From contig JAUWEG010000001.1 of NCBI GenBank assembly GCA_030608385.1, forward strand, positions 23,479-87,478: a stretch of DNA of 64,000 nucleotides. The letters run 5' to 3'. Numbering within the stretch: the stretch's first letter is position 1; the number at the start of each line of letters is the position of its first letter. This stretch comes from Candidatus Heimdallarchaeota archaeon (GTDB lineage Archaea > Asgardarchaeota > Heimdallarchaeia > Heimdallarchaeales > Heimdallarchaeaceae). The position numbers and the translations under genes were made by a program. Under the pieces are notes generated by a model. That model made no database searches and had not been told where the DNA came from. It saw nothing but the letters and a program-made list of their open reading frames with translations. This document shows, piece after piece, positions 1-64,000 of the stretch.

Positions 1-30
1 TTATCTTTTCTTGAGCAGAACAAGCATTAA

Positions 31-240
31 TTACTTTCCAGTAACTTCTGGAGGTTTATAATAGAATTTTGCAGCGTTTTTTAGTATCTTTATCAGTTTG
101 TAGGTATCGTCTATCTCTTTTACACTAGCTCGAGGTTTTTCTGTAAGCAAATTTTCTATTTTGAGAATAACTCTCCCTTTTTCTGGTTTTGCAGACAACT
201 TAGGAATAGATTCAATTGTTCGTTCTATTTTTTTAACCAT
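31..240 (-). CDS. small basic hypothetical protein (69 aa)
   Basis: Intact ORF from the six-frame track. No motif recognised. Confidence 0.3.
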   Translation of the reverse strand: MVKKIERTIESIPKLSAKPEKGRVILKIENLLTEKPRASVKEIDDTYKLIKILKNAAKFYYKPPEVTGK

Positions 241-374
241 TTAGAATCACAAGTACTTGTTTCTTAATCTTAAGAGCTTAACTATTTTCTTTTGACAGAA
301 TGTATTACTGGGATATTCATTATTTACTTGTGAAAGACAATTAACGTTTTATAGTAACTTTTCACTGTTTTCAT

Positions 375-794
375 ATGTCTCCATCAAAAGAATCAGATGC
401 TTCTGTCGCTGCAGGAGCTGACTTACTTCTAAAGGGTTGGAAAATGATCAATAAGGCATGCCCTGTTTGTGTAGAACCTCTTTATGAAAAAGATGGGAAA
501 GTCGTCTGTGTAAAATGTAAGAAAGAATATGTTCTGGTGGATTCAAAATCTGATATGCCCGTAACTAAAACATCAGGGGCTCAACAACAAGCAGCAAGTT
601 CTTCACCAAACAATTTCAGTTCATATGATTTCAGCTCTTTACCTCCTGCTCTAGCAGATACTGCTAAAATAATGCTGGAAAAAATAACCGACCTGAATGC
701 AAAATTAAAAGAATCATCGGATCCTAAAGAAATAGAAGAAATTTCTTCTTCAATTCGTTCTCTTATTGATTCTCTCCGTTCTCTGAGTTCCTAG
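375..794 (+). CDS. zinc-ribbon protein, UPF0148 / autoantigen-p27-like family
   Basis: CPVC-x13-CVKC zinc ribbon in the N-terminal half followed by a Ser-rich tail. The pattern resembles archaeal UPF0148 proteins. The 3' end overlaps the convergent Hef gene by about 30 nt. Confidence 0.5.
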   Translation: MSPSKESDASVAAGADLLLKGWKMINKACPVCVEPLYEKDGKVVCVKCKKEYVLVDSKSDMPVTKTSGAQQQAASSSPNNFSSYDFSSLPPALADTAKIMLEKITDLNAKLKESSDPKEIEEISSSIRSLIDSLRSLSS

Positions 795-3252
795 GTTTTT
801 TTCTTACCTTTTCTCTTTTTAAGAGCTCTAATTCATCCTTCATACCCTTTATCTCTTCTCCCGTCTCAATTTCGTTATAGTTTGTATAAATAAAATCAAC
901 TATGTCAGAAGCGATTTTCTCACCAACACCACGTACTTCAAAGAAATCCTCTAATTTCGCATTCATAATCTCTTTAACCGATCCAAAATGCTTCAGCATT
1001 CTACTAGCTATCTTGTGGTCAACATGTGGTAACGAAGCAATAGCTTCTTCTAACTGTGACTTAAGACCTATTCCCTTTCTCTTACCAATTGAAATACTTC
1101 TTTTTCTCTCTTCTTGTTCTCTTCTTGCTAAAGCAAATAGAATTTCTGCTGTCTCTTTTTGATTTTGAGTGTGAATAATTGGGATTCTAAAATCTGTAGC
1201 TAAAGAAGTTAAAGCTCCTGCAAGTGCATGTGGGTGAAGTGACGAACTGAATAAATTGAAGTCTCCTTCTAAAATCATCACTGGTTTTGAACAACTTTCT
1301 ACCAATACTTTTGTTTGCACAAATAACCGTTTATCTAAAATTGATTTGATAAAATCATCACCAGTTTTTCTCTCCACTACGATTCGATCTGAACAAATAT
1401 AGTCACCAATATCTAATCTTTCAAATCCTAGTTCTACATCTTTGTTCATCAATTCTTTAATAACGACTGAATTTCTTTCTCTACTATCACAAATTACTTT
1501 GATTTTTCCCTTTTCTTTAACGAATTTAACCTCTTTAGTTTCTTTTTCGAGGTTTTCTAGTTCTTCTAGATTTTCTTCTTGATGTTCTTGTGTCTTGGTT
1601 GAAACTTTTTCTGCTTCTTTGAGGAAATCCATAATGCCTTTTTGTTTTTCTTTCGTTGCTGTTTCTTTCTTTTTTAAGGGTTTTTCAAGCTTCTTCACGA
1701 GTTTTTTCATTTTTTGAGCTTGTCTCTTAGATGCCCACATGTATGCTTCATCTCTAGTTCCCTCAGCGATGAGCATAATTACTTTTCCTTTCTTTCTTCT
1801 CCCTGTTCGTCCCTTTCTCTGAATTAATCTGATAGCACTTGGGACAGCATCATAGAAAATTACTAACTCACACTCACCAATGTCTAACCCTTCTTCTGCA
1901 ACACTGGTTGAAATTAATGCGTTGTAAGTTCCATCTCGAAAAGATTGCATAATTTCAATTTGTTCTTTTTGGGAAAGGCCTTTGTCTCCTCTTGCGGAAG
2001 ATTGCCCTACAAACCAGTGGGAATTTATCCCATTTATTTTGTTTAATTCTTCACTAATTATTTTAGCAGCTACTCTGAAATGTGCAAAAATGAGTATTCT
2101 GTTGTTTGGATTGCTCGACAATTCCTCAGATACAATTTCTTTTAATCTTTCAATTTTCGGGTGAATAATTTTCTTCTCTTGAAGAGATTGAACAGATTCT
2201 ACAACTTGTTGCATTTCATCTGAGAACATTAGTTCTCTTAGTGCTCTACTTCCTTTTCCAAACTTAATCTCGCTAATTTGCTTTTCTAAATATTTACTTA
2301 ATGAGGGTATTCCTTGTGTTTCAATAAGTTCTATGGCATGAGATAATCGAATTGAATTACCTACTAAAGACATGGCTCTGAAGAATTCTGTTCTGTCTTC
2401 TTGGTCTGAATTGCTATAGATTTCATTTACCCTTGCTCTTAACTGTAATAATTCCCTCCTGGGATTATTTTTTGGGGAGACTGATCTAATAATCTTAAGT
2501 TCTTTTAATTCCTCTAGGATAACCTTGAAGAGATTATTTAGTGTATCAATAATTGTTTTAAAATCGTCTGATAAAGGAATAATTTCCCAGTTTTCATCAA
2601 TTTCATGTATATATTGCCTAACATCATCTGAACTTTCATCACGCATTTCGATGTTAGTGATTCCAAGGTTTGATTTAACTTCATTAATTCTTTCAATTTT
2701 TGAACCAGGACTAGCGGTTATACCAAGCAATAAAGGATTGGTAGCTCTTTTACGATATTGCTCCGCGATGAAAACATAACTATGGTCCCCGACAGCTTTA
2801 TGTGCTTCATCTAAGCACAGAAAAATAATTTCTTCCAATTTGACTCTTCTTTGAATTATGTCATTCTGTATGGTTTGAGGTGTAGTAATGAACACTTGGC
2901 CATTATCCCAAATCTCCTTACGTTTTTTAGGATCAATTTGCCCAGAAACTTGAACAATTTTGTCTTGATCAATATTAAGCGAGTTACGAGTTGTACGTTC
3001 ATGTTGATCAAGTAATGGTTTTGTTGGGGCACAGAAAACAATTTTACCTTCAGGAAATTTTTCTAACCTTTGTGCTGTAATCATAAGATAAAGAACTGTT
3101 TTACCTAAACCTGTTGGTAGAATAACAAGGGAATTTTCCTTTATACAAGACGCAAAAAGAGTTTGTTGATAGAGTCTTGCTTCAATTGTATTTGGTTTAA
3201 TCAAAGGATGATTTAGGTATTCAGTTTGGTTCATTTTAGACCACAATAGCAA
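763..3252 (-). CDS. hef: Hef: helicase-associated endonuclease for fork-structured DNA (SF2 helicase + ERCC4 nuclease + HhH2)
   Basis: Walker A LPTGLGKT and DEAH box LCLDEAHKAVG in the N-terminal half. ERCC4 nuclease signature VVERKTGDDF in the C-terminal third, followed by a tandem helix-hairpin-helix. Length of 829 aa is typical of archaeal Hef / FANCM-XPF fusions. Confidence 0.85.
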   Translation of the reverse strand: MLLWSKMNQTEYLNHPLIKPNTIEARLYQQTLFASCIKENSLVILPTGLGKTVLYLMITAQRLEKFPEGKIVFCAPTKPLLDQHERTTRNSLNIDQDKIVQVSGQIDPKKRKEIWDNGQVFITTPQTIQNDIIQRRVKLEEIIFLCLDEAHKAVGDHSYVFIAEQYRKRATNPLLLGITASPGSKIERINEVKSNLGITNIEMRDESSDDVRQYIHEIDENWEIIPLSDDFKTIIDTLNNLFKVILEELKELKIIRSVSPKNNPRRELLQLRARVNEIYSNSDQEDRTEFFRAMSLVGNSIRLSHAIELIETQGIPSLSKYLEKQISEIKFGKGSRALRELMFSDEMQQVVESVQSLQEKKIIHPKIERLKEIVSEELSSNPNNRILIFAHFRVAAKIISEELNKINGINSHWFVGQSSARGDKGLSQKEQIEIMQSFRDGTYNALISTSVAEEGLDIGECELVIFYDAVPSAIRLIQRKGRTGRRKKGKVIMLIAEGTRDEAYMWASKRQAQKMKKLVKKLEKPLKKKETATKEKQKGIMDFLKEAEKVSTKTQEHQEENLEELENLEKETKEVKFVKEKGKIKVICDSRERNSVVIKELMNKDVELGFERLDIGDYICSDRIVVERKTGDDFIKSILDKRLFVQTKVLVESCSKPVMILEGDFNLFSSSLHPHALAGALTSLATDFRIPIIHTQNQKETAEILFALARREQEERKRSISIGKRKGIGLKSQLEEAIASLPHVDHKIASRMLKHFGSVKEIMNAKLEDFFEVRGVGEKIASDIVDFIYTNYNEIETGEEIKGMKDELELLKREKVRKKPRNSENGENQ

Positions 3253-3376
3253 TTTGCATATGATGTTTTATATTTGAATATATAAATAATAATCTTTTCT
3301 TATCCATTGCTCAAGTTAATGTATCTTTGATACAAAAGTCTTATATGAAGAAGTAATTAAAAGAAGGATATCCATT

Positions 3377-4876
3377 ATGAGCTCCAACAACAATGATTCT
3401 GGAATGCCTTCAGGAACACAATTGAAAATCTTTACTCTGGTGAGCGCTGTTGGTGTAGGGGTTTTCATGTCCTCCTTGGATGCATCCATAGTGGTAGTAA
3501 TTCTAGAACAAATTCAAGCAGATTTCGGAGTTACTCCACCTATAGTACAATGGGTAATACTTTCCTATCTCCTAACCATGATGGCCTTTACTGTAATTGC
3601 AGGAAATTTAGGAGATAGATATAGCAATAAAAGAATTTTCCAATATGGGATGATTCTTTTTGCAATAGGGTCCCTTTTCTGTTATTTGTCCATGGAGTTT
3701 CTTGTCAGATCAATATGGTATTTAGTCTTTAGTAGAGTAATACAAGCAGTTGGAGCCACTGGAATGATGGCAAATGGAATGGCATTAGTAACAAGATTCA
3801 CAACAAAGAAGAATAGAGGAACAGCAGTAGGCATAAACAATGTAGTTATTTCTATAGCTGTAATCTTAGGACCTGTTTTTGGAACTGTTATAGGTCAGTT
3901 TTGGAATCTTGGTGGTGTGTTTTTAATTAATCTTCCAATTGCAGCTATCGGCTTGGCTTTAGTACATTTTAATATTCCAAAAACTCCACCACTAACAGAA
4001 AAGAGAAGAGCAGATTATCTTGGGTCTTTTCTAATTGCGGCATTTCTAACGATTTTAGTTTTAAGCTTCAGTGTCTTTCCTGAAACTGAAACCATTCCAA
4101 ATGCAAGAATGTGGGCGGGGATAGCTCTAGGTTTTAGTCTTCTTGTTCTTCCAGTTTTCATATGGTGGGAAAGAAAAACATCTGAGCCCCTGATTGATTT
4201 CAAGATGTTAAAAAACAGGAAAATCTCAATAGGTTTAGTTACGGCCATATTAAAGCATCAAGGGTACATAGTTATTATCTATCAATTTAGCTTGTTTTTA
4301 CCAAGATTTGGTATAACGCATACTCCAATAGAACTTGGTTTGGTACTTGCAGGAGTAGCTGTTGGCATGGCAATTTTTGCAGCTATTTCAGGAAAATTAT
4401 CGAACACAGTTGATGCAAGATATTTATGCACTGGAGCAATGTTGGGTGTTGCTATAATGCTTGCAGTTCTTTCGGCATTAATTGATGTTAATGCTCATCT
4501 GTCAATTTATATTGTCTCAGCAATTGTGATAGGTATTTGTATAGGCATGTTCCAATCTCCCAATGGCAATAGCATTATGAGTGCTGCACCAAAGGAAAAA
4601 CTTGGGATTGCAAGCGCTTTGCACGGATTAACAACTAGTGTAGGGATAAGTTTGGGAACAGCTCTTTCTACAGCTATTCTTGCCCTTGTAGCAGGTCTTG
4701 CTTCAACTAAAAATGGCCTACCTATTTATGGAGAAGTAAATTATGCTATTGGACTCAAATGGGTATTTGGAGTATATGCGGTTATAACCTTTTTGGGAGC
4801 AATTTTATCATATTTCAGAGGACCAGAAGATAGAAGCGATGATGAACACATAGAAAAAGTGATGAAAACACATTAA
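3377..4876 (+). CDS. MFS transporter (DHA2-like drug:H+ antiporter family, about 14 TM)
   Basis: 499 aa and hydrophobic throughout, with multiple predicted TM helices. MFS motif-like GNLGDRYSNKR sits between TM2 and TM3. Confidence 0.8.
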   Translation: MSSNNNDSGMPSGTQLKIFTLVSAVGVGVFMSSLDASIVVVILEQIQADFGVTPPIVQWVILSYLLTMMAFTVIAGNLGDRYSNKRIFQYGMILFAIGSLFCYLSMEFLVRSIWYLVFSRVIQAVGATGMMANGMALVTRFTTKKNRGTAVGINNVVISIAVILGPVFGTVIGQFWNLGGVFLINLPIAAIGLALVHFNIPKTPPLTEKRRADYLGSFLIAAFLTILVLSFSVFPETETIPNARMWAGIALGFSLLVLPVFIWWERKTSEPLIDFKMLKNRKISIGLVTAILKHQGYIVIIYQFSLFLPRFGITHTPIELGLVLAGVAVGMAIFAAISGKLSNTVDARYLCTGAMLGVAIMLAVLSALIDVNAHLSIYIVSAIVIGICIGMFQSPNGNSIMSAAPKEKLGIASALHGLTTSVGISLGTALSTAILALVAGLASTKNGLPIYGEVNYAIGLKWVFGVYAVITFLGAILSYFRGPEDRSDDEHIEKVMKTH

Positions 4877-5019
4877 TTTTTCATTCTTTCTTTCTAGTTA
4901 AAAAAAGTTGGCGAAGTTTTTAAAATAGCTTTTATCTTCATACAAACATAGAGGCTTTATATTAATTGGGTGTGTAATCACTCTATTTTTAAAGCAACAA
5001 AAAACAGCAATATTAAAGG

Positions 5020-7497
5020 TTGATGACTGTGAGTGAATTCGTTCCTAGACTAACAGAAAAAACATATGACCCCCAAATAAAGGATATAGAACTATTCAAT
5101 ATTTGGCAAAAGGAAAAACTGTTTGCATTTAACAAAAACTCAGGAAAACCAATCTACTGTATAGATACTCCCCCTCCTTATGCAAATGCTCCTTGGCACA
5201 TGGGCGGTGCCATACATTATAGCGGTATTGATATGATCGCTCGATATAAACGTATGTCTGGAAATGAAATTTTGTTTCCAATGTGTTTAGATCGCAATGG
5301 CTTACCAATTGAAGTTCAAGCTGAAAAAGTATTTCGAATATCTATGCATGATATTCCAAGAGAAGAATTTATTAAGATGTGCAAGAGGATTTTAGACCGC
5401 GTAGGAGATCAAATACTCCATGTGTGCAGAATTTTAGGATTCAGTAATAATTCCTTTGAATGGGACGAAATTTACAAAACTGACGAAGAGCAGTATAGGG
5501 CATTAACTCAAGCAACTTTTATTAAATTGTTCAATGAAAACCAAATTTACGAAGATGATCGGCCCAATAATTATTGTACTCGATGTAAAACAACCATCGC
5601 AGATAATGAAATTGATTATAAGTCAGGGTCACATCTACTTTATGATATCAAGTTCAAAATAAAGGAGACTGGTGAAGAGTTAATTATCTCAACATCTAGA
5701 CCAGAGTTGATACCTGCTATAGGTGTAGTAATCTTCAATCCAAAAGATGAGAGATATTTGCATTTAGAAGGGAAAACAGCAATATCTCCTATGTTTGGAG
5801 ATGAAATACCAATAAAACCTCATCATTATGCGAAAGCAGAATTTGGAACTGGAATAATGATGGTGTGTGCTTATGGGGATTCAGGAGATGTTCAGATATT
5901 CAGAGAACTAAAATTGAACCCTAGAACTGTAATAGATACAGATGGTAAGATTACAGAACAAGTACCCGCATATGCTGGTTTAACAGTGAAAGAAGCAAAG
6001 AATCAAATTGCTATTGATCTTGAAGACCAAGGTTTTATCATTGAAAGAGTGGATGTACCTCATAATTTTCCAACATGTTCAAGATGTAACAATGAAATAG
6101 AATTCTTAGCAATGCCTGAATATTATCTTAAACAAGTAGAATATGTCCCAAAATTGCTTGAGTATGCGCAAGAGATGGAATTTTTCCCACCTTTCATGAG
6201 ACAAGTATGGGTGGATTGGTTAAACACTGTGTCTATTGATTGGCCAATAAGTAGAAGACGTTATTATGGAACAGAAGTACCTATATGGTACTGTAAGAAG
6301 TGTAATCACCCTACTGTTCCTGAACCCGGTCCATATTATCAACCTTGGAAGGATGAACCTCCATTCGATAAATGTGAAAAATGCAATAGCTCTGAAGGTT
6401 TTGAAGGTGACTTACGTACATTTGATACCTGGATGGACTCTTCAATAAGTGAAATATACATAACTTCACACCCACATAACAAAAAGGATGAAAAACTATT
6501 TGAGGAATTGAACAGTAGGCCGTTCATTTGTGATATAAGACCTCAGGGAAAGGATATAGTGCGAACATGGCTACACTATACGATGTTAAGGGGACTCCAG
6601 CTTCATAAAAAACCCGCTTTCAATCATGCATGGATTTCAGGACATGTGGTAAATAGTAAAGGTGAAAAAATGTCAAAAAGTAGAGGTACTGCAGTAAACC
6701 CCGAAAAAATGATTGAAAAATACGGCGGTGATGCAGCAAGATTCTATGGTGCTGCTGAAGCAAGTCATGGCTCTGATATCAGATTCAATCAGCAGAGATT
6801 ACAAGGTATTTCCAAATTCATAAACAAATTTTACAATATTGCCAAATTTGTTAGTAGATTTCCTATAGTCGAGGAGGAATCAGAAATTTCTTTGCAACCA
6901 GCTGATGAATGGATACTATCTGAATTAGCAAATACTATAGATGAATCTCAAAAAGGCTATGAGATATATGATTTTCAAATACCAGCTAAAACTCTTCGAA
7001 ATTTTGCTTGGGAAATATTCGCTTCACATTATGTGGAACTTGTAAAAGGAAGAGCTTACAACAGAAATAACTCATATAACAGCAAAGAACAAAAAGCTGC
7101 TTGGTTCACACTTCATAAAATTATAAAAGAATTAACTAAAGCTTTAGCCCCAATCATTCCATTTGTGACAGATTTAATCTACAGAGGGATTTATGATTCA
7201 AGTGTTCACATACAAGTGTTTCCAAAACCTGAAGAAATTATTAAAAAATCCGTACTCACAAATATAACATCATTACTATTAGAAATAAATTCTGCAATTT
7301 GGAAGTTTAAGAAAGATAAGAAACTGCCTTTGAACACTCCTATAAAACAAGCATACTTACCCAAAGAACTATCTCCTTTGATGGGTGATCTTCAATCGAT
7401 GCACGGAATTGAAAGTATGGTAGAAAATATAGATAGTATAAAGGAAGGAGAAACAATAAGTCTCTCAGAAGAAACCACCATAAACCTGAAATTATAG
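5020..7497 (+). CDS. valS: class I aminoacyl-tRNA synthetase, most likely valyl-tRNA synthetase
   Basis: The PPPYANAPWHMGG region matches the HIGH motif of the Val/Ile/Leu subclass but is degenerate. KMSKS motif is present (GEKMSKSRG). FDTWMDSS and GKDIVRTW blocks are present. The 825 aa length fits archaeal ValRS better than LeuRS or IleRS. Confidence 0.55.
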   Translation: MMTVSEFVPRLTEKTYDPQIKDIELFNIWQKEKLFAFNKNSGKPIYCIDTPPPYANAPWHMGGAIHYSGIDMIARYKRMSGNEILFPMCLDRNGLPIEVQAEKVFRISMHDIPREEFIKMCKRILDRVGDQILHVCRILGFSNNSFEWDEIYKTDEEQYRALTQATFIKLFNENQIYEDDRPNNYCTRCKTTIADNEIDYKSGSHLLYDIKFKIKETGEELIISTSRPELIPAIGVVIFNPKDERYLHLEGKTAISPMFGDEIPIKPHHYAKAEFGTGIMMVCAYGDSGDVQIFRELKLNPRTVIDTDGKITEQVPAYAGLTVKEAKNQIAIDLEDQGFIIERVDVPHNFPTCSRCNNEIEFLAMPEYYLKQVEYVPKLLEYAQEMEFFPPFMRQVWVDWLNTVSIDWPISRRRYYGTEVPIWYCKKCNHPTVPEPGPYYQPWKDEPPFDKCEKCNSSEGFEGDLRTFDTWMDSSISEIYITSHPHNKKDEKLFEELNSRPFICDIRPQGKDIVRTWLHYTMLRGLQLHKKPAFNHAWISGHVVNSKGEKMSKSRGTAVNPEKMIEKYGGDAARFYGAAEASHGSDIRFNQQRLQGISKFINKFYNIAKFVSRFPIVEEESEISLQPADEWILSELANTIDESQKGYEIYDFQIPAKTLRNFAWEIFASHYVELVKGRAYNRNNSYNSKEQKAAWFTLHKIIKELTKALAPIIPFVTDLIYRGIYDSSVHIQVFPKPEEIIKKSVLTNITSLLLEINSAIWKFKKDKKLPLNTPIKQAYLPKELSPLMGDLQSMHGIESMVENIDSIKEGETISLSEETTINLKL

Positions 7498-7523
7498 GTT
7501 ATTATGAACTGATAAGCAGGAAT

Positions 7524-7829
7524 TTACCAGCTGGGAATTTTTTTCTTTACTCTTGTTTCTGGAGTTCCTTTAATCATGTATCCCTCAACTAAGATTATCG
7601 TTCCATCTGTAATTTTAATTTGAAAAACTTGATTTGACTTTGGAATCCATAAGATCTTTTTTTCAGTTGAAACTCTTAAAAGATTGGCAGTTTCCTCTTC
7701 AATTATACCTTTTACACCAATTAAATCTTTAGAGGAACTATGTTTTACTTCTATTTCAAAACCCACTAGTGACGAAGAAAGATCTCGCCAAACTCTAGAT
7801 TTTCGTTTATTACGATTTTCTTTTGACAT
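7524..7829 (-). CDS. rnp1: RNase P protein component 1 (Rpp29/Pop4 family)
   Basis: 101 aa with the LIGVKGIIEEETANLL ... WIPK pattern of archaeal Rpp29. It sits directly after rpl29, the conserved position in archaeal r-protein clusters. Confidence 0.7.
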   Translation of the reverse strand: MSKENRNKRKSRVWRDLSSSLVGFEIEVKHSSSKDLIGVKGIIEEETANLLRVSTEKKILWIPKSNQVFQIKITDGTIILVEGYMIKGTPETRVKKKIPSW

Positions 7830-8032
7830 TAAATCTCATCTAGTTCAGTCATAATAGTCATAATTCTTGCAATTGCTTTCTTATACTCTTGAATTTGACC
7901 TGGATTTTCGATTGAACCACCAGATGATAATTCGGATTGAATTGTAAACAGCTTCTTCTTAAATTCGTCCAGTTTCTTGAGTCTTTGATTTTTGTTCAAC
8001 TTTCTAATTTCACTTGATCTTATTAGCACCAT
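7829..8032 (-). CDS. rpl29: ribosomal protein uL29
   Basis: 67 aa helical protein with L29 consensus features, located between rps3 and rnp1 with start/stop overlaps. Confidence 0.8.
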   Translation of the reverse strand: MVLIRSSEIRKLNKNQRLKKLDEFKKKLFTIQSELSSGGSIENPGQIQEYKKAIARIMTIMTELDEI

Positions 8033-8046
8033 ATCATTTTACTCCT

Positions 8047-9000
8047 TCATTTCTTCTTGGACTTTTCTTTTGGTTTTTCTTCTTCCTTACCTTCTTTCTT
8101 TGATTTGGAAGCCTTAACCTCTTTCTTTGGTTTTTCTTCTTCTTTATCTTCTTTCTTTGATTTGGAAGCCTTAACCTCTTTCTTTGATTTTGAAACTTTA
8201 TCAACTTCTTCCAGTTCTTCAAACTCGTCTTTAGGTTTCTTCTTTTTCTTCTTACTCTCTTCTTCTGTTATTTTTTCGAGTTCTTCATCGATATCTGGAA
8301 ACTCTTCTAGTTCTTCAATAACTTCTTCACTAACTTCTTCGATGATTTCAGGTTCTTCTTCTATGCCAGTATCCACTATCATGGATGTTGAAGTTGGTTC
8401 AGCTTCAATAGAAATGTCATCGGGTAAAATTGCATCTCCCCTCATGATTCGAACTTGAATACCTATTAATCCTCGTCGTATAAGGGCTGTTGCTTTTCCT
8501 ATATCGACATATCGCTCTGCAGGATCCCCTGCCTTTGCAACAAAGCCAGCTCTGAATGTTTCAACTCTTGCTCTTTGACTAGTAATCTTTCCACTAATCT
8601 TTATTTCAACACCTTTGGCTCCAATTGACATTATACGTCTAATTATACCATGAGCACTTCTACGAAAATGACGTCCCCTCTCTAGAGAAGATGCTAAACG
8701 AAATGCCATAATACGGGCATCAAGTTCTGGATTTTCTACCTCTGTTACCTCAATTTGTGGATTATCTAAATCATATTGCTCACGTAATGCTTCAGTAATC
8801 CTGTGGATGTTTCTTCCTCTTCCCCCAATCGCTAATCCTACTCTCCCCACTCTAAGAAGAACACGATCTCCTAAAGGTGTTCTTCTAAGTTCAACCCCCC
8901 CATATTCAGCATTTTTTAATTCTTCAGCTAAAAATTCATCAATTGCATTTCTTTGGTATTTTTTTAATAGATAGTCTTTTGTTGTAGGCATAATTATCAC
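8047..9000 (-). CDS. rps3: ribosomal protein uS3 with a roughly 90 aa Lys/Glu-rich C-terminal extension
   Basis: KH domain plus the uS3 C-terminal domain (GIQVRIM..., GRGRNIHRITEAL). The tail contains two copies of a roughly 20 aa unit, SKSKKExKEEEKPKKEVKA. Confidence 0.85.
   Translation of the reverse strand: MIIMPTTKDYLLKKYQRNAIDEFLAEELKNAEYGGVELRRTPLGDRVLLRVGRVGLAIGGRGRNIHRITEALREQYDLDNPQIEVTEVENPELDARIMAFRLASSLERGRHFRRSAHGIIRRIMSIGAKGVEIKISGKITSQRARVETFRAGFVAKAGDPAERYVDIGKATALIRRGLIGIQVRIMRGDAILPDDISIEAEPTSTSMIVDTGIEEEPEIIEEVSEEVIEELEEFPDIDEELEKITEEESKKKKKKPKDEFEELEEVDKVSKSKKEVKASKSKKEDKEEEKPKKEVKASKSKKEGKEEEKPKEKSKKK
8071..8186. repeat. two tandem copies of a 58-nt unit inside the rps3 3' coding region
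   Basis: The unit tggtttttcttcttc(c/t)tta(c/t)cttctttctttgatttggaagccttaacctctttcttt occurs twice in tandem. It encodes the duplicated Lys-rich peptide of the uS3 tail. Confidence 0.8.
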
Positions 9001-9461
9001 ATCTCAGCTACTTCTGCTACTAATTCTACATGGATAAATTGTCTCATTTTAGGTGAAGAACTTCCATGAGCTCGGTAAAACATACCTTGTTGTCTAGTTC
9101 CTTGTAGAGTTACAGCATGAGTAATCCTACATTTATCTAACTGTAATTGATTATTTTCTGCATTGTTTTCTAGATTTCTTACAACTCTAAGAATCTCTGT
9201 TGCAGCTTTTACAGGATATCTGCCACTTGACCAACCAACTACGCTACTTTTGTGTCCTACATTCTTTTTGAATCGTCTGTATGGAACTGCAAGTTTTTTA
9301 TCAATTACCGCCTCAAGAAACTCAATAGATTGATGAATTGTCATACCCTTAATTGTGTTACAAACTTCGCGAGCTGCCTTTCTACTAACATCTATGCCTC
9401 TAGCAGAGGCTTTGGCTGATCTATCAGGATCTGTTTGAACTGAATATTTATATTTTGGCAA
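8997..9461 (-). CDS. rpl22: ribosomal protein uL22
   Basis: VPYRRFKKNVGHK, GRYPVKAA and NAENN motifs typical of archaeal L22. There is a 4-nt overlap with rps3. Confidence 0.85.
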   Translation of the reverse strand: MPKYKYSVQTDPDRSAKASARGIDVSRKAAREVCNTIKGMTIHQSIEFLEAVIDKKLAVPYRRFKKNVGHKSSVVGWSSGRYPVKAATEILRVVRNLENNAENNQLQLDKCRITHAVTLQGTRQQGMFYRAHGSSSPKMRQFIHVELVAEVAEM

Positions 9462-9875
9462 TCTTGTATCTCCTGTATATTCTTGTTACTATTGACTACA
9501 TTAGCGAGTAAGAGTACAATTTTTAAGGTTTATTAACGGATACAAATTGTATTAACTATTACCCAGCAAGTAAAATCGACTATTTATTATTTAAAATGGT
9601 TTTCTTTAATGAGCAAATAAAAGAAAGGACAATTTACTTATATTCTGAAAGGTTTTTCAGCATTTAATTTCGATTTTTGAAATACTTAACAATAACAACT
9701 ATTAAAAAGATAAATGATGGAGAAAATCTGTCGATATAGTTTCAAATTAGATAAAAACTAAAAACAGGTATGCGACGTCTTACTCCAAAAGAAATTTTGG
9801 AGCCGAAATTGTTTTCCTGTGTTTTTAACACAGAAAAATATGGGTATAAGACGCTTTACCGAGGTGACAAAAAAA

Positions 9876-10208
9876 ATGAGTGAAGTAAAGAATATAGGTG
9901 TTCCCGGAGTGGAACCACCTACCACAGAATGTGAAGACCCACGCTGTCCTTTTCATGGTAGACTTCCAGTTAGAGGGAGGATTTTCACAGGAAAAGTGGT
10001 TTCTGACAAAATGAAACGAACTGTCGTTATTAGGAGAGATTATCTTCAGTATGTGAAAAAGTACAGAAGGTATGAACGTGCTCATGGAAAGATTTCTGCC
10101 CATAACCCTCCTTGTTTAAATGTTAAAGAAGGCGATATGGTTTTAGCAGCAGAATGCCGACCACTCGCAAAAACTGTGAGTTTTGTAGTTATACAAAAAC
10201 TAAACTAA
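9876..10208 (+). CDS. rps17: ribosomal protein uS17
   Basis: CPFHG zinc motif and an OB-fold pattern (GKVVSDKMKRTVVIRRDY). I place the start at the ATG preceded by GAGGTGA, which is later than the track's start. Confidence 0.85.
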   Translation: MSEVKNIGVPGVEPPTTECEDPRCPFHGRLPVRGRIFTGKVVSDKMKRTVVIRRDYLQYVKKYRRYERAHGKISAHNPPCLNVKEGDMVLAAECRPLAKTVSFVVIQKLN

Positions 10209-10217
10209 GGTGATAAA

Positions 10218-10634
10218 ATGGCAAAAAGAAAAACAGTCGGAAGGACTCAAGTTCATATCACTAAAGGATTGATGGTTGGTTCTAGAATACGATGCGCAGA
10301 TAATTCTGGTGCAAGAATTGTGCAAATTATTGCAGTAAAAAATTATAGAGGAAGATTAAACAGGATTCCCAAAGCTTCTGTTGCAAATATGGTTATTGTA
10401 TCAGTGAAGCAAGGAACCCCTCAAAGAAGAAAACAAATCTTCCCTGCAGTGATTGTAAGACAACGTTCCCCTTATCGTAGAAGATCAGGAGATTGGATAC
10501 AATTTGAGGAAAATGCTGTGGTTCTTACAAATGAAGTAGGAGACCCACTTGGAAGTGAGATTAGAGGGCCAGTTGCTAAAGAAGCAGCGGAAAAATGGCC
10601 AAGAATAGCTCATCAAGCTTCCATAATCGTATAG
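10218..10634 (+). CDS. rpl14: ribosomal protein uL14
   Basis: CADNSGAR signature. A GGTGAT Shine-Dalgarno-like element lies 5 nt upstream. Confidence 0.9.
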   Translation: MAKRKTVGRTQVHITKGLMVGSRIRCADNSGARIVQIIAVKNYRGRLNRIPKASVANMVIVSVKQGTPQRRKQIFPAVIVRQRSPYRRRSGDWIQFEENAVVLTNEVGDPLGSEIRGPVAKEAAEKWPRIAHQASIIV

Positions 10635-11213
10635 GTGATTAAAATGAAACAAACAAAGTCAATACAACCTCGTAAACAGAGGAAGAGTCATTTCAAAGCT
10701 GAATACCATATCAGAAACCGTAAAATGACAGCTCTATTATCTCATGCATTAAGAGAAAAATATGGTATCCGCCGTTTGCCTATACACAGAAACGATAAGG
10801 TGACAGTTTTCAAAAACAAATCACAAGACGCGGAAATTAAAGGAAAAGTCATTAGGGTTTTACCACAAAGATATGCAGTTCATATTGAGGGGCACAGTAA
10901 AGAAAAAGCAGATGGAACTATTGTCAGCTTTCCAGTTCATCCAAGCAATATTGTGATAACCTCACTAAATTTAAGAGATAAAAAGAGACGAGCTATTATT
11001 CAACGAAGGTCTAGAAAAGAAATGACTGATGAAGAATTAGCTGAAGATATTTTTGATGAAGATGAAGAGTTAGCTGAAGAACTAGAAGATTCTGATATGC
11101 TAGAAGATGAAGATTTCCTCGAAGAAGATTTCGAAGATCTTGATATGGATGAACTAGCTGAAGGAGAAGAAGAAACTCCTGACACTGAAGAAGACAAGGA
11201 GGAATCAGAATGA
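10635..11213 (+). CDS. rpl24: ribosomal protein uL24 (KOW) with a roughly 65 aa acidic C-terminal extension
   Basis: KOW motif KGKVIRVLPQR. The tail is D/E-rich (EELAEDIFDEDEELAEELEDSD...). Confidence 0.8.
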   Translation: MIKMKQTKSIQPRKQRKSHFKAEYHIRNRKMTALLSHALREKYGIRRLPIHRNDKVTVFKNKSQDAEIKGKVIRVLPQRYAVHIEGHSKEKADGTIVSFPVHPSNIVITSLNLRDKKRRAIIQRRSRKEMTDEELAEDIFDEDEELAEELEDSDMLEDEDFLEEDFEDLDMDELAEGEEETPDTEEDKEESE

Positions 11214-11956
11214 CCAAGGGCGGTGGAAAAAGACATCTGAAGAGATATGTTGTATCAAAACATATCGCCATCAGTAAAAAAACAGATACATACGCTGTCA
11301 GACCTTCCCCTGGTCCTCATGCAGCTTATGATTGTATTCCTGTAGCTATTCTACTAAGAGATATGTTCCAGTTTGCACGAAACATGAGCGAAGTGAAACG
11401 TATTCTCTATGAAAGAAATGTTGTCGTTGATGGAAGAGTTAAAACAAACAGAAAATACCCTCTAGGGTTTATGGATGTTTTATCTTTGCCCAAAATGCAA
11501 AAGCATTATAGGATGATTTACACAATTAAGAAAGGATTAAGAGCTATCCCAATAGATGAAAATGAAACAACTGAAAAATTGTGTCAAATAAAGAACAAAA
11601 CCACAATTAAAGATGGTTTAATACAACTAAATTTACATGACGGAAGAAATATAGTTCTTAGCAAAGAAGAAGATAATAATTCAACTTATGCTACTCATGA
11701 TACCATAAAAATTTCTCTACCTGAACAAAAGATTCTAGAGAAATTCGAGCTTAAAGTAGGAACATATGGATTTATTACTAGCGGAAGATGGATGGGTAGG
11801 CATGGTGCTATTGAAGAAATTAGTGCTCATGGAACTAAGAAAACAAAAACTGTTACCCTTAGTACTCCTGATGGTGAAAAAATAGTTACACTTTACAGAT
11901 ATATTTTTGTTGTAGGGGATCAATCTCCAAGTGTGACAATTGAAGGTAAGAAGTAG
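11210..11956 (+). CDS. rps4e: ribosomal protein eS4
   Basis: 248 aa with S4e-type N-terminal RNA-binding and KOW-like regions. There is a 4-nt overlap with rpl24. Confidence 0.85.
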   Translation: MTKGGGKRHLKRYVVSKHIAISKKTDTYAVRPSPGPHAAYDCIPVAILLRDMFQFARNMSEVKRILYERNVVVDGRVKTNRKYPLGFMDVLSLPKMQKHYRMIYTIKKGLRAIPIDENETTEKLCQIKNKTTIKDGLIQLNLHDGRNIVLSKEEDNNSTYATHDTIKISLPEQKILEKFELKVGTYGFITSGRWMGRHGAIEEISAHGTKKTKTVTLSTPDGEKIVTLYRYIFVVGDQSPSVTIEGKK

Positions 11957-11963
11957 GTGATGA

Positions 11964-12533
11964 TTGATGACAGAAGAAGTAATGGAACAAACACAATTTG
12001 AGCCTAAATTTGCCGAAGAATGGAAGAAGAATCCAATGAAAAAGCCAAAGCTAAAAGCTCTCATCGTCAATACATGTGTCGGTGAATCAGGTCCAAGATA
12101 TGAACGTTCAAAGGAAATTCTAAGACAGATAACTAATAGGGAGCCTGTTGATAGGCAAGCAAAAGAATCTATAAGAGGTTTTAACATCAGAAAAGGTGAA
12201 CCAATTGCTTCACTTGTAACTCTGAGGGGAGATGAAGCTGGTAAAGCCTTGAAACGTTTTCTGTATGCATATGATTACGAAATTAAACATTCATCTTTTG
12301 ATGAACAAGGTAATTTTGCTTTTGGTATAACAGAACATGTTGATATTGAGGATGCACCATTTGATCCTATGTTAGGAACTATTGGTTTTAATGTAGTTGT
12401 TAAAATTGAAAGAGCTGGATATAGACTCAAGTATCGCCAAAGAAAAAGACAAAGTATCCCAAAAAAGCACTTGATTAGCCCTGAAGAAGCCATGGAATAT
12501 CTAGTGACAGAATTTGGGATGAAGATAATTTAG
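11964..12533 (+). CDS. rpl5: ribosomal protein uL5
   Basis: ALIVNTCVGESG ... FAFGITEHVDIEDAPFDP matches the archaeal L5 pattern. Confidence 0.85.
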   Translation: MMTEEVMEQTQFEPKFAEEWKKNPMKKPKLKALIVNTCVGESGPRYERSKEILRQITNREPVDRQAKESIRGFNIRKGEPIASLVTLRGDEAGKALKRFLYAYDYEIKHSSFDEQGNFAFGITEHVDIEDAPFDPMLGTIGFNVVVKIERAGYRLKYRQRKRQSIPKKHLISPEEAMEYLVTEFGMKII

Positions 12534-12542
12534 GTGACGGAA

Positions 12543-12710
12543 ATGCAAGAGAAAAGAGAAATTAAATATGGTAAAGGCTCAAGACGATGCAGACGTTGTG
12601 GAACTCATCAAGCTATTATAAGAAGAGGAGGACTATATGTTTGTAGACGATGCATTAGAGAAATATACGCCAAAATAGGTTTCAAGAAAACCGGCGGTAG
12701 AGGAGGATAA
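12543..12710 (+). CDS. rps14: ribosomal protein uS14, zinc-binding type Z (55 aa)
   Basis: Not in the ORF track because it is under 60 aa. ATG at 12543, with GGTGA upstream. CRRCG-x13-CRRC zinc ribbon. Located between rpl5 and rps8. Confidence 0.8.
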   Translation: MQEKREIKYGKGSRRCRRCGTHQAIIRRGGLYVCRRCIREIYAKIGFKKTGGRGG

Positions 12711-12723
12711 GGAGGTAATAAAA

Positions 12724-13113
12724 ATGCAAATGGATACACTAGCAGATGCCTTAACATCAATTCTGAATGCTGAAAAAACTGGAAAGAAAACCGTCACAGT
12801 CAAACCTGCAAGTAAAATAATTGCTAATGTTTTGCGAACAATTCAAAGAGCTGGATATCTAGGAGAACTAGAATATATCGAAAATAATAGAGGGGGAATG
12901 TTCGATATCCAACTTTTAGGTCGTATAAACAAGTGCGGTGTTATCAAACCTCGTTTCCCAATCAAGAAAGATGCATTTGAGGATGAAGAACGTGCGTATC
13001 TTCCCGCAAGAGGATTCGGTATACTTGTAGTCACTACCTCAGAAGGCGTTATGACACACGAAAATGCAAAAGAGAAAGACATCGGTGGTCGTTTATTGGC
13101 TTACATATACTAA
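12724..13113 (+). CDS. rps8: ribosomal protein uS8
   Basis: Sequence pattern and position both fit uS8. Confidence 0.9.
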   Translation: MQMDTLADALTSILNAEKTGKKTVTVKPASKIIANVLRTIQRAGYLGELEYIENNRGGMFDIQLLGRINKCGVIKPRFPIKKDAFEDEERAYLPARGFGILVVTTSEGVMTHENAKEKDIGGRLLAYIY

Positions 13114-13123
13114 AGTGATTAAA

Positions 13124-13675
13124 ATGAAACAATTATACATCGCAAGAAGTATCGAACTTCCTGAAGATTTGAAGATAACAGTTAAAGATCGACATGTAAC
13201 TATTGAAGGACCTAAAGGTACTTTGACAAGAAACTTTGATCCGACTGATGTTGAAATTACAAAGAAAGGCAAAAAAGTTGATATCAAGGCTTACTATATA
13301 AATAAAAAACGAAAAGCAGCAACCCTTGCAGTAGTTGGGTACATAAACAACATGATCAAAGGCGTAATGCAAGGTTATACATACAAATCTAAGATTGTTT
13401 TTAGTCACTTTCCTTTGACAGTTGAACCAGACAATAAGAAAAAAATTATAACCATCAAGAATTTGTATGGTGGTCGTAAGCACATAACTGTTCCTATAGT
13501 CGGTCCTGAAACCACAGTTAAAATTGACAAAGATGATGTCATCATCGAAGGTATTGATAAAGAAGCAGTAGGTCAAACAACAGCTAATATGCAAGAAGCA
13601 TGTAGGTTAAGAGGTAAAAGAAAGAAAGATCCAGAAACCTTCATGGATGGCATTTGGCTGTGGGATAAAGAATAA
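13124..13675 (+). CDS. rpl6: ribosomal protein uL6
   Basis: The track ORF extends upstream, but the ATG at 13124 (GTGAT 5 nt upstream) gives the canonical L6 N-terminus. Two L6 repeat domains are present. Confidence 0.85.
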   Translation: MKQLYIARSIELPEDLKITVKDRHVTIEGPKGTLTRNFDPTDVEITKKGKKVDIKAYYINKKRKAATLAVVGYINNMIKGVMQGYTYKSKIVFSHFPLTVEPDNKKKIITIKNLYGGRKHITVPIVGPETTVKIDKDDVIIEGIDKEAVGQTTANMQEACRLRGKRKKDPETFMDGIWLWDKE

Positions 13676-13677
13676 TC

Positions 13678-13706
13678 CCTTCTTTTTTATTTTTTATTTT
13701 TATTAC
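13678..13706 (+). terminator. oligo-T tract after rpl6 (putative archaeal intrinsic terminator)
   Basis: tcttttttattttttatttttatt immediately 3' of rpl6, followed by a roughly 190 nt AT-rich gap before rpl32e. Confidence 0.3.
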
Positions 13707-13865
13707 TTCATTTAGTTTCTAATACTTCTAAATTTGAATGTGAATTTTATTATTATGATTTTTTAGGAGACTTTATGATTCTGTTCTAGAATATCTTAAC
13801 GATAAAAAGTATTAAAAACACCAGAAAGTAGGTAGCATAATTAAGAAGGTAACATTCTACCGTGA

Positions 13866-14399
13866 GTGCCTATGACAGTCAGTAAAAAACGATTGTTGGA
13901 AAAACGAAAAAAAATCAATGCTCGTAGACCTAACTTTGTACGTCAAGAAAGTTGGCGCTACAATAGAGTCAAGAAAAGTTGGCGAAAGCCCAAGGGTATT
14001 GATAATAAAATGAAAGAAAAACGCAAAGGTGTTCCTGCAATGGTCAGCGTTGGTTATAGAGGACCAAAAGCTGTCAGAGGTCTGCATCCTTCGGGTTATC
14101 AGGTAGTTCATGTTGCTAATATCTACGAACTTGATAAAGTAGATAAAGAGATTGAAGCAGTGATGATTAAACATACTGTGGGGTCTCGAAAAAGGCAAAC
14201 AATTCTCGACACAGCAGCAGATTTGGGTTTGAAAGTACTGAATCCACCAGCTCGAATTGAAGAGTTTGGTGAAGTACTCGAAGATACTATGCTCGAGGAA
14301 GAGTATGAACTATTAGATGAAGATTTCGAGTTGGATGAAGATTTCGAGTTGGACGAAGACCTTGAAAAAGATGAAAAATCAAAAGATGATTCTTCATAG
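13866..14399 (+). CDS. rpl32e: ribosomal protein eL32 with an acidic C-terminal extension
   Basis: NFVRQESWRYNRV ... SVGYRGPK core. The tail is EEYELLDEDFELDEDFELDEDLEKDE. Confidence 0.8.
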   Translation: MPMTVSKKRLLEKRKKINARRPNFVRQESWRYNRVKKSWRKPKGIDNKMKEKRKGVPAMVSVGYRGPKAVRGLHPSGYQVVHVANIYELDKVDKEIEAVMIKHTVGSRKRQTILDTAADLGLKVLNPPARIEEFGEVLEDTMLEEEYELLDEDFELDEDFELDEDLEKDEKSKDDSS

Positions 14400-14425
14400 A
14401 ACAAAACTAACATGAGGTTAAGTTT

Positions 14426-14890
14426 ATGGACGTAAAAACTCAAAGAAAAATAGCTGCTAAAGTATTAAAGGTCGGTGTTAACAGAGTTATAATCGAACCT
14501 GATAGTCTAATTGATGTTGCTTTAGCGATTACTAGAGAGGATATTAGGCGTCATATAGATGACGGCGATATCAGAAAAAGAAAGGTTAAAGGAATTAGTA
14601 GAGGGAGAGCAAGAGCTGTTGCGGCTAAGAAGAGAAAGGGTCAAAGAATTGGTCCCGGTAGTCGTAAAGGTCCTAAATACTCTCGTCTTCCTAGTAAAGA
14701 CAGATGGATCGCAAAAGTACGAGCTCAACGAAAATACCTTAAAAACCTTAGAGATGAAGGATATATTGATACTTTAAATTACAGAAAGTTATATCTCCAA
14801 GCTAAAGGTGGCCTTTTCCGCTCTGTACGCTATCTTCGAAATTATATTGCTGAACATGGTTTAGCAAAGAAACGTCTTCCTGAATTATAA
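14426..14890 (+). CDS. rpl19e: ribosomal protein eL19
   Basis: QRKIAAKVLKVG N-terminus and a basic C-terminal half. Confidence 0.85.
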   Translation: MDVKTQRKIAAKVLKVGVNRVIIEPDSLIDVALAITREDIRRHIDDGDIRKRKVKGISRGRARAVAAKKRKGQRIGPGSRKGPKYSRLPSKDRWIAKVRAQRKYLKNLRDEGYIDTLNYRKLYLQAKGGLFRSVRYLRNYIAEHGLAKKRLPEL

Positions 14891-14904
14891 TAAGGTGATA
14901 AAAG

Positions 14905-15546
14905 ATGTCAAGAAGAAGCAGAAAGGGTTATAAAAAGAAAAGGAAGCTGCAGCCAAAGCGTCAAAGATATGGACCACTCTATAGAGTTCCATTTAGAAGA
15001 CGCCGAGAAATGAAAACAGATTATAGACAAAGAAAAAGACTCTTAAAATCTGGTAAAATTCGATTTGTAGCAAGACCTTCAAATAAGCAAGTTTTGGTTC
15101 AGTTCGTTGAATCAAAAATTGGTGGCGATCAAACTTTTGTTCAAGTAAGATCAAATGAATTGAAGAATCATGGATGGGATATAGCTACTTCAAATCTACC
15201 TGCGGCTTATCTTACTGGCTATCTAGCTGGTAAAAAGGCTATAAAATCTAAAATTAAAGCAGCAATTTTAGATGTTGGTACATTTGCTGTAAATCCAGGA
15301 ACAAGAATGTTTGCTACTCTCAAGGGAGTAGTGGATGCAGGGATAGAAATTCCATACAATGATAAAATGATGCCTTCTGAAGATAGAATCAGAGGAAAAC
15401 ACATCCAATCTTATGCCAAATTATTAGCTAAAGAAGATAAGGAGAAGTACAGTAAACTCTTCTCTAAATATCTCGAAGTTAATAAGAAGCCTGAGAATTT
15501 ACCCTCGCTTTTCGATGAGGTAAAAGCTAAGATTGATAGATTATAA
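14905..15546 (+). CDS. rpl18: ribosomal protein uL18
   Basis: Basic N-terminus and the L18/5S-binding fold pattern. Position fits uL18. Confidence 0.8.
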   Translation: MSRRSRKGYKKKRKLQPKRQRYGPLYRVPFRRRREMKTDYRQRKRLLKSGKIRFVARPSNKQVLVQFVESKIGGDQTFVQVRSNELKNHGWDIATSNLPAAYLTGYLAGKKAIKSKIKAAILDVGTFAVNPGTRMFATLKGVVDAGIEIPYNDKMMPSEDRIRGKHIQSYAKLLAKEDKEKYSKLFSKYLEVNKKPENLPSLFDEVKAKIDRL

Positions 15547-15560
15547 TGAGGTAGATAAAA

Positions 15561-16199
15561 ATGAGTAGAAATATGTATTTAGATTTAGACGCATGGGAAC
15601 CTCGAACAAGAGTAGGGAGATTAGTTAAAGAGGGTAGAATTTCAAGCATCGACGAAATATTCCAACAGGGATTACCTCTGGTGGAACCTGAAATCATTGA
15701 TATGTTGTTCGGTGATACTCTTGAGGATGATGTAGTTGATATTAGTCTTGTTCAGAGACAAACAGACGCTGGTAGAAAACGCAAATTCCGCGCAACTGTT
15801 GTTGTAGGAAATCGTAATGGTTACGTTGGCGTTGGAGAAGCTAAGCTAAAAGAAATTGGTCCAGCTATCAAAAAGGCCATAGTCAATGCTAAATTAAATA
15901 TTAGGCCTGTAAGACGAGGATGTGGATCATGGGAATGCTCATGCGGAACTCAACATACAGTACCTTTCAAGGTTTCTGGAAAAGTAGGGTCAACTAAGGT
16001 TATACTTTATCCTGCACCACGAGGTTTAGGCCTAGTAGTTGGAAATACTGCTAAAACAGTTCTAGAACTAGCTGGAATAGCTGATGTGTGGAGTAAAACA
16101 TTTGGAGAAACTCGTACTACCTCAAACTTTGCTAAATCAACTTTTGAGGCATTAAAAAATAGTTATTCCATTATAGCTCCATATGATTGGACAAGATAG
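15561..16199 (+). CDS. rps5: ribosomal protein uS5
   Basis: dsRBD plus the S5 C-terminal domain ([22 protein letters not shown]). Confidence 0.9.
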
Positions 16200-16212
16200 G
16201 AAAGTGAGAGAA

Positions 16213-16701
16213 ATGAGTCAAACTAAAGATAAACCAGAATTATTGGCGGTTATTCGATTAAGAGGAACAATCAACGTTCATTATAATGTTCGTGAAACTC
16301 TGAAGATGTTAAATGTTAGACGAAGTAACTATATGACTCTTGTTCCTAATACTTCTTCATATATGGGTATGCTCAAAAAAGCTAAAGATTACCTAACATG
16401 GGGTGAAGTTAGTCAAGAGGCATTGGAATACGTTCTTACCAAGAGAGGAGAATTACCAGGTAGAACTAAAATTTCTAACAAATATCTGAAAGAAAATTCC
16501 TCCTACACAACAATCAAAGCACTTTCCAAAGCATTAGTTAATGGAGAAACAAGCTTAGGTGATATAACTGGATTGAAAAAATTCTTCAGACTCCATCCTG
16601 CATCAAAAGGATATAAATCCATGAAACGCGGTTTCGCAGAAGGCGGAGATTTGGGGTATAGAGGAAATACAATCAATGAGCTAATAATAAGAATGTCGTG
16701 A
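16213..16701 (+). CDS. rpl30: ribosomal protein uL30
   Basis: LLAVIRLRGTINV ... motif. I place the start at the internal Met, which is later than the track's start. Confidence 0.8.
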   Translation: MSQTKDKPELLAVIRLRGTINVHYNVRETLKMLNVRRSNYMTLVPNTSSYMGMLKKAKDYLTWGEVSQEALEYVLTKRGELPGRTKISNKYLKENSSYTTIKALSKALVNGETSLGDITGLKKFFRLHPASKGYKSMKRGFAEGGDLGYRGNTINELIIRMS

Positions 16702-17150
16702 TATTAATGACAGTAAGAAAAAGAAAAAAGGTTAGACGAGAACGTGGATACCGTACCCATGGCTGGGGAATTGTTCGAACTCACAGAGGAAGTGGTATGC
16801 GTGGTGGAGTTGGTAAAGCTGCCCCTATGTCACATCATTGGATTCAAACAGTTAAGGGACTTCGTCCTCCTGTTGGAAAAAAAGGTTTTGTTCGTCCTCC
16901 TGCTGTAACTGAGAAAACCTATCAAATTAACATTTCTCATCTTGAAGCTATGATCCCCTCATTGTTAAATGAAGGATTAGCAGTTAAGAAAGGAGAAAAA
17001 TTTGAGATAAAACTGGAAGAACTTGGTTATACTAAATTACTTGCTCAAGGTAATATAACTACCCCAATGAGTATAACAGTTAATAAAGCATCTGAGAAAG
17101 CAATTGCCAAAATCAAAAAAGCTGGCGGTAAAGTAAACCTAATAGAATAG
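16698..17150 (+). CDS. rpl15: ribosomal protein uL15
   Basis: THRGSGMRGGVGKAAP glycine-rich L15 motif. Confidence 0.85.
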   Translation: MILMTVRKRKKVRRERGYRTHGWGIVRTHRGSGMRGGVGKAAPMSHHWIQTVKGLRPPVGKKGFVRPPAVTEKTYQINISHLEAMIPSLLNEGLAVKKGEKFEIKLEELGYTKLLAQGNITTPMSITVNKASEKAIAKIKKAGGKVNLIE

Positions 17151-17264
17151 ATTCTTTACCTCTATTCCTTATTTTTTATTCATTTTTAAGATTTTAACCT
17201 ATTCTAATAATATTCTATTCCTTTCACTATACGAAAACCTTTTGTTTAAGTGTTCTAATCTGGG

Positions 17265-17888
17265 TTGAATAGCATGAAAGTTTTTATTCTAGTTGGTTTG
17301 CAACTGAGCGGAAAATCATCTCATGGTCACAAATTGAGAGAAGAAGAAAATATTCCCATGATAGAAACAGGTCATGCAGTTTACCATGAACTGAAAAGGC
17401 AGAACCTCGAGGTAAATCATAAGAATACATCAAAAGTTATTATAGGACTTCTTTCTAAAGATCCAACAGCTTTTACACAAGCCATTTTGGAATTCGAGAA
17501 AGAGAAATATGAAGACTCTTCTGTTTTGATTCTTAATGGTGTTAAATCTTCTGCAGAAATAAATTATACAAAAGACAAGTTTGGGAAGAACAATGTCTAT
17601 GTTTTATGTTTTCATGCAGGACAACTAACTAGGTTCAATAGAGTAACAAACCCAGATCGTTTTGCGGTGTCTGGAAGATATCTTGAAAAAACTCAAGAAG
17701 ATCAAGATTTAGCAAAATGGGAGAATTTCAAAAGTAGGGATATTCGCGAAATCGGTCTAGGTATAGGTAACGCAATAGCAACAGCTAACCACATTATTGT
17801 CACCGAAGATAAAGATTGGCCGTATTATACCTTTGAAATCTCTTATAAGAATTTTAAAAAATACGTTTTAGCAAAATTAAGTGTTTAG
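17265..17888 (+). CDS. P-loop NTPase, small nucleotide-kinase-like protein
   Basis: Gly-rich GLQLSGKSS element near the N-terminus. The 207 aa size is kinase-like. It occupies the position after rpl15 where secY/adk normally follow. Confidence 0.35.
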   Translation: MNSMKVFILVGLQLSGKSSHGHKLREEENIPMIETGHAVYHELKRQNLEVNHKNTSKVIIGLLSKDPTAFTQAILEFEKEKYEDSSVLILNGVKSSAEINYTKDKFGKNNVYVLCFHAGQLTRFNRVTNPDRFAVSGRYLEKTQEDQDLAKWENFKSRDIREIGLGIGNAIATANHIIVTEDKDWPYYTFEISYKNFKKYVLAKLSV

Positions 17889-17907
17889 ATACTTAGATAG
17901 TAAACAA

Positions 17908-18918
17908 TTATTTTGCTTTTGAACTTGGGTAGGTTCCTATTGGCATAAGAACTCTCTTTACACTTGCTAAAATACCATGATCCGAACTCTTTATACTATC
18001 AGATGTAAGCTGCATCTCTCCTAATGCAATTAGTTCATGTTTAAGTGTAAAAATACCAACTAAATCACCTTTACCAAACTTGTTAGTATATTTAGACAAT
18101 CCAGGCATAGCAAGTGGTGCTCCATGACAAAGGGAATCTACTGTACTGTCTTTCACAAAGAGTTTTGGTATATGCTTGACTCCATATTCCATAGGAAGTA
18201 TGATATTTCGAAGTGGCACTTCATCCTTCTCTTCAAGATACCAACTATATGCATCATAGAGGTCTTGAAGTGTTGATAAGTGGTCATCTTCAGTAAAAGG
18301 TCCTGATCTAATTCTACGTAATTCCTTCATGTGCGCGCCACAAGATAGACTTTGACCGATATCATGACAATACTTTCTAATGTAAGTTCCCGCTTGACAA
18401 CTTACTCTAAATAATACTTCCCTTTCTTTTATCTGAATAATCTCATTTTCGTAAATTTTTCTAATTCTCAAAACTCTTTTTACACTAGATCTTAATGGAG
18501 GGCGTTGATAAAGTTCTCCTAAATATTCCTTCATTATGTCCTTAATTTTCCCTTCTTCAACATCTTTGTGCAATTTCATATTGCACATATATTCTTTACC
18601 TGCAAGTAATAAAGTATCTAGAATTCTTGTGGCTTTGCTAAGTGCAACTGGCAAAACACCTGTAACGTGGGGATCCAAAGTACCTGAATGACCTGCACGG
18701 GGTATATCGAGTATTTTCTTAACATAACTAACAACTTCGTGGCTTGTTGGTTTAGGTGGTTTATCCAAATTTATTATACCGTATTGTAATAGTTCTTCAA
18801 TAGATCGATCTGTTGGGATTTTACCCCATCTGAAGTTAGTTGTATCACTTGACAATTCTACTATCTTGTCATTTTCATTGCCCAAGACGATTTTTGAAGG
18901 AGTAAAAATAATTGTCAT
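17908..18918 (-). CDS. cbf5: H/ACA RNP pseudouridine synthase Cbf5 (TruB family + PUA)
   Basis: GHSGTLDP catalytic motif and a C-terminal PUA-like domain. It is adjacent to rpl14e-cmk, as in other archaea. Confidence 0.9.
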   Translation of the reverse strand: MTIIFTPSKIVLGNENDKIVELSSDTTNFRWGKIPTDRSIEELLQYGIINLDKPPKPTSHEVVSYVKKILDIPRAGHSGTLDPHVTGVLPVALSKATRILDTLLLAGKEYMCNMKLHKDVEEGKIKDIMKEYLGELYQRPPLRSSVKRVLRIRKIYENEIIQIKEREVLFRVSCQAGTYIRKYCHDIGQSLSCGAHMKELRRIRSGPFTEDDHLSTLQDLYDAYSWYLEEKDEVPLRNIILPMEYGVKHIPKLFVKDSTVDSLCHGAPLAMPGLSKYTNKFGKGDLVGIFTLKHELIALGEMQLTSDSIKSSDHGILASVKRVLMPIGTYPSSKAK

Positions 18919-18970
18919 ATTTCACCAACTATTGAAAAAAGGGAGATATTAAGTTTGAGGAAAAAGAAAC

Positions 18971-19246
18971 TTAAGGAATTATAATTTCTTCCATAAATTT
19001 CTTCAATTTTGCAGTTTCAATTGCTGCTTTGACTTCTTCATCTGTTGCATCTCTTTTGATTGCAACAACTTTATCTGTTGGTTCTAAATGTCTTATATTG
19101 CATTTGCGACGACGAACTGAAGTTACTATTTTTGGTCCAGTAAGGAGAACATAGTTTTCGTTTATAATGTCGACTATTATTCCTTTCTTTCCTGCTTCTC
19201 TTCCATTTGTCTTAACAATAACTCTTCCTACTTGAATTGCTGTCAT
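18971..19246 (-). CDS. rpl14e: ribosomal protein eL14
   Basis: VGRVIVKTNGREAGKKGIIVDII KOW motif. Confidence 0.85.
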   Translation of the reverse strand: MTAIQVGRVIVKTNGREAGKKGIIVDIINENYVLLTGPKIVTSVRRRKCNIRHLEPTDKVVAIKRDATDEEVKAAIETAKLKKFMEEIIIP

Positions 19247-19788
19247 TCTTTTTCACCTTTTAATTTTCTATTAAACGCAGTCAATATTATTTCAACACAT
19301 TCAAAGGCGTTGAATTTCTGTGAATTAATTATCAGATCATAGATAGTTAAATCAGTGATATCGATTTTATACAGTTTTTGATATCTGTTTTTTTCAGATT
19401 CTTCTCTAGCCTTTGTTTCTTGAATAATAATTTCAACTGTTTTGTTTTCTCTTTCAGATATTCTTTGAATTCTTAAATCAAACGGAGCTGTAATATAAAT
19501 GAGTATGTCTGCTTCGTTTTTAAGCATCCATCCTCCTAATTGTGCGTCAATAACTATATTGTCTCTTGTTTGACCCAATTCTAATGTTTTATCATCAATA
19601 TATTTGTCAATCTCTTCTTTTAGTTCAGCATGTTTACTGAATTCTTCAAGACTCATATTTTCTTCTTTTGCCATATCTCTAAACAGTTCACCAGCTGATA
19701 CATACTCATATCCTAAACTCTCCGCAACTTTCCTAGCAGCAGTGCTTTTTCCGGAACCGTGCGGACCTGAAACTGCGATAATTGGCAA
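19243..19788 (-). CDS. cmk: cytidylate kinase, archaeal type
   Basis: P-loop GPHGSGKST. The 181 aa size and position between rpl34e and rpl14e both fit. Confidence 0.8.
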   Translation of the reverse strand: MPIIAVSGPHGSGKSTAARKVAESLGYEYVSAGELFRDMAKEENMSLEEFSKHAELKEEIDKYIDDKTLELGQTRDNIVIDAQLGGWMLKNEADILIYITAPFDLRIQRISERENKTVEIIIQETKAREESEKNRYQKLYKIDITDLTIYDLIINSQKFNAFECVEIILTAFNRKLKGEKE

Positions 19789-19806
19789 TTTGCCACATCC
19801 TCAGAA

Positions 19807-20064
19807 TTAACTGCGAACTTCTGCCTTAATTGCACTCTTTAAGCAATTTGAGCATAAATGTCCTGCATGTTGTCTTGTTGGCAAACGCTCAGAACGAGAC
19901 ATTTTTCTTACTCTATTCTGATTACCAAAAGCTACTCCATGAACGATAGCTCCACAATTAGCACAATGTGGCTTTTTTGTTCTTTTGTCTACTCTTCTTA
20001 ACTTAGTTCCAGAGGGTGTTCTTCGCTTTCTTGTTTTTGCGACACGTAATGAAGGTTTAACCAT
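19807..20064 (-). CDS. rpl34e: ribosomal protein eL34
   Basis: Basic 85 aa protein with a Cys ribbon (CANCG ... CSNC). Confidence 0.85.
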   Translation of the reverse strand: MVKPSLRVAKTRKRRTPSGTKLRRVDKRTKKPHCANCGAIVHGVAFGNQNRVRKMSRSERLPTRQHAGHLCSNCLKSAIKAEVRS

Positions 20065-20085
20065 TTTGATTCCTCATAGTAATTT

Positions 20086-20796
20086 TCATTCTTTTTTGGT
20101 GGTGGTTTTCTTTCTAGCTAATTGTTCTTTGGCAGATGAAACTGGTGTTTTAACTTGTTTTTCCTTAACTGTTGTTGATCTGGATTTAGCTGCTCCTGAT
20201 GGAGTGACTCCAAATATCCTGGAAATTATTGAACCAAAAGCAAAGGCAGTTATGAAATACCAAGTTGAAAAGGGAACTTTTGAGAAGAAACGTCCATTGT
20301 ACTCTTCAAGTCCAAACCAAGGGTTGCTTCCTATCCAGGGAAAATTTCCAATATTGAAAGGCAACCAAGCATAATAATGTGTTACTGGATTTGCTTCTGT
20401 GGGAACACCACTTGGAAAGGCACCTCGTAAAATTGCAAATATTAGCAAGAAAGGAATAGTTGTAAAAAGCATTGGCTTCATTCGTTTAAACATCATAGAG
20501 GATTGCATTTTCTTGATTCTTTCCTCATCCCTTTTTACACTTAACCATAATTTCTTATCTGCAGTTTGCATGGCTTTCTTTCTCCTTTGGTTCCATTCAT
20601 TGACTTTTTGCATACTTTCCTTTAATGCATCAACGTCTGAAACTACTCTGGTGATTGTTGTTGATATAATAGCAAGTAGAACAGAAGTTAATGCAATGAT
20701 CCAAGCCGAAGTAGGTCTTTGATTAAGTCCATGTTCTATCATCCAGTTTGTTAGTCCTTTAAACCAATTGTCCCAGAAAGCCATAACTAAAACCAC
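20086..20796 (-). CDS. DUF106-family membrane protein (Oxa1/EMC3/TMCO1-like insertase homologue)
   Basis: Three TM segments with a coiled-coil between TM1 and TM2 and a basic C-terminal tail. It sits at the conserved archaeal position between secY/adk and cmk. Confidence 0.65.
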   Translation of the reverse strand: MVLVMAFWDNWFKGLTNWMIEHGLNQRPTSAWIIALTSVLLAIISTTITRVVSDVDALKESMQKVNEWNQRRKKAMQTADKKLWLSVKRDEERIKKMQSSMMFKRMKPMLFTTIPFLLIFAILRGAFPSGVPTEANPVTHYYAWLPFNIGNFPWIGSNPWFGLEEYNGRFFSKVPFSTWYFITAFAFGSIISRIFGVTPSGAAKSRSTTVKEKQVKTPVSSAKEQLARKKTTTKKE

Positions 20797-20884
20797 ATTC
20801 TATACTATACTTACACGAAAAATGATTTTCTTTTTAAAAGCTTTTGTAATTGGAGTATACTACTAATATACAATTTTATCAAAA

Positions 20885-21604
20885 TTAATCATTTTTCAAT
20901 AGAAGAAAGAAATTATCTTTTCCACCTCTTCCTCCTAGTTTGGCAAAATCAATAACTGTGTAGTTTGTTGCTGAAACTATTCTCAGTAATTCTTTCTTCC
21001 CAAATAGATGATAATACCTTTCGGCTATTAGCTCTTTTTTCTCATTATACCATGGAAGATAAATGTCCCCATGACGCCACAGTCGATTTTTCCTTTTCTT
21101 AAAGAAATGCAAAAGGAAATCAGAGACTATCTTCTTTCGTGTTCCTTTCTTCCATTTTTTCCAGCAGGATAATATTAGAAACCCTTCTTGTTTCAGAATT
21201 TTAGAGATATTTCTAAGCACAAGTAGCACTTCATCTTCATTCCTAAAATGATGTATTGTAGCGATACACAATGATAGATTAACCGACCTTTCCTTCAAAG
21301 GAATTGAGTTTGCATTGTTATTAAGAGGGTAGACTGTATTGTTTTCTAGAATAACTCTTGAGTCTAATAGCTCAAATGATATATCAGATGCTATGTGTTG
21401 CCAGTTTTGAGATTCAAAAAGCAAGAGATTTCTTGCATTTCCACTTCCAATATCAAGTAATATTCCCTCTGTAGGTAGTGAAAATCGCTTTTTTATGGAT
21501 TCTAAATATCTCTGAAAATCTTTCCAGGGTTTTTTCTTTAGACTACTGTACCTTGGAGAGATTTTTTTGTATGCTTCTATTAATTCAAAATCCAAATCTG
21601 ACAA
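20885..21604 (-). CDS. class I SAM-dependent methyltransferase
   Basis: Motif I LLDIGSGNARN. Rossmann-fold layout. Confidence 0.65.
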   Translation of the reverse strand: MSDLDFELIEAYKKISPRYSSLKKKPWKDFQRYLESIKKRFSLPTEGILLDIGSGNARNLLLFESQNWQHIASDISFELLDSRVILENNTVYPLNNNANSIPLKERSVNLSLCIATIHHFRNEDEVLLVLRNISKILKQEGFLILSCWKKWKKGTRKKIVSDFLLHFFKKRKNRLWRHGDIYLPWYNEKKELIAERYYHLFGKKELLRIVSATNYTVIDFAKLGGRGGKDNFFLLLKND

Positions 21605-21738
21605 TGTATGAATAATAAGGTGCGGTGCTTTATCAATTTTCTTTTTTCTTCACTCCATTCAGCCAAATGAGAAATTTTATATATTTACTTATCTTTACTC
21701 AAAATGAGGGAATAATTGGTTCGTCTCTGGTGAAAAAA

Positions 21739-22689
21739 ATGAAAAAATTAAATGTAGCAGTAATAGGCACTGGTAGTTGGGGTAAGAATCATGCTCGTGT
21801 CTTTACTGAAATGGACAATACAACTCTTGCTGGACTTTTTGACTTAGATCAAAAAAGAGCAAATGAAATGGCTAAATTGTACAACACTAAACTCTATTCG
21901 AGCATTGATGAGATACTTAAGGATGAAAATGTTCATGCAATAACAATCGCATCACCAACTTCAACACATGCTAAGATTGCTATGCAAGCAATAGAAAACG
22001 GAAAGCATGTCTTAATAGAAAAGCCAATGACTAGTACCGTTGAAGAAGCAGAAAAGATAGTTGATTTGGAAAAAAGTTCAAATGTTGTAGTTTCAGTAGG
22101 TTTCATTGAACGATTTAATCCCATAGTATTTAGATCAAGAAAAATAGTTGAAGAAGAAGAATTAGGAGAACTTGTTCTAATCAGTGCAAGACGATTAGGT
22201 CCATACTGGCCAGATAGATTGAAAGATGTAGATGTTATTCGAGATGTAAGTATTCATGATATAGATGCCTTTAGATATATTACTGACAAAGAACCTAAAT
22301 CAGTCTATGCAAGAGGAGGAAAGTTAAGACATACTTATCTTGATTATGCTGAAATTTTGTTAGATTTTGGTAACGGGGTAACTGGCTTTATAGAATCAAA
22401 CTATCTTACTCCTCATAAACTAAGAAAATTAAACTTAACTTGCGAAAAGGGAGTAGTTGAAGCAGATTATATATCACAGGATTATTTAATTGAGGACGAG
22501 GAATGGTTGCGTAATAAGAAGCTTCAATGGAAAGAACCTCTAAGTGCAGAGATGCACGCATTTGCAGAATCTTGTTTAGGAAATGCTCCACCAGTTATAA
22601 CATCAATAGATGGATTAAAGGCTTTGAAAATTGCCATAGCTTCAATTAAAAGTATTGAAGCACATCAAATAGTTGACTTAAATTTTTAA
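21739..22689 (+). CDS. Gfo/Idh/MocA-family NAD(P)-dependent oxidoreductase
   Basis: N-terminal VAVIGTGSWGKNHARV Rossmann motif. The ATG at 21739 is the likely start, so the track's start is upstream of the true one. Confidence 0.75.
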   Translation: MKKLNVAVIGTGSWGKNHARVFTEMDNTTLAGLFDLDQKRANEMAKLYNTKLYSSIDEILKDENVHAITIASPTSTHAKIAMQAIENGKHVLIEKPMTSTVEEAEKIVDLEKSSNVVVSVGFIERFNPIVFRSRKIVEEEELGELVLISARRLGPYWPDRLKDVDVIRDVSIHDIDAFRYITDKEPKSVYARGGKLRHTYLDYAEILLDFGNGVTGFIESNYLTPHKLRKLNLTCEKGVVEADYISQDYLIEDEEWLRNKKLQWKEPLSAEMHAFAESCLGNAPPVITSIDGLKALKIAIASIKSIEAHQIVDLNF

Positions 22690-22729
22690 TGTAATTTAAA
22701 AATAATAAAAAGGGAAGGAGATTTAGGTT

Positions 22730-24193
22730 TTATTTTAAGCCTAAGAATCCCGCTAATGCTGGAACAGTTTCACTTACTTGTTCGCTAGCAAATATCTCAT
22801 AGTATTGACGGAGAATACCCGTTGTTAGCAGAATACCTGTCCCCGTACCTAATGCACCTAGGAAATCCGCAAAGGCAGCTAATACGCCTATGAAGAACCC
22901 TCCTAACCATGCTGCGGTTGGGATATATCTTTCTAGGTATTTTTCTACTATCCTTGGATTTCTTCTAAATCCAGGTATTTGCATATTCGCATCAAGTAAT
23001 TGCTTCGCAACATTTTTTGAACTCATACCTGCCGTATCTATCCAGATCCGTGAGAATATACCACAAAGCGCAATCATCAATATTAGGTAAATTATAGCAT
23101 TTACTGGATACTGCGCTATCTGCTCAGGACCATATGGGGCCGTTGTATACGACGCTAAACCCGTCACAGGTGCTAATTGTTGACTACCCGTACCACCTGA
23201 TATGTCTTCCCACGTACCAAAGAATCTTACTAGAAAATATTTTAATCCAGATGCCGCACTTTTCCAATTATTCCACATCAGATTAGAAATGAAATAAATG
23301 TTTGCAAATAATGCGCTAACTAGAATTACCGGAATGTTTGAAGTATAAAGGAATTTTATTGGGTAACGAGCTGGCATTTTATATTGACTGTGTTGTACTG
23401 GGATTTCAATCTTTATGGAATCAACATAAATTACCACCGCAAATACAACGATCGTAGCTAATAGACCAATCAAATCTGGCGTTCTACCTACTCTACTGAA
23501 CGGTGTTGACAAAGTAGCATTTGGATCATCACTGAATATTGCTTGGAAGAATGCTAGAATACATCCTCTAAACCAGTTAAATCCTCCAGAGGGTTCAGGA
23601 CTAAGACTAAACATTCCATCAAAGATGTTGAACGAAACGCTTGCTGCAATAAAAAGACTGATACCGCTTCCAAGTCCATAGCCTTTTTGGATTATTTCAT
23701 CCATTAATAAAATAATAAACCCAGCTACCAGTAATTGAACCAATATAAGCATTGAAGCTTCAAATCCGATATCTTCTCCATAAGCTCCACCTAAGATATA
23801 AGCAAGAGCTTCAAAGATTGTCATCAATACAGCTAGAATCTTTTGTGTTCCAGTGTATAATGCTCTTTCCTCAGGATTCGAGAAATCAACTTTGATGATT
23901 TGTGAACCCACAAGTAGTTGCATAATCAAACCAGCTGTAACTATGGGACCTATTCCAAGTTCAGCTAGACTTCCTCTTTGGGAAGCTAGAATTGCCCTCA
24001 TCGCAAAAAATGGGTCGGTTCCTTCGTCAGAAGGTACCCCAACTAGAGGAATGTTTAACATCACTAAGTAAAGGGCCAGTATTCCGAAAGTCCAGGCTAT
24101 CTTCCTCTTAAAGGAAGGTTTCCTTGCAGGTTTTTTTACCTCAAGGGTAAAACGTTGAAACGGTTTGAATAGTAGTAGAAACTTTGATGCCAT
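22730..24193 (-). CDS. secY: preprotein translocase subunit SecY
   Basis: 487 aa with 10 TM segments. The N-terminus matches the SecY/Sec61alpha pattern. Confidence 0.9.
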   Translation of the reverse strand: MASKFLLLFKPFQRFTLEVKKPARKPSFKRKIAWTFGILALYLVMLNIPLVGVPSDEGTDPFFAMRAILASQRGSLAELGIGPIVTAGLIMQLLVGSQIIKVDFSNPEERALYTGTQKILAVLMTIFEALAYILGGAYGEDIGFEASMLILVQLLVAGFIILLMDEIIQKGYGLGSGISLFIAASVSFNIFDGMFSLSPEPSGGFNWFRGCILAFFQAIFSDDPNATLSTPFSRVGRTPDLIGLLATIVVFAVVIYVDSIKIEIPVQHSQYKMPARYPIKFLYTSNIPVILVSALFANIYFISNLMWNNWKSAASGLKYFLVRFFGTWEDISGGTGSQQLAPVTGLASYTTAPYGPEQIAQYPVNAIIYLILMIALCGIFSRIWIDTAGMSSKNVAKQLLDANMQIPGFRRNPRIVEKYLERYIPTAAWLGGFFIGVLAAFADFLGALGTGTGILLTTGILRQYYEIFASEQVSETVPALAGFLGLK

Positions 24194-24462
24194 GAAACCA
24201 CCGGTTTGATTTCTAACTCAAAGAAGATGTTTCATTTATGAGTTTTTTTATGTATGTGTATCGATGAGAAGAGATAAAAAATGTCGATGGGGGGTCTCAC
24301 ACTTTATATTTGTTAGTTTCAGCACAAATTAGGACCTATATTGACTGAAGTGATAATTTATTGGTTTCGGAATCTCATGAAATCGTAATAAGATGAAAAA
24401 GAAACATTTTAAAACAAAATAAATGAAGAATGAACGTAAGATATTTATTGTCTATTTGAAAT

Positions 24463-24545
24463 GCCAGGATACTCAAGCGGTATGAGGCTAGATTGGAAAT
24501 CTAGTGCCAGTAGGTTCCGGGGTTCAAATCCCCGTCCTGGCTCCA
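24463..24545 (+). tRNA. tRNA-Ser (anticodon GGA), type II with a long variable arm. Genomically encoded CCA
   Basis: Hand-folded cloverleaf. Acceptor stem GCCAGGA/TCCTGGC. D stem CTCA/TGAG with loop AGCGGTA. Anticodon stem CTAGA/TCTAG with loop TTGGAAA (anticodon GGA). 13-nt variable arm. T stem CGGGG/CCCCG with loop TTCAAAT. Ends TCCA. Confidence 0.8.
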
Positions 24546-24688
24546 CATCTACCTTTGATGTCTCTTCATCATTTTTGTCTTTGAAGCAAATACTTAAAAA
24601 AATCATTTACGCTCACAAGCTAAGGTCATTTGTGCAATTTAGAAAAAGTTGAAAAGCACAAGGCGAAGCTCGAAGGATAAAATCCTGA

Positions 24689-24732
24689 TTCTGAACATTC
24701 AGAAATGAAGAGCATCACAACTTCGGGTTGTG
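24689..24732 (+). promoter_or_regulatory. two perfect hairpins in the rps13 5' leader (TTCTGAA-CA-TTCAGAA and CACAAC-TTCG-GTTGTG)
   Basis: Inverted repeats seen directly in the sequence. The second has a UUCG tetraloop. Both lie 30 to 70 nt upstream of the rps13 start. Confidence 0.3.
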
Positions 24733-24760
24733 GAATAAAAAAAACACAAAGAGTGAAAAT

Positions 24761-25204
24761 ATGTCATTTCGCCATTTAGTTAGGATAAAGTCTACAGATC
24801 TTGAAGGACATCTTCCTGTTTCTATGGGTCTTTCAAGAATAACTGGAATTAGTAATCGATTAGCTCAAGCAATTACAAAAAAATTGAATATTCCTGCATC
24901 AGAACGTATTGGTTTTCTTACCGATGTTAAAATAAAGGAAATAGAAACTGTCATCGGTGATCCCGTTACTGCTGGCATACCAGAATGGTTGGTTAATCGT
25001 AGGAAAGATCGTCAAACCGGTGGTAATATTCACATCACTGAAGCTCAACTTATTTTGCAAACCAAGCAAGATATTGAACGATACATTCGTATACGAAGTC
25101 GTAGAGGAATCAGACACCAATTTAAGCTTAAAGTCAGAGGGCAAAAGACCCGAACCCACGGTAGCAAAGGTACCACGGTGGGTGTTTCAAAGAGGAGAAG
25201 GTAA
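24761..25204 (+). CDS. rps13: ribosomal protein uS13
   Basis: The S13 N-terminus (RIKSTDLEGHLPV ... GISNRLAQ) begins at the internal Met. Confidence 0.85.
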   Translation: MSFRHLVRIKSTDLEGHLPVSMGLSRITGISNRLAQAITKKLNIPASERIGFLTDVKIKEIETVIGDPVTAGIPEWLVNRRKDRQTGGNIHITEAQLILQTKQDIERYIRIRSRRGIRHQFKLKVRGQKTRTHGSKGTTVGVSKRRR

Positions 25205-25214
25205 GGTGAAATGA

Positions 25215-26267
25215 ATGGGTGGAATACGAAGATATAAAAAGAAAATTCTAACACCAGGTCATCCTTATGATAAAGATCGAATTGAACGAGAGTTGCCATT
25301 AGTTGGTGAGTATGGATTACGAAACAAGAAAGAATTATGGAAAGCTAGAACTTTATTATCAAAAGCTCGACAACAAGCTCGTGCTCTTCTAGCTCTAACA
25401 CCTGAAATTAGAGAACAAAGAGCAACTGAATTATTATCCCGTTTAACTCGTTTCGGTATGCTTCCCCAAGGTGGGGATCTCGATTCTGTTCTAGCATTGA
25501 ATGTTAAAACAGTACTAAACCGCAGATTACAAACAGTTGTCTTTAGGAAAGGTTTAGCATCTTCTCCCTATCAAGCTAGACAATTTATTACACATAGACA
25601 CATCGCTCTAAATAGTGCGGTAGTTACAGCTCCTGGAATGCTAGTGAAGATAGATGAAGAAGAACATATTGCTTATGCACCAAGTTCTCCTTTAGTTAAA
25701 CAAGATCATCCTTCAAGACCACAAGCACCACCAACTCAAGTTGAAGAACCTCCTAAAAAGAAAGAAATCCCTAAGGGTAGAGGAAAGCCTAAACCTGAAG
25801 TCAAGCCTAAAGTTGAAGTCAAGCCTAAAGTTGAAGTTAAACCTAAACCTGAAGTCAAACCTAAAGTTGAAGTCAAACCTAAAGTTGAAGTCAAACCTAA
25901 ACCTGAAGTCAAACCTAAAGTTGAAGTTAAACCTAAACCTGAAGTCAAGCCTAAACCTGAAGTCAAGCCTAAACCTGAAGTTAAGCCTAAAACAGCACCT
26001 GAAGCTGCACCAAAGGAAAAACCTCTTGTTAAGAAACCTGCAGAGAAAATACCTATTGCACCAAAAGATGATATTTCATCGATTAAAGGTATTGGTGCTA
26101 AAACAGCAATGCTTCTCAAAGAAAATGGTTTCAACACAGTCGATAAAATTGCTAAAGCTACAGTTGAAGATCTTTCCAAAGTCCCAGGTATTGGTCCTGC
26201 TACTGCTGAAGCTATGAACAAAGAGGCTAAGAATTTGTTAGCCAAAAGTAAGGAGGAAGCTAAGTAG
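25215..26267 (+). CDS. rps4: ribosomal protein uS4 fused through an 11-copy PK(P/V)EVK repeat linker to a C-terminal tandem helix-hairpin-helix domain
   Basis: The first roughly 170 aa are canonical S4 (S4 RNA-binding domain, [10 protein letters not shown]). Then come the [12 protein letters not shown] repeats. The C-terminus has IKGIGAKTA ... [12 protein letters not shown] HhH motifs. Confidence 0.8.
25786..25989. repeat. tandem 18-nt repeat (cctaaa[c/g][c/t]tgaagt[c/t]aag), about 11 copies, coding
   Basis: Seen directly in the sequence. It encodes ([12 protein letters not shown])n inside rps4. No spacers are present, so this is not CRISPR. Confidence 0.85.
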
Positions 26268-26275
26268 GTGATTTT

Positions 26276-27031
26276 ATGAGTGAAGATAAAAAAGAGAAGA
26301 AAGAATCGGCTAAGAAAACTAAGGAAGACGTTGAAACTCCCAAAGTAGAAGAGAAAGTTGAAGCTCCTAAGAAAGAGAAGAAAACTTCCACTACTAAGAA
26401 GCAAGAAAAAACCGAACCTCCTAAAGAAGAAAAGAAAGCCGAACCAAAGAAACCCAAAGAGACCAAAGATAAAAAAGCCAAGGATGAAGCTAAACCTAAG
26501 AAAGAAGAAACTGAAGCTCCTAAAAAGGAAAAATCTAAAACCAAAGAAGAAGCTAAACCCGAAGAAAAGGCTAAATCTGAAGAGAAAGCTGAACCCGAAG
26601 CTAAACCTAAACCTGAATCTGAAGCTAGATCTAGAACAAGAAGAAGAGATTCTAAATACGGTGTAGCTCATATCTTTTCCAGTTACAATGATACTATCGT
26701 TCATATCACCGACATTTCAGGTGCTGAAACATTCAGCCGTAAAAGTGGAGGAATGTTTGTTAAAGCAGACAGAAATGAATCAAGTCCATATGCAGCGATG
26801 AAAGCAGCAAACTCAGCAGCACAAGAAGCGCAAAGTAAAGGAATATATCAGCTGTATGTACGTTATAGGGCACCAGGAGGACATAAGAATAGAACACCTG
26901 GACCAGGAACACAAGCAGCATTAAGGGCGCTAAAAAGATCAGGGATGAGAATATTAAGACTAGAAGATGTAACTCCTTTGCCTCATGATGGCTGTAGACG
27001 CAAAGGTGGCCGTAGAGGCCGCAGAATGTAA
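26276..27031 (+). CDS. rps11: ribosomal protein uS11 with a roughly 120 aa Lys/Glu/Pro-rich N-terminal extension
   Basis: The C-terminal 130 aa are canonical S11 ([20 protein letters not shown] ... [10 protein letters not shown]). The N-terminus is a histone-H1-like KKEK/PKKE low-complexity region. Confidence 0.85.
27002..27031 (+). repeat. direct repeat copy 1 (the last 30 nt of rps11 including its stop codon)
   Basis: aaaggtggccgtagaggccgcagaatgtaa. It matches 29354..29383 at 27 of 30 positions. Both copies are followed by T-rich tracts. Confidence 0.7.
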
Positions 27032-27075
27032 GTTTTTCTACATTTTTACTCTTTTTTTATTCTGTTTTTAGTTTG
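27032..27075 (+). terminator. T-rich tract downstream of rps11
   Basis: gtttttctacatttttactctttttttattctgtttttag. Confidence 0.3.
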
Positions 27076-27125
27076 ACATTATTGGTCTTTTTATTCCATT
27101 TTCTAGATAATTATATAGGATTTAA

Positions 27126-28307
27126 ATGGCAATAGATGAAAAGAAGAATTTCTCTTGTGAAATTTGTGGTCGTAGCTTTTCAAGAAAAGATGGTTTGTAT
27201 AGACATGTTCGATCAGTTCATTCTGAAACTAAGAAATACAAATGCAAGGATTGCGAGCTCTCTTTTTCTCGTAAAGATACCTTAGATCGTCATGTTAGTG
27301 ATGTTCATAAACAAATACGAAAGCATGTTTGTAATGAATGTGGAGAGAAATTCAAACAACCTGGTGCTCTAAAAAGACATATTCAAACAATGCATGAAAA
27401 AGACGTATTTTATGAGTGTCCACATTGTGATGCAGAGTTTTCTCGAACTGATTCTTTAAACCGTCATATCAATGCAGTTCATCTAAACCTTCGTCCCTAC
27501 ATTTGTAAAGAATGCGGCGCTTCTTTTAAGTTGTCAGGTCATCTTAAGGAGCACATAATATCTGTACATACAAACAAACGAATTCATGTGTGTGAGGAAT
27601 GTGGTTTTGCATTCAAGCTTCGTAGTCAGCTCAAAGATCATATTAGAGTTGTTCATCAAGACTTGCGTCCTCATGTATGTGAAGAATGTGATAAAGAGTT
27701 TCATCATGCAAGAAGTTTGAGGAAACATATAGTATCTGTACATACTGATAATCTTCCATATGTTTGCGAAACCTGTAAGAGGGGTTTTGCCGACCCAAGC
27801 AATCTATATAACCACAAAAAAGCTAATGCTTGCTGGTATACTTCTACTACAGCCTACAAATGGGAGGAATTGTGTAAAGAAATAGCAGAGGTTTTGTTAG
27901 CTGGTTTAGATTGGAAGTGGAAACCTAAGATTGATACTCCTGATATTGAAGAGCAGAGTTGGATTCAACCTGAAATAGTTGTATACTACGAAAATAATAC
28001 AAAAAGAATCATTGATGCTAAGAGATCTACTCTAGCGATATTCAAGGAGAAGGATTTGAAAGTGTATCCAAAAGTGGCTGAGAAGGTGGAGTTTTGGTGT
28101 CTATATGGAAAAGCTGAGGGGATGTTTGAAGAGGAAGAGGAATTTAAAGCAAGAAATAGTGAAGAGATTATTGCTGAGTTAAAGAAGAAGAAATTTGAAG
28201 AGAATCAGAGTTTTGTGGATAACTTGGTAATGAAAATTCAAATGCTGAGAAAAGGATTTGAATTTAAAGAACAAAAAATTCTTGCCAACTTCTCTGAAGA
28301 ACACTAA
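27126..28307 (+). CDS. C2H2 zinc-finger protein with eight tandem fingers plus a roughly 150 aa C-terminal domain
   Basis: Eight C-x2-C-x12-H-x3-5-H units with conserved F/L positions (for example CEICGRSFSRKDGLYRHVRSVH). The last finger is atypical (H ... C). Confidence 0.8.
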   Translation: MAIDEKKNFSCEICGRSFSRKDGLYRHVRSVHSETKKYKCKDCELSFSRKDTLDRHVSDVHKQIRKHVCNECGEKFKQPGALKRHIQTMHEKDVFYECPHCDAEFSRTDSLNRHINAVHLNLRPYICKECGASFKLSGHLKEHIISVHTNKRIHVCEECGFAFKLRSQLKDHIRVVHQDLRPHVCEECDKEFHHARSLRKHIVSVHTDNLPYVCETCKRGFADPSNLYNHKKANACWYTSTTAYKWEELCKEIAEVLLAGLDWKWKPKIDTPDIEEQSWIQPEIVVYYENNTKRIIDAKRSTLAIFKEKDLKVYPKVAEKVEFWCLYGKAEGMFEEEEEFKARNSEEIIAELKKKKFEENQSFVDNLVMKIQMLRKGFEFKEQKILANFSEEH

Positions 28308-28397
28308 GTGAAGATTGACTATTAAATCCTGAGTTTCTTAATTGCTATAAAAGCTGAAAACCTTTAATTTAAAAGTAATAATAGCATATATTTCTAC

Positions 28398-29318
28398 ATG
28401 TTAAACCAATCGAGATTGAGGGTTTTAAAAAAACTTCAAAGCTTTAGATATCCTTCTATTGTTGAAAGCATGATCAGAGAACGTATGGAAAAAATGAAAT
28501 ATTCCGAAATTCATGAAGGTGAATCTCATGCTCATCTCTGTTATAAAAGATTACAGGAATATGAAGTAAACATATTGCGATTGAAAGAAATACGTGAGAA
28601 GTTAGAACAAGAAAGAAAACTTGTTCTATCATTTTCCCTAAATGATTCAGAAGAAGAGATAATTGAACGAATACGGGAACTTAAGGAAAATGTTCAAACA
28701 AAGGAATCTAAAATAAAAGCAAAAGTTTCTTTACCTAAAACAGATGAAGAGATAAAAGAACTTACTGATGAAATTTCTTTATATTTCTCACAAGGATATG
28801 AGATGTACAAAACATCAATTGATGCAGATGTTAGTACTAGTCCCATTGTAGAATATTATGCAATGTTACAAATTATTAAAGCATTCATCTTACTTGAACT
28901 TGAAGTAGATACTCAAGAATTTCTTGGTGCTCATGGTTTAGAGAGAAAGAAAAATATAAACGATAACACAATATTTCAAGTGAAAACAAAAACTCATGGG
29001 GTTTTTGCTGCCTTATTACTACGTACAACTTCTTTTACAATAGAAGAGGATGGAACTCATACAAGTGAGTTACACAAATATTATACCGATTATTATCCAA
29101 AATTTGAGGACTTTGTTAATAAAAAGTTACCATATTTTAGAATTCCTGACACCTTCATTTTTCTATGGATTTTATCTGAAATAGCTCGATATCAACCACA
29201 GAAATGGAGAGAAATTTGCTCAGGAGTAAAAAACAATTGGATTGATAAAATAGATCTATTCAGAGAAGAAGCGGTACCAAAACTTTTCTTTGATTTACTT
29301 GAATATCATTGCAAATAA
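28398..29318 (+). CDS. hypothetical coiled-coil/helical protein (306 aa)
   Basis: Intact ORF that is the second gene of the repeat-flanked island. No recognisable motif. Confidence 0.4.
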   Translation: MLNQSRLRVLKKLQSFRYPSIVESMIRERMEKMKYSEIHEGESHAHLCYKRLQEYEVNILRLKEIREKLEQERKLVLSFSLNDSEEEIIERIRELKENVQTKESKIKAKVSLPKTDEEIKELTDEISLYFSQGYEMYKTSIDADVSTSPIVEYYAMLQIIKAFILLELEVDTQEFLGAHGLERKKNINDNTIFQVKTKTHGVFAALLLRTTSFTIEEDGTHTSELHKYYTDYYPKFEDFVNKKLPYFRIPDTFIFLWILSEIARYQPQKWREICSGVKNNWIDKIDLFREEAVPKLFFDLLEYHCK

Positions 29319-29353
29319 TCCATCAATCAATTTAGTTTCTACTTTGTAATTTC

Positions 29354-29383
29354 AAAAGTGGTCGTAGAGGCCGTAGAATGTAA
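29354..29383 (+). repeat. direct repeat copy 2 (degenerate copy of the rps11 3' end)
   Basis: aaaagtggtcgtagaggccgtagaatgtaa, with 3 mismatches to 27002..27031. Confidence 0.7.
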
Positions 29384-29443
29384 TTTTGTTCTTTTCTCAT
29401 TTTTTATTTTTCTTTTATTTTTACTTAGGTATAATTTTGTTGT

Positions 29444-30007
29444 TTATTCTTCTTCCTCATCTTCATTTTTGCTATCTTCATCAAACATTTCTATTGTCAG
29501 GTCAATATTTAATTTCTTCATGGTCTCTTCGGAAATTTTTCCCTTGCTATTTGATGCAAGAACAATCAACCCCCCATAATCCTCTATTCTCTGAAGTAGA
29601 GAATTAGTTTCGATATTAGCATATCTATCATGAGCATCTGTTATTTCAGTTCTCTTGCCAAAAAGTGCATCTGCTTCGTCAAAGAACAAGATCCAATCTT
29701 TGTTCTCAGCTTTGGAAAACAGTTTGTTTAAGTTCTTTTCAGTTTCACCAATATACTTGTTAAGAATAGAAGCAAGGTCCACGCGGAAAAGAGGATAATC
29801 TAATCTCACATCTAAATATTGAGTCATCGTCTTCCCTTCTGAAGATTTTCCAATAAGCAAAATCCTATAATTTTTGTCAAGATATTCTGATATGTTTTCC
29901 ACAATTTCATTTAATTGGAATTGGACTTCTGATGGCAAAACAATTTTTCTTGCAGCCTTTCTCTTCCAAAATGGGGTTATTCTCTGTATCATTCGTTTCT
30001 GTAGCAT
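29444..30007 (-). CDS. small stand-alone AAA-type ATPase
   Basis: Walker A GKSSEGKT and Walker B ILFFDEAD. The C-terminal tail is acidic. Confidence 0.6.
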   Translation of the reverse strand: MLQKRMIQRITPFWKRKAARKIVLPSEVQFQLNEIVENISEYLDKNYRILLIGKSSEGKTMTQYLDVRLDYPLFRVDLASILNKYIGETEKNLNKLFSKAENKDWILFFDEADALFGKRTEITDAHDRYANIETNSLLQRIEDYGGLIVLASNSKGKISEETMKKLNIDLTIEMFDEDSKNEDEEEE

Positions 30008-30135
30008 AGATAAAAGTCATGCTAAAACCATTTAAATCTAATCAAGATACAAGAAAAAAATAGAATATCCCAATCAGATAGAATTGAATAATTTTAAATA
30101 ATTCCAAACTAGGTTGGTTTTGTTTGTGATAACTT

Positions 30136-30885
30136 ATGTATGAATTATCTTTTGTTCCCAGAATAAGTGAAATTGATGTTAATGGTAAAGTGAAGATTAC
30201 CGCTTTGATGGATTATCTACAACATGTAGCTTACAAACATGCTAATCAATTAGGTATTGGTCATCGACAGATTTTCCATAAAGGTTTAACATGGTTGCTT
30301 TTACGACATACTGTTGAAATTACTCGTTATCCTGAATTAGATGAGGTTCTTAAAGTATCAAGTTGGGTTGCTGAATCAGGTAGCCCCAAATATACCATAA
30401 GAGATTTTGAAATTACAGACGAAAACAACATTATTGTCTGTAAAGCTACAACAAGTTGGTTATTATTCGATTATCGAAAAAGAAAACCAGTAGATTACAT
30501 AGATTATTGGTCAAATTATGATGTAGAGGAGAGGAGAGCTCTAAACTATGGTTTTCCTGGTTTACAATTGCCTAAGAAAATAGATACAAGACAATCACTT
30601 AGAGTAAGAAAGCAAGACCTAGATATTAATCAACATGTAAATCACATAGCACATATCCACTGGATAATTGAAGGAATGCCAGAAAAAACAGTTAAGAGAT
30701 ATGAACTGGAAAAGCTGGAGATTAGTTATAAAGAACAAGTATTTCATGAAGACAACATTACTGTAGAATCAGAAATTCAGAAAGAAAAGGATAATGAAAC
30801 TATCAAGGCATTTCATCAGTTAATTAAAGGTAAGAAGGAAAAACTTGTTTCCAAAGCAATAACACACTGGAAATTACAAGAGTAA
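30136..30885 (+). CDS. acyl-ACP thioesterase family protein (tandem hotdog)
   Basis: Two hotdog halves. The second half carries the acyl-ACP thioesterase signature D-x-NQHVNH-x3-I-x-W. Confidence 0.7.
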   Translation: MYELSFVPRISEIDVNGKVKITALMDYLQHVAYKHANQLGIGHRQIFHKGLTWLLLRHTVEITRYPELDEVLKVSSWVAESGSPKYTIRDFEITDENNIIVCKATTSWLLFDYRKRKPVDYIDYWSNYDVEERRALNYGFPGLQLPKKIDTRQSLRVRKQDLDINQHVNHIAHIHWIIEGMPEKTVKRYELEKLEISYKEQVFHEDNITVESEIQKEKDNETIKAFHQLIKGKKEKLVSKAITHWKLQE

Positions 30886-30950
30886 ATGATATTCATTCTA
30901 TGCCCAAAGTTTTTTCTACAGCTAACATTTCTTGTTTTTAGGTACTTTCA

Positions 30951-31781
30951 ATGTCCATAAAAAAAATAAAAGATAATGTTTATGCTATAACTGATGGTAG
31001 CACTCGCGGGAATGTTGCTGCATATGTTCTACCTAGTCAGATAGTTTTTGTTGATTCTGGTATGCATATCCCCCTAATAAAGAAATTTAGAGAGCATATT
31101 GAACGAGAAACGGGAAAGAAAGCTTCTGTTCTCTTTATAACTCACGCTCACGGAGACCATGTTTTTGGTAATCAGATTTTTGAAGATTGTGAAATCATCA
31201 CTTCGGAGTTAACCCATGAAGCAATGGTTGACTCACAGAAGAATAATTGGACTCCAGAAGCCTTAGAAGAATGGAAAAAGAATTCAGAAGACCCTTTAGC
31301 TTTGGATGGATTAAAGATAGTTCTTGCTAACAAAACATTTGCAGATGAGTATGAATTAGTAGATCGTGATGTAAAGGTTATTGTAAAGAGAACAGGTGGA
31401 CATACAGCGGGATCCAGTTATGTTTATTGCCCCAATTACAAAGTAATGTTTGCGGGAGATAACCTCTTTAATCATAGCTTTCCATGGGGCGGAACTCCTA
31501 CTTCAGATCCTTTGAAATGGGTAGAATCTATACAAGAATATCTATCACTAGATGTAGAGAACTATATCCCAGGTCATGGTTCAATATCTGGAAAGGAAAC
31601 TTTAGAAGAGTTTTTAGCTTATCTTAACAAAGTTATTTCGCTTATGAAGGAAATGATTGCCGAAGGAAAAACCGAAGAAGAAATTCTTGAACAAGCTGAT
31701 AAAATTGATTATTATCCCTCAAAAAGAGAACAATGGAAGGCATTATCACTAAAAAAATGGTATGAAGTTATAACAAGTTAG
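30951..31781 (+). CDS. MBL-fold metallo-hydrolase
   Basis: ITHAHGDHVFG (HxHxDH) plus downstream His and Asp ligands. Confidence 0.8.
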   Translation: MSIKKIKDNVYAITDGSTRGNVAAYVLPSQIVFVDSGMHIPLIKKFREHIERETGKKASVLFITHAHGDHVFGNQIFEDCEIITSELTHEAMVDSQKNNWTPEALEEWKKNSEDPLALDGLKIVLANKTFADEYELVDRDVKVIVKRTGGHTAGSSYVYCPNYKVMFAGDNLFNHSFPWGGTPTSDPLKWVESIQEYLSLDVENYIPGHGSISGKETLEEFLAYLNKVISLMKEMIAEGKTEEEILEQADKIDYYPSKREQWKALSLKKWYEVITS

Positions 31782-31813
31782 ATCTTTTTTGTGTCTTCCA
31801 ACAATTATTCACT

Positions 31814-32698
31814 TCAATGTTCAAAGTCTTTAAACATGACAACAATCACGGAACCAGGACCCGTAAAACTATATGTTATGCCACTCATTGGAATGATTCC
31901 ATAGAAATTTACTTCAGGAAATTGTTCAGTTAGAATCTGTTTTGCAAGAGTTGATCCTTTTTCTGCATTCCCCGAAACGATATAACATCCCAAATTCTTG
32001 AAGTGTTTTATCAAGTTATATGCTTGAGTTACAATAGCTTCTATTGCTTCTTCATATGATTTTGCTTGATTAAAAGAGTTAATCCCACCATCTTGTGTTC
32101 CTTCCAAACAAGGATAAATATTCAGAAGAGACCCCATAACGAATTTTATAAGCCCTATTCTACCGCTTCTTTGTAAGTATTTTAAGCTTTCAAAAGTAAA
32201 AGTAGTTTTTAGTTCAGTACTCTTAAACTCATTCAAGCGAGAAATTATTTTTGTGAAATCCTTTCCTTCGCTAAAAAGTTTAGCTGCTTTTATAACTGAA
32301 ATACCCACTCCAAAGGATCCCTCTTTAGAGTCATATTGATGGAATTTGATTATTCCTCCCTGTTTCTGATATTGAATGATACTCGCTTTAACGGTGTTAA
32401 CTATTCCAGTACCTCTTGATGTCATATTAATTATGAAGATATCTTCATATCCTTCCTCTTCCAAGTGTTTGAAAGTGTTTACAAAATAATTTATGCTTGG
32501 TTGAATGGGTTTAGGCATTTTTTTACTGGTATGAATTCTCTTCAAAAATTCTTCATAAGTGATTTCACTTGGATATAATAGTTCTTCATTAGTGTCTGGA
32601 AACTCCACAGGTACTTGTATTGTAAAAATATTGTATTTTTCTATTAAATTTGAAGGAATATCAGCTGCTATATTTGCTAAGATGACTGCACTTGTCAT
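31814..32698 (-). CDS. DegV-family fatty-acid-binding protein
   Basis: N-terminus VILANIAADIPSNLIEKYNIFTIQVPV matches the DegV consensus IAIVTDSTADLP ... KYNI .. VPL. GR-containing SGRIG motif is present. Size is 294 aa. Confidence 0.7.
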   Translation of the reverse strand: MTSAVILANIAADIPSNLIEKYNIFTIQVPVEFPDTNEELLYPSEITYEEFLKRIHTSKKMPKPIQPSINYFVNTFKHLEEEGYEDIFIINMTSRGTGIVNTVKASIIQYQKQGGIIKFHQYDSKEGSFGVGISVIKAAKLFSEGKDFTKIISRLNEFKSTELKTTFTFESLKYLQRSGRIGLIKFVMGSLLNIYPCLEGTQDGGINSFNQAKSYEEAIEAIVTQAYNLIKHFKNLGCYIVSGNAEKGSTLAKQILTEQFPEVNFYGIIPMSGITYSFTGPGSVIVVMFKDFEH

Positions 32699-32844
32699 TA
32701 AGAAATGTAGTTCAACGTTTGATAAAAACCTATTGTCAAGAAAATTTCTTCTTTTGTTTTTATATTTAGATTTTTTTTGTATTAATTAAGAAGAACATTG
32801 CTTTTTTGAAGTAGATTTATATTCTAAATCCCACAACACAAGTT

Positions 32845-34641
32845 ATGGGTTATGCTAGTATTACTTTTTTATTATTTGTTGCTTATATTCCCCTTATTTG
32901 GATAATTTTCCGTATAAGACAAAGAAGCAAAGGATTAGGATATTTCGCAGCAGTTGTTTTCTTAGTGCTGCTACTAGGAGTTTGGATAGTTGGATTTCTC
33001 AATCGTATAATAATGGTAGGAGCTATTGAACATTTAATTATAGTAGGATCAGTAACAACTCTTACTACGGTAATATTTGAACTAACGATTAGTAGGATTA
33101 ATCTCTTAGTTAGATTTAAAAGAAGAAGGGAAGCTCTCTTATCCATAGTTATCCTGATACTTCTAGTCATTGTAGGTGGTCAAACCCTGTTGGGTGTACG
33201 GAAAACAATGCTAAGCGCAAAATATTTTGAAAATACTGTCACATATGACGAAACAAATCTGCCTTTTCTTGTTTTCGATGAAGAAAATGAGATTGATAAT
33301 AACATAAGACTTGTTACTAAAGAATTTGCAATAAGCAAAGCTGAACAGAACAAAGCTGTGTTTGGTTCTAATGCAGTGCTGACAGAAGCTAATGTGATAT
33401 ATGTTAACGATTCTATATACTGGTGCATGATTTATGCACCGAAGAAATCTGCGCAAATATGGAGATCAGGACAATTTAACCTTGCTTGGGGATTGGTTTT
33501 AGTAGAGGTCAATAACCCAAATGCTGAACCTGTAATTATCAACTTTGTAAAAGGTGATTTCAATTATGCAGAAGGTCTATGGTATAATCATGATATTAAC
33601 TTGAAGAATTATCGACGTGATCAAAAGGCCAAATATTGGCGTTCTTATCCTGCATGGACCGGGACAGAGTGGGTATATATTGTTACACGATCAACTAGAA
33701 ACGTCTATGGTGCGTGGTTATCAGACGGTATCGATGTATTAGATATCAAGACCGGTGAAATAATCACTCATTATGCAGCTGATGAACTAGATACGACTCC
33801 CAAATATATTCTGCAGGTTTTTTCAGAAGATTTGATAGAATTAGAATGGATTATAAAATGGGGAAATAAGCGAGATACAACAGCAGATGGAAATATACGC
33901 TTATTGCCTGGATTTCCTCACTATAGTTCAGATAGACTTGGATTCTACGGAGAAGGTGTTGAAGACATCAGATATGTCAAATGTCAAAATTCAACTCTTG
34001 CTTTCTTCGCTACACATCCAAGAGATTCTTCAGAAACCTTAGCTGGAATTGGGATTATAAGGAAAAATGGAACAACATTCTATAACTTGAGAGAAAGAGG
34101 TTACATTTCTGCTGTCACAGCTTCAAAGTTAGCGGAAGGTCAACTTACAATCCCTAATGAGGGGAGTTACATTGTTCAGATGCCTGTACCTTATACTCTA
34201 AATACTTCAATAGGATTTAGGCTTGCTTGGTTTATCCCAATTTATTGGCAAAGTGGTACTGTGCAAAGATTATCTTATGTATGTGTGATTGATGCTTTAG
34301 ATTCTAGCTACATCTCTATAGCGGAGGCTGAAGGTTTATCAGGTTCTCAAGTAGTAAGAGAAGCGCGATTACAGTTCAAATCTTTCTTCGCTTCAGAAAT
34401 CCCTCAACAAGAGTACATAACAGCTGAAATTGATAATTTGGGTTCATATGTAGATGACGGAAATAGTATTTTTGTGTTCCAATTAAATAATTCAAAGATA
34501 ATTCGATGCTCACAGGGTTATCTCAATGAAACACATTGGAACCAAGTTGTTCTAGCTGAAATAGGAAATGTAATTCACTATACTTATACTGAAGATGATG
34601 ATGGAATTCTTTGGGCAACAGAATTTTTTGTTATTTCTTAA
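32845..34641 (+). CDS. membrane-anchored hypothetical protein (N-terminal 4 TM plus a roughly 450 aa extracytoplasmic domain)
   Basis: The N-terminal 120 aa are hydrophobic. The remainder is rich in W/Y/N/T with several NxS/T sequons. Confidence 0.4.
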   Translation: MGYASITFLLFVAYIPLIWIIFRIRQRSKGLGYFAAVVFLVLLLGVWIVGFLNRIIMVGAIEHLIIVGSVTTLTTVIFELTISRINLLVRFKRRREALLSIVILILLVIVGGQTLLGVRKTMLSAKYFENTVTYDETNLPFLVFDEENEIDNNIRLVTKEFAISKAEQNKAVFGSNAVLTEANVIYVNDSIYWCMIYAPKKSAQIWRSGQFNLAWGLVLVEVNNPNAEPVIINFVKGDFNYAEGLWYNHDINLKNYRRDQKAKYWRSYPAWTGTEWVYIVTRSTRNVYGAWLSDGIDVLDIKTGEIITHYAADELDTTPKYILQVFSEDLIELEWIIKWGNKRDTTADGNIRLLPGFPHYSSDRLGFYGEGVEDIRYVKCQNSTLAFFATHPRDSSETLAGIGIIRKNGTTFYNLRERGYISAVTASKLAEGQLTIPNEGSYIVQMPVPYTLNTSIGFRLAWFIPIYWQSGTVQRLSYVCVIDALDSSYISIAEAEGLSGSQVVREARLQFKSFFASEIPQQEYITAEIDNLGSYVDDGNSIFVFQLNNSKIIRCSQGYLNETHWNQVVLAEIGNVIHYTYTEDDDGILWATEFFVIS

Positions 34642-34769
34642 TTATCTTCTCTTTTTCTCTTCTTTTTTCTGAATTTTTTCGAATAAATATTTAAGAACTT
34701 AATAATTCTTTCAGTTTCAACTAAGCCCCCAAAGTGTTTTTTAAGCTGTTATTATTTCTTTGATTCAGA

Positions 34770-35579
34770 ATGACAAAATCATTAGATGAAATTCTCGGAT
34801 CAGTTGCCAATATCTGCGATAGGGAAACAAAACGTTCAAAAGACTTTGGTATTGAATTTGGTACATTTTCCCCTCATAAATTAAAAGCTACTAATGTGAA
34901 ATGCATCGTTGTTTCACCTTTGATGAATCTGAAACTCGCTCATTTCATGAATGATAACAAAGCAAATGTTGCTGTAACCTTATTGCCTTTATCCATTATA
35001 GAGAATAAATTTCCTCTTTCAGAAATAGACTTTGAATTATTAAGGTCTTTAATTACAAATAACATCAAAACAATTAGATTACCCCACAAATGGCTTCATT
35101 CAGTAAAAGGAAGTTTTCCCTACTTCCTTCAAACTCTAGGATTAAGTAAAATGGACGATTCAAGCCTTGTTACAGAAACTGACAAGAAACTAACAATGTG
35201 GAATTTGCCTGAAATGAGTTTTCAAGATTTTCTTGTAACTTTGAGTCATCTAAACAAAAAATGGATCGCTCATTCATTCGGAATACAAGAGGATAAATTA
35301 TCATTTGTGTTAGAAAATGAAAAATTCTCAAGTTCAGATTTTCAAGAGTTGAAAGAAGAAGGAATTAATACCATTGTAAGTTTCCATTTGGATTCAAGTT
35401 CCATTCCAATATATCAAAAAAACAGAATGAATTTTTTGTTTATTCCATTTGTTGATTATTGTAATATAGCTTTACGTAAGTTTGCTCAAGTACTCCAGCT
35501 TGAAACAAATGAAAAAGTTCTTTTCCATCCTTTTAAAGCAAAAGAGTGGATAGGGTATCAAGATTTACAAAAACGATGA
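34770..35579 (+). CDS. hypothetical protein (269 aa)
   Basis: Intact ORF with no motif recognised. Confidence 0.35.
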   Translation: MTKSLDEILGSVANICDRETKRSKDFGIEFGTFSPHKLKATNVKCIVVSPLMNLKLAHFMNDNKANVAVTLLPLSIIENKFPLSEIDFELLRSLITNNIKTIRLPHKWLHSVKGSFPYFLQTLGLSKMDDSSLVTETDKKLTMWNLPEMSFQDFLVTLSHLNKKWIAHSFGIQEDKLSFVLENEKFSSSDFQELKEEGINTIVSFHLDSSSIPIYQKNRMNFLFIPFVDYCNIALRKFAQVLQLETNEKVLFHPFKAKEWIGYQDLQKR

Positions 35580-35625
35580 TAAACTTAAGTAGTATAAGAG
35601 ACCATCATAAAATTAGGGGGAGAAT

Positions 35626-36951
35626 ATGAATACATTAATTCCGTTAATTCTAACTTCACTTGAACAAGTAGATGAAGGTCGTTCAATTAGAACTATTCTC
35701 AGATATCATATTCAAGATAATGATTTAACGAATTATGATGAATCTCGGATATATTATCATGTTTTTGAAATATATAGAAAGCTAAACCTGATTGATTTGT
35801 ATATTAAAACAAGCTCCTCCTCCTTTTCTTTGAGAAAAATTAGTTTTAGAATGAGAGCTCTCCTCAGATTGGCTACTCAACTTCTCAAAGTAGAAAAAGA
35901 AAACATAAATCATGTAATTGAATTACTTAAACCCCATTATAAGAAGATTAACGATTTAGAACTAGAGAATATTCTTCATTCTATAAACAATTTACAAGAG
36001 GAGGTTCTTTATGAAAATAAGCATGATTTTGCATCCAAAGCAGCTCTGAGATATTTTACTCCCACATGGATAATAAGGAAATTTATCAGACAATGGGGAG
36101 AGGCTTTTGCAGAAAAAATCCTTTCAACTTTTCTAACAACTATTCCTATGTATGTTCGGGTTAATGATTTAAAATCAAACATGGAGGAAATAACTCTTGG
36201 ATTTGAAGAACAAGAAATTGCTTTTACAATAGATAATGGAATTCCAAATCTGCTAAGAATTGAAAAAACCCCCATTCCAATCCCTCGCACAATTGAGTTC
36301 CAAAATGGTAAGATTGTGATTCAACAAAAAGCTTCAGCTTTGGCTTCACTTGTTCTGGATCCTAAATCAAATGAACTCATTCTTGATATGTGTGCTTCTC
36401 CAGGAAGTAAAACTTCGCACATTGCAGCTTTGTTAGATAATAAATCAAGGATTACTGCTGTAGATATAAATGATGAACGCATCAATATTTTGAGAAACAG
36501 AATGAAAAAGCTTGGTGTTAAACCAATAGATATTGTTCAAGGTGATGCTAAGCAATTCAGTAAAATAACTTCTGATACTTTTGATAAAATATTACTTGAT
36601 CCCCCATGTTCTAGTTCGGGGACATATTCCTCACGACCAGAAAACAAATGGAAAATGAAGCAAAGAGACTTACGTTGGTATGTTGACTTGCAAACTGATT
36701 TACTAAAAGAAGCCGCACACTTAGTTAAACCTAATGGCGTTATAGTATATTCCACTTGTTCATTATTTCATGATGAGAATCACAACATAATTTCATCCTT
36801 TCTACAGGAGAATGAAGATTTTTATCTAGAAACACCTCTGCCTATCATTGGAACTCTAAGTACTACACCACATGGAGAAGTACAAGAACTATTTCCCCAT
36901 TTGCATGAAACTGAAGGCTTCTTTATTGCGAAAATTAGAAAAAGGAAGTAA
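35626..36951 (+). CDS. NOL1/NOP2/Sun-family RNA (cytosine-C5)-methyltransferase
   Basis: Motifs DMCASPGSKTSH, DKILLDPPCSSSG (catalytic Cys) and VYSTCSL. An N-terminal NusB-like region is present. Confidence 0.85.
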   Translation: MNTLIPLILTSLEQVDEGRSIRTILRYHIQDNDLTNYDESRIYYHVFEIYRKLNLIDLYIKTSSSSFSLRKISFRMRALLRLATQLLKVEKENINHVIELLKPHYKKINDLELENILHSINNLQEEVLYENKHDFASKAALRYFTPTWIIRKFIRQWGEAFAEKILSTFLTTIPMYVRVNDLKSNMEEITLGFEEQEIAFTIDNGIPNLLRIEKTPIPIPRTIEFQNGKIVIQQKASALASLVLDPKSNELILDMCASPGSKTSHIAALLDNKSRITAVDINDERINILRNRMKKLGVKPIDIVQGDAKQFSKITSDTFDKILLDPPCSSSGTYSSRPENKWKMKQRDLRWYVDLQTDLLKEAAHLVKPNGVIVYSTCSLFHDENHNIISSFLQENEDFYLETPLPIIGTLSTTPHGEVQELFPHLHETEGFFIAKIRKRK

Positions 36952-36972
36952 TTTTAAAGAGATCTCAGATTT

Positions 36973-37599
36973 CTAGTACATCTTATCTAATAAACCATCG
37001 ATTTTTTTAATTAGCTCATTTCTAAGCTTATTTCGTGGTGGTTTTTCAACTTTTTTCATGTGTTCGATATTTGAATCAAACAGAATTTTGGATGCTAGGG
37101 TTTTAGCCACTTCCTCAAAGTCATATGTTTCTGAACCTTGCATCATTTGAATAGATTCTTGTTTTGGTTTTGGTTCTGGTAATCCCTTTTCGTACTTGAT
37201 TTCACTCGTTGTTTTACTAATAGTTTGAGTAGCTGGAACTATTTTTTCACCATAAACATAAGCACTCCCTCCTAAACCTGTCTTTGTAGTTGTAGAGGGT
37301 TCTGAATAAGCGGTTTCTTCTAGCTTTTGTATTAATTCAGGTAATATTCTATCTCTTTCTTCTTGTTCTATGTTAATAACTCTGTATTTTGATCCTTTTT
37401 TTGTTTTAAGATTCGTTGCTGCTCTTCCTGCCCAATAAGCTAGAGAGGAAGGAATCCCATCTTTTCTATAGACATAGATTCTTTTTTCTACTCTGTCTAT
37501 AATCAAGTATGCTCCATTATCTTCAAAAAAACTCTCTCTTCTTGCAGGTACTTCACTATAACTTCCATCTCTCCTAACTGAAAAAATCCGAAGACCCAT
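36973..37599 (-). CDS. hypothetical protein with a possible N-terminal gelsolin/cofilin-like domain
   Basis: Residues roughly 1 to 95 follow the gelsolin-repeat pattern. They are followed by a Lys/Thr-rich region and a helical C-terminus. Low confidence, from pattern only. Confidence 0.3.
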   Translation of the reverse strand: MGLRIFSVRRDGSYSEVPARRESFFEDNGAYLIIDRVEKRIYVYRKDGIPSSLAYWAGRAATNLKTKKGSKYRVINIEQEERDRILPELIQKLEETAYSEPSTTTKTGLGGSAYVYGEKIVPATQTISKTTSEIKYEKGLPEPKPKQESIQMMQGSETYDFEEVAKTLASKILFDSNIEHMKKVEKPPRNKLRNELIKKIDGLLDKMY

Positions 37600-37657
37600 G
37601 ATAACACCCCAGTGTCAACACTATGTATGTTCACACATAAAAACATTTTTTCCAAAG

Positions 37658-38383
37658 TTATCTGTATTCTGTGGGATCGTCTATACTTGCTTGAAGAAAA
37701 GCTCTTTTTCTCCTTTGGCAAGACTCACAGGTGCCACAATGTATTGGTTTTCCTTCATTTGTCCATTCCTCTATTTGGTAGCAGGATGATGAAAAAGCCA
37801 TTTTGGCATTGTTTTCAGTAAGAAATACAACTATGTCCTTCTTATCTGAATCATGAAATGGGGCTTGAATTGTAACTTGGTTTAAACACCCTAATTCAAT
37901 TGATTTATTCATCCTATTAACAAAATCTAAGGTATTATCTGGAAATGTGGTTCCTTCTTCCTTATTAGCTCCAAAAATTATATCTGTTGGTACTGTTGAA
38001 CTATCAGCTAAAGAAGCTGCTATTGAAAGAAAGAGAATATTTCTTCCTGGAATCCAAACTTCTTTAGCAGTTTGCAAAGCTAAATCTTTCCTATCTAATT
38101 GTTCAAAGGAGCTAACTTCTGGAGGTTTCTTTTCAGATTTTGTAAGACTAGAACCAGCTTCTTGGGAAAATTCTTCTAGAAAAGGCAAATTGATAATCTT
38201 AGTTTTAACAGAAAGCAAGGAGGAAAACTTTTTGTTGACCTTGATAATGGTTTGATCTTCTTTACTACCATAAAGAAAACTTAGTAGAGTTATTTCATCA
38301 TATTTTTGCATTGTCCAATATAAACATGCGGTGGAATCCATTCCCCCTGAAAACAAGACAATCGCTTTTCGCATATTTTTCAC
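37658..38383 (-). CDS. queC: 7-cyano-7-deazaguanine (preQ0) synthase QueC
   Basis: PP-loop LFSGGMDS. C-terminal zinc cluster CGTCESCQRRKRAF. Confidence 0.85.
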   Translation of the reverse strand: MKNMRKAIVLFSGGMDSTACLYWTMQKYDEITLLSFLYGSKEDQTIIKVNKKFSSLLSVKTKIINLPFLEEFSQEAGSSLTKSEKKPPEVSSFEQLDRKDLALQTAKEVWIPGRNILFLSIAASLADSSTVPTDIIFGANKEEGTTFPDNTLDFVNRMNKSIELGCLNQVTIQAPFHDSDKKDIVVFLTENNAKMAFSSSCYQIEEWTNEGKPIHCGTCESCQRRKRAFLQASIDDPTEYR

Positions 38384-38437
38384 CTGTTATCTACTGATAT
38401 TTCCGTATTATTCACGTATTATTTTCTCTTTAAAATC

Positions 38438-38890
38438 TCATTCTGTATATGTCACAACACTTGTAGGTGTCTCTGCCATTGTAATAGTTATTTTGAATTG
38501 AGGATACTGTTTTTTTATTAGGCTGTGAAAATATTTAGCCAATAGCTCTACAGTGGTTGCTTCTAAAGGGAGCAAAATTACATCCTCTCTTGGAAAACGA
38601 TAATATCTTCCTTCACATGTGTCAACTATGACTTGTTTGTCTGTGGTTGTTATTTTTAAGTCCTTGTTAAAATCGGGAATAAGAACTCTGTGATCAAATT
38701 TTTTTACTATCTTCCCAACAGCTGTTTTGAAGATCCCAAAATCAATCAACATATTATTTTCATCCATTTTTCCTTCAACTTCAACCTCAATATCATAATT
38801 ATGACCATGGAGGCGTGCACATTTATCATGTCTTGTTAACATATGTGCTGAAGCAAAGGTTAATTTGTCACCAGAGATTTTTAATTTCAA
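38438..38890 (-). CDS. queD: 6-carboxy-5,6,7,8-tetrahydropterin synthase QueD (PTPS family)
   Basis: C-x3-HGHNY motif (CARLHGHNYDIE). Size is 150 aa. Confidence 0.85.
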   Translation of the reverse strand: MKLKISGDKLTFASAHMLTRHDKCARLHGHNYDIEVEVEGKMDENNMLIDFGIFKTAVGKIVKKFDHRVLIPDFNKDLKITTTDKQVIVDTCEGRYYRFPREDVILLPLEATTVELLAKYFHSLIKKQYPQFKITITMAETPTSVVTYTE

Positions 38891-38898
38891 ATTATCAC

Positions 38899-39531
38899 CT
38901 ATATTGTTCTAGTTTTTGCAATATCCTCTTTAATTTTGGATATTTCACTTACATATTTCTCAGCTATTTGAATTGCCAAGTTTTGTATTTCTTCTGTTTG
39001 TACTCCAAGATCCGTTAAACCAATAGCTTGAACATGTTCTGGAACTCCTGTGCTAAGGATATTTATTCCAAAGTGGATTTTACTACTTGAAATTCCTACT
39101 GTCGCGATTCCCACGTTTAGTTTTTTTCCATCAACGAAAATATCTGTTCCTTTTCTTTCAATTTGAATATTTTTTTCCTTCAAAATATCGATGACTGTTT
39201 GAGCAAATATCCGGAGTCTGTAATATTCTAATTCCATATTTGGTGGTTGTATATCAAATTCCTCAATTATGAAATGTAGGGAATCATCAGAACTAATTAA
39301 AATATTACTCAAGTGCGATTCTCTGAGAATATCTTTAATATCAACCATTTCCTTTGGAGAAAGCTTCATTCCCCCTCTAAAAACAAGAATACTATCTCCT
39401 ATTATACCATATTTTTCAGCTGTAAAATGACTTGAAAGCTGAGATCCATCATAAATCATTTGATTAGCAAAATCTTCTACAATGATATGATATGGCGGTT
39501 TATTTATTGTCTTCATTTGCTTCCAATCCAT
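38899..39531 (-). CDS. hypothetical protein embedded in the preQ0 cluster (210 aa)
   Basis: Intact ORF whose start overlaps the folE2 stop by 32 nt. No recognisable motif. Confidence 0.4.
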   Translation of the reverse strand: MDWKQMKTINKPPYHIIVEDFANQMIYDGSQLSSHFTAEKYGIIGDSILVFRGGMKLSPKEMVDIKDILRESHLSNILISSDDSLHFIIEEFDIQPPNMELEYYRLRIFAQTVIDILKEKNIQIERKGTDIFVDGKKLNVGIATVGISSSKIHFGINILSTGVPEHVQAIGLTDLGVQTEEIQNLAIQIAEKYVSEISKIKEDIAKTRTI

Positions 39532-40471
39532 TAAGTTGTTCCATCAATTTCTTTAAAGATATTTTAACTTCTGCAACTGCATTATGTTGATGAATGCTTT
39601 CATAGTTAATTTGTTTGACACAAATTAATGTTTCTGGGGGCTGATTTAAGTATTTTTTAGAAACTTTCTGCAAAATCGATCTTACAACATCCTCAACAAA
39701 GGCTGGATGTTGATGTGCATAGAGAACAACAGCTTGCTCATCTTTTCGTTTTAGTACTTCATGTGTAGGTGAGCTCATCGATGTTTCTAGTATTCCAATT
39801 ATATCTTCAAGTTCTATTCTTTCTGCATCTCTTGGTTGCTCAATTACTAAAATTGATTTTGATCTCTGATTATGCGATGCTAAAGGTATGGTTTCAATTA
39901 CGTAATCTATTTGTTCCTCTGTGAACCCCTCTTCTGCAAGTTTTTCCTTAGCAAAATCCCTTGATAGTTCTTGAGAACAGGGACAGACTGTTGTTCCTTC
40001 AACCTCTGCACCAATTATTTTAGTAATCGTAATATTTTCTCCAGTTTTATGCGCAAGAGCTCCAGCTCTTAATTTGTGAACACTGGATTTCTTCCTTCCA
40101 ATGGCTTCTGAATGAGTTTCCATTTCATAATCTGCAACAAGTGTTACTTCAGCATTAGTTGCTCCTGGTTGAATAGAAAGAACCTTTTCTGCAATTTGAG
40201 CACATAATTCTTCACAATCAGAAATAACTTCTCCTGTAAGTGTTGATATAACTTCATTAATAGCTTCTAGATTTCGGGACATGTGAATTCCTCTTTTTGA
40301 AGGCAATAAATCGACATAAACATCTATTTTTGCTGATAATTCATTATATTCACCAAAACGTTTCCTACGAATAATTTTTGGAATATCACTAACTCCTACT
40401 CTCCTAATACCTATCTGTATTTTTGATTCATCTGATTGAACATCTGATAGTTTTTTGCTATTTAGATTCAT
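39500..40471 (-). CDS. folE2: GTP cyclohydrolase FolE2/MptA family (type IB)
   Basis: IQIGIRRVGVSDI ... LLPSKRGIHMSRN pattern of GCH-IB. Size is 323 aa. Confidence 0.75.
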   Translation of the reverse strand: MNLNSKKLSDVQSDESKIQIGIRRVGVSDIPKIIRRKRFGEYNELSAKIDVYVDLLPSKRGIHMSRNLEAINEVISTLTGEVISDCEELCAQIAEKVLSIQPGATNAEVTLVADYEMETHSEAIGRKKSSVHKLRAGALAHKTGENITITKIIGAEVEGTTVCPCSQELSRDFAKEKLAEEGFTEEQIDYVIETIPLASHNQRSKSILVIEQPRDAERIELEDIIGILETSMSSPTHEVLKRKDEQAVVLYAHQHPAFVEDVVRSILQKVSKKYLNQPPETLICVKQINYESIHQHNAVAEVKISLKKLMEQLNGLEANEDNK

Positions 40472-40480
40472 CTTTATTCC

Positions 40481-41290
40481 CTACAAGATTTCTACGGCTT
40501 TGTGCATTTGTATTGAAATCCCTATTTTTTCAGGTGAAAGAAATTTCCCAGCAATTTGAGAGAAATCATTCACTTGCTCCCATGTTGGTTGTTCAACCTT
40601 AGAATTAACTATTGGTGTAACAAATTGGATAACAATGGGAAGATCTATGGATCCACACTTCTTTGCAATAATCTCAAAATTTTCTTTTTTTGAGGCTTTG
40701 GTTATTACAGTTTTTGCAAATACTTTAGTTCCTGCGTTTTTTAGTATCCTACTCATTTCTACTTCCTGATTTACAAGATTCTCCCATTCTAGAGCAGCAT
40801 TCGCTGTTTTATCCTTTATATCTACACATGCAAAATCAATTTTTTCTGATAATTTTTCTAGAAACACAAAATTATCCGTGTATGCTGTTTCTAAATATGT
40901 TTTATATCCTGCTTCTTTGAGAAGGCTAGTAATATCTTCAAAAAATGATTCCTGATACAAGGGCTCTCCCCCTGTCAAACTTACAGAGTGCAAATCCTTA
41001 GTAGAAAGCTTTTTCACAAAATCTAAAATTTCTTCAGGTGTCAAAGGGTTAGATATTTCTTCAAAGGATTGAGTTCCTGCTTGTGTTTCCACAAGACATT
41101 TTGATGGAGTTGTACTCCAAGATTTCGGAGAATCACACCAGATACAACCTTTTGTTCCATGAACACCTAAAGCAAGAGGACATCCTGAGAATCTGATGAA
41201 AATCTGTCTTAATCCATAACAGCTTCCTTCAACTGCTGCTCCTTCACCTTGGAAACTTGAGAATATTTCCTGTACGTAACCCTGTGACAT
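40481..41290 (-). CDS. queE: 7-carboxy-7-deazaguanine synthase QueE (radical SAM)
   Basis: EIFSSFQGEG and FIRFSGC signatures of QueE. Confidence 0.8.
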   Translation of the reverse strand: MSQGYVQEIFSSFQGEGAAVEGSCYGLRQIFIRFSGCPLALGVHGTKGCIWCDSPKSWSTTPSKCLVETQAGTQSFEEISNPLTPEEILDFVKKLSTKDLHSVSLTGGEPLYQESFFEDITSLLKEAGYKTYLETAYTDNFVFLEKLSEKIDFACVDIKDKTANAALEWENLVNQEVEMSRILKNAGTKVFAKTVITKASKKENFEIIAKKCGSIDLPIVIQFVTPIVNSKVEQPTWEQVNDFSQIAGKFLSPEKIGISIQMHKAVEIL

Positions 41291-41369
41291 TGATATATTA
41301 TTTTCTTAACTCTAAATAAAAATTCCTTATGATGATAGATTCAGTCATGCTGTAATAAAAGAAGATTTG

Positions 41370-41837
41370 CTATAAATTGTACTTACCTATCTGATCAAAT
41401 GTAGCATATTTTTCTACATATTCTCGAACTTTTCTAGCATATTCTTTAGGGTCTCTTTTCATCAGATTAGCAGCTGTTGAATTTAAAGGGTCATCAGGAT
41501 TTGGATTACTTAAAATGAAGCGAATTGATTCTATAACATCAACTAGATTGTTCGCTGGGGTCCAATCTGCGCCTAGAACCCCTACACATATTCTTGTATC
41601 AAATACATTAGCATGAAAAACCTTTGTTAGCATTTTTACCTTTGGAGGTTTGAATGGATATTCTCTCGGAATATCGATATCAAGTACAAAAACACCATTT
41701 TCATATAAACCTGCTCCAAAAATAAATCCCCTCCATTGAAGTGTATTTCCGTCTATTGGTTTGAATGTTGGCAATTCTTTTTTTAACTCATTGGCTTCGA
41801 TTGCTATTCTAGGCCAAAATTCTTCTTCTGCTAACAT
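41370..41837 (-). CDS. ubiquitin-conjugating enzyme E2 (UBC fold, catalytic Cys retained)
   Basis: FHANVFDTRICVGVLGADWTPA aligns to the E2 HPN-x-G-x-IC-LDIL-x-W-SPA active-site block. Size is 155 aa. Confidence 0.75.
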   Translation of the reverse strand: MLAEEEFWPRIAIEANELKKELPTFKPIDGNTLQWRGFIFGAGLYENGVFVLDIDIPREYPFKPPKVKMLTKVFHANVFDTRICVGVLGADWTPANNLVDVIESIRFILSNPNPDDPLNSTAANLMKRDPKEYARKVREYVEKYATFDQIGKYNL

Positions 41838-41877
41838 TGCTTCATATCCAGTATGTTTTTTTAAGGATGGTTGTAAC

Positions 41878-42041
41878 TAGTATCCTCCTGAACCTTTGTT
41901 CTGCATCTCTAGAAGTATCATGAGTATGGCTGCAATTAATCCTTTTTGATCTCCTGCAATTTTCTCAAATTCTTTTCTTTCTAACATCATTGCAACAGAA
42001 CGCCATCTAACTAGTAATTCCACGATGTCTCTTTCGCTCAT
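41878..42041 (-). CDS. unannotated mini-ORF (54 aa) ending in GSGG-Y, immediately upstream of the E2 gene
   Basis: My own translation of the minus strand gives MSERDIVELLVRWRSVAMMLERKEFEKIAGDQKGLIAAILMILLEMQNKGSGGY. The gap to the E2 start is 40 nt. Coding status is unproven. Confidence 0.25.
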
Positions 42042-42192
42042 TAGCCTTCATCTATGAAAAGTTTGCTAGATATATTAAGATTATGTCTCTCCTAAATGAA
42101 ATTTGATTCAGCTAATAAATGAAACTAGTTTTTGATTACGCCTAATCCACAAATTTTTTTAATTTGATAACAATTACTATATGTGAATATGT

Positions 42193-42879
42193 ATGAGTAA
42201 CCCAGAGGAAATGTTAGTTCAACTAATTAACTCAATCAATAAGCTTTCAACTCTTGTTCAAAATGTAAATGATGCGATTTCTAAACTATCTACTCAAATT
42301 ACGCAATTAGAAACAAAGATGACGGGTTTTTCTAATGTTGAAAATCAAGTTTCTGAGGTAGGTCTTAAACTCAGTGAGATTCCTGGAATTAAAGATATGA
42401 TCGCAAACCTAAACACTAAGATTGATGGGTTGGGATCTATTGCTGTTGCAGCTCCTGCAAAATCCAAAGGCAAAGCCAAGAAAGGATCTGCCCCTGCAGT
42501 TGCAGTACCCGCTGAACCAGCTCCAGTAGAATATACTTCTCCAGGTATAGCTGAAGAAGATGATGGAGCAGGAGTTTCAGCTGAAGCTGATGCAGCTTTT
42601 AATGCTGTTTCCAAGAAATTTAAACATATAACACAAATGGTTAGCCCTACTAGTAGTTGTGGGAACATATCAAAGATGATCGAAGATTTAAGGGATGAAG
42701 TCGAAACTCATGTCGGAATGTCACCAATGTTATATGAACTAAACTCTTGGGTTCAAAGAGTTTCAAAAATGCCTGAAGCAGATGTACTTCTTCCTGAAGT
42801 CCATTCTGAATTAATTGGTAAACTAGATGATTGGTTAACAAGAGTGACCAAAGCAATTCACTTAAAATATCAAGATTAA
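42193..42879 (+). CDS. coiled-coil protein with an Ala/Pro-rich linker and a helical C-terminal domain
   Basis: N-terminal heptad-rich 80 aa, then an AAPAKSKGKAKKGSAPAVAVPAEPAP linker, then a roughly 100 aa helical domain. Confidence 0.4.
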   Translation: MSNPEEMLVQLINSINKLSTLVQNVNDAISKLSTQITQLETKMTGFSNVENQVSEVGLKLSEIPGIKDMIANLNTKIDGLGSIAVAAPAKSKGKAKKGSAPAVAVPAEPAPVEYTSPGIAEEDDGAGVSAEADAAFNAVSKKFKHITQMVSPTSSCGNISKMIEDLRDEVETHVGMSPMLYELNSWVQRVSKMPEADVLLPEVHSELIGKLDDWLTRVTKAIHLKYQD

Positions 42880-42966
42880 TGGGTGTTTTATTAATATAGT
42901 AATACCCCCGTCCATATTGATATAATACTTATTTTTTAACTTGTTAAACTAAATTATGTACATGTT

Positions 42967-43605
42967 ATGATGAATCTAGGTGATATTAAGGGCATCATAG
43001 AGATAAACGGTGAGTCTTATGATCCAAAAGAGGTTCTTAGAGCTCTTCTTGAACAAGGTTTGAAAATCCATCCTTTAAATGGTTCCTTACTAATTGGACG
43101 AACTTTTATTGATCCTGCCCCAAATCTTGAATTTAGGAGCAAATCCTGTCCAATATCTACCCACTGTAAGATTTTTGAAAAACTGAACTTGTCAAAAGAA
43201 GAAACAACAGATTCTTCATTAACTTCATATGACCCTGACTTTGATTCACAATCACCTTCTAGTCCATCGCAATCTCCCCCTAACAGATCTTATACTGATC
43301 CAGTTCAGATGGATATTGATAATATGGATACCCAAAGTTTTTTTTCAGAATCATCCATTGAAGAGACAGTTTTACCATATGATGAACCTCAGAATAGTTC
43401 AGTTCTAAGGACCAACATAATCGATAATTTAGAACCTGAACCTGCTGAAATGATGGGAGTGTCTCCTGTAACAAAATATGGTGAATCGATGAACATAGAT
43501 GTTTCTCACATACCGTTAGAATACAAGGGAAGATGTCCTTATTGCAAATCTGTTGTTAATATGAAATGGAAGTTTTGTGGAACTTGTGGCACTCATATGC
43601 AATAA
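42967..43605 (+). CDS. protein with a ubiquitin-like-looking N-terminal domain, a Ser/Pro-rich linker and a C-terminal Cys4 zinc ribbon
   Basis: N-terminus roughly 60 aa (GESYDPKEVLRALLEQGLKIHPLNGSLLIGRTF) parallels the ubiquitin [41 protein letters not shown] segment. C-terminus CPYC-x11-CGTC. Confidence 0.35.
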   Translation: MMNLGDIKGIIEINGESYDPKEVLRALLEQGLKIHPLNGSLLIGRTFIDPAPNLEFRSKSCPISTHCKIFEKLNLSKEETTDSSLTSYDPDFDSQSPSSPSQSPPNRSYTDPVQMDIDNMDTQSFFSESSIEETVLPYDEPQNSSVLRTNIIDNLEPEPAEMMGVSPVTKYGESMNIDVSHIPLEYKGRCPYCKSVVNMKWKFCGTCGTHMQ

Positions 43606-43613
43606 ATTAAAGG

Positions 43614-44981
43614 TTAGTCTGAACCCTCTACGTCAACACAACCTTCTGGTGTTATTGCAAATACAGCTTCTGATTCTGGTAAATATGGTGAGTCATAAAT
43701 TCTAATAATTCTCTTCTCGCCTTTGGATTTTCTTAAATAGAATCTAGTTATAGCCCAGTGACCAAGGATATTTCCACCAATCGCTTGAGTTGGATCACCA
43801 AAAAAGGCTGCGGGATTTGACTGAACCTGGTTTGTGATTGCAATAGCTACATTATAGGTGTCTGCTAATCTTCCAAGAATCCCTAAATGATGGTTGATTG
43901 TTTGTTGTCTCTCAGCAAGAGTTCCTCTTCCCGCATATTCTGCTCTAAAATGAGCTGTAGCAGAATCAAGAGCAACAAGCCCATATTCATCCTTGTGGTT
44001 GTAAAACAATTCAAGTAGTCTTTCTACTAGAGTCATTTGATGATCTGAGTTATACGCTCTTGCGTAAGTTATGTCTCTAAGAACATCCTCAAAACTTTTC
44101 TCCCAACCTAAATCATTTTGTAATTTACCATGAATTGCTTTAATTCTACTAGGAGAAAATGTTCCCTCAGTATCTATAAATACAGCTTTCTTTCCAACTC
44201 CTCCTAATTCTGGTGGAAGTTGAACAGTTACACAAAGCTGGTGGCATAATTGTGACTTTCCAGAGCGGAAAGGTCCAAAAAGTTCTATAGTCTCTCCAAG
44301 CCTCACTCCAGCAACATCTAATTCCTCAATAGTTGTTAACGCATCTAATGCTTTAATCCCATAAGAAAAAGCTGGAGACCCCTTCTGTTTTTCCATTATC
44401 TCAAAACCGTTAATGAACTCAATTCCTCCACGTGCCTCAGTAAGAGCTTGCTTGTATTTTTTTGCAGCACTTGCTGTAATCCCATACTTTTCTTCTAATT
44501 CTCTTATAGGAGTTGTTTCAAGAAGATAAACGTTTAATCCCTTCTCTCTTAGCATATCTGCGGTAGTTTTTCCTACTCCAGGTAAATCTTCTAAACCGAT
44601 TTCTTCTTTGAAAAACCTATACTTTTGTACTGTAGAAATTATTTCTCCCCTAATTTTCTTTGCAATAGCTCTTTGGACACCCATTGTCTGTAATTCAATA
44701 AGCCTTGTCGTCATTAATTTTTCAATAGTTGTGATTTCATTCTCAATTAAAATTTCCAGGGTTTTCTTTCCTAAACCTGGAACATCTTTAAGTTTCAGCT
44801 CAACATCTGCTTTTTTCTTCTTAGAATTCTCTTGTTCTTCTATCTCAATTAGATGTTCTTCGTATTGTTCTCCAATTTCCTTTGAATCAGGCTTAGTGGT
44901 TTCTTCCTGTGTTTCTTTGCTCATATTATGCACCACTGCTATTACTCCGAAGAGGTTAGAGTATTTAAAGATAATACTCAT
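43614..44981 (-). CDS. radA: DNA repair/recombination protein RadA with a duplicated N-terminal HhH module
   Basis: Walker A GPFRSGKSQ and Walker B AVFIDTEG. Two consecutive (V/L)PG(L/V)GKxT HhH units. The true start is possibly the internal Met (MSKETQ). Confidence 0.9.
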   Translation of the reverse strand: MSIIFKYSNLFGVIAVVHNMSKETQEETTKPDSKEIGEQYEEHLIEIEEQENSKKKKADVELKLKDVPGLGKKTLEILIENEITTIEKLMTTRLIELQTMGVQRAIAKKIRGEIISTVQKYRFFKEEIGLEDLPGVGKTTADMLREKGLNVYLLETTPIRELEEKYGITASAAKKYKQALTEARGGIEFINGFEIMEKQKGSPAFSYGIKALDALTTIEELDVAGVRLGETIELFGPFRSGKSQLCHQLCVTVQLPPELGGVGKKAVFIDTEGTFSPSRIKAIHGKLQNDLGWEKSFEDVLRDITYARAYNSDHQMTLVERLLELFYNHKDEYGLVALDSATAHFRAEYAGRGTLAERQQTINHHLGILGRLADTYNVAIAITNQVQSNPAAFFGDPTQAIGGNILGHWAITRFYLRKSKGEKRIIRIYDSPYLPESEAVFAITPEGCVDVEGSD

Positions 44982-45087
44982 ATTACACTTACTATTCCTT
45001 AGATTTAACTTCTTCGAAGGGAGACTGTATTTTGAAAGTAATGAACTGATTAAATGAACTGGTTTTTTATCGAGAAAATTACTTTTT

Positions 45088-45597
45088 TTAGAAATCTATC
45101 CCTTTTCTTGCTTCAATACCCTTGGTGTAGGGATGTTTAATTTCTTTAACATCAATGATTGTATCAGCTTTTAATTTTAGTCCTTCTGGAAATTTTCTTC
45201 CAGTCAAGATAATTTCATCACTAACATAGGGAAAGATTCCCTTCAATTGATCCCAAGAAATTAATCCAAATGAGAGAGCAATTCCTGCTTCATCCAAAAG
45301 AAGTATCTCAACTTGAGCTTTCTTTAGTTCTTTTTCTAGAACACTGATACCATTGTTTATCAAAGCTATATATTCCTCTTTTTGATCCTTCGATTGATAA
45401 AACCTATCTTTCCCAAACGTAAACCACCTTACATTATCCTTATCCTTAAAAAAATTACATTCTCCACAGTTTTTACCAGTTTTTAGGAATTGAGCTACTA
45501 GTATTGATTTTCCTTCTCTTTGCTTTTGAAAAATATAACCTATACTTGTTGTTGTTTTTCCTTTTCCTTCTCCCACTATGAAGGTAATCTTAACCAT
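45088..45597 (-). CDS. cobA: cob(I)yrinic acid a,c-diamide / corrinoid adenosyltransferase (CobA/CobO/BtuR family)
   Basis: P-loop GEGKGKTT at the N-terminus. LLLDEAG and ILTGR blocks. KHPYTKGIEARKGIDF C-terminus. Confidence 0.75.
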   Translation of the reverse strand: MVKITFIVGEGKGKTTTSIGYIFQKQREGKSILVAQFLKTGKNCGECNFFKDKDNVRWFTFGKDRFYQSKDQKEEYIALINNGISVLEKELKKAQVEILLLDEAGIALSFGLISWDQLKGIFPYVSDEIILTGRKFPEGLKLKADTIIDVKEIKHPYTKGIEARKGIDF

Positions 45598-45711
45598 TAT
45601 CTGAAAAATAGGTTTATCTCTTTTAAACATTGACTAAAAGAGTCAGTGTAATCTAAATTAAAACATATTTAGATACACTAGCTTGGAAAGTTCAAAGACT
45701 CAGATTTGTAT

Positions 45712-46161
45712 TTATTCTTGTTCAAGATTAGTTTCGTTGTTTTTACGTTTCTTTTCTTCTTTTTCCCTTATTTGCCTATTCTTTTCTTCTTCTAAATGCT
45801 TTAACCCTTTATCTTTCAATTTTCCAGTTCCGCTACAAACTGGACAAACATCTTTTCTAGCTTCTCTTTTTGGTCCAGCATCTACATATCCCGTTCCGTA
45901 ACAATAAGGGCAATTTGTCCCTATAACCTTAGCACCTGTTCTTGCATAAATATACGATAATAGTAGAAACAAAACACCTAATCCAGCAGTGATGAAACCT
46001 GCTATTTCTAGTCCTCTCGCATCAATTCCGCTCTCTTCAAAAACAGCAATAGCTTTATCATACATATATAATCCAACAATAAGCAGAATACCACCAAATA
46101 GAAAGATGGAATACTGGATAACATAGATTCTTATATTCGAAACTCTTCTTTTCCCTTTCAT
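45712..46161 (-). CDS. two-TM membrane protein with a DnaJ-type CxxCxGxG zinc finger
   Basis: CPYCYGTGYV ... CPVCSGTGKL. The C-terminal tail is K/E-rich. Confidence 0.45.
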   Translation of the reverse strand: MKGKRRVSNIRIYVIQYSIFLFGGILLIVGLYMYDKAIAVFEESGIDARGLEIAGFITAGLGVLFLLLSYIYARTGAKVIGTNCPYCYGTGYVDAGPKREARKDVCPVCSGTGKLKDKGLKHLEEEKNRQIREKEEKKRKNNETNLEQE

Positions 46162-46255
46162 TATTGTTTGATTGTTTGTTTGAACGCTGAAAAATTTTGT
46201 GCTTCTGAAGAGAATGAATGAAGAAGAAAATTACAAGAATTTTTTCCAGTTCCTC

Positions 46256-46807
46256 TTATCTTCCTGCTCGTTTCATAGTTTCATTTTTTATTGCATTTCC
46301 TAGAAGAGCTTTAACTAATTCTCCTATTCCGGCTCCAGTTAATGCTGATGTTTCAAGATATCTACAGCCTAGTTTTCTAGATATTCTTTCTGCATCCCCT
46401 CTTAAAACTTCACGTTTTGCATCAGTTTTATTGCCAACAATTGTAATATCCAAATCAAGATTTTGATTTCTAAGTTCTCTAATCCAATCTGCACACTCTT
46501 TGAATGATTCTCTCCTAGATACATCAAAGATGATTGCTGCAGCATTGGTTCCTGAATATAGGAGATTCCTAACTACTCCAAATCTTTTTTGTCCTGCCAT
46601 GTCGTAAAACAGTGCTACCGCTTTTCCTTTGCCAGTTTTAAATGAATAAGTATGGAATTCAGCCCCTACAGTTGGCTTATAATGTTTTAGAAAAATATTT
46701 TCTGTTATCCTTTTGCAAATTGTTGTTTTTCCCGATCTACCGGGTCCACATATGGCTAACTTGTATATATCGTAATCTCGAAATTTAACTTCCACTTTGG
46801 AATTCAT
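46256..46807 (-). CDS. Ras-superfamily small GTPase (Rab/Ras-like)
   Basis: G1 GPGRSGKT, G3 DMAGQ (Ras-type catalytic Gln), G4 GNKTD, G5 TSAL. Size is 183 aa. Confidence 0.8.
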   Translation of the reverse strand: MNSKVEVKFRDYDIYKLAICGPGRSGKTTICKRITENIFLKHYKPTVGAEFHTYSFKTGKGKAVALFYDMAGQKRFGVVRNLLYSGTNAAAIIFDVSRRESFKECADWIRELRNQNLDLDITIVGNKTDAKREVLRGDAERISRKLGCRYLETSALTGAGIGELVKALLGNAIKNETMKRAGR

Positions 46808-46970
46808 GCAGTTAGCACCAAGGTAAACCTCTGAAAAATTAATAAAAGACGATGTAATACTAAGAGGTTACTTGAAACCATATGTAATTATGAGTACTAT
46901 AACATAATTATGCTTTACCAACCATATTTCTTGCTGAATTCTTAAATAATAAAGCTGAGTAAGTTGATGT

Positions 46971-47831
46971 ATGAGTTTTGAGTTCAAGAAAATTGCAGTA
47001 GTTGGTTCTGGAACAATGGGAAGTGGTATTGCAATGGTTTTAGCACAAGCTGGAATCAACGTTAGTCTCCATGATGTAAATGAAGAGTATCTAGAAAAAG
47101 GAAAGGAACAAATAGATAAATTCCTCAAGGGAAGTATGAAGAGGGGGAAAATAACAGAGGAAGAAGCCAATCAGATAAAAAGTAAAATTTCCTTTAATGT
47201 TGACTTAGCTGCATGTACAAAAGATGTTCAATTAGTAATCGAAGCAATTGTTGAAGAATCTAAAGCAAAGAAAATATTGTTTACAGAGCTTGATAAAATA
47301 TGTGAAAACGATGTCATTTTTGCAAGTAACACCTCTGCAATCAGCATAACTGATCTTGCAATGGTAACGAATAGACAAGAACTATTTTTAGGACTTCATT
47401 TCTTCAATCCACCATCGTTGATGAAATTAGTTGAAGTAATTAGAGGAAATAAAACAAATGATGAAACTGTTAGTAAAATAATGTCTCTCTGTCAAAAGCT
47501 GGGTAAAACACCAGTACCTTCAAACGAAGCTCCTGGTTTCATTGTTAATAGATTGCTTTGGGTTTTCTTGAATGAATCCTATAAACTAATAGAAACAAAC
47601 GTTGCGGAAAAAGAAGATATAGACACTGCAGTAAAACTTGGACTTAATCATCCAATGGGACCGTTTGAACTTTCAGATTACATAGGTTTGGATATTATGC
47701 TAGATATTGGAAGTTACATAGCAACTAAGTATGGTGAAATGTATAAACCAGCTCCACTTCTAAAGAAAATGGTTGAAAAGGGTAAATTGGGTAGAAAATC
47801 TGGCGAGGGTTTCTACAAATATTCTTCATAG
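46971..47831 (+). CDS. hbd: 3-hydroxyacyl-CoA (3-hydroxybutyryl-CoA) dehydrogenase
   Basis: KIAVVGSGTMGSGIA Rossmann motif plus the C-terminal 3HCDH dimerisation domain. Confidence 0.9.
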   Translation: MSFEFKKIAVVGSGTMGSGIAMVLAQAGINVSLHDVNEEYLEKGKEQIDKFLKGSMKRGKITEEEANQIKSKISFNVDLAACTKDVQLVIEAIVEESKAKKILFTELDKICENDVIFASNTSAISITDLAMVTNRQELFLGLHFFNPPSLMKLVEVIRGNKTNDETVSKIMSLCQKLGKTPVPSNEAPGFIVNRLLWVFLNESYKLIETNVAEKEDIDTAVKLGLNHPMGPFELSDYIGLDIMLDIGSYIATKYGEMYKPAPLLKKMVEKGKLGRKSGEGFYKYSS

Positions 47832-47863
47832 AATTGATAAGAATAAAGTAAGGAGTTAATCAG

Positions 47864-48547
47864 TTATCTCCTTCTAAAATACAATAGAAATGCAGATAAT
47901 CCTGCAATTACAGCTGGCACTAAAGCAAAAATAACCCATGCCCATGCCGCGGAAATTGATTTACCCAAATTCCATTGTGGTAAGATAGTGTTTATTGGTG
48001 AATCAGCTGAAACGAAATCAACTAGAATCCGACTTAGACGAGATATTTCCTGTAAATCCCCCCAATTATCAAGATATGACATATCTACGGGAGGTATAGC
48101 TTTAGAAATAATACTATCTGAAGTTAAGTTATAATAGAATATAATATTTGTACCAGGTTCTAATTGTGTAATATTAAATTCCAAGTATTCTGTTGTCATG
48201 AATCCATAAGTGATATTTACTGGAGTAAAGTCATACTCTTCTGGTGTTTGCATTGTTGAATTGAGAGTTATATTACCGTTTGTTAATCTCCCAAACATAC
48301 TTGAATTGAGGGTTAATGGAGTTGAATCTGTGAAACTTAAAGAAACAGTAATATTGGTGATTGTATAGTTTAAATAATTCTTGATTATGATACCAACTTC
48401 TATATTTTCGTTTTGAACAGCTGTTTCATCAAAAGCTACTTGTTTAACTATTAATTGTTGTTCTGGTACGTAACTAGCTGCAAAATGAGCATAGAACATT
48501 ACTGATGTGAGAACTACTAACAAGAGAATCTTACTCTTTGATTTCAT
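47864..48547 (-). CDS. secreted, probably N-glycosylated, surface protein with a C-terminal TM anchor
   Basis: N-terminal signal peptide. At least 9 N-x-S/T sequons. C-terminal hydrophobic segment followed by RRR. Confidence 0.4.
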   Translation of the reverse strand: MKSKSKILLLVVLTSVMFYAHFAASYVPEQQLIVKQVAFDETAVQNENIEVGIIIKNYLNYTITNITVSLSFTDSTPLTLNSSMFGRLTNGNITLNSTMQTPEEYDFTPVNITYGFMTTEYLEFNITQLEPGTNIIFYYNLTSDSIISKAIPPVDMSYLDNWGDLQEISRLSRILVDFVSADSPINTILPQWNLGKSISAAWAWVIFALVPAVIAGLSAFLLYFRRR

Positions 48548-48621
48548 TGATTTGTCTCCTTCAGAGCATAAAAAGTAGGAATGTTTTTAACTTTAACTCT
48601 TGCTGTTAGTAAACTACAAGC

Positions 48622-49344
48622 TTACATCAAATTAAGGGTACTTTGAAAAGCTCTAACTATATCGATATTTTCAATTACTGATGATTTTGCTACTATTTCA
48701 GGAAGTTGAAGATTAATCCAGTTCATAGCATCTTCCATTTTTTTCCGCATACTTGGGTCTGTTATTCGAAATATATCAACAAGTGTATCAAAATTAACAT
48801 TAGAGTTAGTTTCGAGTACTTCTAACCAATTTCGTAGTGTAACAATTCTTTGAGAGGGTAGAATGAACTCAACACTGTTATTGATTCGATTTGTTACCAC
48901 AACTCCTTTGATTTTTACGGGCATAAGTGAAATAAATTGACCCCCTAATTGTGATCGAAAAAGCAAAGAAAGTATCTTTGTTTTGTCATTTATTCGCAAT
49001 TTAGAGTATAAATGTTCATAATCTACCAGAGTTGTACCAAAGAAGATTTTGGTATCTCCATGTTCAATATTCAAAACTGATTTCGATTCTAGAACTGTAT
49101 TAAGATTATTTTTTTTGAATCTAATTGAAATGATTCGTGGTAAATCTTGAGTTAATTTCTCTAGAACTTTGTCAATATCACCTTCGATAACTAAATCATC
49201 ACCTGATCTTGAGAAACGAGGATCAAACAAGCGTTTTATTGTTACGGGTTCTTCCTCAAGAGCTGAATATAAATCATTCAAGCTCTCAATGTTGAGGGAT
49301 TTTTGTGATATTCTAATCATTGTAGCTTCAGGCAGCGAAAACAC
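48622..49344 (-). CDS. hypothetical protein co-oriented with and abutting polB
   Basis: Intact 240 aa ORF starting 6 nt after the polB stop. No motif recognised. Confidence 0.4.
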   Translation of the reverse strand: MFSLPEATMIRISQKSLNIESLNDLYSALEEEPVTIKRLFDPRFSRSGDDLVIEGDIDKVLEKLTQDLPRIISIRFKKNNLNTVLESKSVLNIEHGDTKIFFGTTLVDYEHLYSKLRINDKTKILSLLFRSQLGGQFISLMPVKIKGVVVTNRINNSVEFILPSQRIVTLRNWLEVLETNSNVNFDTLVDIFRITDPSMRKKMEDAMNWINLQLPEIVAKSSVIENIDIVRAFQSTLNLM

Positions 49345-49349
49345 CCCAT

Positions 49350-52184
49350 TTAACTAAACCAAGAATCAAGTGATTTTTGTCCTTCAATTGATTCTACCCA
49401 GGAAATACCTATGGTATCCAGAAGTTGTATTAAAGTAGATTTAAGTAGTTCTTTAACTTTAGGTATATCTACATCTGATTTTTCAGCCAATTGAATAGGT
49501 TTTACAGAGCATTCTTTGCTTTGGCTAATTTGATCTGAAAGCTTAATGGATTGAGCTTGAATCTTAAATGGTTTAGTTTTGATAAAACTAATCAAAGATC
49601 CTACAGTTGGTTTTTCACCATCAGGAAATGCTAACATAAGTTGAACTGCAGCTTGTAAAGGTTGAGTCCAACTATCATATTGCTCGATTTTCTTAGATAG
49701 AGTTACACTAATTGCTAGATCTTCAAGTTCAAAATTCCTTTTAGATATTTTTTGGTTAACAGCTTGTGTTATTCTTATTATCTTCTTCTTAGTTTCTTCT
49801 AATTCTTCCGGGGTTTGAACATCTGTTAAAATTTCTAATGATTTTTCAAATGGTCTTTTTGCTAAAATTGGCGTATTCTTCTTCCTACCCATCAAACCCT
49901 TTACTATTGGATATCCTTCAGTTGTGATTCCAAAGTAGTTTTTCTTTCTATCCGAAAGTCCACAATAACGGAATACATAATCGGTCCCTAATTCTATCTG
50001 AAAGGTTTCCATGCTCCATTTTTCCAATTCCTCGATGTTTTCGGGGGTTGGTTTGTGTATGAAAATACTATCTGTATCCCCATACAAAACCTGCAATCCT
50101 AATTTCTCTTCGCTATATTTCTTTGTTTTAGAAATTGCTTCTCGAGCAAGAGCCGCAGTTGACTCTGCCACAGGAGGGCAATACAAAGCAAAATTATCTG
50201 AACCAAAAACACCATAGGAGGCGTTAAGTAGTACTTTTAGAGAAGATTGTATGACATCACTAAGTTTTCTTTCTTCTTCGCTTAACGATGGATCTTTTGC
50301 TCTGTCTTTAAACCAGTAAACTCTGATATCCCTTATGAATCCAATTAGCATGGAACTTATACCCACATGCTTTTCACATATCCAGTGACTGGTTTCTGGT
50401 ATTTTGTTCTTCTTGCACTCAATATGATTACAATTCAAAGTTTCATACGATAGATTTCTAGTTTTTATGATGGAAGGATAGAGACTAGCAAAATCCATTA
50501 CATGAACATCCCACCATACACCAACTTGTGGATCTATTACAATTGCCCCTTGATACTTCTTTCCTTTAATGATGGCTTCAGTTGAAGTACCTCCCTTTAA
50601 TTGAAGAATATCCTCTCTCCTTGGGATTAAATAATTTCGGAATCTGTGTTCAAAATACATCCAATTCTGGATCCATATACTAATACTTGCTCGAGTAAAA
50701 TCATCTATTGGCATTTTTGTAATTCGAGAAAGCATTACTATTAAGTTAATTACTTGATCATTATTGAAACTGGTTAATTCAAAGGTTATTTCAGAATCTC
50801 TTCCATTGTATTCGATAAGTTCCTCCAAATCCAAGTCCCAAATATCTTTTTCATGTTTAAGTTTCTCCTTGCCTAGAATTGTTTTTCCAAGTTCATCAAG
50901 GGTTATTCTATCATAAACACCTCCAAATGCATAAATTCGAATGGCGGGTTGTCTAAAAAATCTATATAAATCGAGATGTATAGAGTGGGAAAGGAAAACG
51001 TTTTGAAATCTTGTTCGTACAAATGGATTCATCTTTTCATCAATTTCAAGTTTTTTCGCTCTATTATCTAGATACAAGAAATCAAAACCATCCCCATTAA
51101 ATGTAATAACGATAGGATATTTGCTCATTTCATCAAAAACTGCTAGAAGCAACTCTTTCTCATCATCAAACTCTTTAACCTTTACTGAAATTTTGCTTTG
51201 ATCTATTTGCTTTTTTTCTTCATTAAGCACAAAAACAGTGGTTTCTCTCTCTTCATTTGTTAAGCCTATTGAGATTACTTTCTGTAGGGCAGCATGAGGA
51301 TCAGGAATCTTGTTTTTTTCACTCTCAACTTCTATATCCACTGAACACCTGCTTATTTTAGGAATAGGGGCAAAGAATATGGGAAGATACTGCTCCACTA
51401 ATTGCAAAACTTCATGAGATTGTCCTTTAAAAATATCAAGTAAGTTGTCTTTAACTTCATTGGGTATTTTAGGTTCCACTCTTTGTAGTTTGTTGTTTTT
51501 AACTTCATAGAACAACCCAGGGACTAGTCCATTGTCATAGATATAATTCAAATGATATCTAATGTTAGCCTCAAAAGAGGGGCTGATTTTTTCCCTATAA
51601 CTATTATCTCTCCCCCCAATTGCTAGCGGATTTGTTGCAATTACCTTTGTTAGAGTTAATTCTTTTTCATTAAGTAGACTATATTTCTTAATAACCTCAC
51701 AACCGATAAACTCTTTTTCATTTGCAAGTTTTTTTTCTACTTCAGCTTTACTTACTGTAGTGAGCAAATATGGCAGGTGGTTTGTTGTATCATACCATCT
51801 GAAAACTTTACCTTGTTCTGGGTTGAACAGTTTTACATATGCCTTCTCTTTTTTACCATCATATTTTACATCAATAAGATAGGAAGAGGATAGATTTTCG
51901 GGAGCAAGATGAACATAACTGCTTCCCTTTTCTTCAAAGGATACCCCTTTCGATTTGTTAGCTGGTTTTTTATTTGTGTTTAGAAAAGCTCCTTTAGTTG
52001 AAGTTGATTCTTTATTGTCTCTTATGTTGATCTTTGAACTCAAATTTCCTTCTTTCTTTTTATCAGAATCTGCTTTGTTTGAATCTTGAATAAAACTCAT
52101 TAGACTTTTATGAGAATTTTTATTATCATTTTTCACGATAGATCTACCCATTCTTCTATTTTGATGCTCATCTCTAAATTGCAC
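49350..52184 (-). CDS. polB: family B DNA polymerase (PolB) with an N-terminal low-complexity extension and a C-terminal PIP box
   Basis: Pol motif A DFASLYPSII and motif C YGDTDSIF. Exonuclease blocks are present. The last residues QKSLDSWFS match the PIP-box Q-x2-L-x2-W-F. The first roughly 100 aa are K/S/N-rich. Confidence 0.9.
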   Translation of the reverse strand: MQFRDEHQNRRMGRSIVKNDNKNSHKSLMSFIQDSNKADSDKKKEGNLSSKINIRDNKESTSTKGAFLNTNKKPANKSKGVSFEEKGSSYVHLAPENLSSSYLIDVKYDGKKEKAYVKLFNPEQGKVFRWYDTTNHLPYLLTTVSKAEVEKKLANEKEFIGCEVIKKYSLLNEKELTLTKVIATNPLAIGGRDNSYREKISPSFEANIRYHLNYIYDNGLVPGLFYEVKNNKLQRVEPKIPNEVKDNLLDIFKGQSHEVLQLVEQYLPIFFAPIPKISRCSVDIEVESEKNKIPDPHAALQKVISIGLTNEERETTVFVLNEEKKQIDQSKISVKVKEFDDEKELLLAVFDEMSKYPIVITFNGDGFDFLYLDNRAKKLEIDEKMNPFVRTRFQNVFLSHSIHLDLYRFFRQPAIRIYAFGGVYDRITLDELGKTILGKEKLKHEKDIWDLDLEELIEYNGRDSEITFELTSFNNDQVINLIVMLSRITKMPIDDFTRASISIWIQNWMYFEHRFRNYLIPRREDILQLKGGTSTEAIIKGKKYQGAIVIDPQVGVWWDVHVMDFASLYPSIIKTRNLSYETLNCNHIECKKNKIPETSHWICEKHVGISSMLIGFIRDIRVYWFKDRAKDPSLSEEERKLSDVIQSSLKVLLNASYGVFGSDNFALYCPPVAESTAALAREAISKTKKYSEEKLGLQVLYGDTDSIFIHKPTPENIEELEKWSMETFQIELGTDYVFRYCGLSDRKKNYFGITTEGYPIVKGLMGRKKNTPILAKRPFEKSLEILTDVQTPEELEETKKKIIRITQAVNQKISKRNFELEDLAISVTLSKKIEQYDSWTQPLQAAVQLMLAFPDGEKPTVGSLISFIKTKPFKIQAQSIKLSDQISQSKECSVKPIQLAEKSDVDIPKVKELLKSTLIQLLDTIGISWVESIEGQKSLDSWFS

Positions 52185-52365
52185 ACGCTAGTTTTATTGT
52201 TAGTTAAAGATATCAAATATATATTTTGACTATTATTGGTATTAAAACCAATTTACATAATCCAATTTATAAATATGATTTTGTCCTCTAATATTTTATT
52301 GGGTTTAAATATAAAAATCAAGTGTAATTTATAGGGAGAAAGTTGATAGCTCATGTAGACTTCGG

Positions 52366-52392
52366 GACCACCTCCCATCATGGACGGTGGTC
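52366..52392 (+). ncRNA. GC-rich perfect hairpin inside a locally GC-elevated intergenic island. Possible small structured RNA
   Basis: GACCACC-T-CCAT-C-ATGG-AC-GGTGGTC, seen directly in the sequence. The surrounding roughly 250 nt are visibly less AT-rich than the flanks. No known RNA-family signature was recognised. Confidence 0.15.
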
Positions 52393-52668
52393 AAGATACA
52401 AGAGCATGGGCCTCCTTATATTCAATCTATAAAAGGAAAAGAACAAGCGATTCGAAAGCACTCTCTGAGTTTGAACGGGGTAGGAGGATACGTGATTTAT
52501 CCATTAGAACAAGTAAGAGCTGGAATCAGGCCATCTTTCAGTTCTTATAGTGGTTTCTATAAAAGCACCTTAAACTGACTTCTAGATACTAAAAAATAAT
52601 AACGTTTATTTCCCTTAAAGGCACTTTCTTCCCACTAATTTTATTTAATACTAATTTTTGATTATCTC

Positions 52669-53103
52669 ATGAAATCAACAATTGATAAATTAAAAAGGTT
52701 ACACTATCTTAAGCTTGAGAAAGGTGATGATATACTAGAGAGCATAGTTTCCTACTGTAAAGATAACGCAGTGTCATCTGGCGCAGTCTTTGGAATAGGA
52801 GCGGTATGTAACCCCTCTTTAGGTTATTTTGATTTAGAAAAAAAAATCTATCTTCAAAATGATTATGATTTTAATGCAGAGATACTTAATTGCAGCGGTA
52901 ACATTGCTAAAAACGCTGAAACAGGGGATTACATAGCACATTTACACATGTTAGTTGGTGATCAAAAAGGAAACACCTTTGGTGGACATCTATTGCCTGG
53001 TAACAAGATTACTGTTACAGGTGAATTTGTAATTTTTGAGACAGAAGCAACACTTACTAGAGCGCTAGATGATGAGTTTAAATTATTGCTACTTAATATT
53101 TGA
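52669..53103 (+). CDS. PPC/DUF296-domain protein
   Basis: 144 aa with Gly-rich GAVFGIGAV and HLHMLVGD ... GGHL blocks typical of the PPC (DUF296) fold. Confidence 0.5.
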   Translation: MKSTIDKLKRLHYLKLEKGDDILESIVSYCKDNAVSSGAVFGIGAVCNPSLGYFDLEKKIYLQNDYDFNAEILNCSGNIAKNAETGDYIAHLHMLVGDQKGNTFGGHLLPGNKITVTGEFVIFETEATLTRALDDEFKLLLLNI

Positions 53104-53253
53104 TAATGACTCATCATTCTCTTCGTAATTTTTGAGTTCCATGAAATTGCTCATTTTTTTTCTTCTCTACCAATTCTTCCATGAGTCAAAAAGATAATCC
53201 TCTAACAAACTTTTAATAAGGCGAAATGAGTTTATCTTATTAAAAATAACATC

Positions 53254-54267
53254 GTGATTATAGTGTCAGATATACTTCAGGAAATACTAAAGAGCGGGGC
53301 GATATTGGTTATTGATCCAACAGTCATTCAGACAAATCCTGATGATTTTTTGGATCATTATGGACATATGGTGGATGCCATATCATTGGTTGCAAAGGGA
53401 AGATCTGGTTTTACTTTCTACCAAAGCAATAGTGCTCCAAAAGATAAAACAAACGGTGTCTTCTTTCATTCATTTTGTACAATTGCAGATAATATGGGGA
53501 TAAAAGTGGATGCAGTTACTTATGTTCATGGGGATAGTTTTCTTTCTCAAAACACTGATTTTCAACTAAGTAGTAGCGATGGGGCTACTATTGCCTCATA
53601 TTCTTGTCCAAGCCAAGAAAGTATGGTAAAATATTCAGCAGCTATAGCATTAGAAATAGCTCATTACCCAATAGAAAGTTTGGTATTAGACGATTTGATG
53701 TTGGCAAGTAAAAGAACTTGTTTCTGTGATAGATGCAGGAGATTATTTGCGAGCAAGTGGAATATTGAAAGAGATTTCAGTTTTGAATATCTTGAATCCA
53801 GAGACCTATTGGAAAATTGGAATGATGAAAGGTCTACTTACATTAATCAAACATTAAGAGAAATTACAGATACTGTGAAAAACCTAAAGAACATCGATAT
53901 TTCTTTTGTATTAAAAGCTGATAAAGAAACTGGTTTTATTACTGGAGCTAATGAGTTCTTTGGTCAAAATATCACAGAATTGGCAAAGATTACAAACAAT
54001 ATAATCATCCATGTGAATCCATGGAGTGAATCTTTTCCTGCTAAAAAAAGTCCTGAGTATCAACATCTGGTAAGTTCATTTTCTATATTAAGTGATTATT
54101 CTCGATCAGGGATAAAGCCATCTCTATATTTCTGGAACATTGATTCGAAGGAAAAACTTGATGTTGCTATTCAGCTGAAAAATGATTTAAAAGTCGATAA
54201 AGTTTATTTAGAGCCTTCATTACCTCATGATTTCACTAAACGAAGAACAATTAATTTAGGGTTTTAA
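53254..54267 (+). CDS. hypothetical protein with a CxCxxC motif (337 aa)
   Basis: Intact ORF containing TCFCDRCRR. First gene of a tight three-gene unit. Confidence 0.4.
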   Translation: MIIVSDILQEILKSGAILVIDPTVIQTNPDDFLDHYGHMVDAISLVAKGRSGFTFYQSNSAPKDKTNGVFFHSFCTIADNMGIKVDAVTYVHGDSFLSQNTDFQLSSSDGATIASYSCPSQESMVKYSAAIALEIAHYPIESLVLDDLMLASKRTCFCDRCRRLFASKWNIERDFSFEYLESRDLLENWNDERSTYINQTLREITDTVKNLKNIDISFVLKADKETGFITGANEFFGQNITELAKITNNIIIHVNPWSESFPAKKSPEYQHLVSSFSILSDYSRSGIKPSLYFWNIDSKEKLDVAIQLKNDLKVDKVYLEPSLPHDFTKRRTINLGF

Positions 54268-54269
54268 AA

Positions 54270-55679
54270 ATGAGTCTTGAGAAAGCAATTGAAGAAATTA
54301 AAACAATGTTTTGGGGCGTTCTAAAGGGTAAGTTCAACCCAGAAGAAGAGGAGGATGTTAAAACACATCTTATAACAAACTTGGCTACTCTTTCCTCATA
54401 TGTTAAAACCTGTTTACCTCCAGAGCAACAAAAAGAGTACGAAAAACATTTTTCAACTGCTAAGGATATTCTTCTGAAATTCGACAGTGCAGGACCTTGG
54501 TTTAGAGAATTACCTGAAATGATTGATACAGTTTACAATGTAATAACATATGCAAATATGCTACAAATAGAATATCATAGATTCAGTGGTACTGAAAATG
54601 ATACATTACAGTTCATTAATGCAAAACTTGAAACGTTAGAGCTTAACATTAATTCTATTCGTGAAGAAACAAAAAAGCTGAAACAACAAACAACAGCCTT
54701 GTTACAGCTCCAAAGAAGCAACATTCAAATTACAGAAATTGAACCATCAAAACAGATTCCTATAAAGCAAAACGAGGAAAAAAACCAAGACGATTCTGAT
54801 GTTCAAGTTTTTGAAGAACTTATTGAAGCTGAAATAGAAAAGCCTGAAGTTGAGGAAACTAAAGAACAAGAAATTATTGAAGAAGTTGAATTGGATTCTG
54901 TACCGGTGGATTCTGCTCCTTTGGATGATATTTCAGAAGCAACTGAGCAATCTGAAAAGGATTTGATGGATGATGCTAAAGACTTGATTGAAGGTATTGA
55001 GATTGCTTCCCAATATGAATTTGAGCACGAACCCTTTATGCAAAATATTGAAACAGAGCAAGAAGCTTTGAAGGAGTTAGCAGGTTTGTTAACTGCCTTG
55101 GATCCGGGAGATGATTCAGTTATTTCTCCATTAACAGAAAAACTAATATCAATTAGTGATAAAGAAGGAAAAATTACACTTCCAAGCACCCCTTCAATTG
55201 AAGAAAGTGTGATAAGTGAAGAAGGATTAAGTGAGAAAGAAATTGCTGAAGTCCATGAATTTCGTTCTTCTATATCTAGATTAAATCAAGTTTTATCGTC
55301 ACCCAAGCAGAGAGAAACAGCTGCTGATTTTGTATCCTCAATAAAGGAAACGATAGCACATGTATCCAAGGAAAAAGATTTCGAAACAGAAGAAAAGAAA
55401 TCTGCATTAACTAAAATTATTGAAGCAGAAGCTGGGGAAGCAGATAAAACCCCTATACAATTCGAAGATATTGAGAATGTTATCAAACACCTCGGAACCC
55501 GAAGACAAAAGGCCATAGAGAGAATCCAACAATTAGAACATGCTCTAAATTCGGAGAAAATCGATGAAGAGGAATGGCAAGAACTCAGAATTAAAGCAGA
55601 AAGGCATATGTTGAGAGTTGAAGACACTCTAGATGGATACAAGCGATACTTGGCAAAATTACAAAGTCAATCTAATTAG
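54270..55679 (+). CDS. acidic coiled-coil protein (469 aa)
   Basis: Helical N-terminal domain, a long E/D-rich low-complexity centre and a C-terminal coiled coil. Confidence 0.4.
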   Translation: MSLEKAIEEIKTMFWGVLKGKFNPEEEEDVKTHLITNLATLSSYVKTCLPPEQQKEYEKHFSTAKDILLKFDSAGPWFRELPEMIDTVYNVITYANMLQIEYHRFSGTENDTLQFINAKLETLELNINSIREETKKLKQQTTALLQLQRSNIQITEIEPSKQIPIKQNEEKNQDDSDVQVFEELIEAEIEKPEVEETKEQEIIEEVELDSVPVDSAPLDDISEATEQSEKDLMDDAKDLIEGIEIASQYEFEHEPFMQNIETEQEALKELAGLLTALDPGDDSVISPLTEKLISISDKEGKITLPSTPSIEESVISEEGLSEKEIAEVHEFRSSISRLNQVLSSPKQRETAADFVSSIKETIAHVSKEKDFETEEKKSALTKIIEAEAGEADKTPIQFEDIENVIKHLGTRRQKAIERIQQLEHALNSEKIDEEEWQELRIKAERHMLRVEDTLDGYKRYLAKLQSQSN

Positions 55680-55686
55680 TAAGTAG

Positions 55687-56121
55687 ATGTTTATGACTGA
55701 TCTTTACTTAACCCATTACTATTTTGGTGTGAGAGAAGGAGCTTTTCATACTGGATTAGGATCAATCTTAAGAGCAAAAGGGCACTCAAAACCTGTATCG
55801 GTAATCATTATTGATAATTCTTTTACTTGGATTCCGGATTTAGAGCTAGAAGACTCTATTCCATATGTAATAATTAGATCTAATGAGACAGTGAATAATG
55901 TTCGGAACACTTTATTTGATACATTAAGTGTTTTGAAAAATGCTGTATGTTTAATTGTAAATTTCGATTTATTAATTACTAATGAAATTTTATCTCTTCA
56001 GGATCTCTTACAGATTATTCGAGATATTAATAACTCAAATGAATATATCTTTACATCAGAAGATTATTTCAAAGAACTTGAGGAATACGCAGATTATGTT
56101 AGTTCTATTAAGGAGCTTTGA
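55687..56121 (+). CDS. hypothetical protein, possibly a P-loop-less CobA-like paralogue
   Basis: Weak similarity in residue spacing to the N-terminal and central blocks of the CobA at 45088..45597, but without the GKGKT lysine. Confidence 0.3.
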   Translation: MFMTDLYLTHYYFGVREGAFHTGLGSILRAKGHSKPVSVIIIDNSFTWIPDLELEDSIPYVIIRSNETVNNVRNTLFDTLSVLKNAVCLIVNFDLLITNEILSLQDLLQIIRDINNSNEYIFTSEDYFKELEEYADYVSSIKEL

Positions 56122-56920
56122 AACATAAATCTGCTGCAATATGTGCAATTTTTGGACCTAGCCATCTAATCAATCTTATATCTGCAATAGTATAGTTCTT
56201 AAAGAAATTGTATGAATGAGCGATGCTATTAATTCTGCCAATAATTATTTCTTCACCTATCTCTTTTGAGCTTATTCTTTCTGTAATTTGCCAATGAATA
56301 ACTCCTCTTCCGTCTTTCAAAGCTTGATAAGCTATTGGAAGAGCTTTGTCTGAATCTAGAGGTAAAGGAAGCAAAACCCTATTTACACTGTTGATAAACA
56401 TTTTTGGAACAATCTCAAAAGCGTCTCCGAAATAAGGAATAACTTTTTCCTGACATTTGTTTAGTTCAATATTTTTGAGAAGATAATTATATGCTGTTTT
56501 GTTTATTTCAATACTATGAACAACACATGAATTGCATTTAGATGCTAAAGCTATACTAAACGGACCAACTCCTGAAAAGAAATTCAGAATTATCTCATTT
56601 TCTTCAATCAAATTAGTAATTCGTTGTCTTTCGTAACTCAAGCGAGGAGAGAAAAATACTTCAGATAGATCTACTAAGAATGAATTTCCGTGCTCTTTGT
56701 GAATTGTTTCTGATTTGTTTTTTCCCATAACATACTTGAGCTTTCTTTTTCTCTCTTGTCCATGGATTTTGGAGGTTTGAAGCAATACTGTTTTAATAAA
56801 AGAGTGCTTTTGGATTTTTTCTTCTGCAAAGCTTTTCAAAGAAATTTCATCAGAATCATCTCTGATGATCAATATATCTCCAATTATCTCAAATGCTAGA
56901 TCCTTCATTCTTCTCTCCAA
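56108..56920 (-). CDS. Trm5/TYW2-family tRNA methyltransferase (short, Taw2-like)
   Basis: FSPRLSYERQRI, NFFSGVGPFSIALA (motif I) and LPLP (NPPY-equivalent) blocks. 270 aa. Confidence 0.7.
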   Translation of the reverse strand: MERRMKDLAFEIIGDILIIRDDSDEISLKSFAEEKIQKHSFIKTVLLQTSKIHGQERKRKLKYVMGKNKSETIHKEHGNSFLVDLSEVFFSPRLSYERQRITNLIEENEIILNFFSGVGPFSIALASKCNSCVVHSIEINKTAYNYLLKNIELNKCQEKVIPYFGDAFEIVPKMFINSVNRVLLPLPLDSDKALPIAYQALKDGRGVIHWQITERISSKEIGEEIIIGRINSIAHSYNFFKNYTIADIRLIRWLGPKIAHIAADLCFKAP

Positions 56921-56928
56921 TCAACATC

Positions 56929-59070
56929 CTACTTAATTTCTCTAATTGATGGTCCTTTGTAAGTAGCTTTATCAAACGCAATCCTTCTCATCTGAGTTTG
57001 AGTATTAATCTCCTCAAAATAATGTGCAGCCAGTCCCGCTGTTCTTCCAAATACAAAAATGACTTTTGCAAGTTTTGGGTCTAATCCCATGTCAGCTGTA
57101 ATCGCTGCAATAACCCCATCTACATTAATTGGGAGGTTCATTCCTCGCACGCGATGGAAAGTGCTACTAATCATTTTTGAAACATCAACACAGCTCTTTG
57201 CATATCCTGCGTCTTCTGCAAGTTTCCATAAAACATCTCTTCTAGGATCTTGTGTATGAATACGGTGACCTAAACCTTCAATTCTTTTGCCGGTTTTGAT
57301 TGTTTCACTTATCAATTTGAAGGTGGATTCATCGAGTTCCAATTTTTCTTTTTCAGCTTTTTCAACAACTGATAAGAAGAACTTAGCAGCCATTTGTCCT
57401 GCACCACCATGAACATCAGTAATTGCTTGTAAACCTCCAGCTACAGCTACTTCATAATTTGCTCTAGTAGAAGCTAGGATTATTGTTGCTTGAGCAGATG
57501 GTGGTGTGATTCCGTGATCTACACAAGCAATAATCATTGCTTCTAACAGCTTAACTTTAAGCGTGTCTGAGTTTTTTTCTTTTACCAATCCTAGATATAT
57601 CATTTCTGAGAATGATGTTTCAGAAACTGAAGAAGATTCTAGTTGATCTAAATTGCCTAGAATATATGCAAAATACTTCAAAACTCTTCCCAATGTGTAA
57701 GCTACGATTTTTGTTTCTTCAGAATTCAATCTTACAAAATCTGCAAGTTTATTATCGACCAACATCAATGTTCCAAGGGTTTTAGATATGTCTGAACTTA
57801 TGGTAATCGATTTAAGGTCTGTGAATTCTTGTTTTATTGCTTTTTTTGCAGTATCCTCAAGCTCTTTAAGTTGAGCTTCTTCAGGGAACTCTCCTTTAAG
57901 GAGTAAATATGACGTTTCCAGAAATCCTTTCTTTGCTATAATTTCTTGTAAAGGATATCCTCGAATTATCAAGTTGTTTGGCATTACATTAGTTACTAAA
58001 GTCCCCCAAGTTTTTACTGGTGGTCTAGCATCCCATTTTTTACTCATTTTTGAGTAATATTTTTCAATATCAAAATATGTTCGATTTAGTTTTGACCTTA
58101 CAGCATCAATTAAATCTCTTTGGTGGTTTACCACAGTTACTCCAGCTTTTTCCAAAGATTCCTTCTTTGATTGATAAGTACCATAACTTTGCCCAGGAGA
58201 AATTACAGCTCCTGCATGACCCATGGTTTTTCCTTCAGGAGCATTGGCCCCTGATATTAATGCAACTAGAGGCTTTTGATATTTTTCTGGATTTGCTTTC
58301 ATATCTTGAGCTAGCAATTCTTCCTGCATTCCACCAATTTCACCAGCGATAACAACTAAATCTGTGTGCTCGTATCGCATTATTCTTGATACAAGATCTA
58401 TAAAACGAGAACCAATAGCTCCATCTCCCCCTACACCCAATACTCCATTTTGAGCAATTCCTGCACTAGCTAGTGCATCAGATAAATGATATAGAATAGC
58501 TCCACTTCGAGATAAAATCGTCACTCCTTTGGGACCGATTTTGTTATCGGTTTTCTGAGCCTGAAAAATATCTGGTAGCATACCTACTTTTATTCCTTCT
58601 GGAGGAAATATTATTCCTGGTGTGTTACCGCCAAATAAGATTGTTTTATGTTTTCTAGCTTCAACTAGAATGTCTCTTACATCCTTAAGAGGAATGAATT
58701 CTGAAATTAGAACAACAATAGGAATTCCTGATCTAATAACTTCAATTGTAGCATCTTTAGCAGAAGAATAATGTTTCCATATACTTGCTACAGCTATGTC
58801 CGGGTGTTTCTTTTTTGCTACCTCAGCAGATTCATAAACAGGAACAGTTTCATGAACATATGTACCACCTTTGCCTGGTGCTACTCCACATGTAACATTG
58901 GTTCCATATTCCATCATAAGTTGCGCGTGTCGAGTTCCTTGTCTTCCTAATCCTACAATCATTGTTTCGATTGTTTTCTTTTCCGATATTTTCTGAGCGA
59001 GTTCAGGACGAATGTGTTTGATAAGATAATTAAGAAGTCCTTGATCCACGGCTAATTTATCAGTTGTCAT
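56929..59070 (-). CDS. aclA: ATP-citrate lyase large subunit (SucD-like CoA-binding/phosphohistidine domain fused to a citrate-synthase-like domain)
   Basis: N-terminal CoA-binding Rossmann fold. Phosphohistidine motif TMGHAGA. C-terminal roughly 280 aa with citrate-synthase-fold blocks. 4-nt overlap with the upstream ATP-grasp subunit. Confidence 0.8.
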   Translation of the reverse strand: MTTDKLAVDQGLLNYLIKHIRPELAQKISEKKTIETMIVGLGRQGTRHAQLMMEYGTNVTCGVAPGKGGTYVHETVPVYESAEVAKKKHPDIAVASIWKHYSSAKDATIEVIRSGIPIVVLISEFIPLKDVRDILVEARKHKTILFGGNTPGIIFPPEGIKVGMLPDIFQAQKTDNKIGPKGVTILSRSGAILYHLSDALASAGIAQNGVLGVGGDGAIGSRFIDLVSRIMRYEHTDLVVIAGEIGGMQEELLAQDMKANPEKYQKPLVALISGANAPEGKTMGHAGAVISPGQSYGTYQSKKESLEKAGVTVVNHQRDLIDAVRSKLNRTYFDIEKYYSKMSKKWDARPPVKTWGTLVTNVMPNNLIIRGYPLQEIIAKKGFLETSYLLLKGEFPEEAQLKELEDTAKKAIKQEFTDLKSITISSDISKTLGTLMLVDNKLADFVRLNSEETKIVAYTLGRVLKYFAYILGNLDQLESSSVSETSFSEMIYLGLVKEKNSDTLKVKLLEAMIIACVDHGITPPSAQATIILASTRANYEVAVAGGLQAITDVHGGAGQMAAKFFLSVVEKAEKEKLELDESTFKLISETIKTGKRIEGLGHRIHTQDPRRDVLWKLAEDAGYAKSCVDVSKMISSTFHRVRGMNLPINVDGVIAAITADMGLDPKLAKVIFVFGRTAGLAAHYFEEINTQTQMRRIAFDKATYKGPSIREIK

Positions 59071-60383
59071 TTAATACCCTCCATGTTCTCACTTTGCTTT
59101 TTCACTTTAAACCCATATTCAATTCCATCTTTAATGACATCCGCCATTATCTTTTGATTTCCAACAACAATGTGTAAGTCTATTAATGGTTCTGGAGTTT
59201 CTAGCTTAGCTTTCTCAAGGAAAGCTTTTGCAGCTGCTAAATCAGTTCCAACCATTCGACCATAAACCGGTATCATTCTTTTCTTAGCAATGAATCTATC
59301 TCTTAATGACATAATCAATCCTTGAATGAAGACATCACAACTGGATATCCCCCCAAAACGACTAGTTATGATCAGATCTGTTGCAGGATGATCCATTAGA
59401 AGGTGGAACATATCTGCAACCTTACTTATTGAAGGACCACCACCACTATCCATGAAATTTATGGGAATAACCTTGCCATTGAAATATCGATTTCCAACAT
59501 TAACAATTTCATCTACAGAAAAAATTCCATATCCTGCTCCTCCTGGAACAAGACCTACATACAGTTTTTCTTCATCTTTCATAAAATTCTCTGGATTCTC
59601 AAGTAAATCAATGAACGGAAAGCCTATTTGATATGCTTTTGCTTCAAAAGCTGTTTGCTCTGAAACATCGTGCCTTTTACTTCTGGGATCTATCCCAATT
59701 GATTTCAGCAAAGGTGTTTGCCTGTACAAACTGTTATCATCAAGTACAAATTTCGCATCAGCAGCAATTATATCTCCTTTCTTTGTTACAATTAGGGGGT
59801 TTATTTCACAGATTTTTGCTTCTGCACCCTGAAAAGCCAAATAGAGAGATTCAATAGTTTGTTGAAGTTTTTCACTTACTAGTTGGAGATTTTGATTTTT
59901 ATCTACTAGAAAATCAGTAGCTTTTTTTCCTATTTCAGCATTCAAAGATTTATCATTATTTCTTAGTACTTTCTTCCATATTTCATCTGGTTTAGTTCGA
60001 GCAACTTCTTCAATATCAACACCACCACTTGCAGATGTCACCAATACTATATCAAAAGTTGCAGGATCAGTGGTTATGCACAAGTAGATTTCACTAGCAA
60101 TATCGACTGCTTCCTCAAGTAAAATTTTCTTTATAGGATAACCATGAATTGTTAAGTTCAACATTTCTTTTATGATGCTCTCTGTTTCCTCAATAGTTTC
60201 AGCTTTCTTTATTCCTCCTGCTTTTCCCCTTCCTCCAATCAAAATCATAGCTTTAATCATAATAGGAAATTCTAAAGATATATCTACTAAATCTTCAATA
60301 CGTTCTATTATTGCTATTTGTTTAGGAATTTTAAGGTTAAACTGTTCAAAAATCTGCTTTGCCTCATATTCGTATAATTTCAT
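59067..60383 (-). CDS. aclB: ATP-citrate lyase small subunit (SucC-like ATP-grasp)
   Basis: MKLYEYEAKQIF N-terminus typical of the succinyl-CoA synthetase beta / ACL ATP-grasp subunit. Confidence 0.8.
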   Translation of the reverse strand: MKLYEYEAKQIFEQFNLKIPKQIAIIERIEDLVDISLEFPIMIKAMILIGGRGKAGGIKKAETIEETESIIKEMLNLTIHGYPIKKILLEEAVDIASEIYLCITTDPATFDIVLVTSASGGVDIEEVARTKPDEIWKKVLRNNDKSLNAEIGKKATDFLVDKNQNLQLVSEKLQQTIESLYLAFQGAEAKICEINPLIVTKKGDIIAADAKFVLDDNSLYRQTPLLKSIGIDPRSKRHDVSEQTAFEAKAYQIGFPFIDLLENPENFMKDEEKLYVGLVPGGAGYGIFSVDEIVNVGNRYFNGKVIPINFMDSGGGPSISKVADMFHLLMDHPATDLIITSRFGGISSCDVFIQGLIMSLRDRFIAKKRMIPVYGRMVGTDLAAAKAFLEKAKLETPEPLIDLHIVVGNQKIMADVIKDGIEYGFKVKKQSENMEGIK

Positions 60384-60393
60384 TTTTATCCCT

Positions 60394-62253
60394 CTAGTTT
60401 GAATATTGTTTTTGATAATATTTGATAAGCCCTCCAGCTGTAAATATTTCTAGTAATTCACTTGGTAGTTTTGGGAAAGAATAAACTTGACTTCCATTTG
60501 TAATTTGGCCTTTTTCTAAGTCAACTGTTGTTTGCTGATTTCTATCAAATTTATCAATGAACTCTTGATGTACAATGATTGGTAATCCCTGATTAATTGC
60601 AGATCTATAAAAGATTCGAGATACTGATTTTACAATAACAGCTTTAACACCTGCAGCTGCAAGCCCTACGGCTGGATGTTCTCTTGATGATCCACATCCA
60701 AAATTTTCTCCACCTATTACAATATCCCCTTCCTTAACTCTAGCTGCAAAAGTTTCATCTAAGCCTTTGAATAGATGTGGAACTATTTTATCCCCCTCTG
60801 AAGACTTAATGTCGTATGTAAGATCTCCAGCAAACATCTGATCTGTGTTGAAATCATCAACATCACTATAATCCCAAACATACATGCTGTATCTATCGTC
60901 TTTAGAGTCTATTTCAAGGGTTTTAGTTTCTACATCTCTATATTGTAGCACTATTTCAGTTTCCTCTCTTATGGCTCCAGATGACAGATATTTTCTGGGG
61001 TCTGTAATTTTTCCTTCAATTGCAGAAGCTGTTATTGTAGCTGGAGATGCTAAAAATATACGTGTATTTTTATTCCCCATTCTTCCCAGAAAATTCCTGT
61101 TTGCAGTAGATAAAACATTCCAATCGTCAGCTGGTATTCCTTGTCCCTTGCCTAAGCAAGGACCACAACTGCATGAAAGTATTGTTGCCCCTGCTTCAAC
61201 AAGTGTTTGAATAACTCCCCTCTCTAAAGCTTCAAGATAGATTTTGTTTGAAGCTGGAGCTACAAGAAATATTACCCCATTTTTCACTTTTTTATCTTTG
61301 ATTATTTTCGCAGCAATTTCTAAATCATCTAATCTGGCATTTGTACAAGTTCCAAGAAAAGCTTGATGAATGGGGGTTTCTTCTAGTTTTTTGGCAAATT
61401 GTGTATTATCTACTTGATGTGGAACCGCAACTAAAGGTTCCAATTTGCTTAAATCTAGAATGATTTCTCTGTTAAAAATTGCATCTTTGTCTGACCAGAA
61501 TGGTTTTTCTTGCGGACTTCCAAATGAATGATGCTTTTCCTTTAACCAATTAATTAAGACTTTATCATGTGGAAAAATAGCTGTTTTAGCACCCATCTCT
61601 GAAGCTAGGTTTGCTAGTGTCATTCTTTCAGATATAGATAAATTTTCTACGCCTTTTCCATGAAACTCAATCGCATAATATGTTGCCCCTGCAGCACCTA
61701 TTTTATTCATTAGCCATAAAGCAATATCCTTTGCATAAACACCCAAAGGCAATTTTCCATTTAGAACAATTTTAATTGTTTCAGGAACTCTAAACCAAGT
61801 CTTTCCTGTTAACCACAATCCTGCTGTTTCTGTTCTATCAATTCCTGCTGCAAATGTTGCAAATGCACCACTTGTGCATGTATGAGAATCTGACCCAACA
61901 ATGAGCATATTGGGTGAAGCATGGTTGGACATCAATTGGTGGCAGATTCCCTTCCCTTCATCATAGAAATTAGTGATATTCTGCTTTTTAACTAACTCTC
62001 TTATACTTTTATGATCATTTGCTATCTTAGCACTCGTTGGAGGGGAATCATGATCCAAGACAATTACAAGACGTTCAGGAAATTTGATTTTTGTTCCACC
62101 CATTTTTTGAAAAGTTTTTTCTATTGATGCTGAATTGTCGTGTGACAAAATTAAATCAGGTTCTGCATAAACTATATCGCCAGCTTTCACATCTGTATTT
62201 GACTTAAACGAAAAGAGTTTTTCTGAAAATGTTTTACCATTCATATATCCCAC
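60394..62253 (-). CDS. aconitase-family dehydratase, fused large (LeuC-like) and small (LeuD-like) subunits
   Basis: GSDSHTCTSGAFATFA, GTCTNARLDD and SCSCGPC Fe-S ligand blocks in the first roughly 420 aa. A LeuD-like swivel domain (GENFGCGSSREH) in the last roughly 190 aa. Confidence 0.75.
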   Translation of the reverse strand: MGYMNGKTFSEKLFSFKSNTDVKAGDIVYAEPDLILSHDNSASIEKTFQKMGGTKIKFPERLVIVLDHDSPPTSAKIANDHKSIRELVKKQNITNFYDEGKGICHQLMSNHASPNMLIVGSDSHTCTSGAFATFAAGIDRTETAGLWLTGKTWFRVPETIKIVLNGKLPLGVYAKDIALWLMNKIGAAGATYYAIEFHGKGVENLSISERMTLANLASEMGAKTAIFPHDKVLINWLKEKHHSFGSPQEKPFWSDKDAIFNREIILDLSKLEPLVAVPHQVDNTQFAKKLEETPIHQAFLGTCTNARLDDLEIAAKIIKDKKVKNGVIFLVAPASNKIYLEALERGVIQTLVEAGATILSCSCGPCLGKGQGIPADDWNVLSTANRNFLGRMGNKNTRIFLASPATITASAIEGKITDPRKYLSSGAIREETEIVLQYRDVETKTLEIDSKDDRYSMYVWDYSDVDDFNTDQMFAGDLTYDIKSSEGDKIVPHLFKGLDETFAARVKEGDIVIGGENFGCGSSREHPAVGLAAAGVKAVIVKSVSRIFYRSAINQGLPIIVHQEFIDKFDRNQQTTVDLEKGQITNGSQVYSFPKLPSELLEIFTAGGLIKYYQKQYSN

Positions 62254-62256
62254 TTT

Positions 62257-62763
62257 TTACATTATTTCTCCAAGTTTTAAAAGACCACCAGCTTTTATTA
62301 TATCTAATACTGGTTGAGGTATTTTAACGCATTTAATGGTCTCCCCATTATTTTGGTTGATAATTAATGATTGAGTTATGTCTATTTCTAGATCATCATC
62401 TTCTTTAACCTTGAATTCAGATATTCCTGGTACTTCAACAAGGAGTAAACCTGAATTTACAGAATTACTATAATAAATTGGTCCAAAAGATTCACCAACT
62501 ATTGCTGTGATTCCATGAGCTATAAATCCTGTTACAGCTTGTTGTCTTGTGGATCCTTTACCGAAATTTTTACCAACCAATAATATTTTCCCAACATTGT
62601 CTTCCTTTCCAAAACTCTTATACCCTTCAAGATTTCCGAAAATATGCGGTTTTATTTCATTGGGGTCATGAATTGTTAGTAAGGATTGATGAAATATTTG
62701 GTCGGTATCAACGTCATCTACTATGACTAGCTTTGCTTTTGCTTTGATTGTTTCTTTGCTCAT
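62257..62763 (-). CDS. 3-isopropylmalate/homoaconitate dehydratase small subunit (LeuD-like)
   Basis: GKNFGKGSTRQQA block. 168 aa. 4-nt overlap with the upstream large subunit. Confidence 0.8.
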   Translation of the reverse strand: MSKETIKAKAKLVIVDDVDTDQIFHQSLLTIHDPNEIKPHIFGNLEGYKSFGKEDNVGKILLVGKNFGKGSTRQQAVTGFIAHGITAIVGESFGPIYYSNSVNSGLLLVEVPGISEFKVKEDDDLEIDITQSLIINQNNGETIKCVKIPQPVLDIIKAGGLLKLGEIM

Positions 62764-64000
62764 CTCTTAACCACCTCTTTAGGAGCAGCAATTTTTCCTT
62801 CAATTGCTGTAGCTGCGGCTACTACAGGACTAGCTAAATAAACATCCGCGGGACCAATTTTGCCTTGGGTGTTTCTGTTTCCTGTTGTTAAAGTTACAGC
62901 TGTTTCACCCCCGGTTAAGCCATATTGTCCATTTGCGCAGGTTGAACAACCTGCACCAAAGAAGTTTCCACCAGATTCTAGAATTATTGTCATATCGCCA
63001 TTTAGATTGATTGAAACGAAATCCTCTCTAGTAGCAGGAACTATTCCAAATCTCACATCTGGGTTGATTTTGTGTCCCTTTAGTATCTTTGCAACATCAT
63101 GAATATCAGCTGAACTTCCATTTGTACAAGAACCAATAATAATAGAATTTATGGGAGTACCAATTACTTCCTCAATTTTTTTGACATTATGTGGATGTGG
63201 AGGACATGCGATGTATTGGCCTAAATCTTGAATATCTAAGACTAGTTCTGAGACGTATCTTGCATCTTCATCAGCGGATAACATTTCTATCTCGATTCCA
63301 ATCTCGGAGTAATAATCAGCTGTAATTTTATCATCAGGTACAAATCCAATAACGCCTGAAGCTTCTGTAATCAGAGAACATAAAGTGACTCTTTCTTCAA
63401 TTGATAGCTTGTCAATAATCTCACCATAGAATTCAACAGCTTTTCCTGTAATTCCATATTCATGAAGTTCTTTAAGAACATAAAGAGCTAAATCTTTTGC
63501 TGTTGTTGGCCACTCATAATCTCCCTTTAAGATAACTTTTACAGTTTCAGGAATTTTTATCCATGATTTTCCTGTTTTTAAAGCAAAAGCAAGCATGACA
63601 TCTCCTGCTCCTTGCCCTAAGATTCCTAAAGCTCCAAGAATATTATAATGGCTATCAGCTCCAATAGCTATATCTCCTGGTTTTGAAAAACCTCTTCGAA
63701 ACAATAGATGAGAACCTATACCTGATCCGAGATCAGTTACCTTGATTCCATGTTCTTTGGCAAATACACGAATTTTTTCTTGATCTTTAGCATGTTTTGG
63801 ATCATTGCCATAAGGATAACAGTCTGGAGTAAAGATAATTTTTTCATTGTTGAATGTTTTAGAACCAGTATAATTTTTTTGAAATAGATCTATGACTTGA
63901 GGTCCTGCATAATCTCTTGCCGTAACCAAATCAAGATTAACCCATACTATGTTGTTTGGATAAATCTCATCATCTGAAACATCTGTACGATTTCTAATGA
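62760..64000 (-). CDS. aconitase-family dehydratase large subunit (LeuC-like), 5' end truncated by the window edge
   Basis: GADSHYNILGA, GSCTNGSSAD and GAGCSTCANG ligand blocks. The reading frame stays open upstream of the track's TTG start all the way to position 64000, and the upstream residues (IVWVNLDLVTARDYAGP) match the LeuC N-terminal region. The gene therefore starts beyond the window. Confidence 0.8.
   Translation of the reverse strand, partial: IRNRTDVSDDEIYPNNIVWVNLDLVTARDYAGPQVIDLFQKNYTGSKTFNNEKIIFTPDCYPYGNDPKHAKDQEKIRVFAKEHGIKVTDLGSGIGSHLLFRRGFSKPGDIAIGADSHYNILGALGILGQGAGDVMLAFALKTGKSWIKIPETVKVILKGDYEWPTTAKDLALYVLKELHEYGITGKAVEFYGEIIDKLSIEERVTLCSLITEASGVIGFVPDDKITADYYSEIGIEIEMLSADEDARYVSELVLDIQDLGQYIACPPHPHNVKKIEEVIGTPINSIIIGSCTNGSSADIHDVAKILKGHKINPDVRFGIVPATREDFVSINLNGDMTIILESGGNFFGAGCSTCANGQYGLTGGETAVTLTTGNRNTQGKIGPADVYLASPVVAAATAIEGKIAAPKEVVKR

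Follow-up and report, generated by a model that had tools for sequence, protein, structure and literature searches.

The 64-kb window, meaning the whole stretch of DNA that was analysed, contains a uS13-uS4-uS11 operon whose central gene is a bona fide uS4 of a Heimdallarchaeota-type Asgard archaeon. In one 350-residue product it joins the conserved uS4 core to a long disordered spacer and a C-terminal tandem helix-hairpin-helix domain, (HhH)2. The features of this locus are as follows:

24728..25204, forward strand: uS13, immediately upstream in the same operon (Pfam Ribosomal_S13, 4.6e-30).
25215..26267, forward strand: complete uS4-spacer-(HhH)2 gene, one uninterrupted open reading frame of 350 aa plus stop codon (Pfam S4 and HHH_5; NCBIfam uS4 equivalogs above cut-off).
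25215..25733, forward strand: archaeal uS4 core (residues 1-173) with the invariant HPSRPQAPP at its end (NF003139 over residues 1-172, TIGR01018 over residues 1-160).
25734..26069, forward strand: disordered Pro/Lys/Glu/Val spacer, residues 174-285 (86% Pro+Lys+Glu+Val, net charge about +17; AF2 disorder).
25788..25991, forward strand: 18-nt tandem repeat array within the spacer, encoding (PK[P/V]EVK)x11, residues 192-257 (TRF, 54-nt super-period, unit-by-unit translation).
26070..26249, forward strand: C-terminal (HhH)2 domain, similar to the RadA/Rad51 N-terminal domain, residues 286-345 (HHH_5, AF2, Foldseek, dN/dS).
26082..26108, forward strand: HhH hairpin 1, IKGIGAKTA, residues 290-298 (G292, G294, K296, T297 and A298 invariant in 23 orthologues).
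26181..26207, forward strand: HhH hairpin 2, VPGIGPATA, residues 323-331 (P324, G325, G327 and A331 invariant in 23 orthologues).
26276..27031, forward strand: uS11, immediately downstream, with an N-terminal Lys/Glu-rich extension of ~125 aa (Pfam Ribosomal_S11 at residues 129-247).

The core is assigned to archaeal uS4 by both NCBIfam equivalog models (NF003139, 218.3 bits against a cut-off of 138; TIGR01018, 198 bits against a cut-off of 82). Pfam places the S4 domain (PF01479) at residues 103-148 (1.7e-12), with a weaker match to the Ribosomal_S4 N-terminal model at residues 16-98. The comparison with related archaeal uS4 that the earlier note had proposed gives the same picture: uS4 chains of solved ribosomes in the PDB (6skf, 4v6u, 9fhl) match residues 1-169 at 1e-43 to 1e-44, the Thermococcus and Pyrococcus chains among them. 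Since solved archaeal uS4 chains of 178-181 aa align to residues 1-169, approximately 170 residues are extra here. AF2 predicts the core to be folded, with pLDDT up to 94. The earlier description of a canonical uS4 of 170 aa extended to 350 aa therefore holds in outline, with the refinement that the core comprises residues 1-173 and that the hexapeptide repeat fills only 66 of the ~112 spacer residues.

Several features of the surrounding sequence were also considered. The true start of uS13 is probably an internal ATG near 24761; the L041 orthologue is 147 aa long. TRF places an 18-nt repeat within the uS11 gene as well (26528-26617), and low-complexity tails are found on many ribosomal proteins in the window (uS3, uL24, eL32, uS11). 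An antisense open reading frame (25736..26704, 322 aa) was dismissed as a low-complexity by-product of the repeats. In many archaea rpoD lies 3' of uS11, and the bacterial alpha subunit carries an HhH-type C-terminal domain; in this window uS11 is not followed by rpoD, and this link was dropped.

Within the spacer, TRF detects the 18-nt repeat at 11.3 copies with 89% matches and no indels (score 282), and its 54-nt super-period, likewise free of indels, scores 324. Unit-by-unit translation yields exactly 11 consecutive PK[P/V]EVK units, which vary at synonymous sites and in the P/V codon, bearing out the (PKxEVK)11 linker and its 18-nt DNA repeat as first described; the count of 11 copies comes from this one assembly, and in relatives the repeat is a frequent site of assembly breaks or frameshifts. 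The composition of the spacer is dominated by four residues (P 0.25, K 0.30, E 0.15, V 0.16), and AF2 finds no secondary structure over residues 175-283 (pLDDT 41-48). The full-length model has a low pTM (0.35) and gives no sign of a fixed arrangement of the HhH domain relative to the core. The spacer is an intrinsically disordered polyampholyte of ~110 residues, built from fast-evolving tandem repeats.

The C-terminal domain is recognized by Pfam HHH_5 at residues 286-339 (4.4e-16, 59.5 bits against a gathering threshold of 27). Both hairpins fit the pattern h-x-x-h-x-G-h-G-x-x-x-A, in which the Gly and Ala positions are invariant across the 23 orthologues. The modelling called for in the earlier note gives a compact helical fold (AF2, pLDDT 85) that superposes on solved (HhH)2 domains, the best Foldseek match being the RadA/Rad51 N-terminal domain (TM ~0.8, rmsd 0.7 Å over 56 residues, 36% identity). 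NusA AR domains are also among the best structural matches (TM 0.79-0.83), and NusA AR1/AR2 are among the best sequence matches (4.4e-9). The top curated matches are DNA-binding (HhH)2 domains (UvrC, RadA, Hef, RuvA, PolX), all of which rank above the NusA AR repeat. Antitermination complex entries 6TQN and 6TQO appear among the NusA matches. Family resemblance suggests that the domain may bind duplex nucleic acid without sequence specificity; the label of a DNA/RNA-binding domain given in the earlier note is a prediction of this kind. The domain is nearly neutral (net charge about +1) and not strongly basic.

Assignment to known HhH-bearing families was rejected in each case considered. The protein is not a RadA/Rad51 recombinase: it has no RecA-type ATPase core, it ends five residues past the HhH domain, and the matches to RadA models are confined to residues 284-342, scoring 32 bits where the cut-offs are 259-361. 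The model of the NusA C-terminal AR repeat (TIGR01954) reaches 21.5 bits, below its cut-off of 48.15, and that of the haloarchaeal HhH-eL32 family (NF009401) reaches 29 bits against 239, over the HhH part only (residues 284-349). No donor of the domain was singled out among PolX, eL32, RadA, NusA and TopoV, which match at similar levels.

The uS4-HhH architecture is common to at least 38 protein clusters and is present in at least 21 species-level GTDB Heimdallarchaeota genomes, with the in-frame layout recurring in dozens of independent assemblies. The uS13-uS4-uS11 order is the same in relatives L041, L042 and L043. Purifying selection acts on the HhH domain to a degree comparable with the core: its dN/dS is 0.03-0.45, with 0.03-0.10 in four of the five closest pairs, and that of the core is 0.07-0.21. 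The fifth closest pair (L007/L012) gives 0.80 for the HhH domain, with very few substitutions. The fusion is a conserved trait of a Heimdallarchaeota clade, neither a one-off nor an artefact. The earlier note had called it an unusual accretion on a universal ribosomal protein; the accretion is real, but it is not peculiar to this genome. As for the frameshift or assembly error that could have produced it, the window has no frameshift, and the same full-length architecture recurs in many independent assemblies.

In contrast to this conserved layout, the spacer evolves rapidly. Orthologous spacers range from 51 to 188 aa and from -8 to +22 in net charge with their composition kept, and even genomes whose flanking sequences are ~95% identical have different repeat units and unit numbers, which confirms the variation in copy number that the earlier note proposed to look for. 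Several related assemblies are broken or frameshifted by the repeat, L042 being an example of an apparent frameshift. Short-read assemblies regularly break at the repeat spacer, which leaves many Heimdall uS4 database entries cut short and marked 'partial'; the severed HhH ends go under such names as hypothetical protein or 'RuvA'-like. As uS4 commonly serves as a marker in phylogenomics, only its core should be kept in alignments.

Some Heimdall uS4 proteins have no HhH domain, namely those of a nested group (204-236 aa) and two further long-tailed proteins (~300 aa), which indicates that some lineages can do without it. An origin of the domain from an independent ancestral gene lying between uS4 and uS11 was rejected, since the HhH-less relatives have uS11 directly after uS4; the sole case of split uS4 and HhH frames is a 2-nt deletion inside the repeat. 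When proteins were searched with the HhH profile through a word index, most matches were pieces separated from these same genes, and no further architecture emerged; an exhaustive HMMER search with that profile was dominated by generic multi-HhH proteins. Ten single-domain HMMER matches were scanned with Pfam, and the only ribosomal protein fusion among them is a uL24-HhH protein (P0167), which matches both Ribosomal_L26 and HHH_5.

This second fusion is new here: the same HhH domain is attached to uL24, behind an acidic spacer, in seven relatives (L010, L016, L017, L018, L024, L025, L027). Most carriers, this window included, have the domain on uS4 only, and a tblastn search of the 64-kb window found no second HhH. 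The window's own uL24 and eL32 genes are:

10635..11213, forward strand: uL24, 192 aa, with an acidic tail and no HhH (Pfam Ribosomal_L26).
13866..14399: eL32, no HhH (tblastn and Pfam).

For each uL24 copy of the domain, the most similar uS4 copy is that of the same lineage, with 75-85% identity within lineages against 54-68% between them. Likewise, dN between uS4 and uL24 copies is 0.09-0.14 within a lineage and 0.20-0.39 between lineages, whereas dS is 0.4-1.6 for the paralogues and saturated between lineages. The domain has probably been copied from uS4 to uL24 twice, independently, as judged from these sequence distances. Recent gene conversion was rejected as a general explanation because of the paralogue dS values, but a contribution in QM1B.68 is possible, given a dS of 0.42 there. 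The proximity of each uL24 copy to its own uS4 counterpart points to repeated copying and to a function independent of any one docking geometry.

The best-supported mechanism, which we infer ahead of docking on rRNA and of a role as protein adaptor, is a flexible tether that would present a non-specific duplex nucleic-acid binder and thereby keep uS4 or ribosomes near DNA and transcription. We put it forward tentatively, as a plausible reading of the sequences. As in other uS4 proteins, the core would sit in the shoulder of the 30S subunit, close to where mRNA enters, and anchor the protein there; the spacer would be a flexible leash only, its exact sequence, length and charge irrelevant; and the HhH domain would capture duplex nucleic acid, with DNA as the likeliest target, through backbone contacts and without sequence specificity. 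In this way free uS4, nascent pre-30S particles or translating ribosomes would stay in the vicinity of the nucleoid and of RNA polymerase engaged in transcription, to the benefit of processes that run alongside it: the start of 30S assembly on rRNA as it emerges, translation-transcription coupling, or both. In E. coli, uS4 reportedly acts as a primary binder on the 5' domain of 16S rRNA and uL24 on that of 23S rRNA, each nucleating assembly of its own subunit, so the presence of HhH on both would fit a role at the start of co-transcriptional assembly. The coupling version leaves the uL24 fusion unexplained, since uL24 lies at the peptide exit, far from mRNA entry. A more specific proposal, in which the tether is a co-transcriptional ribosome-assembly device concentrating uS4 and uL24 on rDNA chromatin or the transcribing polymerase, is a long shot; if true, the archaeal class in which eukaryotes presumably arose would have a rudimentary counterpart, without membranes, of the ribosome assembly that takes place in nucleoli. 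Against a tether stand the near-neutral charge of the domain (net about +1), the absence of the domain from the window's own uL24 and from some Heimdall uS4 proteins, and the fact that structurally similar domains can bind proteins (NusA AR1/AR2) or histone tails (Rad51 N-terminal domain).

The variability of the spacer bears on the idea of a structural accretion, in which the HhH domain folds back onto duplex rRNA, for example a lineage-specific expansion segment, or onto mRNA secondary structure at the entry channel, over a spacer just long enough to reach. In favour of such docking, uS4 is next to the site of mRNA entry and helicase activity (PMC8116511) and Asgard rRNAs have unusually large expansion segments (reviewed in PMC12993045). 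HhH-type motifs can contact RNA backbones, Ribosomal_S13 weakly cross-matches HhH proteins, and haloarchaeal eL32 likewise bears an HhH domain. However, a roughly four-fold range in spacer length and flips in charge sign among orthologues are unexpected for a fixed geometry, the same domain occurs behind an acidic spacer on uL24, an anchor in the other subunit, and the AF2 model gives no sign of a fixed HhH-core arrangement. We regard docking as somewhat unlikely. A lack of any function, with a neutral low-complexity tail and a passenger domain, or an assembly artefact of the repeat, would be compatible with the low-complexity tails on uS3, uL24, eL32 and uS11, with the assemblies that the repeat breaks or frameshifts, and with the relatives that have no HhH. 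It is largely refuted and very improbable, given that dozens of independent assemblies have the same in-frame architecture, that purifying selection on the HhH domain compares with that acting on the core, that the hairpin residues are invariant, and that the domain was acquired anew on uL24.

Protein binding would account for the domain differently. As an adaptor, it could bind RNA polymerase, a transcription factor or chromatin, as NusA AR2 does the C-terminal domain of RNA polymerase alpha, or pair with another HhH (uS4-uS4 or uS4-uL24) and so bridge subunits or ribosomes in polysome organisation or hibernation. The (HhH)2 domains of XPF/ERCC1 dimerise, the Rad51 N-terminal domain is found on a histone tail in PDB 8xbw, and NusA AR1/AR2 rank high in both sequence and fold. 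Yet both hairpins keep the full nucleic-acid-binding consensus, unlike the NusA AR domains, and the NusA C-terminal repeat model stays below its cut-off. The likeness of uS4 and uL24 copies within a lineage would fit co-evolving partners, but lineage-specific copying explains it more simply (paralogue dS 0.4-1.6, saturated between lineages), and most carriers have HhH on uS4 alone. An adaptor is in our judgement unlikely.

No description of a uS4-HhH fusion was found in the literature searched (full text, covering Heimdall/Asgard archaea, uS4, eL32, HhH and ribosomal protein extensions). In free-living prokaryotes it is rare for a universal ribosomal protein to acquire an entire folded domain, and the host class, Heimdallarchaeia, is the presumed source of eukaryotes. 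Whether translation is coupled to transcription in archaea, and by what means, is still open (PMC8116511). Domains of the class added here normally act on DNA, and the leash of this one is long enough to reach past the ribosome itself. The uS4 and uL24 fusions suggest a physical link of ribosomes, or of ribosome assembly, to the chromosome or the transcription machinery.

Among known systems, the nearest precedent is the HhH domain of haloarchaeal eL32 (NF009401), also an archaeal ribosomal protein in which one HHH_5-type (HhH)2 is joined by a spacer to a conserved fold. The uS4 HhH profile matches eL32 chains at residues 7-57 and 15-65 (4e-9 and 6.5e-8; Haloarcula marismortui L32e, PDB 1JJ2 chain X and 1S72 chain Y, and eL32, 9L94 chain Q, being the chains compared). 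Unlike uS4-HhH, eL32 belongs to the large subunit and to another phylum, carries the HhH at its N-terminus and has no long tandem-repeat spacer; its HhH is not known to be ordered in crystal structures of the H. marismortui 50S subunit. The RadA/Rad51 N-terminal domain, which in Rad51 binds DNA, shares the helix order, the two hairpins and the HHH_5 family, but is followed by a RecA-type ATPase core. E. coli NusA AR1/AR2 have a similar (HhH)2 fold, a flexible connection and a place in the transcription/translation machinery, whereas their hairpins are degenerate and the domains bind proteins.

E. coli S4 is itself said to be part of the rRNA transcription antitermination complex, a precedent for uS4 at the transcribing polymerase on rRNA operons; there, however, the uS4 core itself binds, with no extra domain, and we know of nothing comparable in archaea. 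For the spacer, the PEVK segment of titin and the Pro-rich (Glu-Pro)/(Lys-Pro) spacer of TonB are repeat-built, extended, unstructured connectors of alternating charge in which Pro, Glu, Val and Lys dominate; the likeness lies in composition and predicted disorder (pLDDT below 50 over residues 175-283) and defines a compositional class, with no homology implied. The overall design has an analogy, again without homology, in the bL12 and P1-P2 stalks. These recruit translation GTPases on the large subunit over a short, Ala/Gly-rich hinge, and they likewise carry a globular domain on a flexible ribosome-anchored hinge, sweeping a large volume to capture ligands.

The uS4 gene of the window is flanked closely by uS13 and uS11, with a Shine-Dalgarno-like GGTGA 5' of both uS4 and uS11.

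24728..25204, + strand: uS13 gene, upstream of uS4 (gap of 10 bases)
25215..26267, + strand: uS4-HhH gene, a single ORF of 350 aa
25788..25991, + strand: 18-nt tandem repeat (TRF: 11.3 copies, 89% matches, 0 indels), with a 54-nt super-period
26276..27031, + strand: uS11 gene, downstream of uS4 (gap of 8 bases)

The protein comprises a core (residues 1-173), a spacer (174-285) and a two-hairpin helix-hairpin-helix domain, (HhH)2 (286-345). Residues 1-172 match the NCBIfam archaeal equivalogs far above their cut-offs (NF003139, 218 bits against 138; TIGR01018, 198 against 82), bearing out the uS4 core proposed in the earlier note. Because the solved archaeal chains 6skf, 4v6u and 9fhl (178-181 aa) cover only residues 1-169, the protein exceeds the canonical archaeal length by ∼170 residues, in line with the proposed extension of a ∼170-aa uS4 to 350 aa. 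The (PKxEVK)11 linker read from an 18-nt repeat likewise stands: the array translates to exactly 11 PK[P/V]EVK units (residues 192-257), which differ from one another at synonymous sites. The tandem HhH corresponds to Pfam HHH_5 on residues 286-339 (4.4e-16), with hairpins IKGIGAKTA and VPGIGPATA. Sequence matches place the gene in the uS4 family and its tail in HHH_5, and this architecture is no chance pattern. Two other ORFs cross the uS4/uS11 repeats, one antisense (25736..26704, − strand, 322 aa) and one in another frame (25741..26217, + strand, 158 aa); both translate to low-complexity strings rich in Ser/Phe/Leu or Leu/Lys, and it is almost certain that neither is a gene.

The fusion is found across Heimdallarchaeota. 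A search of 5.8 billion proteins returned ∼40 full-length proteins (290-403 aa) with an S4 + HHH architecture, and a motif scan found core and HhH together in 38 proteins. Source labels, where given, read Heimdallarchaeota, Heimdallarchaeaceae or ‘Asgard group’, and once ‘Thorarchaeota’. Scanning one genome per GTDB species with an HhH-only alignment yielded 29 archaeal loci in 22 assemblies, 21 of which carry uS4-HhH. Contig JAUWJS010000004 (locus L002) is ∼95% identical to the window at the DNA level, and the two sequences are not the same; a less closely related genome (L041) retains the order SecY (− strand), uS13, uS4-HhH, uS11 on a 701-kb contig. In a neighbor-joining tree of the core, HhH-bearing uS4 proteins are spread over most of the clade, and complete HhH-less proteins of 204-236 aa form a group nested among them. 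Two uS4 proteins of ∼300 aa have no HhH but a long Lys/Pro/Ala tail. The simplest reading of this distance tree would be one early gain on uS4 followed by some losses. The metagenome-assembled genome QM1B.68 (JBHLQZ01; L026, L027), labelled ‘Candidatus Thorarchaeota’, carries both uS4-HhH and uL24-HhH fusions, and its uS4 (P0027) groups with Heimdall-labelled proteins in the core tree; its label or bin may be wrong.

An assembly artefact or a frameshift separating the two parts had been named as grounds for dismissal. The window contains no frameshift, core and HhH being in frame with each other across the repeat. The fusion is real; the exact count of 11 units is provisional. The spacer repeat is a real assembly hazard: 15 of the 29 archaeal loci (12 uS4, 3 uL24) start at a contig end that falls within the spacer, runs of N occur there in two loci, and a 99%-identical database protein (P0001) ends after ‘KPKPEVKPK’ at a contig end. 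At one locus (L042, 3100-3410), a 2-nt deletion in the spacer repeat leaves a 227-aa S4 ORF and an intact 50-aa HhH ORF, reflecting either misassembly or an allele truly produced by slippage; another protein (P0047) is frameshifted where the HhH domain begins. Many public Heimdall uS4 entries are ‘partial’, cut in the spacer (cf. P0001, P0008, P0039, P0041, P0044, P0121-P0132), and detached HhH ends appear under the label hypothetical protein or ‘Holliday junction resolvasome RuvABC DNA-binding subunit’. These partial entries and mislabelled ends are an annotation artefact due to the repeat.

Core and HhH domain are conserved in sequence, the hairpin Gly, Lys, Thr and Ala residues being invariant in 23 orthologues. 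By the Nei-Gojobori method, dN/dS is 0.07-0.21 for the core; for the HhH, four of the five closest pairs give 0.03-0.10, the fifth (L007/L012), with very few substitutions, has 0.80, and more distant pairs reach no more than 0.45. In distant pairs dS is saturated. Across orthologues, the spacer ranges from 51 to 188 aa and from −8 to +22 in net charge, some lineages having inserted pure Glu/Asp blocks, and its Pro/Lys/Glu/Val composition is maintained throughout. The suggested comparison of repeat copy number between strains showed that the number varies, as does the unit itself, among relatives whose HhH is 96-100% identical to the window's: next to (PK[PV]EVK)11 in the window stand KPEV and KDVPKAEV in L002, (VKEVPKAE)n in L003, (EVKPKA)n in L004 and (VKPEVKPKAE)n in L005.

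AlphaFold2, run on the full-length protein with an alignment of 23 orthologues, predicts a folded uS4 core, a spacer without structure (residues 175-283, pLDDT 41-48) and a confident helical domain at residues 290-345 (pLDDT 83-90). Modelled separately, the HhH domain has a pLDDT of 85. With an overall pTM of 0.35 for the full-length model, there is no indication that the HhH packs on the core. The best solved-structure matches of the HhH model are RadA/Rad51 N-terminal domains (TM ∼0.8, rmsd 0.7 Å over 56 residues, 36% identity), followed by the NusA AR1/AR2 domains. By sequence profile, the nearest solved chain is a family-X polymerase (1e-9), then eL32 of PDB 9L94 (4e-9), Pyrococcus Rad51 (2e-8), Haloarcula marismortui L32e (6.5e-8) and NusA (1.4e-7). 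NCBIfam ranks UvrC, RadA, L32e (NF009401), Hef and RuvA over the NusA C-terminal repeat, all matches being confined to the HhH part.

Seven Heimdall genomes carry a second HhH copy, at the C-terminus of uL24, in proteins of 258-283 aa with an acidic Asp/Glu-rich spacer of ∼60-70 residues before the HhH. The uL24-HhH protein P0167 matches Pfam Ribosomal_L26 + HHH_5.

L010, 3-758: uL24-HhH
L016, 5431-6204: uL24-HhH
L017, 3-758: uL24-HhH
L018, 3768-4541: uL24-HhH
L024, 5362-6210: uL24-HhH
L025, 1-276: uL24-HhH
L027, 3-401: uL24-HhH

The carriers fall into two separate lineages, one of 7H_bin003, 7H_bin4, CSMAG_1088 and HM4_B41, the other of YT1_029, YT1_048 and QM1B.68. The nearest match of each uL24 HhH is the uS4 HhH of its own lineage (75-85% identity within lineages, 54-68% between; dN 0.09-0.14 versus 0.20-0.39), so the most economical reading would be that uL24 received the domain from uS4 twice, independently. 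A paralogue dS of 0.4-1.6 is too high for recent gene conversion as the general explanation; in QM1B.68, where dS is 0.42, conversion may have contributed. The window's own uL24 (10635..11213, + strand, 192 aa) has an acidic tail without HhH, and tblastn across the whole 64-kb window found no second HhH.

Long low-complexity extensions also occur on several further ribosomal proteins in the window (uS3, uL24, eL32, uS11), and the region 3' of uS11 is variable.

8047..9000, − strand: uS3, 317 aa, Glu/Lys tail
13866..14399, + strand: eL32, acidic tail
26276..26650, + strand: uS11 N-terminal extension, ∼125 aa Lys/Glu, own 18-nt repeat at 26528-26617
27126..28307, + strand: C2H2 zinc-finger protein, 393 aa, eight tandem classical fingers (Pfam zf-C2H2, 5.8e-44)
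28398..29318: YaaC-like protein
29444..30007, − strand: AAA ATPase ORF, 186 aa

In other genomes uS11 measures 224 aa (L041) versus 131-142 aa (L042 and L043). The zinc-finger protein, directly 3' of uS11, has eukaryote-like linkers (e.g. ‘RPY.C.ECG..F’), and L041 encodes a 389-aa C2H2 protein at the equivalent place (8247-9416). The ∼3-kb segment after uS11 (about 27056..30084), which contains the zinc-finger, YaaC-like and AAA ATPase ORFs, varies among close relatives: L001 retains only ∼15 nt of it and L005 lacks 29422-30084, between flanks of 88-96% identical DNA. Its appearance is that of an indel hot spot or a small mobile/defence island. The ribosomal clusters have been rearranged (17265..24193 and 27126 onwards), with SecY (22730..24193) on the opposite strand and non-ribosomal genes between SecY and uL15 (16698..17150). 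In the window uS11 is not followed by rpoD; conserved genes resume with an acyl-ACP thioesterase, a metallo-beta-lactamase-fold protein and DegV.

The uS4 core would sit where uS4 normally does in the 30S shoulder, beside the site of mRNA entry and helicase activity (PMC8116511). Judged from residue count, the ∼112 disordered residues could, if extended, span several hundred angstroms, which could give the terminal HhH domain reach over a space bigger than the ribosome itself. The spacer would act only as a leash, and the HhH would capture a ligand not fixed to the ribosome surface, because spacer length and charge vary freely, the HhH is found on two unrelated anchors, one per subunit, and behind oppositely charged spacers, and AlphaFold2 gives no sign of docking on the core. 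Both hairpins are intact and fit the nucleic-acid-binding consensus; since, in addition, the nearest curated families bind DNA, we tentatively favor a non-specific interaction with duplex DNA that would hold uS4 or ribosomes near the nucleoid and transcription sites.

In E. coli, uS4 and uL24 nucleate 30S and 50S assembly via the 5' domains of the rRNAs, and S4 accompanies RNA polymerase in the rRNA antitermination complex. By analogy, co-transcriptional assembly would be an attractive and testable version of the DNA tether. Docking on rRNA or mRNA structure is rather unlikely, and a protein-protein adaptor or HhH-HhH bridge slightly more so. That the HhH is a neutral passenger, or the fusion an artefact, is very improbable: uS4-HhH is a real, conserved feature under selection.

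Three known identities are ruled out for the protein: RadA (no ATPase core), the NusA repeat (score under the model's cut-off) and haloarchaeal HhH-eL32 (NF009401; NCBIfam match in the HhH part only). The literature searched, including a 2026 review of Asgard biology (PMC12993045), holds no description of a uS4-HhH fusion, and database entries name these proteins only ‘30S ribosomal protein S4’. Two things add to the interest of the system, the uL24 parallel and where the carriers sit in the phylogeny; the haloarchaeal precedent limits it, and any function is putative. uS4-HhH is a case of lineage-specific domain accretion on ribosomal proteins, itself a known phenomenon. PEVK and TonB proline-rich connectors resemble its spacer by composition only. 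In design, with a domain hung from a hinge, the protein is like the bL12/P stalk. The closest precedent is haloarchaeal HhH-eL32, which is also an archaeal ribosomal protein carrying one HHH_5 domain on a spacer.

Follow-up and report, generated by a model that had tools for sequence, protein, structure and literature searches.

A 2.35-kb block at the 3' end of rps11 in a Heimdallarchaeota archaeon and the predicted zinc-finger nuclease that may home on the S11 gene

The ribosomal protein gene rps11 of a Heimdallarchaeota archaeon is followed, some 2.3 kb downstream, by a second copy of its own last codons, and the locus raises the question of how the gene came to have two ends and what the DNA between them is. 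The locus was analyzed within a stretch of 64,000 nt (the window, contig JAUWEG010000001.1) and across related genomes. A previous sequence-only reading had proposed that an element integrated at the rps11 3' terminus and regenerated the gene; this core of the proposal, to which the displacement of the original terminus is added, is supported both by an empty site in the close relative L009 and by the allele of the displaced copy (L-numbers denote the Heimdall loci compared), and we hold it very probable that the repeat-flanked block is an insertion. The best reading of the 2.35-kb block is that it represents the newest layer of an island growing at the rps11 3' end in one Heimdallarchaeota clade.

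The two ends of rps11 and the foreign DNA between them

The 30-mer AAAGGTGGCCGTAGAGGCCGCAGAATGTAA, which is composed of the last nine codons and the stop of rps11 (27002-27031), recurs at 29354-29383 with 27 of 30 positions identical and three mismatches. The match claimed earlier holds on exact alignment, and ungapped extension carries it to 31/35 (27001-27035 against 29353-29387). These two matches, copies A and B, are the only ones in the window at three or fewer mismatches, and two such matches were found in none of 100 dinucleotide shuffles. Copy A (27001-27035, forward strand) is the live end of rps11. The T-rich tracts reported downstream of both copies are indeed there, and the one after copy B is more than low-complexity DNA, as positions 29360-29419 match the rps11 end and 3' UTR of the related strain L002 with 96.7% identity over 60 nt. 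We read the segment 29353-29419 (forward strand) as a relic, in which the former last 31 nt of rps11, now displaced (copy B, 29353-29383), are followed by the original 3' UTR (29384-29419); it carries the L002 allele, which differs from that of copy A and matches other strains, and it is colinear with L009 by way of L008, in which the sequence lying rightward of copy B lines up with the L009 spacer. Both repeat copies are also present in the independent assembly L001 (99.95% identity over 4081 nt), and the metagenome-assembled genomes L008 and L102 keep the architecture of the window.

The rps11 gene itself (26276-27031, forward strand) encodes a protein of 251 aa, with a Lys/Glu-rich N-terminal extension and an S11 core (PF00411, E=3e-43), which is identical on five independent contigs and identical to the proteins of L002 and L009. 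At the nucleotide level the comparison with L002/L009 gives 25-26 mismatches in the last 150 nt, 11 of which fall in -60 to -31, against a single mismatch in the 240 nt before. This pattern, in which every change is synonymous, marks 26882-27031 (forward strand) as a donor-derived 3' tract, and the insertion start, which had been placed at 27002, has to be moved to about 26880 (approximately -150), inside rps11. The adjoining segment 27032-27125 (forward strand), which holds the rps11 3' UTR and terminator together with the nuclease promoter region, was brought with the cassette: it is dissimilar to the spacer of L002/L009 and resembles L011 (about 95-97% identity per 60-nt bin). Relatives keep the motif GTATTATTGG..TTTATAT ahead of their nuclease genes. 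Special constraint on the 30-mer was considered and rejected; synonymous diversity across 21 loci is 0.32-0.48 in the last six codons of rps11 versus 0.5-0.78 in codons -20 to -8, and the lower value is unexceptional for a highly expressed gene such as rps11.

As judged from these alignments, foreign DNA from another lineage has replaced the end of a resident rps11 of the L002/L009 type. It comprises the last ~150 nt of rps11, the 3' UTR, the gene of an 8-finger C2H2 / PD-(D/E)XK nuclease and a YaaC-like gene. The left exchange is seamless and homologous, inside rps11. The right junction is non-homologous, the foreign DNA having been joined 31 nt before the resident rps11 stop, which has left the resident end and UTR in place as copy B. 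Two intact ORFs lie between the repeat copies (27126-28307 and 28398-29318), as the sequence-only reading had it, but the second of them, then called hypothetical, is YaaC-like (306 aa, forward strand; PF14175, E=2e-18) and may be cargo or a partner of the nuclease; such a gene stands beside the same nuclease family also in L008, L102, L011, L022 and L088 and, in L099, within an older layer. To the right, a truncated, IetA/IteA-like AAA ATPase gene (29444-30007, reverse strand; PF00004, PADLOC IetA 2.7e-17) is a separate indel outside the repeat-flanked block, and is absent from the corresponding position in L008, L009 and L102. The first conserved gene on this side encodes an acyl-ACP thioesterase (30136-30885, forward strand), the gene that adjoins rps11 at the empty site.

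A transposon or IS element was rejected as the source of the block, which has neither terminal inverted repeats at 27032/29352 nor a transposase gene, and whose 30-nt repeat is a gene fragment. A viral or other mobile-element donor was likewise rejected, since among viral contigs none contained the 20-mer core and none encoded the nuclease. An Rfam scan of the block returned no RNA family, the sole match being the upstream tRNA-Ser.

A zinc-finger nuclease gene and its predicted target

The first ORF of the block (27126-28307, forward strand) encodes a protein of 393 aa with eight zinc fingers (aa 9-236) followed directly by a putative nuclease domain (aa 236-393). The finger array is readily recognized (zf-C2H2 PF00096, E=6e-44; PF13465, E=2e-37) and is classical in its makeup, with eight C-x2-C-x12-H-x3-5-H units, the last being C2HC, joined by 7-residue linkers. 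The AF2 model of the C-terminal domain (pLDDT 90) has an alpha-beta-beta-beta-alpha-beta core, and its top Foldseek matches are EcoO109I, McrC, Bax1, Card1, NucS and Cas4; where the fold matches are named they are overwhelmingly PD-(D/E)XK enzymes. The motifs WE, PEI and IDAK recur throughout a family with 49 cluster representatives. In domain numbering the residues shared family-wide are W11-E12 (helix 1), P47-E48 (strand 2) and D62-A-K64 (strand 3), the presumed catalytic residues included. On the strength of the model the domain combines the core fold with the E ... (P)D/E ... (D/E)xK signature of the PD-(D/E)XK superfamily. The nuclease core has a dN/dS of ~0.1 (about 0.11-0.13), indicating purifying selection, and fold, motifs and selection together support a PD-(D/E)XK nuclease fused to an 8-finger array, a putative site-specific endonuclease. 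No positive selection on the recognition helices was seen with a crude Nei-Gojobori dN/dS, the finger region being one in which dS has reached saturation.

Elsewhere in the family, exchangeable DNA-binding modules accompany the nuclease domain in one protein (C2H2 arrays, HTH domains and Zn-ribbons), and these other members are found in toxin-antitoxin or defence-like neighbourhoods and not beside conserved genes. Assignment of the two genes to a known anti-phage defence system was rejected: PADLOC gave no meaningful match for the nuclease or the YaaC-like protein, the resemblance being confined to the neighbouring AAA gene (IetA). Full-text literature searches yielded no published description of such a natural zinc-finger nuclease. 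Paralogues with four to five fingers and no nuclease domain occur in some genomes, though not in the window, and may mask or protect the predicted site.

The predicted binding site of the array is the antisense strand of the rps11 codons T-P-L-P-H-D-G-C (26973-26996, reverse strand), identified by a PWM scan and an Arg/Asp pattern with contact rules taken from PMC4330361 and PMC1183507; the motif predicted for the array is GNGGNARNGGNG. In a blind PWM scan the rps11 site ranked third of 128,000 positions. With an Arg-only pattern 13 of 21 matches in 539 kb fell on the rps11 site; with a pattern of Arg to G and Asp to C all 28 of 28 matches did so among 643,670 positions of Heimdall loci, this strict pattern having been partly refined after the match. 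The zinc-finger recognition code is context dependent (PMC4330361). In the predicted orientation finger 8, and hence the nuclease domain, points toward the rps11 end. In this register the position-3 residues, which vary, come to lie on wobble bases, and at two-fold sites they are the purine readers H/Q/N; tolerance of wobble changes is a known property of homing endonucleases (PMC3159444). No consistent self/non-self rule emerged between position-3 residues and wobble bases. Genomes that carry the nuclease retain the predicted site intact.

Empty sites, relics and layers in related genomes

The sequence-only reading had suggested that relatives would show an empty site with rps11 followed directly by rpoD, and that the insertion separates rps11 from an rpoD-rpl18e-rpl13-rps9 block. 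An empty site does exist, in L009, but what directly adjoins rps11 there is the gene for the acyl-ACP thioesterase. The supposed separation has to be abandoned, as rpoD follows rps11 in none of ~25 Heimdall loci, the empty site included, and the rpoD-rpl18e-rpl13-rps9 block was not found in the 20 kb downstream within the window.

The nuclease gene immediately follows rps11 in 15 or more Heimdallarchaeota loci and is nearly fixed there across the clade; a context search with a narrower alignment gave the order rps11 then nuclease in all five metagenome loci recovered. Relics lie to the right of the nuclease gene, with or without cargo, in 11 loci whose cargo differs, and these represent some 9-10 independent events, given that L102 shares the junction of the window and L008 its architecture. 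The relics start within rps11 at -31, -30, -29, -29, -22, -22, -16, -14, -13, -12 and -10, and none of the 11 loci has a start upstream of -31; several of the shorter boundaries could reflect later decay and not the original break.

The sole constant content of all such insertions in relatives is the nuclease gene. In L018 the relic follows straight after the nuclease stop codon, i.e., the nuclease was inserted alone, and older layers are visible in L006 and L017, where the relic runs on into an old nuclease promoter or its first codons, and in L099, which carries two relics. The distribution is patchy, with L009 empty, the gene absent from L020 and L023, and the layered loci L006, L017 and L099 showing re-invasion; degenerate states are seen in L021, where the nuclease gene is deleted and its promoter retained, and in a JGI contig with a broken nuclease ORF. 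In L011 the cargo breakpoint lies inside the nuclease tail and not at rps11. The block had previously been taken for a probable remnant with passive cargo, having no integrase: the lack of an integrase stands, but the C2H2 protein, with its conserved PD-(D/E)XK domain under purifying selection and its constant presence in the insertions, does not fit that description. The locus has all three parts of a recognizable footprint, namely a foreign gene end, an endonuclease ORF and a relic of the native gene end.

Origin of the island and its place among known systems

Taken as a whole, the explanation toward which we lean is a homing-type endonuclease cassette that builds the rps11 island. The zinc-finger nuclease would act as a free-standing homing-type endonuclease whose fingers recognize rps11 on the antisense strand of its invariant codons TPLPH(D/N)GC, with conserved residues -1 and 6 contacting codon positions 2 and 1 and the variable position-3 residue facing the wobble base. 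The C-terminal nuclease domain would be positioned over the last ~30 nt of rps11, at the relic boundary. A break in a genome exposed to donor DNA, with transfer between Heimdall cells being assumed, would be repaired by copying the donor rps11 end, the nuclease gene and the DNA that follows, the far end of the copy would be sealed by end joining, and repeated rounds would stack cassettes with the newest adjoining rps11. The context dependence of the finger code and the lack of a positive-selection signal on the recognition helices weigh against this reading. On the narrower question of whether the nuclease drives such insertions our judgement is evenly divided. The fullest proposition, that natural Heimdallarchaeota zinc-finger nucleases with a previously undescribed PD-(D/E)XK family home on the S11 gene by reading codon positions 1 and 2, give rise to a layered island and may be countered by protective paralogues, is put forward tentatively and at a little under even confidence.

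A resident host gene would account for several of the same observations: a defence or regulatory nuclease at the border of the ribosomal operon and an island, the contents of which are swapped by homology-facilitated illegitimate recombination with rps11 as the left anchor, so that the relics are passive scars and the binding of rps11 serves regulation or insulation, or is a fortuitous match. That most of the clade has the nuclease gene at this position speaks for such an origin, as do neighbours typical of islands (YaaC-like, PLD/DrmC-like, HIT and IetA-like AAA ATPase), the toxin-antitoxin and defence contexts of other family members, the breakpoint within the nuclease tail of L011 and the intact site in carriers. 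What such an origin leaves unexplained is the confinement of 11/11 relic boundaries to the final 31 of the 756 nt of rps11, just past the predicted edge of finger 8, the constant position of the nuclease next to rps11, alone in L018, and the conserved contacts that match one site in 644 kb, and we consider it rather unlikely.

Direct repeats that duplicate a gene 3' end, and the existence of an empty site, also recall the islands which tyrosine integrases form at the 3' ends of tRNA or protein genes, as do the regenerated gene end and tandem accretion. The block could in that case be a decayed integrative element with attB in the rps11 3' end, whose tyrosine or serine integrase has since been lost and whose C2H2 and YaaC-like genes are leftover cargo. 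Yet an integrase occurs in 0/11 relic-bearing loci and is missing from the block in the window, the repeat varies from 10 to 31 nt with no fixed att repeat, the ends on the element side show no conservation, and the exchange on the left is a homologous, graded tract from ~150 nt upstream with no crossover at the repeat; with the negative result from viral contigs as well, we regard this origin as improbable. A second copy made by local tandem duplication or by mis-assembly is a natural concern with a metagenome-assembled source, as assemblers are misled by short repeats, but the arrangement is not an assembly artefact, as the structure recurs in L001, L008 and L102, which were assembled independently and from different samples; duplication within a genome would not give a copy B and flank whose allele matches other strains and is unlike copy A, and this explanation has next to no probability.

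By analogy, the homing-type cassette is best read as an archaeal counterpart of the mobile-ORF (mORF) elements of fungal mitochondria with a new enzyme architecture. Such elements are known from atp6 of Allomyces macrogynus and from atp6, atp9, cox2 and nad3 of Glomus, and their spread has been attributed to the encoded site-specific endonuclease (PMC3630166). Shared features are a foreign C-terminus on a resident core, an endonuclease ORF, a downstream relic of the native C-terminus that is closer to the genes of relatives than the inserted copy is, and copy differences that are largely synonymous (PMC3630166). The differences are that the target here is a ribosomal protein gene on an archaeal chromosome, that the enzyme, as predicted from its sequence, combines a C2H2 array with PD-(D/E)XK instead of being LAGLIDADG or GIY-YIG, that the ORF is free-standing past the stop codon instead of fused in frame, and that the relic is just 10-31 nt long, extra cargo travels along and layers accumulate.

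Free-standing homing endonucleases of phages (Seg/Mob type) are similar in being intergenic genes beside a conserved gene with the target, in the co-conversion of flanking sequence, in recognition centred on non-synonymous codon positions, target and recognition being predictions in our case, and in a patchy distribution with degenerate and lost copies (PMC3943268, PMC3159444); the nuclease and DNA-binding folds differ, as do the non-homologous right junction that leaves relics and the apparently intact target in carriers. Engineered zinc-finger nucleases (C2H2 array and FokI) share the modular array N-terminal to a restriction-enzyme-type cleavage domain, with a cut expected a few bp past the 5' end of the finger-bound strand (PMC2904710), whereas the protein described here is natural, uses an unrelated PD-(D/E)XK member with a very short linker, and has eight fingers in one chain. 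Non-LTR retrotransposons of the R2 type likewise unite C2H2 fingers (N-terminal C2H2/Myb in R2) and a PD-(D/E)XK-type endonuclease in one protein with a fixed site, a predicted one in our case, in a gene of the translation apparatus (PMC3636483), but their hosts are eukaryotic, and the present block has no reverse transcriptase, RNA intermediate or target-primed insertion.

If the enzyme is active as predicted, the architecture of a genome-editing tool, the zinc-finger nuclease, pre-exists in nature. The Heimdall/Asgard group is the archaeal lineage closest to eukaryotes, and to our knowledge hardly any other classical C2H2 arrays of multiple fingers are known there. If the proposed mechanism is true, the family would constitute a new structural class of homing endonuclease, one with a target deducible from the protein sequence, and an accessory or defence-like island could grow beside an essential gene without an integrase. 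The last ~150 nt of rps11 are recombinant here and unsafe as a naive phylogenetic marker, and the locus offers concrete evidence of frequent DNA exchange between Heimdall lineages.

A displaced rps11 end beside the live gene

In the window, rps11 (26276-27031; PF00411, E = 3e-43) lies downstream of tRNA-Ser, rps13 and rps4, and its last 30 nt (27002-27031, copy A) recur with three mismatches at 29354-29383 (copy B). These are the only two matches to the 30-mer in 64 kb at up to three mismatches, no dinucleotide shuffle contained two such matches, and ungapped extension gives 31/35 identities; the repeat of the rps11 3' end claimed in a sequence-only reading is thus borne out. Of the three mismatches, two are C/T changes that are synonymous and one is Gly to Ser in the dead copy B, and T-rich DNA directly follows both copies. 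Between them are two intact ORFs, encoding a 393-aa protein with eight C2H2 fingers (27126-28307) and a 306-aa YaaC-like protein (28398-29318; PF14175, E = 2e-18), while an Rfam scan of the repeat-flanked block returned no known RNA. A 17-nt imperfect inverted repeat (82%; 27117-27133 and 28314-28330) brackets the C2H2 ORF exactly, its left arm overlapping the start codon and its right arm just past the stop, possibly by chance. The repeat-flanked structure is not an assembly artefact, since an independent assembly (L001) matches the window at 99.95% over 4,081 nt, both copies included, and two further MAGs (L008 and L102) show the same architecture.

The closest genomes are Heimdallarchaeota MAGs with 92-97% amino-acid identity in rps11. 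An empty site is present in the relative L009, where rps11 directly adjoins an acyl-ACP thioesterase gene. The order in L008 is rps11, C2H2 gene, YaaC-like gene, a relic of the rps11 end and thioesterase, and the DNA from the relic to the thioesterase start codon is colinear with the rps11 end and spacer of L009. The same reading had therefore correctly recognized an insertion with regeneration of the gene end, copy B being the displaced end, but was wrong in holding that rps11 had been split from an rpoD-rpl18e-rpl13-rps9 block, as no such block follows rps11 in the window or in about 25 related loci. Copy B is followed by a truncated AAA ATPase gene (minus strand), the thioesterase gene and genes for a metallo-beta-lactamase-fold protein, DegV, two unknown proteins, RsmB and queuosine functions. 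The ATPase (29444-30007), whose gene is inserted between the UTR of the relic and the promoter of the thioesterase gene, resembles IetA/IteA, an anti-phage ATPase (PADLOC 2.7e-17; the NCBIfam match is far below cut-off). Its absence from that spot in L008, L009 and L102 marks it as a separate indel.

The two copies derive from different alleles. Copy B plus 36 nt (29360-29419) is 96.7% identical over 60 nt to the rps11 end and 3'UTR of strain L002, and the DNA downstream of copy A is unlike this flank except for its T-richness. The live rps11 differs from the L002/L009 allele by one mismatch in 240 nt up to ~150 nt before the stop; the last ~150 nt then show 25-26 differences, 11 of them within -60 to -31, all synonymous. 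Together with the copy B match, this split means that the resident genome carried an rps11 of L002/L009 type, and the allele difference excludes tandem duplication as the source of copy B. By these comparisons the foreign tract runs from ~26880 through the gene end, UTR, C2H2 gene and YaaC-like gene to 29352, and the relic is the surviving last 31 nt and UTR of the resident rps11. We consider an origin of the block by insertion or replacement to be demonstrated with high confidence.

The C-terminal extension of the rps4 product (25215-26267) consists of tandem repeats of KPEVKP type and, after them, a helix-hairpin-helix domain (PF14520, 4e-16), and rps11 has an N-terminal Lys/Glu-rich extension of ~125 aa (26276-26650); both extensions are kept in relatives. 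Eukaryote-like genes typical of Asgard archaea encode an EMC3/TMCO1-like insertase (20086-20796), a ubiquitin-conjugating E2 (41370-41837) and a Ras-family small GTPase (46256-46807), all on the minus strand.

Relics and layers in related loci

Searching with all rps11 end-plus-UTR sequences identified relics to the right of the C2H2 gene, with or without cargo genes, in 11 loci. Counted from the stop codon, the left boundary of the relic is at -31 in the window, -30 in L013, -29 in L008 and L099 (the latter with a second, weaker relic further right), -22 in L006 and, by BLAST, in L102, -16 in L018, -14 in L011, -13 in L022, about -12 in L014 and -10 in L017; none of the 11 reaches upstream of -31. 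In L102 the 5' part of the relic has mutated to an A-run. Since L102 shares the YaaC-side junction of the window and L008 its architecture, these loci represent some nine or ten independent events. The only constant content of the inserts is the C2H2 gene. It is alone in L018, the relic there following immediately on its stop codon, and is elsewhere accompanied by one gene (YaaC-like, HIT, PLD/DrmC-like or a 428-aa membrane protein) or by several. The relics of L006 and L017 run on into an older promoter of this gene, that of L006 also including the first 17 codons of an L002-type copy, which places new cassettes upstream of older ones. The two-repeat membrane protein gene of L006 (2439-3725) reads in frame through a 21-nt rps11 relic, so that its product ends with the S11 C-terminal peptide RRGRRM*.

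From rps4 to the core of the C-terminal domain, finger array included, L011 and the window share 93-100% identity (per 60-nt bin); inside the C-terminal helical tail (~2240 in L011, ~28100 in the window) they part abruptly, and the cargo that follows is different. This break is a second class of recombination breakpoint, away from rps11.

A predicted nuclease and its predicted target

Residues 236-393 of the C2H2 protein match no Pfam, NCBIfam or PDB sequence and define a small family (49 cluster representatives in 1.8 billion proteins), in which the domain is always C-terminal, its fusion partners being C2H2 arrays, helix-turn-helix modules or DUF4379 zinc ribbons. The whole family shares W-E in helix 1, P-(D/E)-I in strand 2 and I-(D/E)-x-K in strand 3, then KD..YP and FWCL. 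The AlphaFold model (pLDDT 90, pTM 0.83) has an alpha-beta-beta-beta-alpha-beta core whose named Foldseek matches are overwhelmingly PD-(D/E)XK enzymes: EcoO109I (E = 5e-4), McrC, Bax1, Card1, NucS/EndoMS, Cas4 and AvaII, besides phage PD-(D/E)XK proteins, one of them annotated as a homing endonuclease. By motifs and fold the protein is a predicted nuclease of the PD-(D/E)XK type. Its core is under purifying selection (dN/dS ~0.11-0.13 versus L008 and L006), and the sequence-only reading misjudged the gene in taking it for inert cargo. Divergence is much greater in the finger region (dS saturated) than in the core or rps11, and the locus is a mosaic whose segments differ widely in history.

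YaaC-like genes recur beside the nuclease gene (L011 2435-3259 and L022 10129-10947, both minus strand; L099 8001-8924), even with the distant member in L088 (508-3087), where a DUF4379 zinc-ribbon array replaces the C2H2 fingers; this hints at a two-gene functional unit.

In the canonical C2H2 model, helix positions -1, 3 and 6 of each finger contact 3 nt, and the array runs 3' to 5' along the contacted strand; Arg-to-G is common to all published codes, and Asp-to-C and His3-to-G contacts are also reported (PMC4330361, PMC1183507). Among 13 orthologues position 3 is variable, and positions -1 and 6 hold nearly invariant residues (F1 R..R, F2 R..R, F3 Q..R, F4 R..R, F5 L..E, F6 L..D, F8 D..x). 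A crude PWM, written before looking, placed 26973-26996 (minus strand, TACAGCCATCATGAGGCAAAGGAG) 3rd and the adjacent 26997-27020 8th of 128,000 window positions. The Arg-only pattern GNGGNNGNGGNG matches 21 times in 539 kb of related loci, 13 of them at the rps11 site. With two Asp-to-C contacts added, and R allowed at one position for Leu TTR/CTN codons, all 28 matches in 643,670 positions fall at the rps11 site, this strict pattern having been partly refined after the match was seen; its background is ~7e-6 per position in unrelated loci. In sense orientation the predicted site spells the invariant S11 codons T-P-L-P-H-(D/N)-G-C, in a register that sets the middle base of each finger triplet on the codon wobble base. 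Position 3 is a purine-reading H, Q or N exactly at two-fold wobble (His, Asp/Asn, Cys) and a small or variable residue at four-fold wobble; recognition that ignores wobble bases is documented for homing endonucleases (PMC3159444). The site edge is predicted at -35, the commonest relic boundary being -30±1, and finger 8 and the nuclease domain, which follows it after a very short linker, are predicted to face the rps11 end. We infer this target from a code that is itself context-dependent.

Many relatives encode, between rps11 and the eight-finger nuclease, a small C2H2 protein of 127-152 aa that has 4-5 fingers but lacks the nuclease domain (L010 8837-9286; L012 1375-1758; L013 1303-1752; L019 8485-8943; L022 8470-8916; L099 3669-4055; L102 6291-6740); the window lacks it. 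Its -1/6 contacts copy those of nuclease fingers 1-4/5 (RDxR RDxR QxxR RDxR LxHD), and it should therefore bind the same half-site; it is a candidate for an immunity factor that masks the site. In L006 (1046-1081), L010/L102, L016 and L099 the final ~36 nt of the live rps11 have undergone heavy synonymous recoding and have lost both GGCC motifs; L006, for example, differs from the window at 14 of 36 nt. Such recoding may bear on cleavage immunity in some carriers.

Possible role of the nuclease and known systems

We propose that the nuclease would arrive with donor DNA, bind the S11 codons and cut within the last ~30 nt of the recipient rps11. The left end would invade the donor homologue and copy the donor gene end, UTR, nuclease gene and adjacent genes, and the right end, lacking donor homology, would be trimmed by 0-20 nt and end-joined, leaving the relic; repeated rounds would stack the layers. 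Copying from the donor would account for the graded, purely synonymous divergence over ~150 nt, for the tight linkage of rps11-end and finger-array alleles (e.g., L010/L013/L102 and window/L011) and for the constant presence of the nuclease gene. That the nuclease drives the insertions is, in our estimate, an even proposition. Against it, carriers keep the predicted site intact, near-fixation of the gene at the rps11 locus across the clade also fits a resident gene, and distant members of the family are found in toxin-antitoxin or defence-type surroundings. These observations, with the recurrent YaaC-like partner, make the main rival a nuclease resident on the margin of a variable island, the contents of the island being exchanged by homology-facilitated illegitimate recombination with rps11 as the anchor. 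This we hold to be the less probable account, as it leaves the boundary clustering and the unique site match unexplained. A decayed integrase element, as the sequence-only reading proposed, is improbable: none of the 11 loci has a recombinase, repeat length varies, the element ends are not conserved and the left junction is graded. No viral contig carried the repeat core or the nuclease.

The rps11 insertion has the three-part footprint of mobile-ORF elements of fungal mitochondria, in which an inserted foreign C-terminus and an endonuclease ORF are followed by a native C-terminus relic matching close relatives (PMC3630166). Here, however, the host is an archaeal chromosome, the target is rps11, and the ORF is free-standing, accompanied by cargo and layered; the greatest difference is the enzyme, a C2H2 array with a PD-(D/E)XK domain. 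This fusion with a multi-finger array recalls engineered ZF-FokI nucleases (PMC2904710) as well as the R2 retrotransposon proteins that combine fingers with a restriction-like endonuclease (PMC3636483); as far as tested, there is no relation by descent to either. A full-text literature search found no such protein described in Asgard archaea or as a homing endonuclease. The finding yields a candidate natural zinc-finger homing nuclease that lends itself to testing.

What the first reader, a model, noticed from the sequence alone, without database searches (positions are those of the whole stretch)
27126..28307. Eight tandem classical C2H2 zinc fingers in an archaeal protein (TFIIIA-like architecture)
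C2H2 arrays of this length are hallmark eukaryotic nucleic-acid-binding modules and are rare in prokaryotes. The finger spacing (C-x2-C-x12-H-x3-5-H, with conserved F/L) is canonical. The protein lies immediately after the rps13-rps4-rps11 operon inside a repeat-flanked insertion, and its 150 aa C-terminal domain is unassigned.
Basis: partly seen in the sequence, partly recalled or inferred. Interest (0 to 1): 0.65.

Follow-up and report, generated by a model that had tools for sequence, protein, structure and literature searches.

The report
Natural zinc-finger nuclease in Asgard archaeon
An Asgard (Heimdall) archaeon carries a gene that fuses eight eukaryote-style zinc fingers to a DNA-cutting domain, a natural counterpart of engineered zinc-finger nucleases, and it appears to be a selfish cassette that targets the end of ribosomal protein gene S11.

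Summary
ORF 27126-28307 (+) encodes 393 aa with eight tandem C2H2 fingers (Pfam E=5.8e-44). Seven are C-x2-C-x12-H-x4-H and the eighth ends in Cys.

The "unassigned" C-terminal 157 aa is a restriction-endonuclease-fold (PD-(D/E)xK) domain. Its E...P[D/E]...[D/E]xK signature is conserved across 32 divergent relatives, the AlphaFold model has pLDDT 90, and the named top fold matches are nucleases. So this is a nuclease, not a TFIIIA-like factor.

Orthologues occur only in Heimdallarchaeota MAGs and always sit directly after rps11. The rps11 3' end is duplicated downstream as a relic (window 27001-27035 and 29353-29436). Some relatives have an empty site, and finger alleles are discordant with host phylogeny.

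Base-contact residues -1 and +6 of fingers 1-4 are invariant, while +3 is hypervariable. The canonical code predicts GNG-GNA-GNG-GNG. This matches the antisense of rps11 codons T-P-L-P-H (26973-26996), with each triplet's middle base on a wobble position. It places the nuclease at the duplication breakpoints. Synonymous sites are scrambled from exactly that point onward.

Best reading: a free-standing homing-type endonuclease. No activity has been tested. The family is unannotated, and I found no description of it.

The parts
27126..28307 (+). Zinc-finger nuclease gene, 393 aa (stop codon included)
   Evidence: ORF. Pfam. Full-length orthologues carry 8 fingers plus the same C-terminal domain in 11 of the 12 Heimdallarchaeota genomes; the twelfth, L009, has an in-frame stop.
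27150..27833 (+). Array of eight C2H2 fingers (residues 9-236). The spacers between fingers are 7 residues long. Finger 8 is C2HC.
   Evidence: Nearest solved relatives are ZNF568, PRDM9 and CTCF.
27834..28304 (+). C-terminal PD-(D/E)xK (restriction-endonuclease-fold) domain, residues 237-393. Predicted catalytic residues are E247 (27864-27866), P282-E283 (27969-27974) and D297-A-K299 (28014-28022).
   Evidence: In the alignment of 32 divergent domains, P and K are invariant and the acidic positions are always D or E. AF2 model has pLDDT 90.4 and pTM 0.84 with topology alpha-beta-beta-beta-alpha-beta. Foldseek PDB hits include EcoO109I, McrC, Bax1, Card1, NucS and AvaII. BFVD hits include PD-(D/E)XK nucleases and a phage homing endonuclease. 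Residue coordinates checked.
26973..26996 (-). Predicted 24-bp binding site of the finger array inside rps11 (antisense of codons T-P-L-P-H-D-G-C-R): 5'-TAC AGC CAT CAT GAG GCA AAG GAG-3', read F8 to F1
   Evidence: The pattern was derived first from invariant -1/+6 residues. Matches fall at the homologous place in all loci, perfect in 6 loci and in both ZF-less sites. It is the only hit with one mismatch or fewer to the 22-mer in the whole window, against 0.08 expected. This is an inference from the canonical recognition code, not a measurement.
26969..27031 (+). Last 20 codons plus the stop codon of rps11: a block of scrambled synonymous sites. It is co-inherited with the finger allele and forms the left part of the exchanged cassette.
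   Evidence: Among six genomes with 96% identical rps11 core, third positions are 90% identical up to codon -21. They drop to 37% across the site segment and 49% across the tail.
27001..27035 (+). Direct repeat copy 1: the functional 3' end of rps11 with its stop codon
   Evidence: D5.
29353..29436 (+). Direct repeat copy 2: a relic of an older rps11 3' end plus its downstream intergenic DNA. It is 95% identical over 62 nt to the rps11 end of relative L012.
28398..29318 (+). YaaC-like cargo gene lying inside the repeat-flanked segment
   Evidence: Pfam PF14175 at 2.2e-18. It is present after the ZF gene only in some relatives.
29444..30007 (-). AAA ATPase gene (IetA-like). This is a separate insertion between the relic and the conserved right flank, which starts at 30084.
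   Evidence: Pfam AAA. PADLOC IetA at 2.7e-17. Absent in L004, where the relic abuts the flank.
26276..27031 (+). rps11 (uS11), the host gene that is targeted
   Evidence: Pfam Ribosomal_S11 at 3.3e-43.

Best explanation
The gene encodes a natural zinc-finger nuclease. Eight C2H2 fingers provide a roughly 24-bp DNA address, and a directly fused PD-(D/E)xK domain cuts next to it.

I propose it is a free-standing, homing-type endonuclease. The fingers bind the antisense strand of rps11 codons T-P-L-P-H-D-G-C-R (window 26973-26996). They read codon positions 1 and 2 with invariant residues (-1 and +6) and face the wobble base with the hypervariable +3 residue. The nuclease domain follows finger 8, so it sits over roughly 26997-27011.

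A break there in a susceptible genome would be repaired from a cassette-bearing genome. That repair would co-convert the last ~20 codons of rps11 and copy in the nuclease gene and its cargo. Older rps11 ends would be pushed downstream as relics.

Shown: the domain architecture, the fold, the conserved catalytic motif, the serial relics, the empty sites, the mosaicism and the synonymous scrambling. Inferred: the binding site, the cut position, the catalytic activity, and that this nuclease (rather than something acting in trans) drives the mobility.
For: 1) Architecture. There are 8 fingers plus a nuclease fold with conserved E...P[DE]...[DE]xK. The same nuclease domain is fused to other modular DNA-binding arrays in 47 clusters: C2H2 in 17, tandem HTH in 3, and DUF4379 treble-clef in 2.

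2) Locus. The gene always sits directly after rps11, while the downstream cargo varies. Extra same-strand relics of the rps11 end occur in 11 loci, up to two per locus, with 0 hits in 1.05 Mb of shuffled sequence. L002 retains the start of an older finger gene after its relic. L024 is an empty site with rps11 followed by 95 nt and then the MBL gene, and L019 also lacks the ZF gene.

3) Discordance. Within a host clade whose rps11 core is 94-96% identical, fingers 1-4 are only 46-53% identical. The L002 allele matches L013 instead (83% in fingers 1-4, 94% in the rps11 tail).

4) Target prediction. The a priori pattern GNGGNAGNGGNG has 12 perfect hits in 438 kb. Six are at the same rps11 position, and both ZF-less sites are perfect there. 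The extended 22-mer has a unique hit in the window against 0.08 expected. Residues -1 and +6 have zero entropy, whereas +3 carries about 2 bits.

5) Independent DNA signal. Synonymous scrambling starts sharply at codon -20 (26969), 4 nt from the predicted edge of finger 1.

6) Relic left edges fall 5-15 nt beyond finger 8's triplet.

7) Free-standing endonucleases with co-conversion are an established mechanism (PMC2988022).
Against: No biochemical data exist. The binding site rests on the textbook recognition code. Fingers 5, 6 and 8 were threaded after the site had been seen. Finger 7 does not fit the code.

Resident +3 residues do not match resident wobble bases better than chance (26/103). 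That fits self-immunity but equally fits a wrong code.

The resident binding site and the adjacent tail are both intact, so immunity has to come from sequence variation. Six nuclease-bearing genomes still match the invariant pattern perfectly.

L019 shows a tail-flanked cassette with no ZF gene on its 1.3-kb contig, so insertion may not need the nuclease in cis. No second inverted half-site was found for a dimer. The PDB fold matches are moderate (best E=3.9e-4, TM 0.33-0.47). The homologous loci are not independent observations.
Confidence: 0.55

Rival explanations
1. The protein is a defence or restriction-type nuclease living in a variable island. The fingers diversify to recognise invading DNA, and the rps11-adjacent position is only a recombination hotspot flanked by conserved genes.
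For: The fingers are hypervariable. Neighbouring genes vary and include an IetA-like ATPase, a PLD-family gene, and YaaC-like and HIT genes. The domain also occurs fused to other DNA-binding arrays in unrelated contexts.
Against: The -1/+6 contacts of fingers 1-4 are invariant in all alleles, so the core specificity is fixed rather than diversifying. That fixed pattern matches the adjacent rps11 sequence. PADLOC gives no meaningful hit for the protein. No methyltransferase or other self-protection partner was seen among the Pfam-scanned genes or in the ORF lists for the variable region. No relatives were found in viral contigs.
Confidence: 0.15
2. The rps11 end is an attachment site for a site-specific recombinase acting in trans (integron- or integrative-element-like). 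The zinc-finger nuclease is only one of several cassettes that the recombinase moves.
For: Serial same-strand relics of a ~21-nt core separate successive genes. L019 has a tail-flanked cassette without a ZF gene. The core GGCCGTAGAGGCC contains a short inverted repeat (direct reading of the sequence).
Against: No recombinase or integrase turned up among the seven genes Pfam-scanned around the window locus, in the precomputed gene calls for the related contigs, or in the unannotated ORF lists for the variable regions. The left and right copies are not identical cores in L002 (AAGGCGTGGACGTCGTATGTAA against CCGTAGAGGCCGTAGAATGTAA). Relic left edges vary by about 12 nt, which suits break repair better than a fixed crossover. 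This model does not explain why the fingers' invariant contacts match the neighbouring rps11 codons.
Confidence: 0.15
3. The protein is a sequence-specific DNA- or RNA-binding regulator (TFIIIA-like or a ribosomal-operon regulator), and its C-terminal domain is a catalytically dead nuclease fold used for binding or oligomerisation.
For: Poly-C2H2 proteins are usually transcription factors. The gene is next to a ribosomal protein operon. Activity is untested.
Against: The catalytic E / P[DE] / [DE]xK residues are conserved across 32 divergent domains at 27-63% identity, which is unexpected for a dead domain. The gene is absent from some relatives. Its alleles are exchanged among lineages. TFIIIA is not a close match. 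One copy carries a nonsense codon.
Confidence: 0.07

Closest known systems
Engineered zinc-finger nucleases (C2H2 array fused to the FokI cleavage domain) and the Type IIS enzyme FokI itself
   Same: A modular DNA-binding part is joined to a separate restriction-endonuclease-fold cleavage domain at the C-terminus. The array has canonical finger spacing and 7-residue spacers between fingers, compatible with 3 bp per finger. Cutting is predicted a few bp beyond the last finger.
   Different: This one is natural, not engineered. The nuclease domain shows no detectable sequence similarity to any solved structure, FokI included, and FokI is not among the top 50 fold matches. It has eight fingers with H-x4-H spacing. 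There is no linker between finger 8 and the nuclease. Dimer requirement is unknown, and no inverted second half-site was found.
Free-standing homing endonucleases (T4 Seg/Mob 'intronless homing') and PD-(D/E)xK or EDxHD homing endonucleases (I-Ssp6803I, I-Bth0305I)
   Same: The gene sits beside, not inside, a conserved host gene that it is predicted to cut. Flanking sequence is co-converted, presence is patchy, and phylogeny is discordant. The concept is described in PMC2988022. A phage protein named 'Homing endonuclease' (Bacillus phage Bobb) is among the fold matches.
   Different: Recognition is by a C2H2 finger array, which is not known in any homing endonuclease family (my knowledge; literature searches found none). 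The host is an Asgard archaeal chromosome rather than a phage, an intron or an intein. Homing itself has not been demonstrated.
C2H2-array TniQ target selectors of Asgard Tn7-like transposons (bioRxiv 10.1101/2025.07.27.667033)
   Same: Eukaryote-like tandem C2H2 arrays in Asgard archaea serve as the DNA-targeting module of a mobile element that inserts next to conserved genes.
   Different: No TniQ domain and no transposase genes are present here. The effector is a fused nuclease rather than a transposition complex.
TFIIIA
   Same: Both are long tandem C2H2 arrays.
   Different: TFIIIA has nine fingers and no nuclease (my knowledge). TFIIIA is a much weaker match than ZNF568, PRDM9 or CTCF. 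This gene is accessory and mobile rather than a core transcription factor.

Membership tests
Classical C2H2 zinc finger (Pfam PF00096) tandem array | C-x2-4-C-x12-H-x3-5-H motif with conserved hydrophobic residues, scoring above the Pfam gathering threshold | tested here: met
   146.5 bits against a cut-off of 25.2, with 8 stretches. The regex finds 8 units. L at +4 is invariant in the window protein and nearly invariant across the orthologues. Finger 8 uses Cys as its last ligand.
Classical C2H2 zinc finger (Pfam PF00096) tandem array | Seven-residue spacers between fingers, allowing contiguous 3-bp reading (TGEKP-type) | tested here: met
   All seven spacers in the window protein are 7 residues long (a few orthologue spacers are 6). 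Several end in R-P-[HY] or L-P-Y, but the TGEKP consensus itself is absent.
Classical C2H2 zinc finger (Pfam PF00096) tandem array | Zinc binding and the beta-beta-alpha fold | not testable with these tools
   Only finger 8 was included in a structure job, and that model was poor.
TFIIIA | Nine fingers, closest sequence relationship to TFIIIA, and no enzymatic domain | tested here: not met
   There are eight fingers. TFIIIA scores E=9e-17 against about 1e-45 for ZNF568 and PRDM9. The C-terminal domain is a nuclease fold.
TFIIIA | Binds the 5S rRNA gene and 5S RNA | not tested
   There is no 5S gene in the window (Rfam finds only a tRNA). The predicted site lies in rps11.
PD-(D/E)xK (restriction endonuclease-like) nuclease superfamily | Core alpha-beta-beta-beta-alpha-beta fold | tested here: met
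   AF2 model with pLDDT 90.4: H2-21, E26-29, E48-51, E57-65, helices, E84-91. The top PDB and BFVD matches that carry a functional name are almost all members of this fold.
PD-(D/E)xK (restriction endonuclease-like) nuclease superfamily | Catalytic signature: an acidic residue at the start of strand 2 and (D/E)xK in strand 3, often with E in helix 1 | tested here: met
   P282 and K299 are invariant. Residues 283 and 297 are always D or E. W246 is conserved in at least 90% of sequences, and E247 is conserved where the N-terminal helix is present (Q in two sequences). This holds over 32 domains at 27-63% identity; positions checked.
PD-(D/E)xK (restriction endonuclease-like) nuclease superfamily | Sequence-profile match to a described family | tested here: not met
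   No Pfam hit at E<=10 apart from noise. No PDB sequence or profile hit. No nuclease family appears among the 25 families listed for the 47 relatives.
PD-(D/E)xK (restriction endonuclease-like) nuclease superfamily | Metal-dependent phosphodiester cleavage | not testable with these tools
   This needs biochemistry.
Free-standing homing endonuclease | Presence/absence polymorphism at a fixed site next to a conserved gene | tested here: met
   The gene lies after rps11 in 12 genomes and several metagenome contigs. L024 is empty and L019 lacks it.
Free-standing homing endonuclease | Gene phylogeny discordant with the host, plus co-conversion of flanking host sequence | tested here: met
   Identity matrices and the mosaic rps11 end.
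Free-standing homing endonuclease | Long recognition site in the neighbouring conserved gene, tolerant of wobble variation | tested here: inconclusive
   A 24-bp site is predicted from the recognition code and has good statistical support, but it has not been measured.
Free-standing homing endonuclease | Cleaves the cassette-free allele, and its own allele is resistant | not testable with these tools
   There are only hints. Alleles with H or N at +3 in fingers 1, 2 and 4 never face the predicted base in their own genome (0 of 18 by my reading; these cases are not independent).
Integron-like or integrase-driven cassette | A site-specific recombinase gene associated with the attachment site | tested here: not met
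   No recombinase or integrase appears among the Pfam-scanned window genes, the precomputed gene calls for related contigs, or the ORF lists for the variable regions. A trans-acting enzyme encoded elsewhere cannot be excluded.
Tn7-like TniQ-C2H2 target selector | TniQ domain and adjacent TnsA/B/C genes | tested here: not met
   There is no TniQ hit in the protein and no transposition genes nearby.

The most novel reading that the evidence does not exclude
Heimdall-group Asgard archaea harbour a previously undescribed family of natural, modular zinc-finger nucleases that act as gene-drive-like homing cassettes at the uS11 gene. The finger array is built to read codon positions 1 and 2 of a highly conserved peptide motif (from memory, TP[LI]PHxGCR recurs in uS11 of bacteria and archaea; not checked here). 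It is in an arms race with the wobble positions of its target. This would mean that long, code-readable, eukaryote-type C2H2 arrays were already used for sequence-specific DNA targeting by selfish elements in the archaeal relatives of eukaryotes. The wider family swaps in HTH or treble-clef arrays and could be a source of compact protein-only programmable nucleases.
Probability: 0.4. Interest if true: 0.9.

Novelty: new variant of a known kind. Interest (0 to 1): 0.82.

Why it matters
Zinc-finger nucleases are regarded as a human invention, and long C2H2 arrays as a eukaryotic hallmark. Here both appear together naturally in the archaeal lineage closest to eukaryotes.

The locus carries an evolutionary signature that points to the actual target. 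Invariant base contacts match codon positions 1 and 2, and hypervariable contacts face scrambled wobble positions.

If confirmed, four things follow:
- A new recognition architecture is added to the homing endonuclease families.
- There is a natural system for studying how finger arrays co-evolve with DNA.
- The result bears on where eukaryotic poly-zinc-finger proteins came from.
- A small (393 aa) protein-only nuclease scaffold becomes available, whose relatives already carry interchangeable DNA-binding modules.

It also shows that an essential ribosomal protein gene is a hotspot for cassette insertion in Asgard genomes.

Tried and rejected
1) Sequence searches of the C-terminal domain against Pfam and PDB, single sequence and 32-sequence profile, found nothing.

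2) The first AlphaFold run used only 6 close homologues and gave a poor model (pLDDT 54.9). It was replaced by a run on the 32-sequence alignment.

4) The search for homologous proteins returned only 6-7 close relatives even with a profile. The exhaustive HMMER search was needed to find the wider family.

5) Looking for the finger 1-4 target in the rps11 tail itself (GGCCGTAGAGGCC) gave 2 mismatches at strong R(-1) contacts, so I rejected it. A second perfect hit on the plus strand in 'allele B' tails is not wobble-centred and overlaps the first footprint, so I treat it as a by-product of G-rich Arg/Gly codons.

6) The whole-window count of GNGGNAGNGGNG with one mismatch or fewer is not above chance (14 against 8.4 expected). 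The signal lies in the position and in the orthologous loci, not in the count.

7) A test for covariation between each allele's +3 residues and its own wobble bases gave chance level.

8) An extended pattern was first mis-registered by one base and then corrected.

9) The search of viral contigs found no relatives.

10) The contexts of three distant family members (L016-L018) showed no flanking repeats of a neighbouring gene's end, so the homing reading is not yet generalised beyond the Heimdall orthologues.

11) A link between YaaC and HEPN was not confirmed in the literature.

12) Literature searches for any description of this protein family or its accessions found nothing.
Full report
**1.

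ORF 27126-28307 (+) encodes 393 aa. Pfam zf-C2H2 matches at E=5.8e-44 in eight stretches. A motif scan finds eight units at residues 11-236.
- Fingers 1-7 are C-x2-C-x12-H-x4-H.
- Finger 8 is C-x2-C-x12-H-x5-C.
- The seven spacers between fingers are each 7 residues long, as in canonical arrays.

The gene lies 95 nt downstream of rps13-rps4-rps11. Window GC content is about 34%. A scan of one genome per GTDB species found the orthologue in 12 species: 11 are titled Candidatus Heimdallarchaeota, including AB_125, and one is an 'uncultured archaeon' MAG. The host is therefore an Asgard archaeon.

**2. The "unassigned" C-terminal domain is a nuclease fold.**

Residues 237-393 hit nothing in Pfam or in PDB sequences. 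An exhaustive HMMER search of 1.84 billion representatives found 47 clusters that share the domain.

In an alignment of 32 of these domains (27-63% identity to the window), the following hold (coordinates checked):
- P282 and K299 are invariant.
- Residues 283 and 297 are always D or E.
- W246 is conserved in at least 90% of sequences. E247 is conserved wherever the N-terminal helix is present, with Q in two sequences.

This is the E...P(D/E)...(D/E)xK signature.

With that alignment, AlphaFold2 gave a confident model (pLDDT 90.4, pTM 0.84). Its order is helix, strand, strand, strand, helices, strand, and the acidic residue and the DxK sit on adjacent strands. An earlier model from six close homologues was poor.

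Foldseek against the PDB returns, among its named top hits, almost only restriction-endonuclease-fold proteins: EcoO109I (E=3.9e-4), McrC (probability 1.0, TM 0.47), Bax1, the Card1 nuclease domain, NucS/EndoMS, Cas4-like proteins, AvaII and Ecl18kI. Against viral models it returns PD-(D/E)XK nucleases and a phage homing endonuclease. The scores are moderate, so the domain is a distant and undescribed branch of the superfamily.

**3. The family is modular.**

Among the 47 representatives the same C-terminal domain follows different DNA-binding arrays:
- C2H2 arrays in 17 representatives, some with eukaryote-like TGERPY linkers.
- Tandem HTH modules in 3.
- DUF4379 treble-clef zinc-finger repeats in 2.

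Interchangeable address modules on a constant cleavage domain is the logic of FokI-type enzymes and of engineered ZFNs.

**4. The array is not TFIIIA-like.**

By sequence the array is closest to DNA-binding poly-ZF proteins: ZNF568 and PRDM9 at E about 1e-45, then CTCF. TFIIIA scores 9e-17.

**5. The locus is an insertion hotspot at the 3' end of rps11.**

In every related locus the order is SecY(-), rps13, rps4, rps11, ZF gene, variable cargo, then thioesterase and/or metallo-beta-lactamase-fold genes. In the window a tRNA-Ser lies between SecY and rps13.

Positions 27001-27035 (the end of rps11 with its stop) recur at 29353-29387. The second copy extends to 29436 and is 95% identical over 62 nt to the rps11 end plus intergenic DNA of relative L012. 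It is therefore a relic of a different, older allele.

Such relics are general. The 21-nt core CGTAGAGGCCGTAGAATGTAA recurs downstream, on the same strand, in 11 loci and twice in L006. There are no hits in 1.05 Mb of shuffled sequence.

In L002 the relic continues into the first ~50 nt of an L012-type finger gene fused to a truncated thioesterase. This is the remains of an earlier cassette. Some cargo ORFs read into a relic and end in ...RRGRRM.

A metagenome scan recovered an empty site (L024: rps11, 95 nt, then the MBL gene) and a site with a different small gene and no ZF gene (L019). In the window the IetA-like AAA gene (29444-30007, minus strand) is a further insertion between the relic and the conserved flank, which starts at 30084.

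**6. Alleles are exchanged among lineages.**

Six genomes (window, L009, L004, L012, L002, L015) share 94-96% identical rps11 core DNA. Their fingers 1-4 nevertheless fall into four types that are only 46-53% identical to the window.
- L002's fingers and rps11 tail match L013 (83% and 94%), whose rps11 core is 86% identical.
- L015's fingers match L006 and L010.
- L009 has window-type fingers (98%) but a 77% nuclease domain, so recombination also occurs inside the gene.

**7. Target prediction.**

Across 14 orthologues, and in further metagenomic alleles, the base-contacting residues -1 and +6 of fingers 1-4 do not vary: R..R, R..R, Q..R, R..R (one allele has H at F3 -1). Residues +3 and +5 are highly variable, at 0.0-0.1 bits against about 2 bits.

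From the textbook code (R to G, Q to A; N-terminal finger at the 3' end; my knowledge of Pavletich and Pabo, and Wolfe et al.), I wrote down the pattern 5'-GNG GNA GNG GNG-3' before looking for it.

In 438 kb of window plus orthologous loci, both strands, there are 12 perfect matches. Six fall at one homologous place, the minus strand 58-47 nt before the end of rps11. Seven of the other eight loci have one mismatch there, always A for G where the Leu codon is TTR rather than CTN; L009 is degraded at this site (TTA at the F3 triplet) and gave no hit at one mismatch or fewer. Both ZF-less sites are perfect.

The site is the antisense of codons T-P-L-P-H. In this register every finger's middle base is a codon wobble position, and the invariant contacts read codon positions 1 and 2.

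Continuing the register, three more fingers fit the antisense of H-D-G-C-R:
- F5 (E at +6, L at -1) fits C-R-T.
- F6 (D at +6, L at -1) fits C-R-T.
- F8 (D at -1) fits x-R-C.

F7 does not fit. This extension was made after seeing the site.

In the window the 22-mer built from canonical contacts has a single hit with one mismatch or fewer in 64 kb, at 26973-26994 (-), where 0.08 are expected.

Because the nuclease domain follows finger 8 without a linker, it would sit at about 26997-27011. That is where the left edges of the relics fall, between 27001 and about 27011.

**8. Independent support from the DNA.**

Among the six close genomes, third codon positions of rps11 are 90% identical in the core. 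They are 37% identical in the 30-nt segment holding the predicted site and 49% identical in the tail, with the protein essentially unchanged except in L009.

The change is abrupt. Codons -30 to -21 (26939-26968) are almost identical, and scrambling starts at codon -20 (26969), 4 nt from the predicted edge of finger 1.

Site variants travel with finger types rather than with the host core. For example, type B has G[TC]G GGA GAG G[TC]G in L015, L006 and L010. This is what co-conversion next to a free-standing endonuclease produces (PMC2988022), possibly sharpened by selection for resistant synonymous variants.

**9. Caveats.**

- Nothing here is biochemical.
- Each allele's +3 residues match its own wobble bases only at chance (26/103). 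That fits self-immunity but also fits an unreliable code.
- Six carriers still match the invariant pattern perfectly.
- L019 shows a tail-flanked cassette without the nuclease gene on its short contig.
- No second half-site for a dimer was found.
- The homologous loci are not independent samples.
- Distant family members are not next to rps11 and show no comparable flanking repeats.

**10. Comparison and novelty.**

The protein works like a ZFN or FokI-type chimeric nuclease and like a free-standing homing endonuclease. It is not a member of any described homing endonuclease family by sequence. Its recognition module, a C2H2 array, is not known for such enzymes.

The nearest precedent for C2H2 arrays as mobile-element targeting devices in Asgard archaea is their fusion to TniQ in Tn7-like elements (10.1101/2025.07.27.667033). 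No TniQ or transposase is present here.

Orthologues in NCBI are 'hypothetical protein' (OLS32170.1, MCE7746752.1). Neither the accessions nor the architecture turned up in the searchable literature. That library omits most subscription journals.

**11. Verdict.**

The best-supported reading is a natural zinc-finger nuclease acting as a homing-type cassette at rps11. My confidence is about 0.8 for a site-specific nuclease and 0.55 for the full mechanism.

Noticed in passing
window 25215-26267 (+): Ribosomal protein uS4 is 350 aa. It contains about 11 tandem 18-nt repeats encoding [12 protein letters not shown] and a C-terminal helix-hairpin-helix domain (Pfam HHH_5 at 4.4e-16). Relatives also carry the HhH fusion.
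   Followed up: no
window 26276-27031 (+): uS11 has a ~125-aa Lys/Glu/Pro-rich N-terminal extension (251 aa in total). In some related contigs the called gene is only 139-141 aa, so the extension may be lineage-specific or differently called.
   Followed up: no
L006 1038-1475; L010 ~1300-1750; L015 ~8850-9300; L008 ~8905-9290; L014 ~1375-1745; L011 ~8835-9290: Six relatives have an extra intact gene between rps11 and the nuclease gene. It encodes 4-5 C2H2 fingers only (~140 aa). By eye, the L006 copy has the same R..R/R..R/Q..R/R..R contact pattern as fingers 1-4 of the nuclease. It could be a relic, or a nuclease-less competitor that protects the site.
   Followed up: partly
L002 1194-1553, L003, L013 562-1209: One allele type has four intact N-terminal fingers in frame but no ATG, GTG or TTG start upstream of them, in two species and three assemblies. 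Gene callers therefore report a truncated 276-aa protein. The real start codon is unknown.
   Followed up: partly
L009 1267-2430: This orthologue has an in-frame stop exactly at W237, between finger 8 and the nuclease domain. Its rps11 end also has amino-acid changes (TPLTHDV..., RKCGIRGRRM). It is either a decaying copy or a poor-quality assembly.
   Followed up: no
L002 2430-3725, L026 178-1473 (-), L006 2725-3471: DUF3047-like membrane-protein cargo genes read into the relic of the rps11 end and terminate with ...RRGRRM or ...RGRRL. They borrow the ribosomal gene's last codons and its stop.
   Followed up: partly
L020 ~265-290: In this metagenomic contig the predicted finger site carries a non-synonymous change in uS11 (TPLSH instead of TPLPH). 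It removes the G read by finger 3.
   Followed up: no
L017 508-2076 (P0013); L018 54-2162 (P0042): Distant relatives of the nuclease domain are fused to repeated DUF4379 treble-clef zinc fingers (~219-nt period). Others are fused to up to eight ~66-aa HTH-like modules (198-nt period), a TALE-like repeat architecture.
   Followed up: partly
L019 341-790; L006 3578-4015; L010 3597-4040; L008 15734-16183; L009 4250-4699; L013 2458-2904: A conserved 145-149-aa gene of unknown function (MNLEIDLSKLNYTFH...) recurs in the variable region. In L019 it is itself flanked by rps11-end copies.
   Followed up: no
window 29444-30007 (-): A short AAA ATPase (187 aa) resembles IetA of the Ietas defence system (PADLOC 2.7e-17). 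No IetS-like partner is next to it.
   Followed up: no
BFVD hits A0A1C9C5F7 and A0A1C9C4X3 (Heterosigma akashiwo virus 01): A giant-virus protein annotated as 'C2H2-type domain-containing' is among the weaker structural matches of the nuclease domain (rank 35, E=1.3e-2). This hints that similar fusions may exist in eukaryotic viruses.
   Followed up: no
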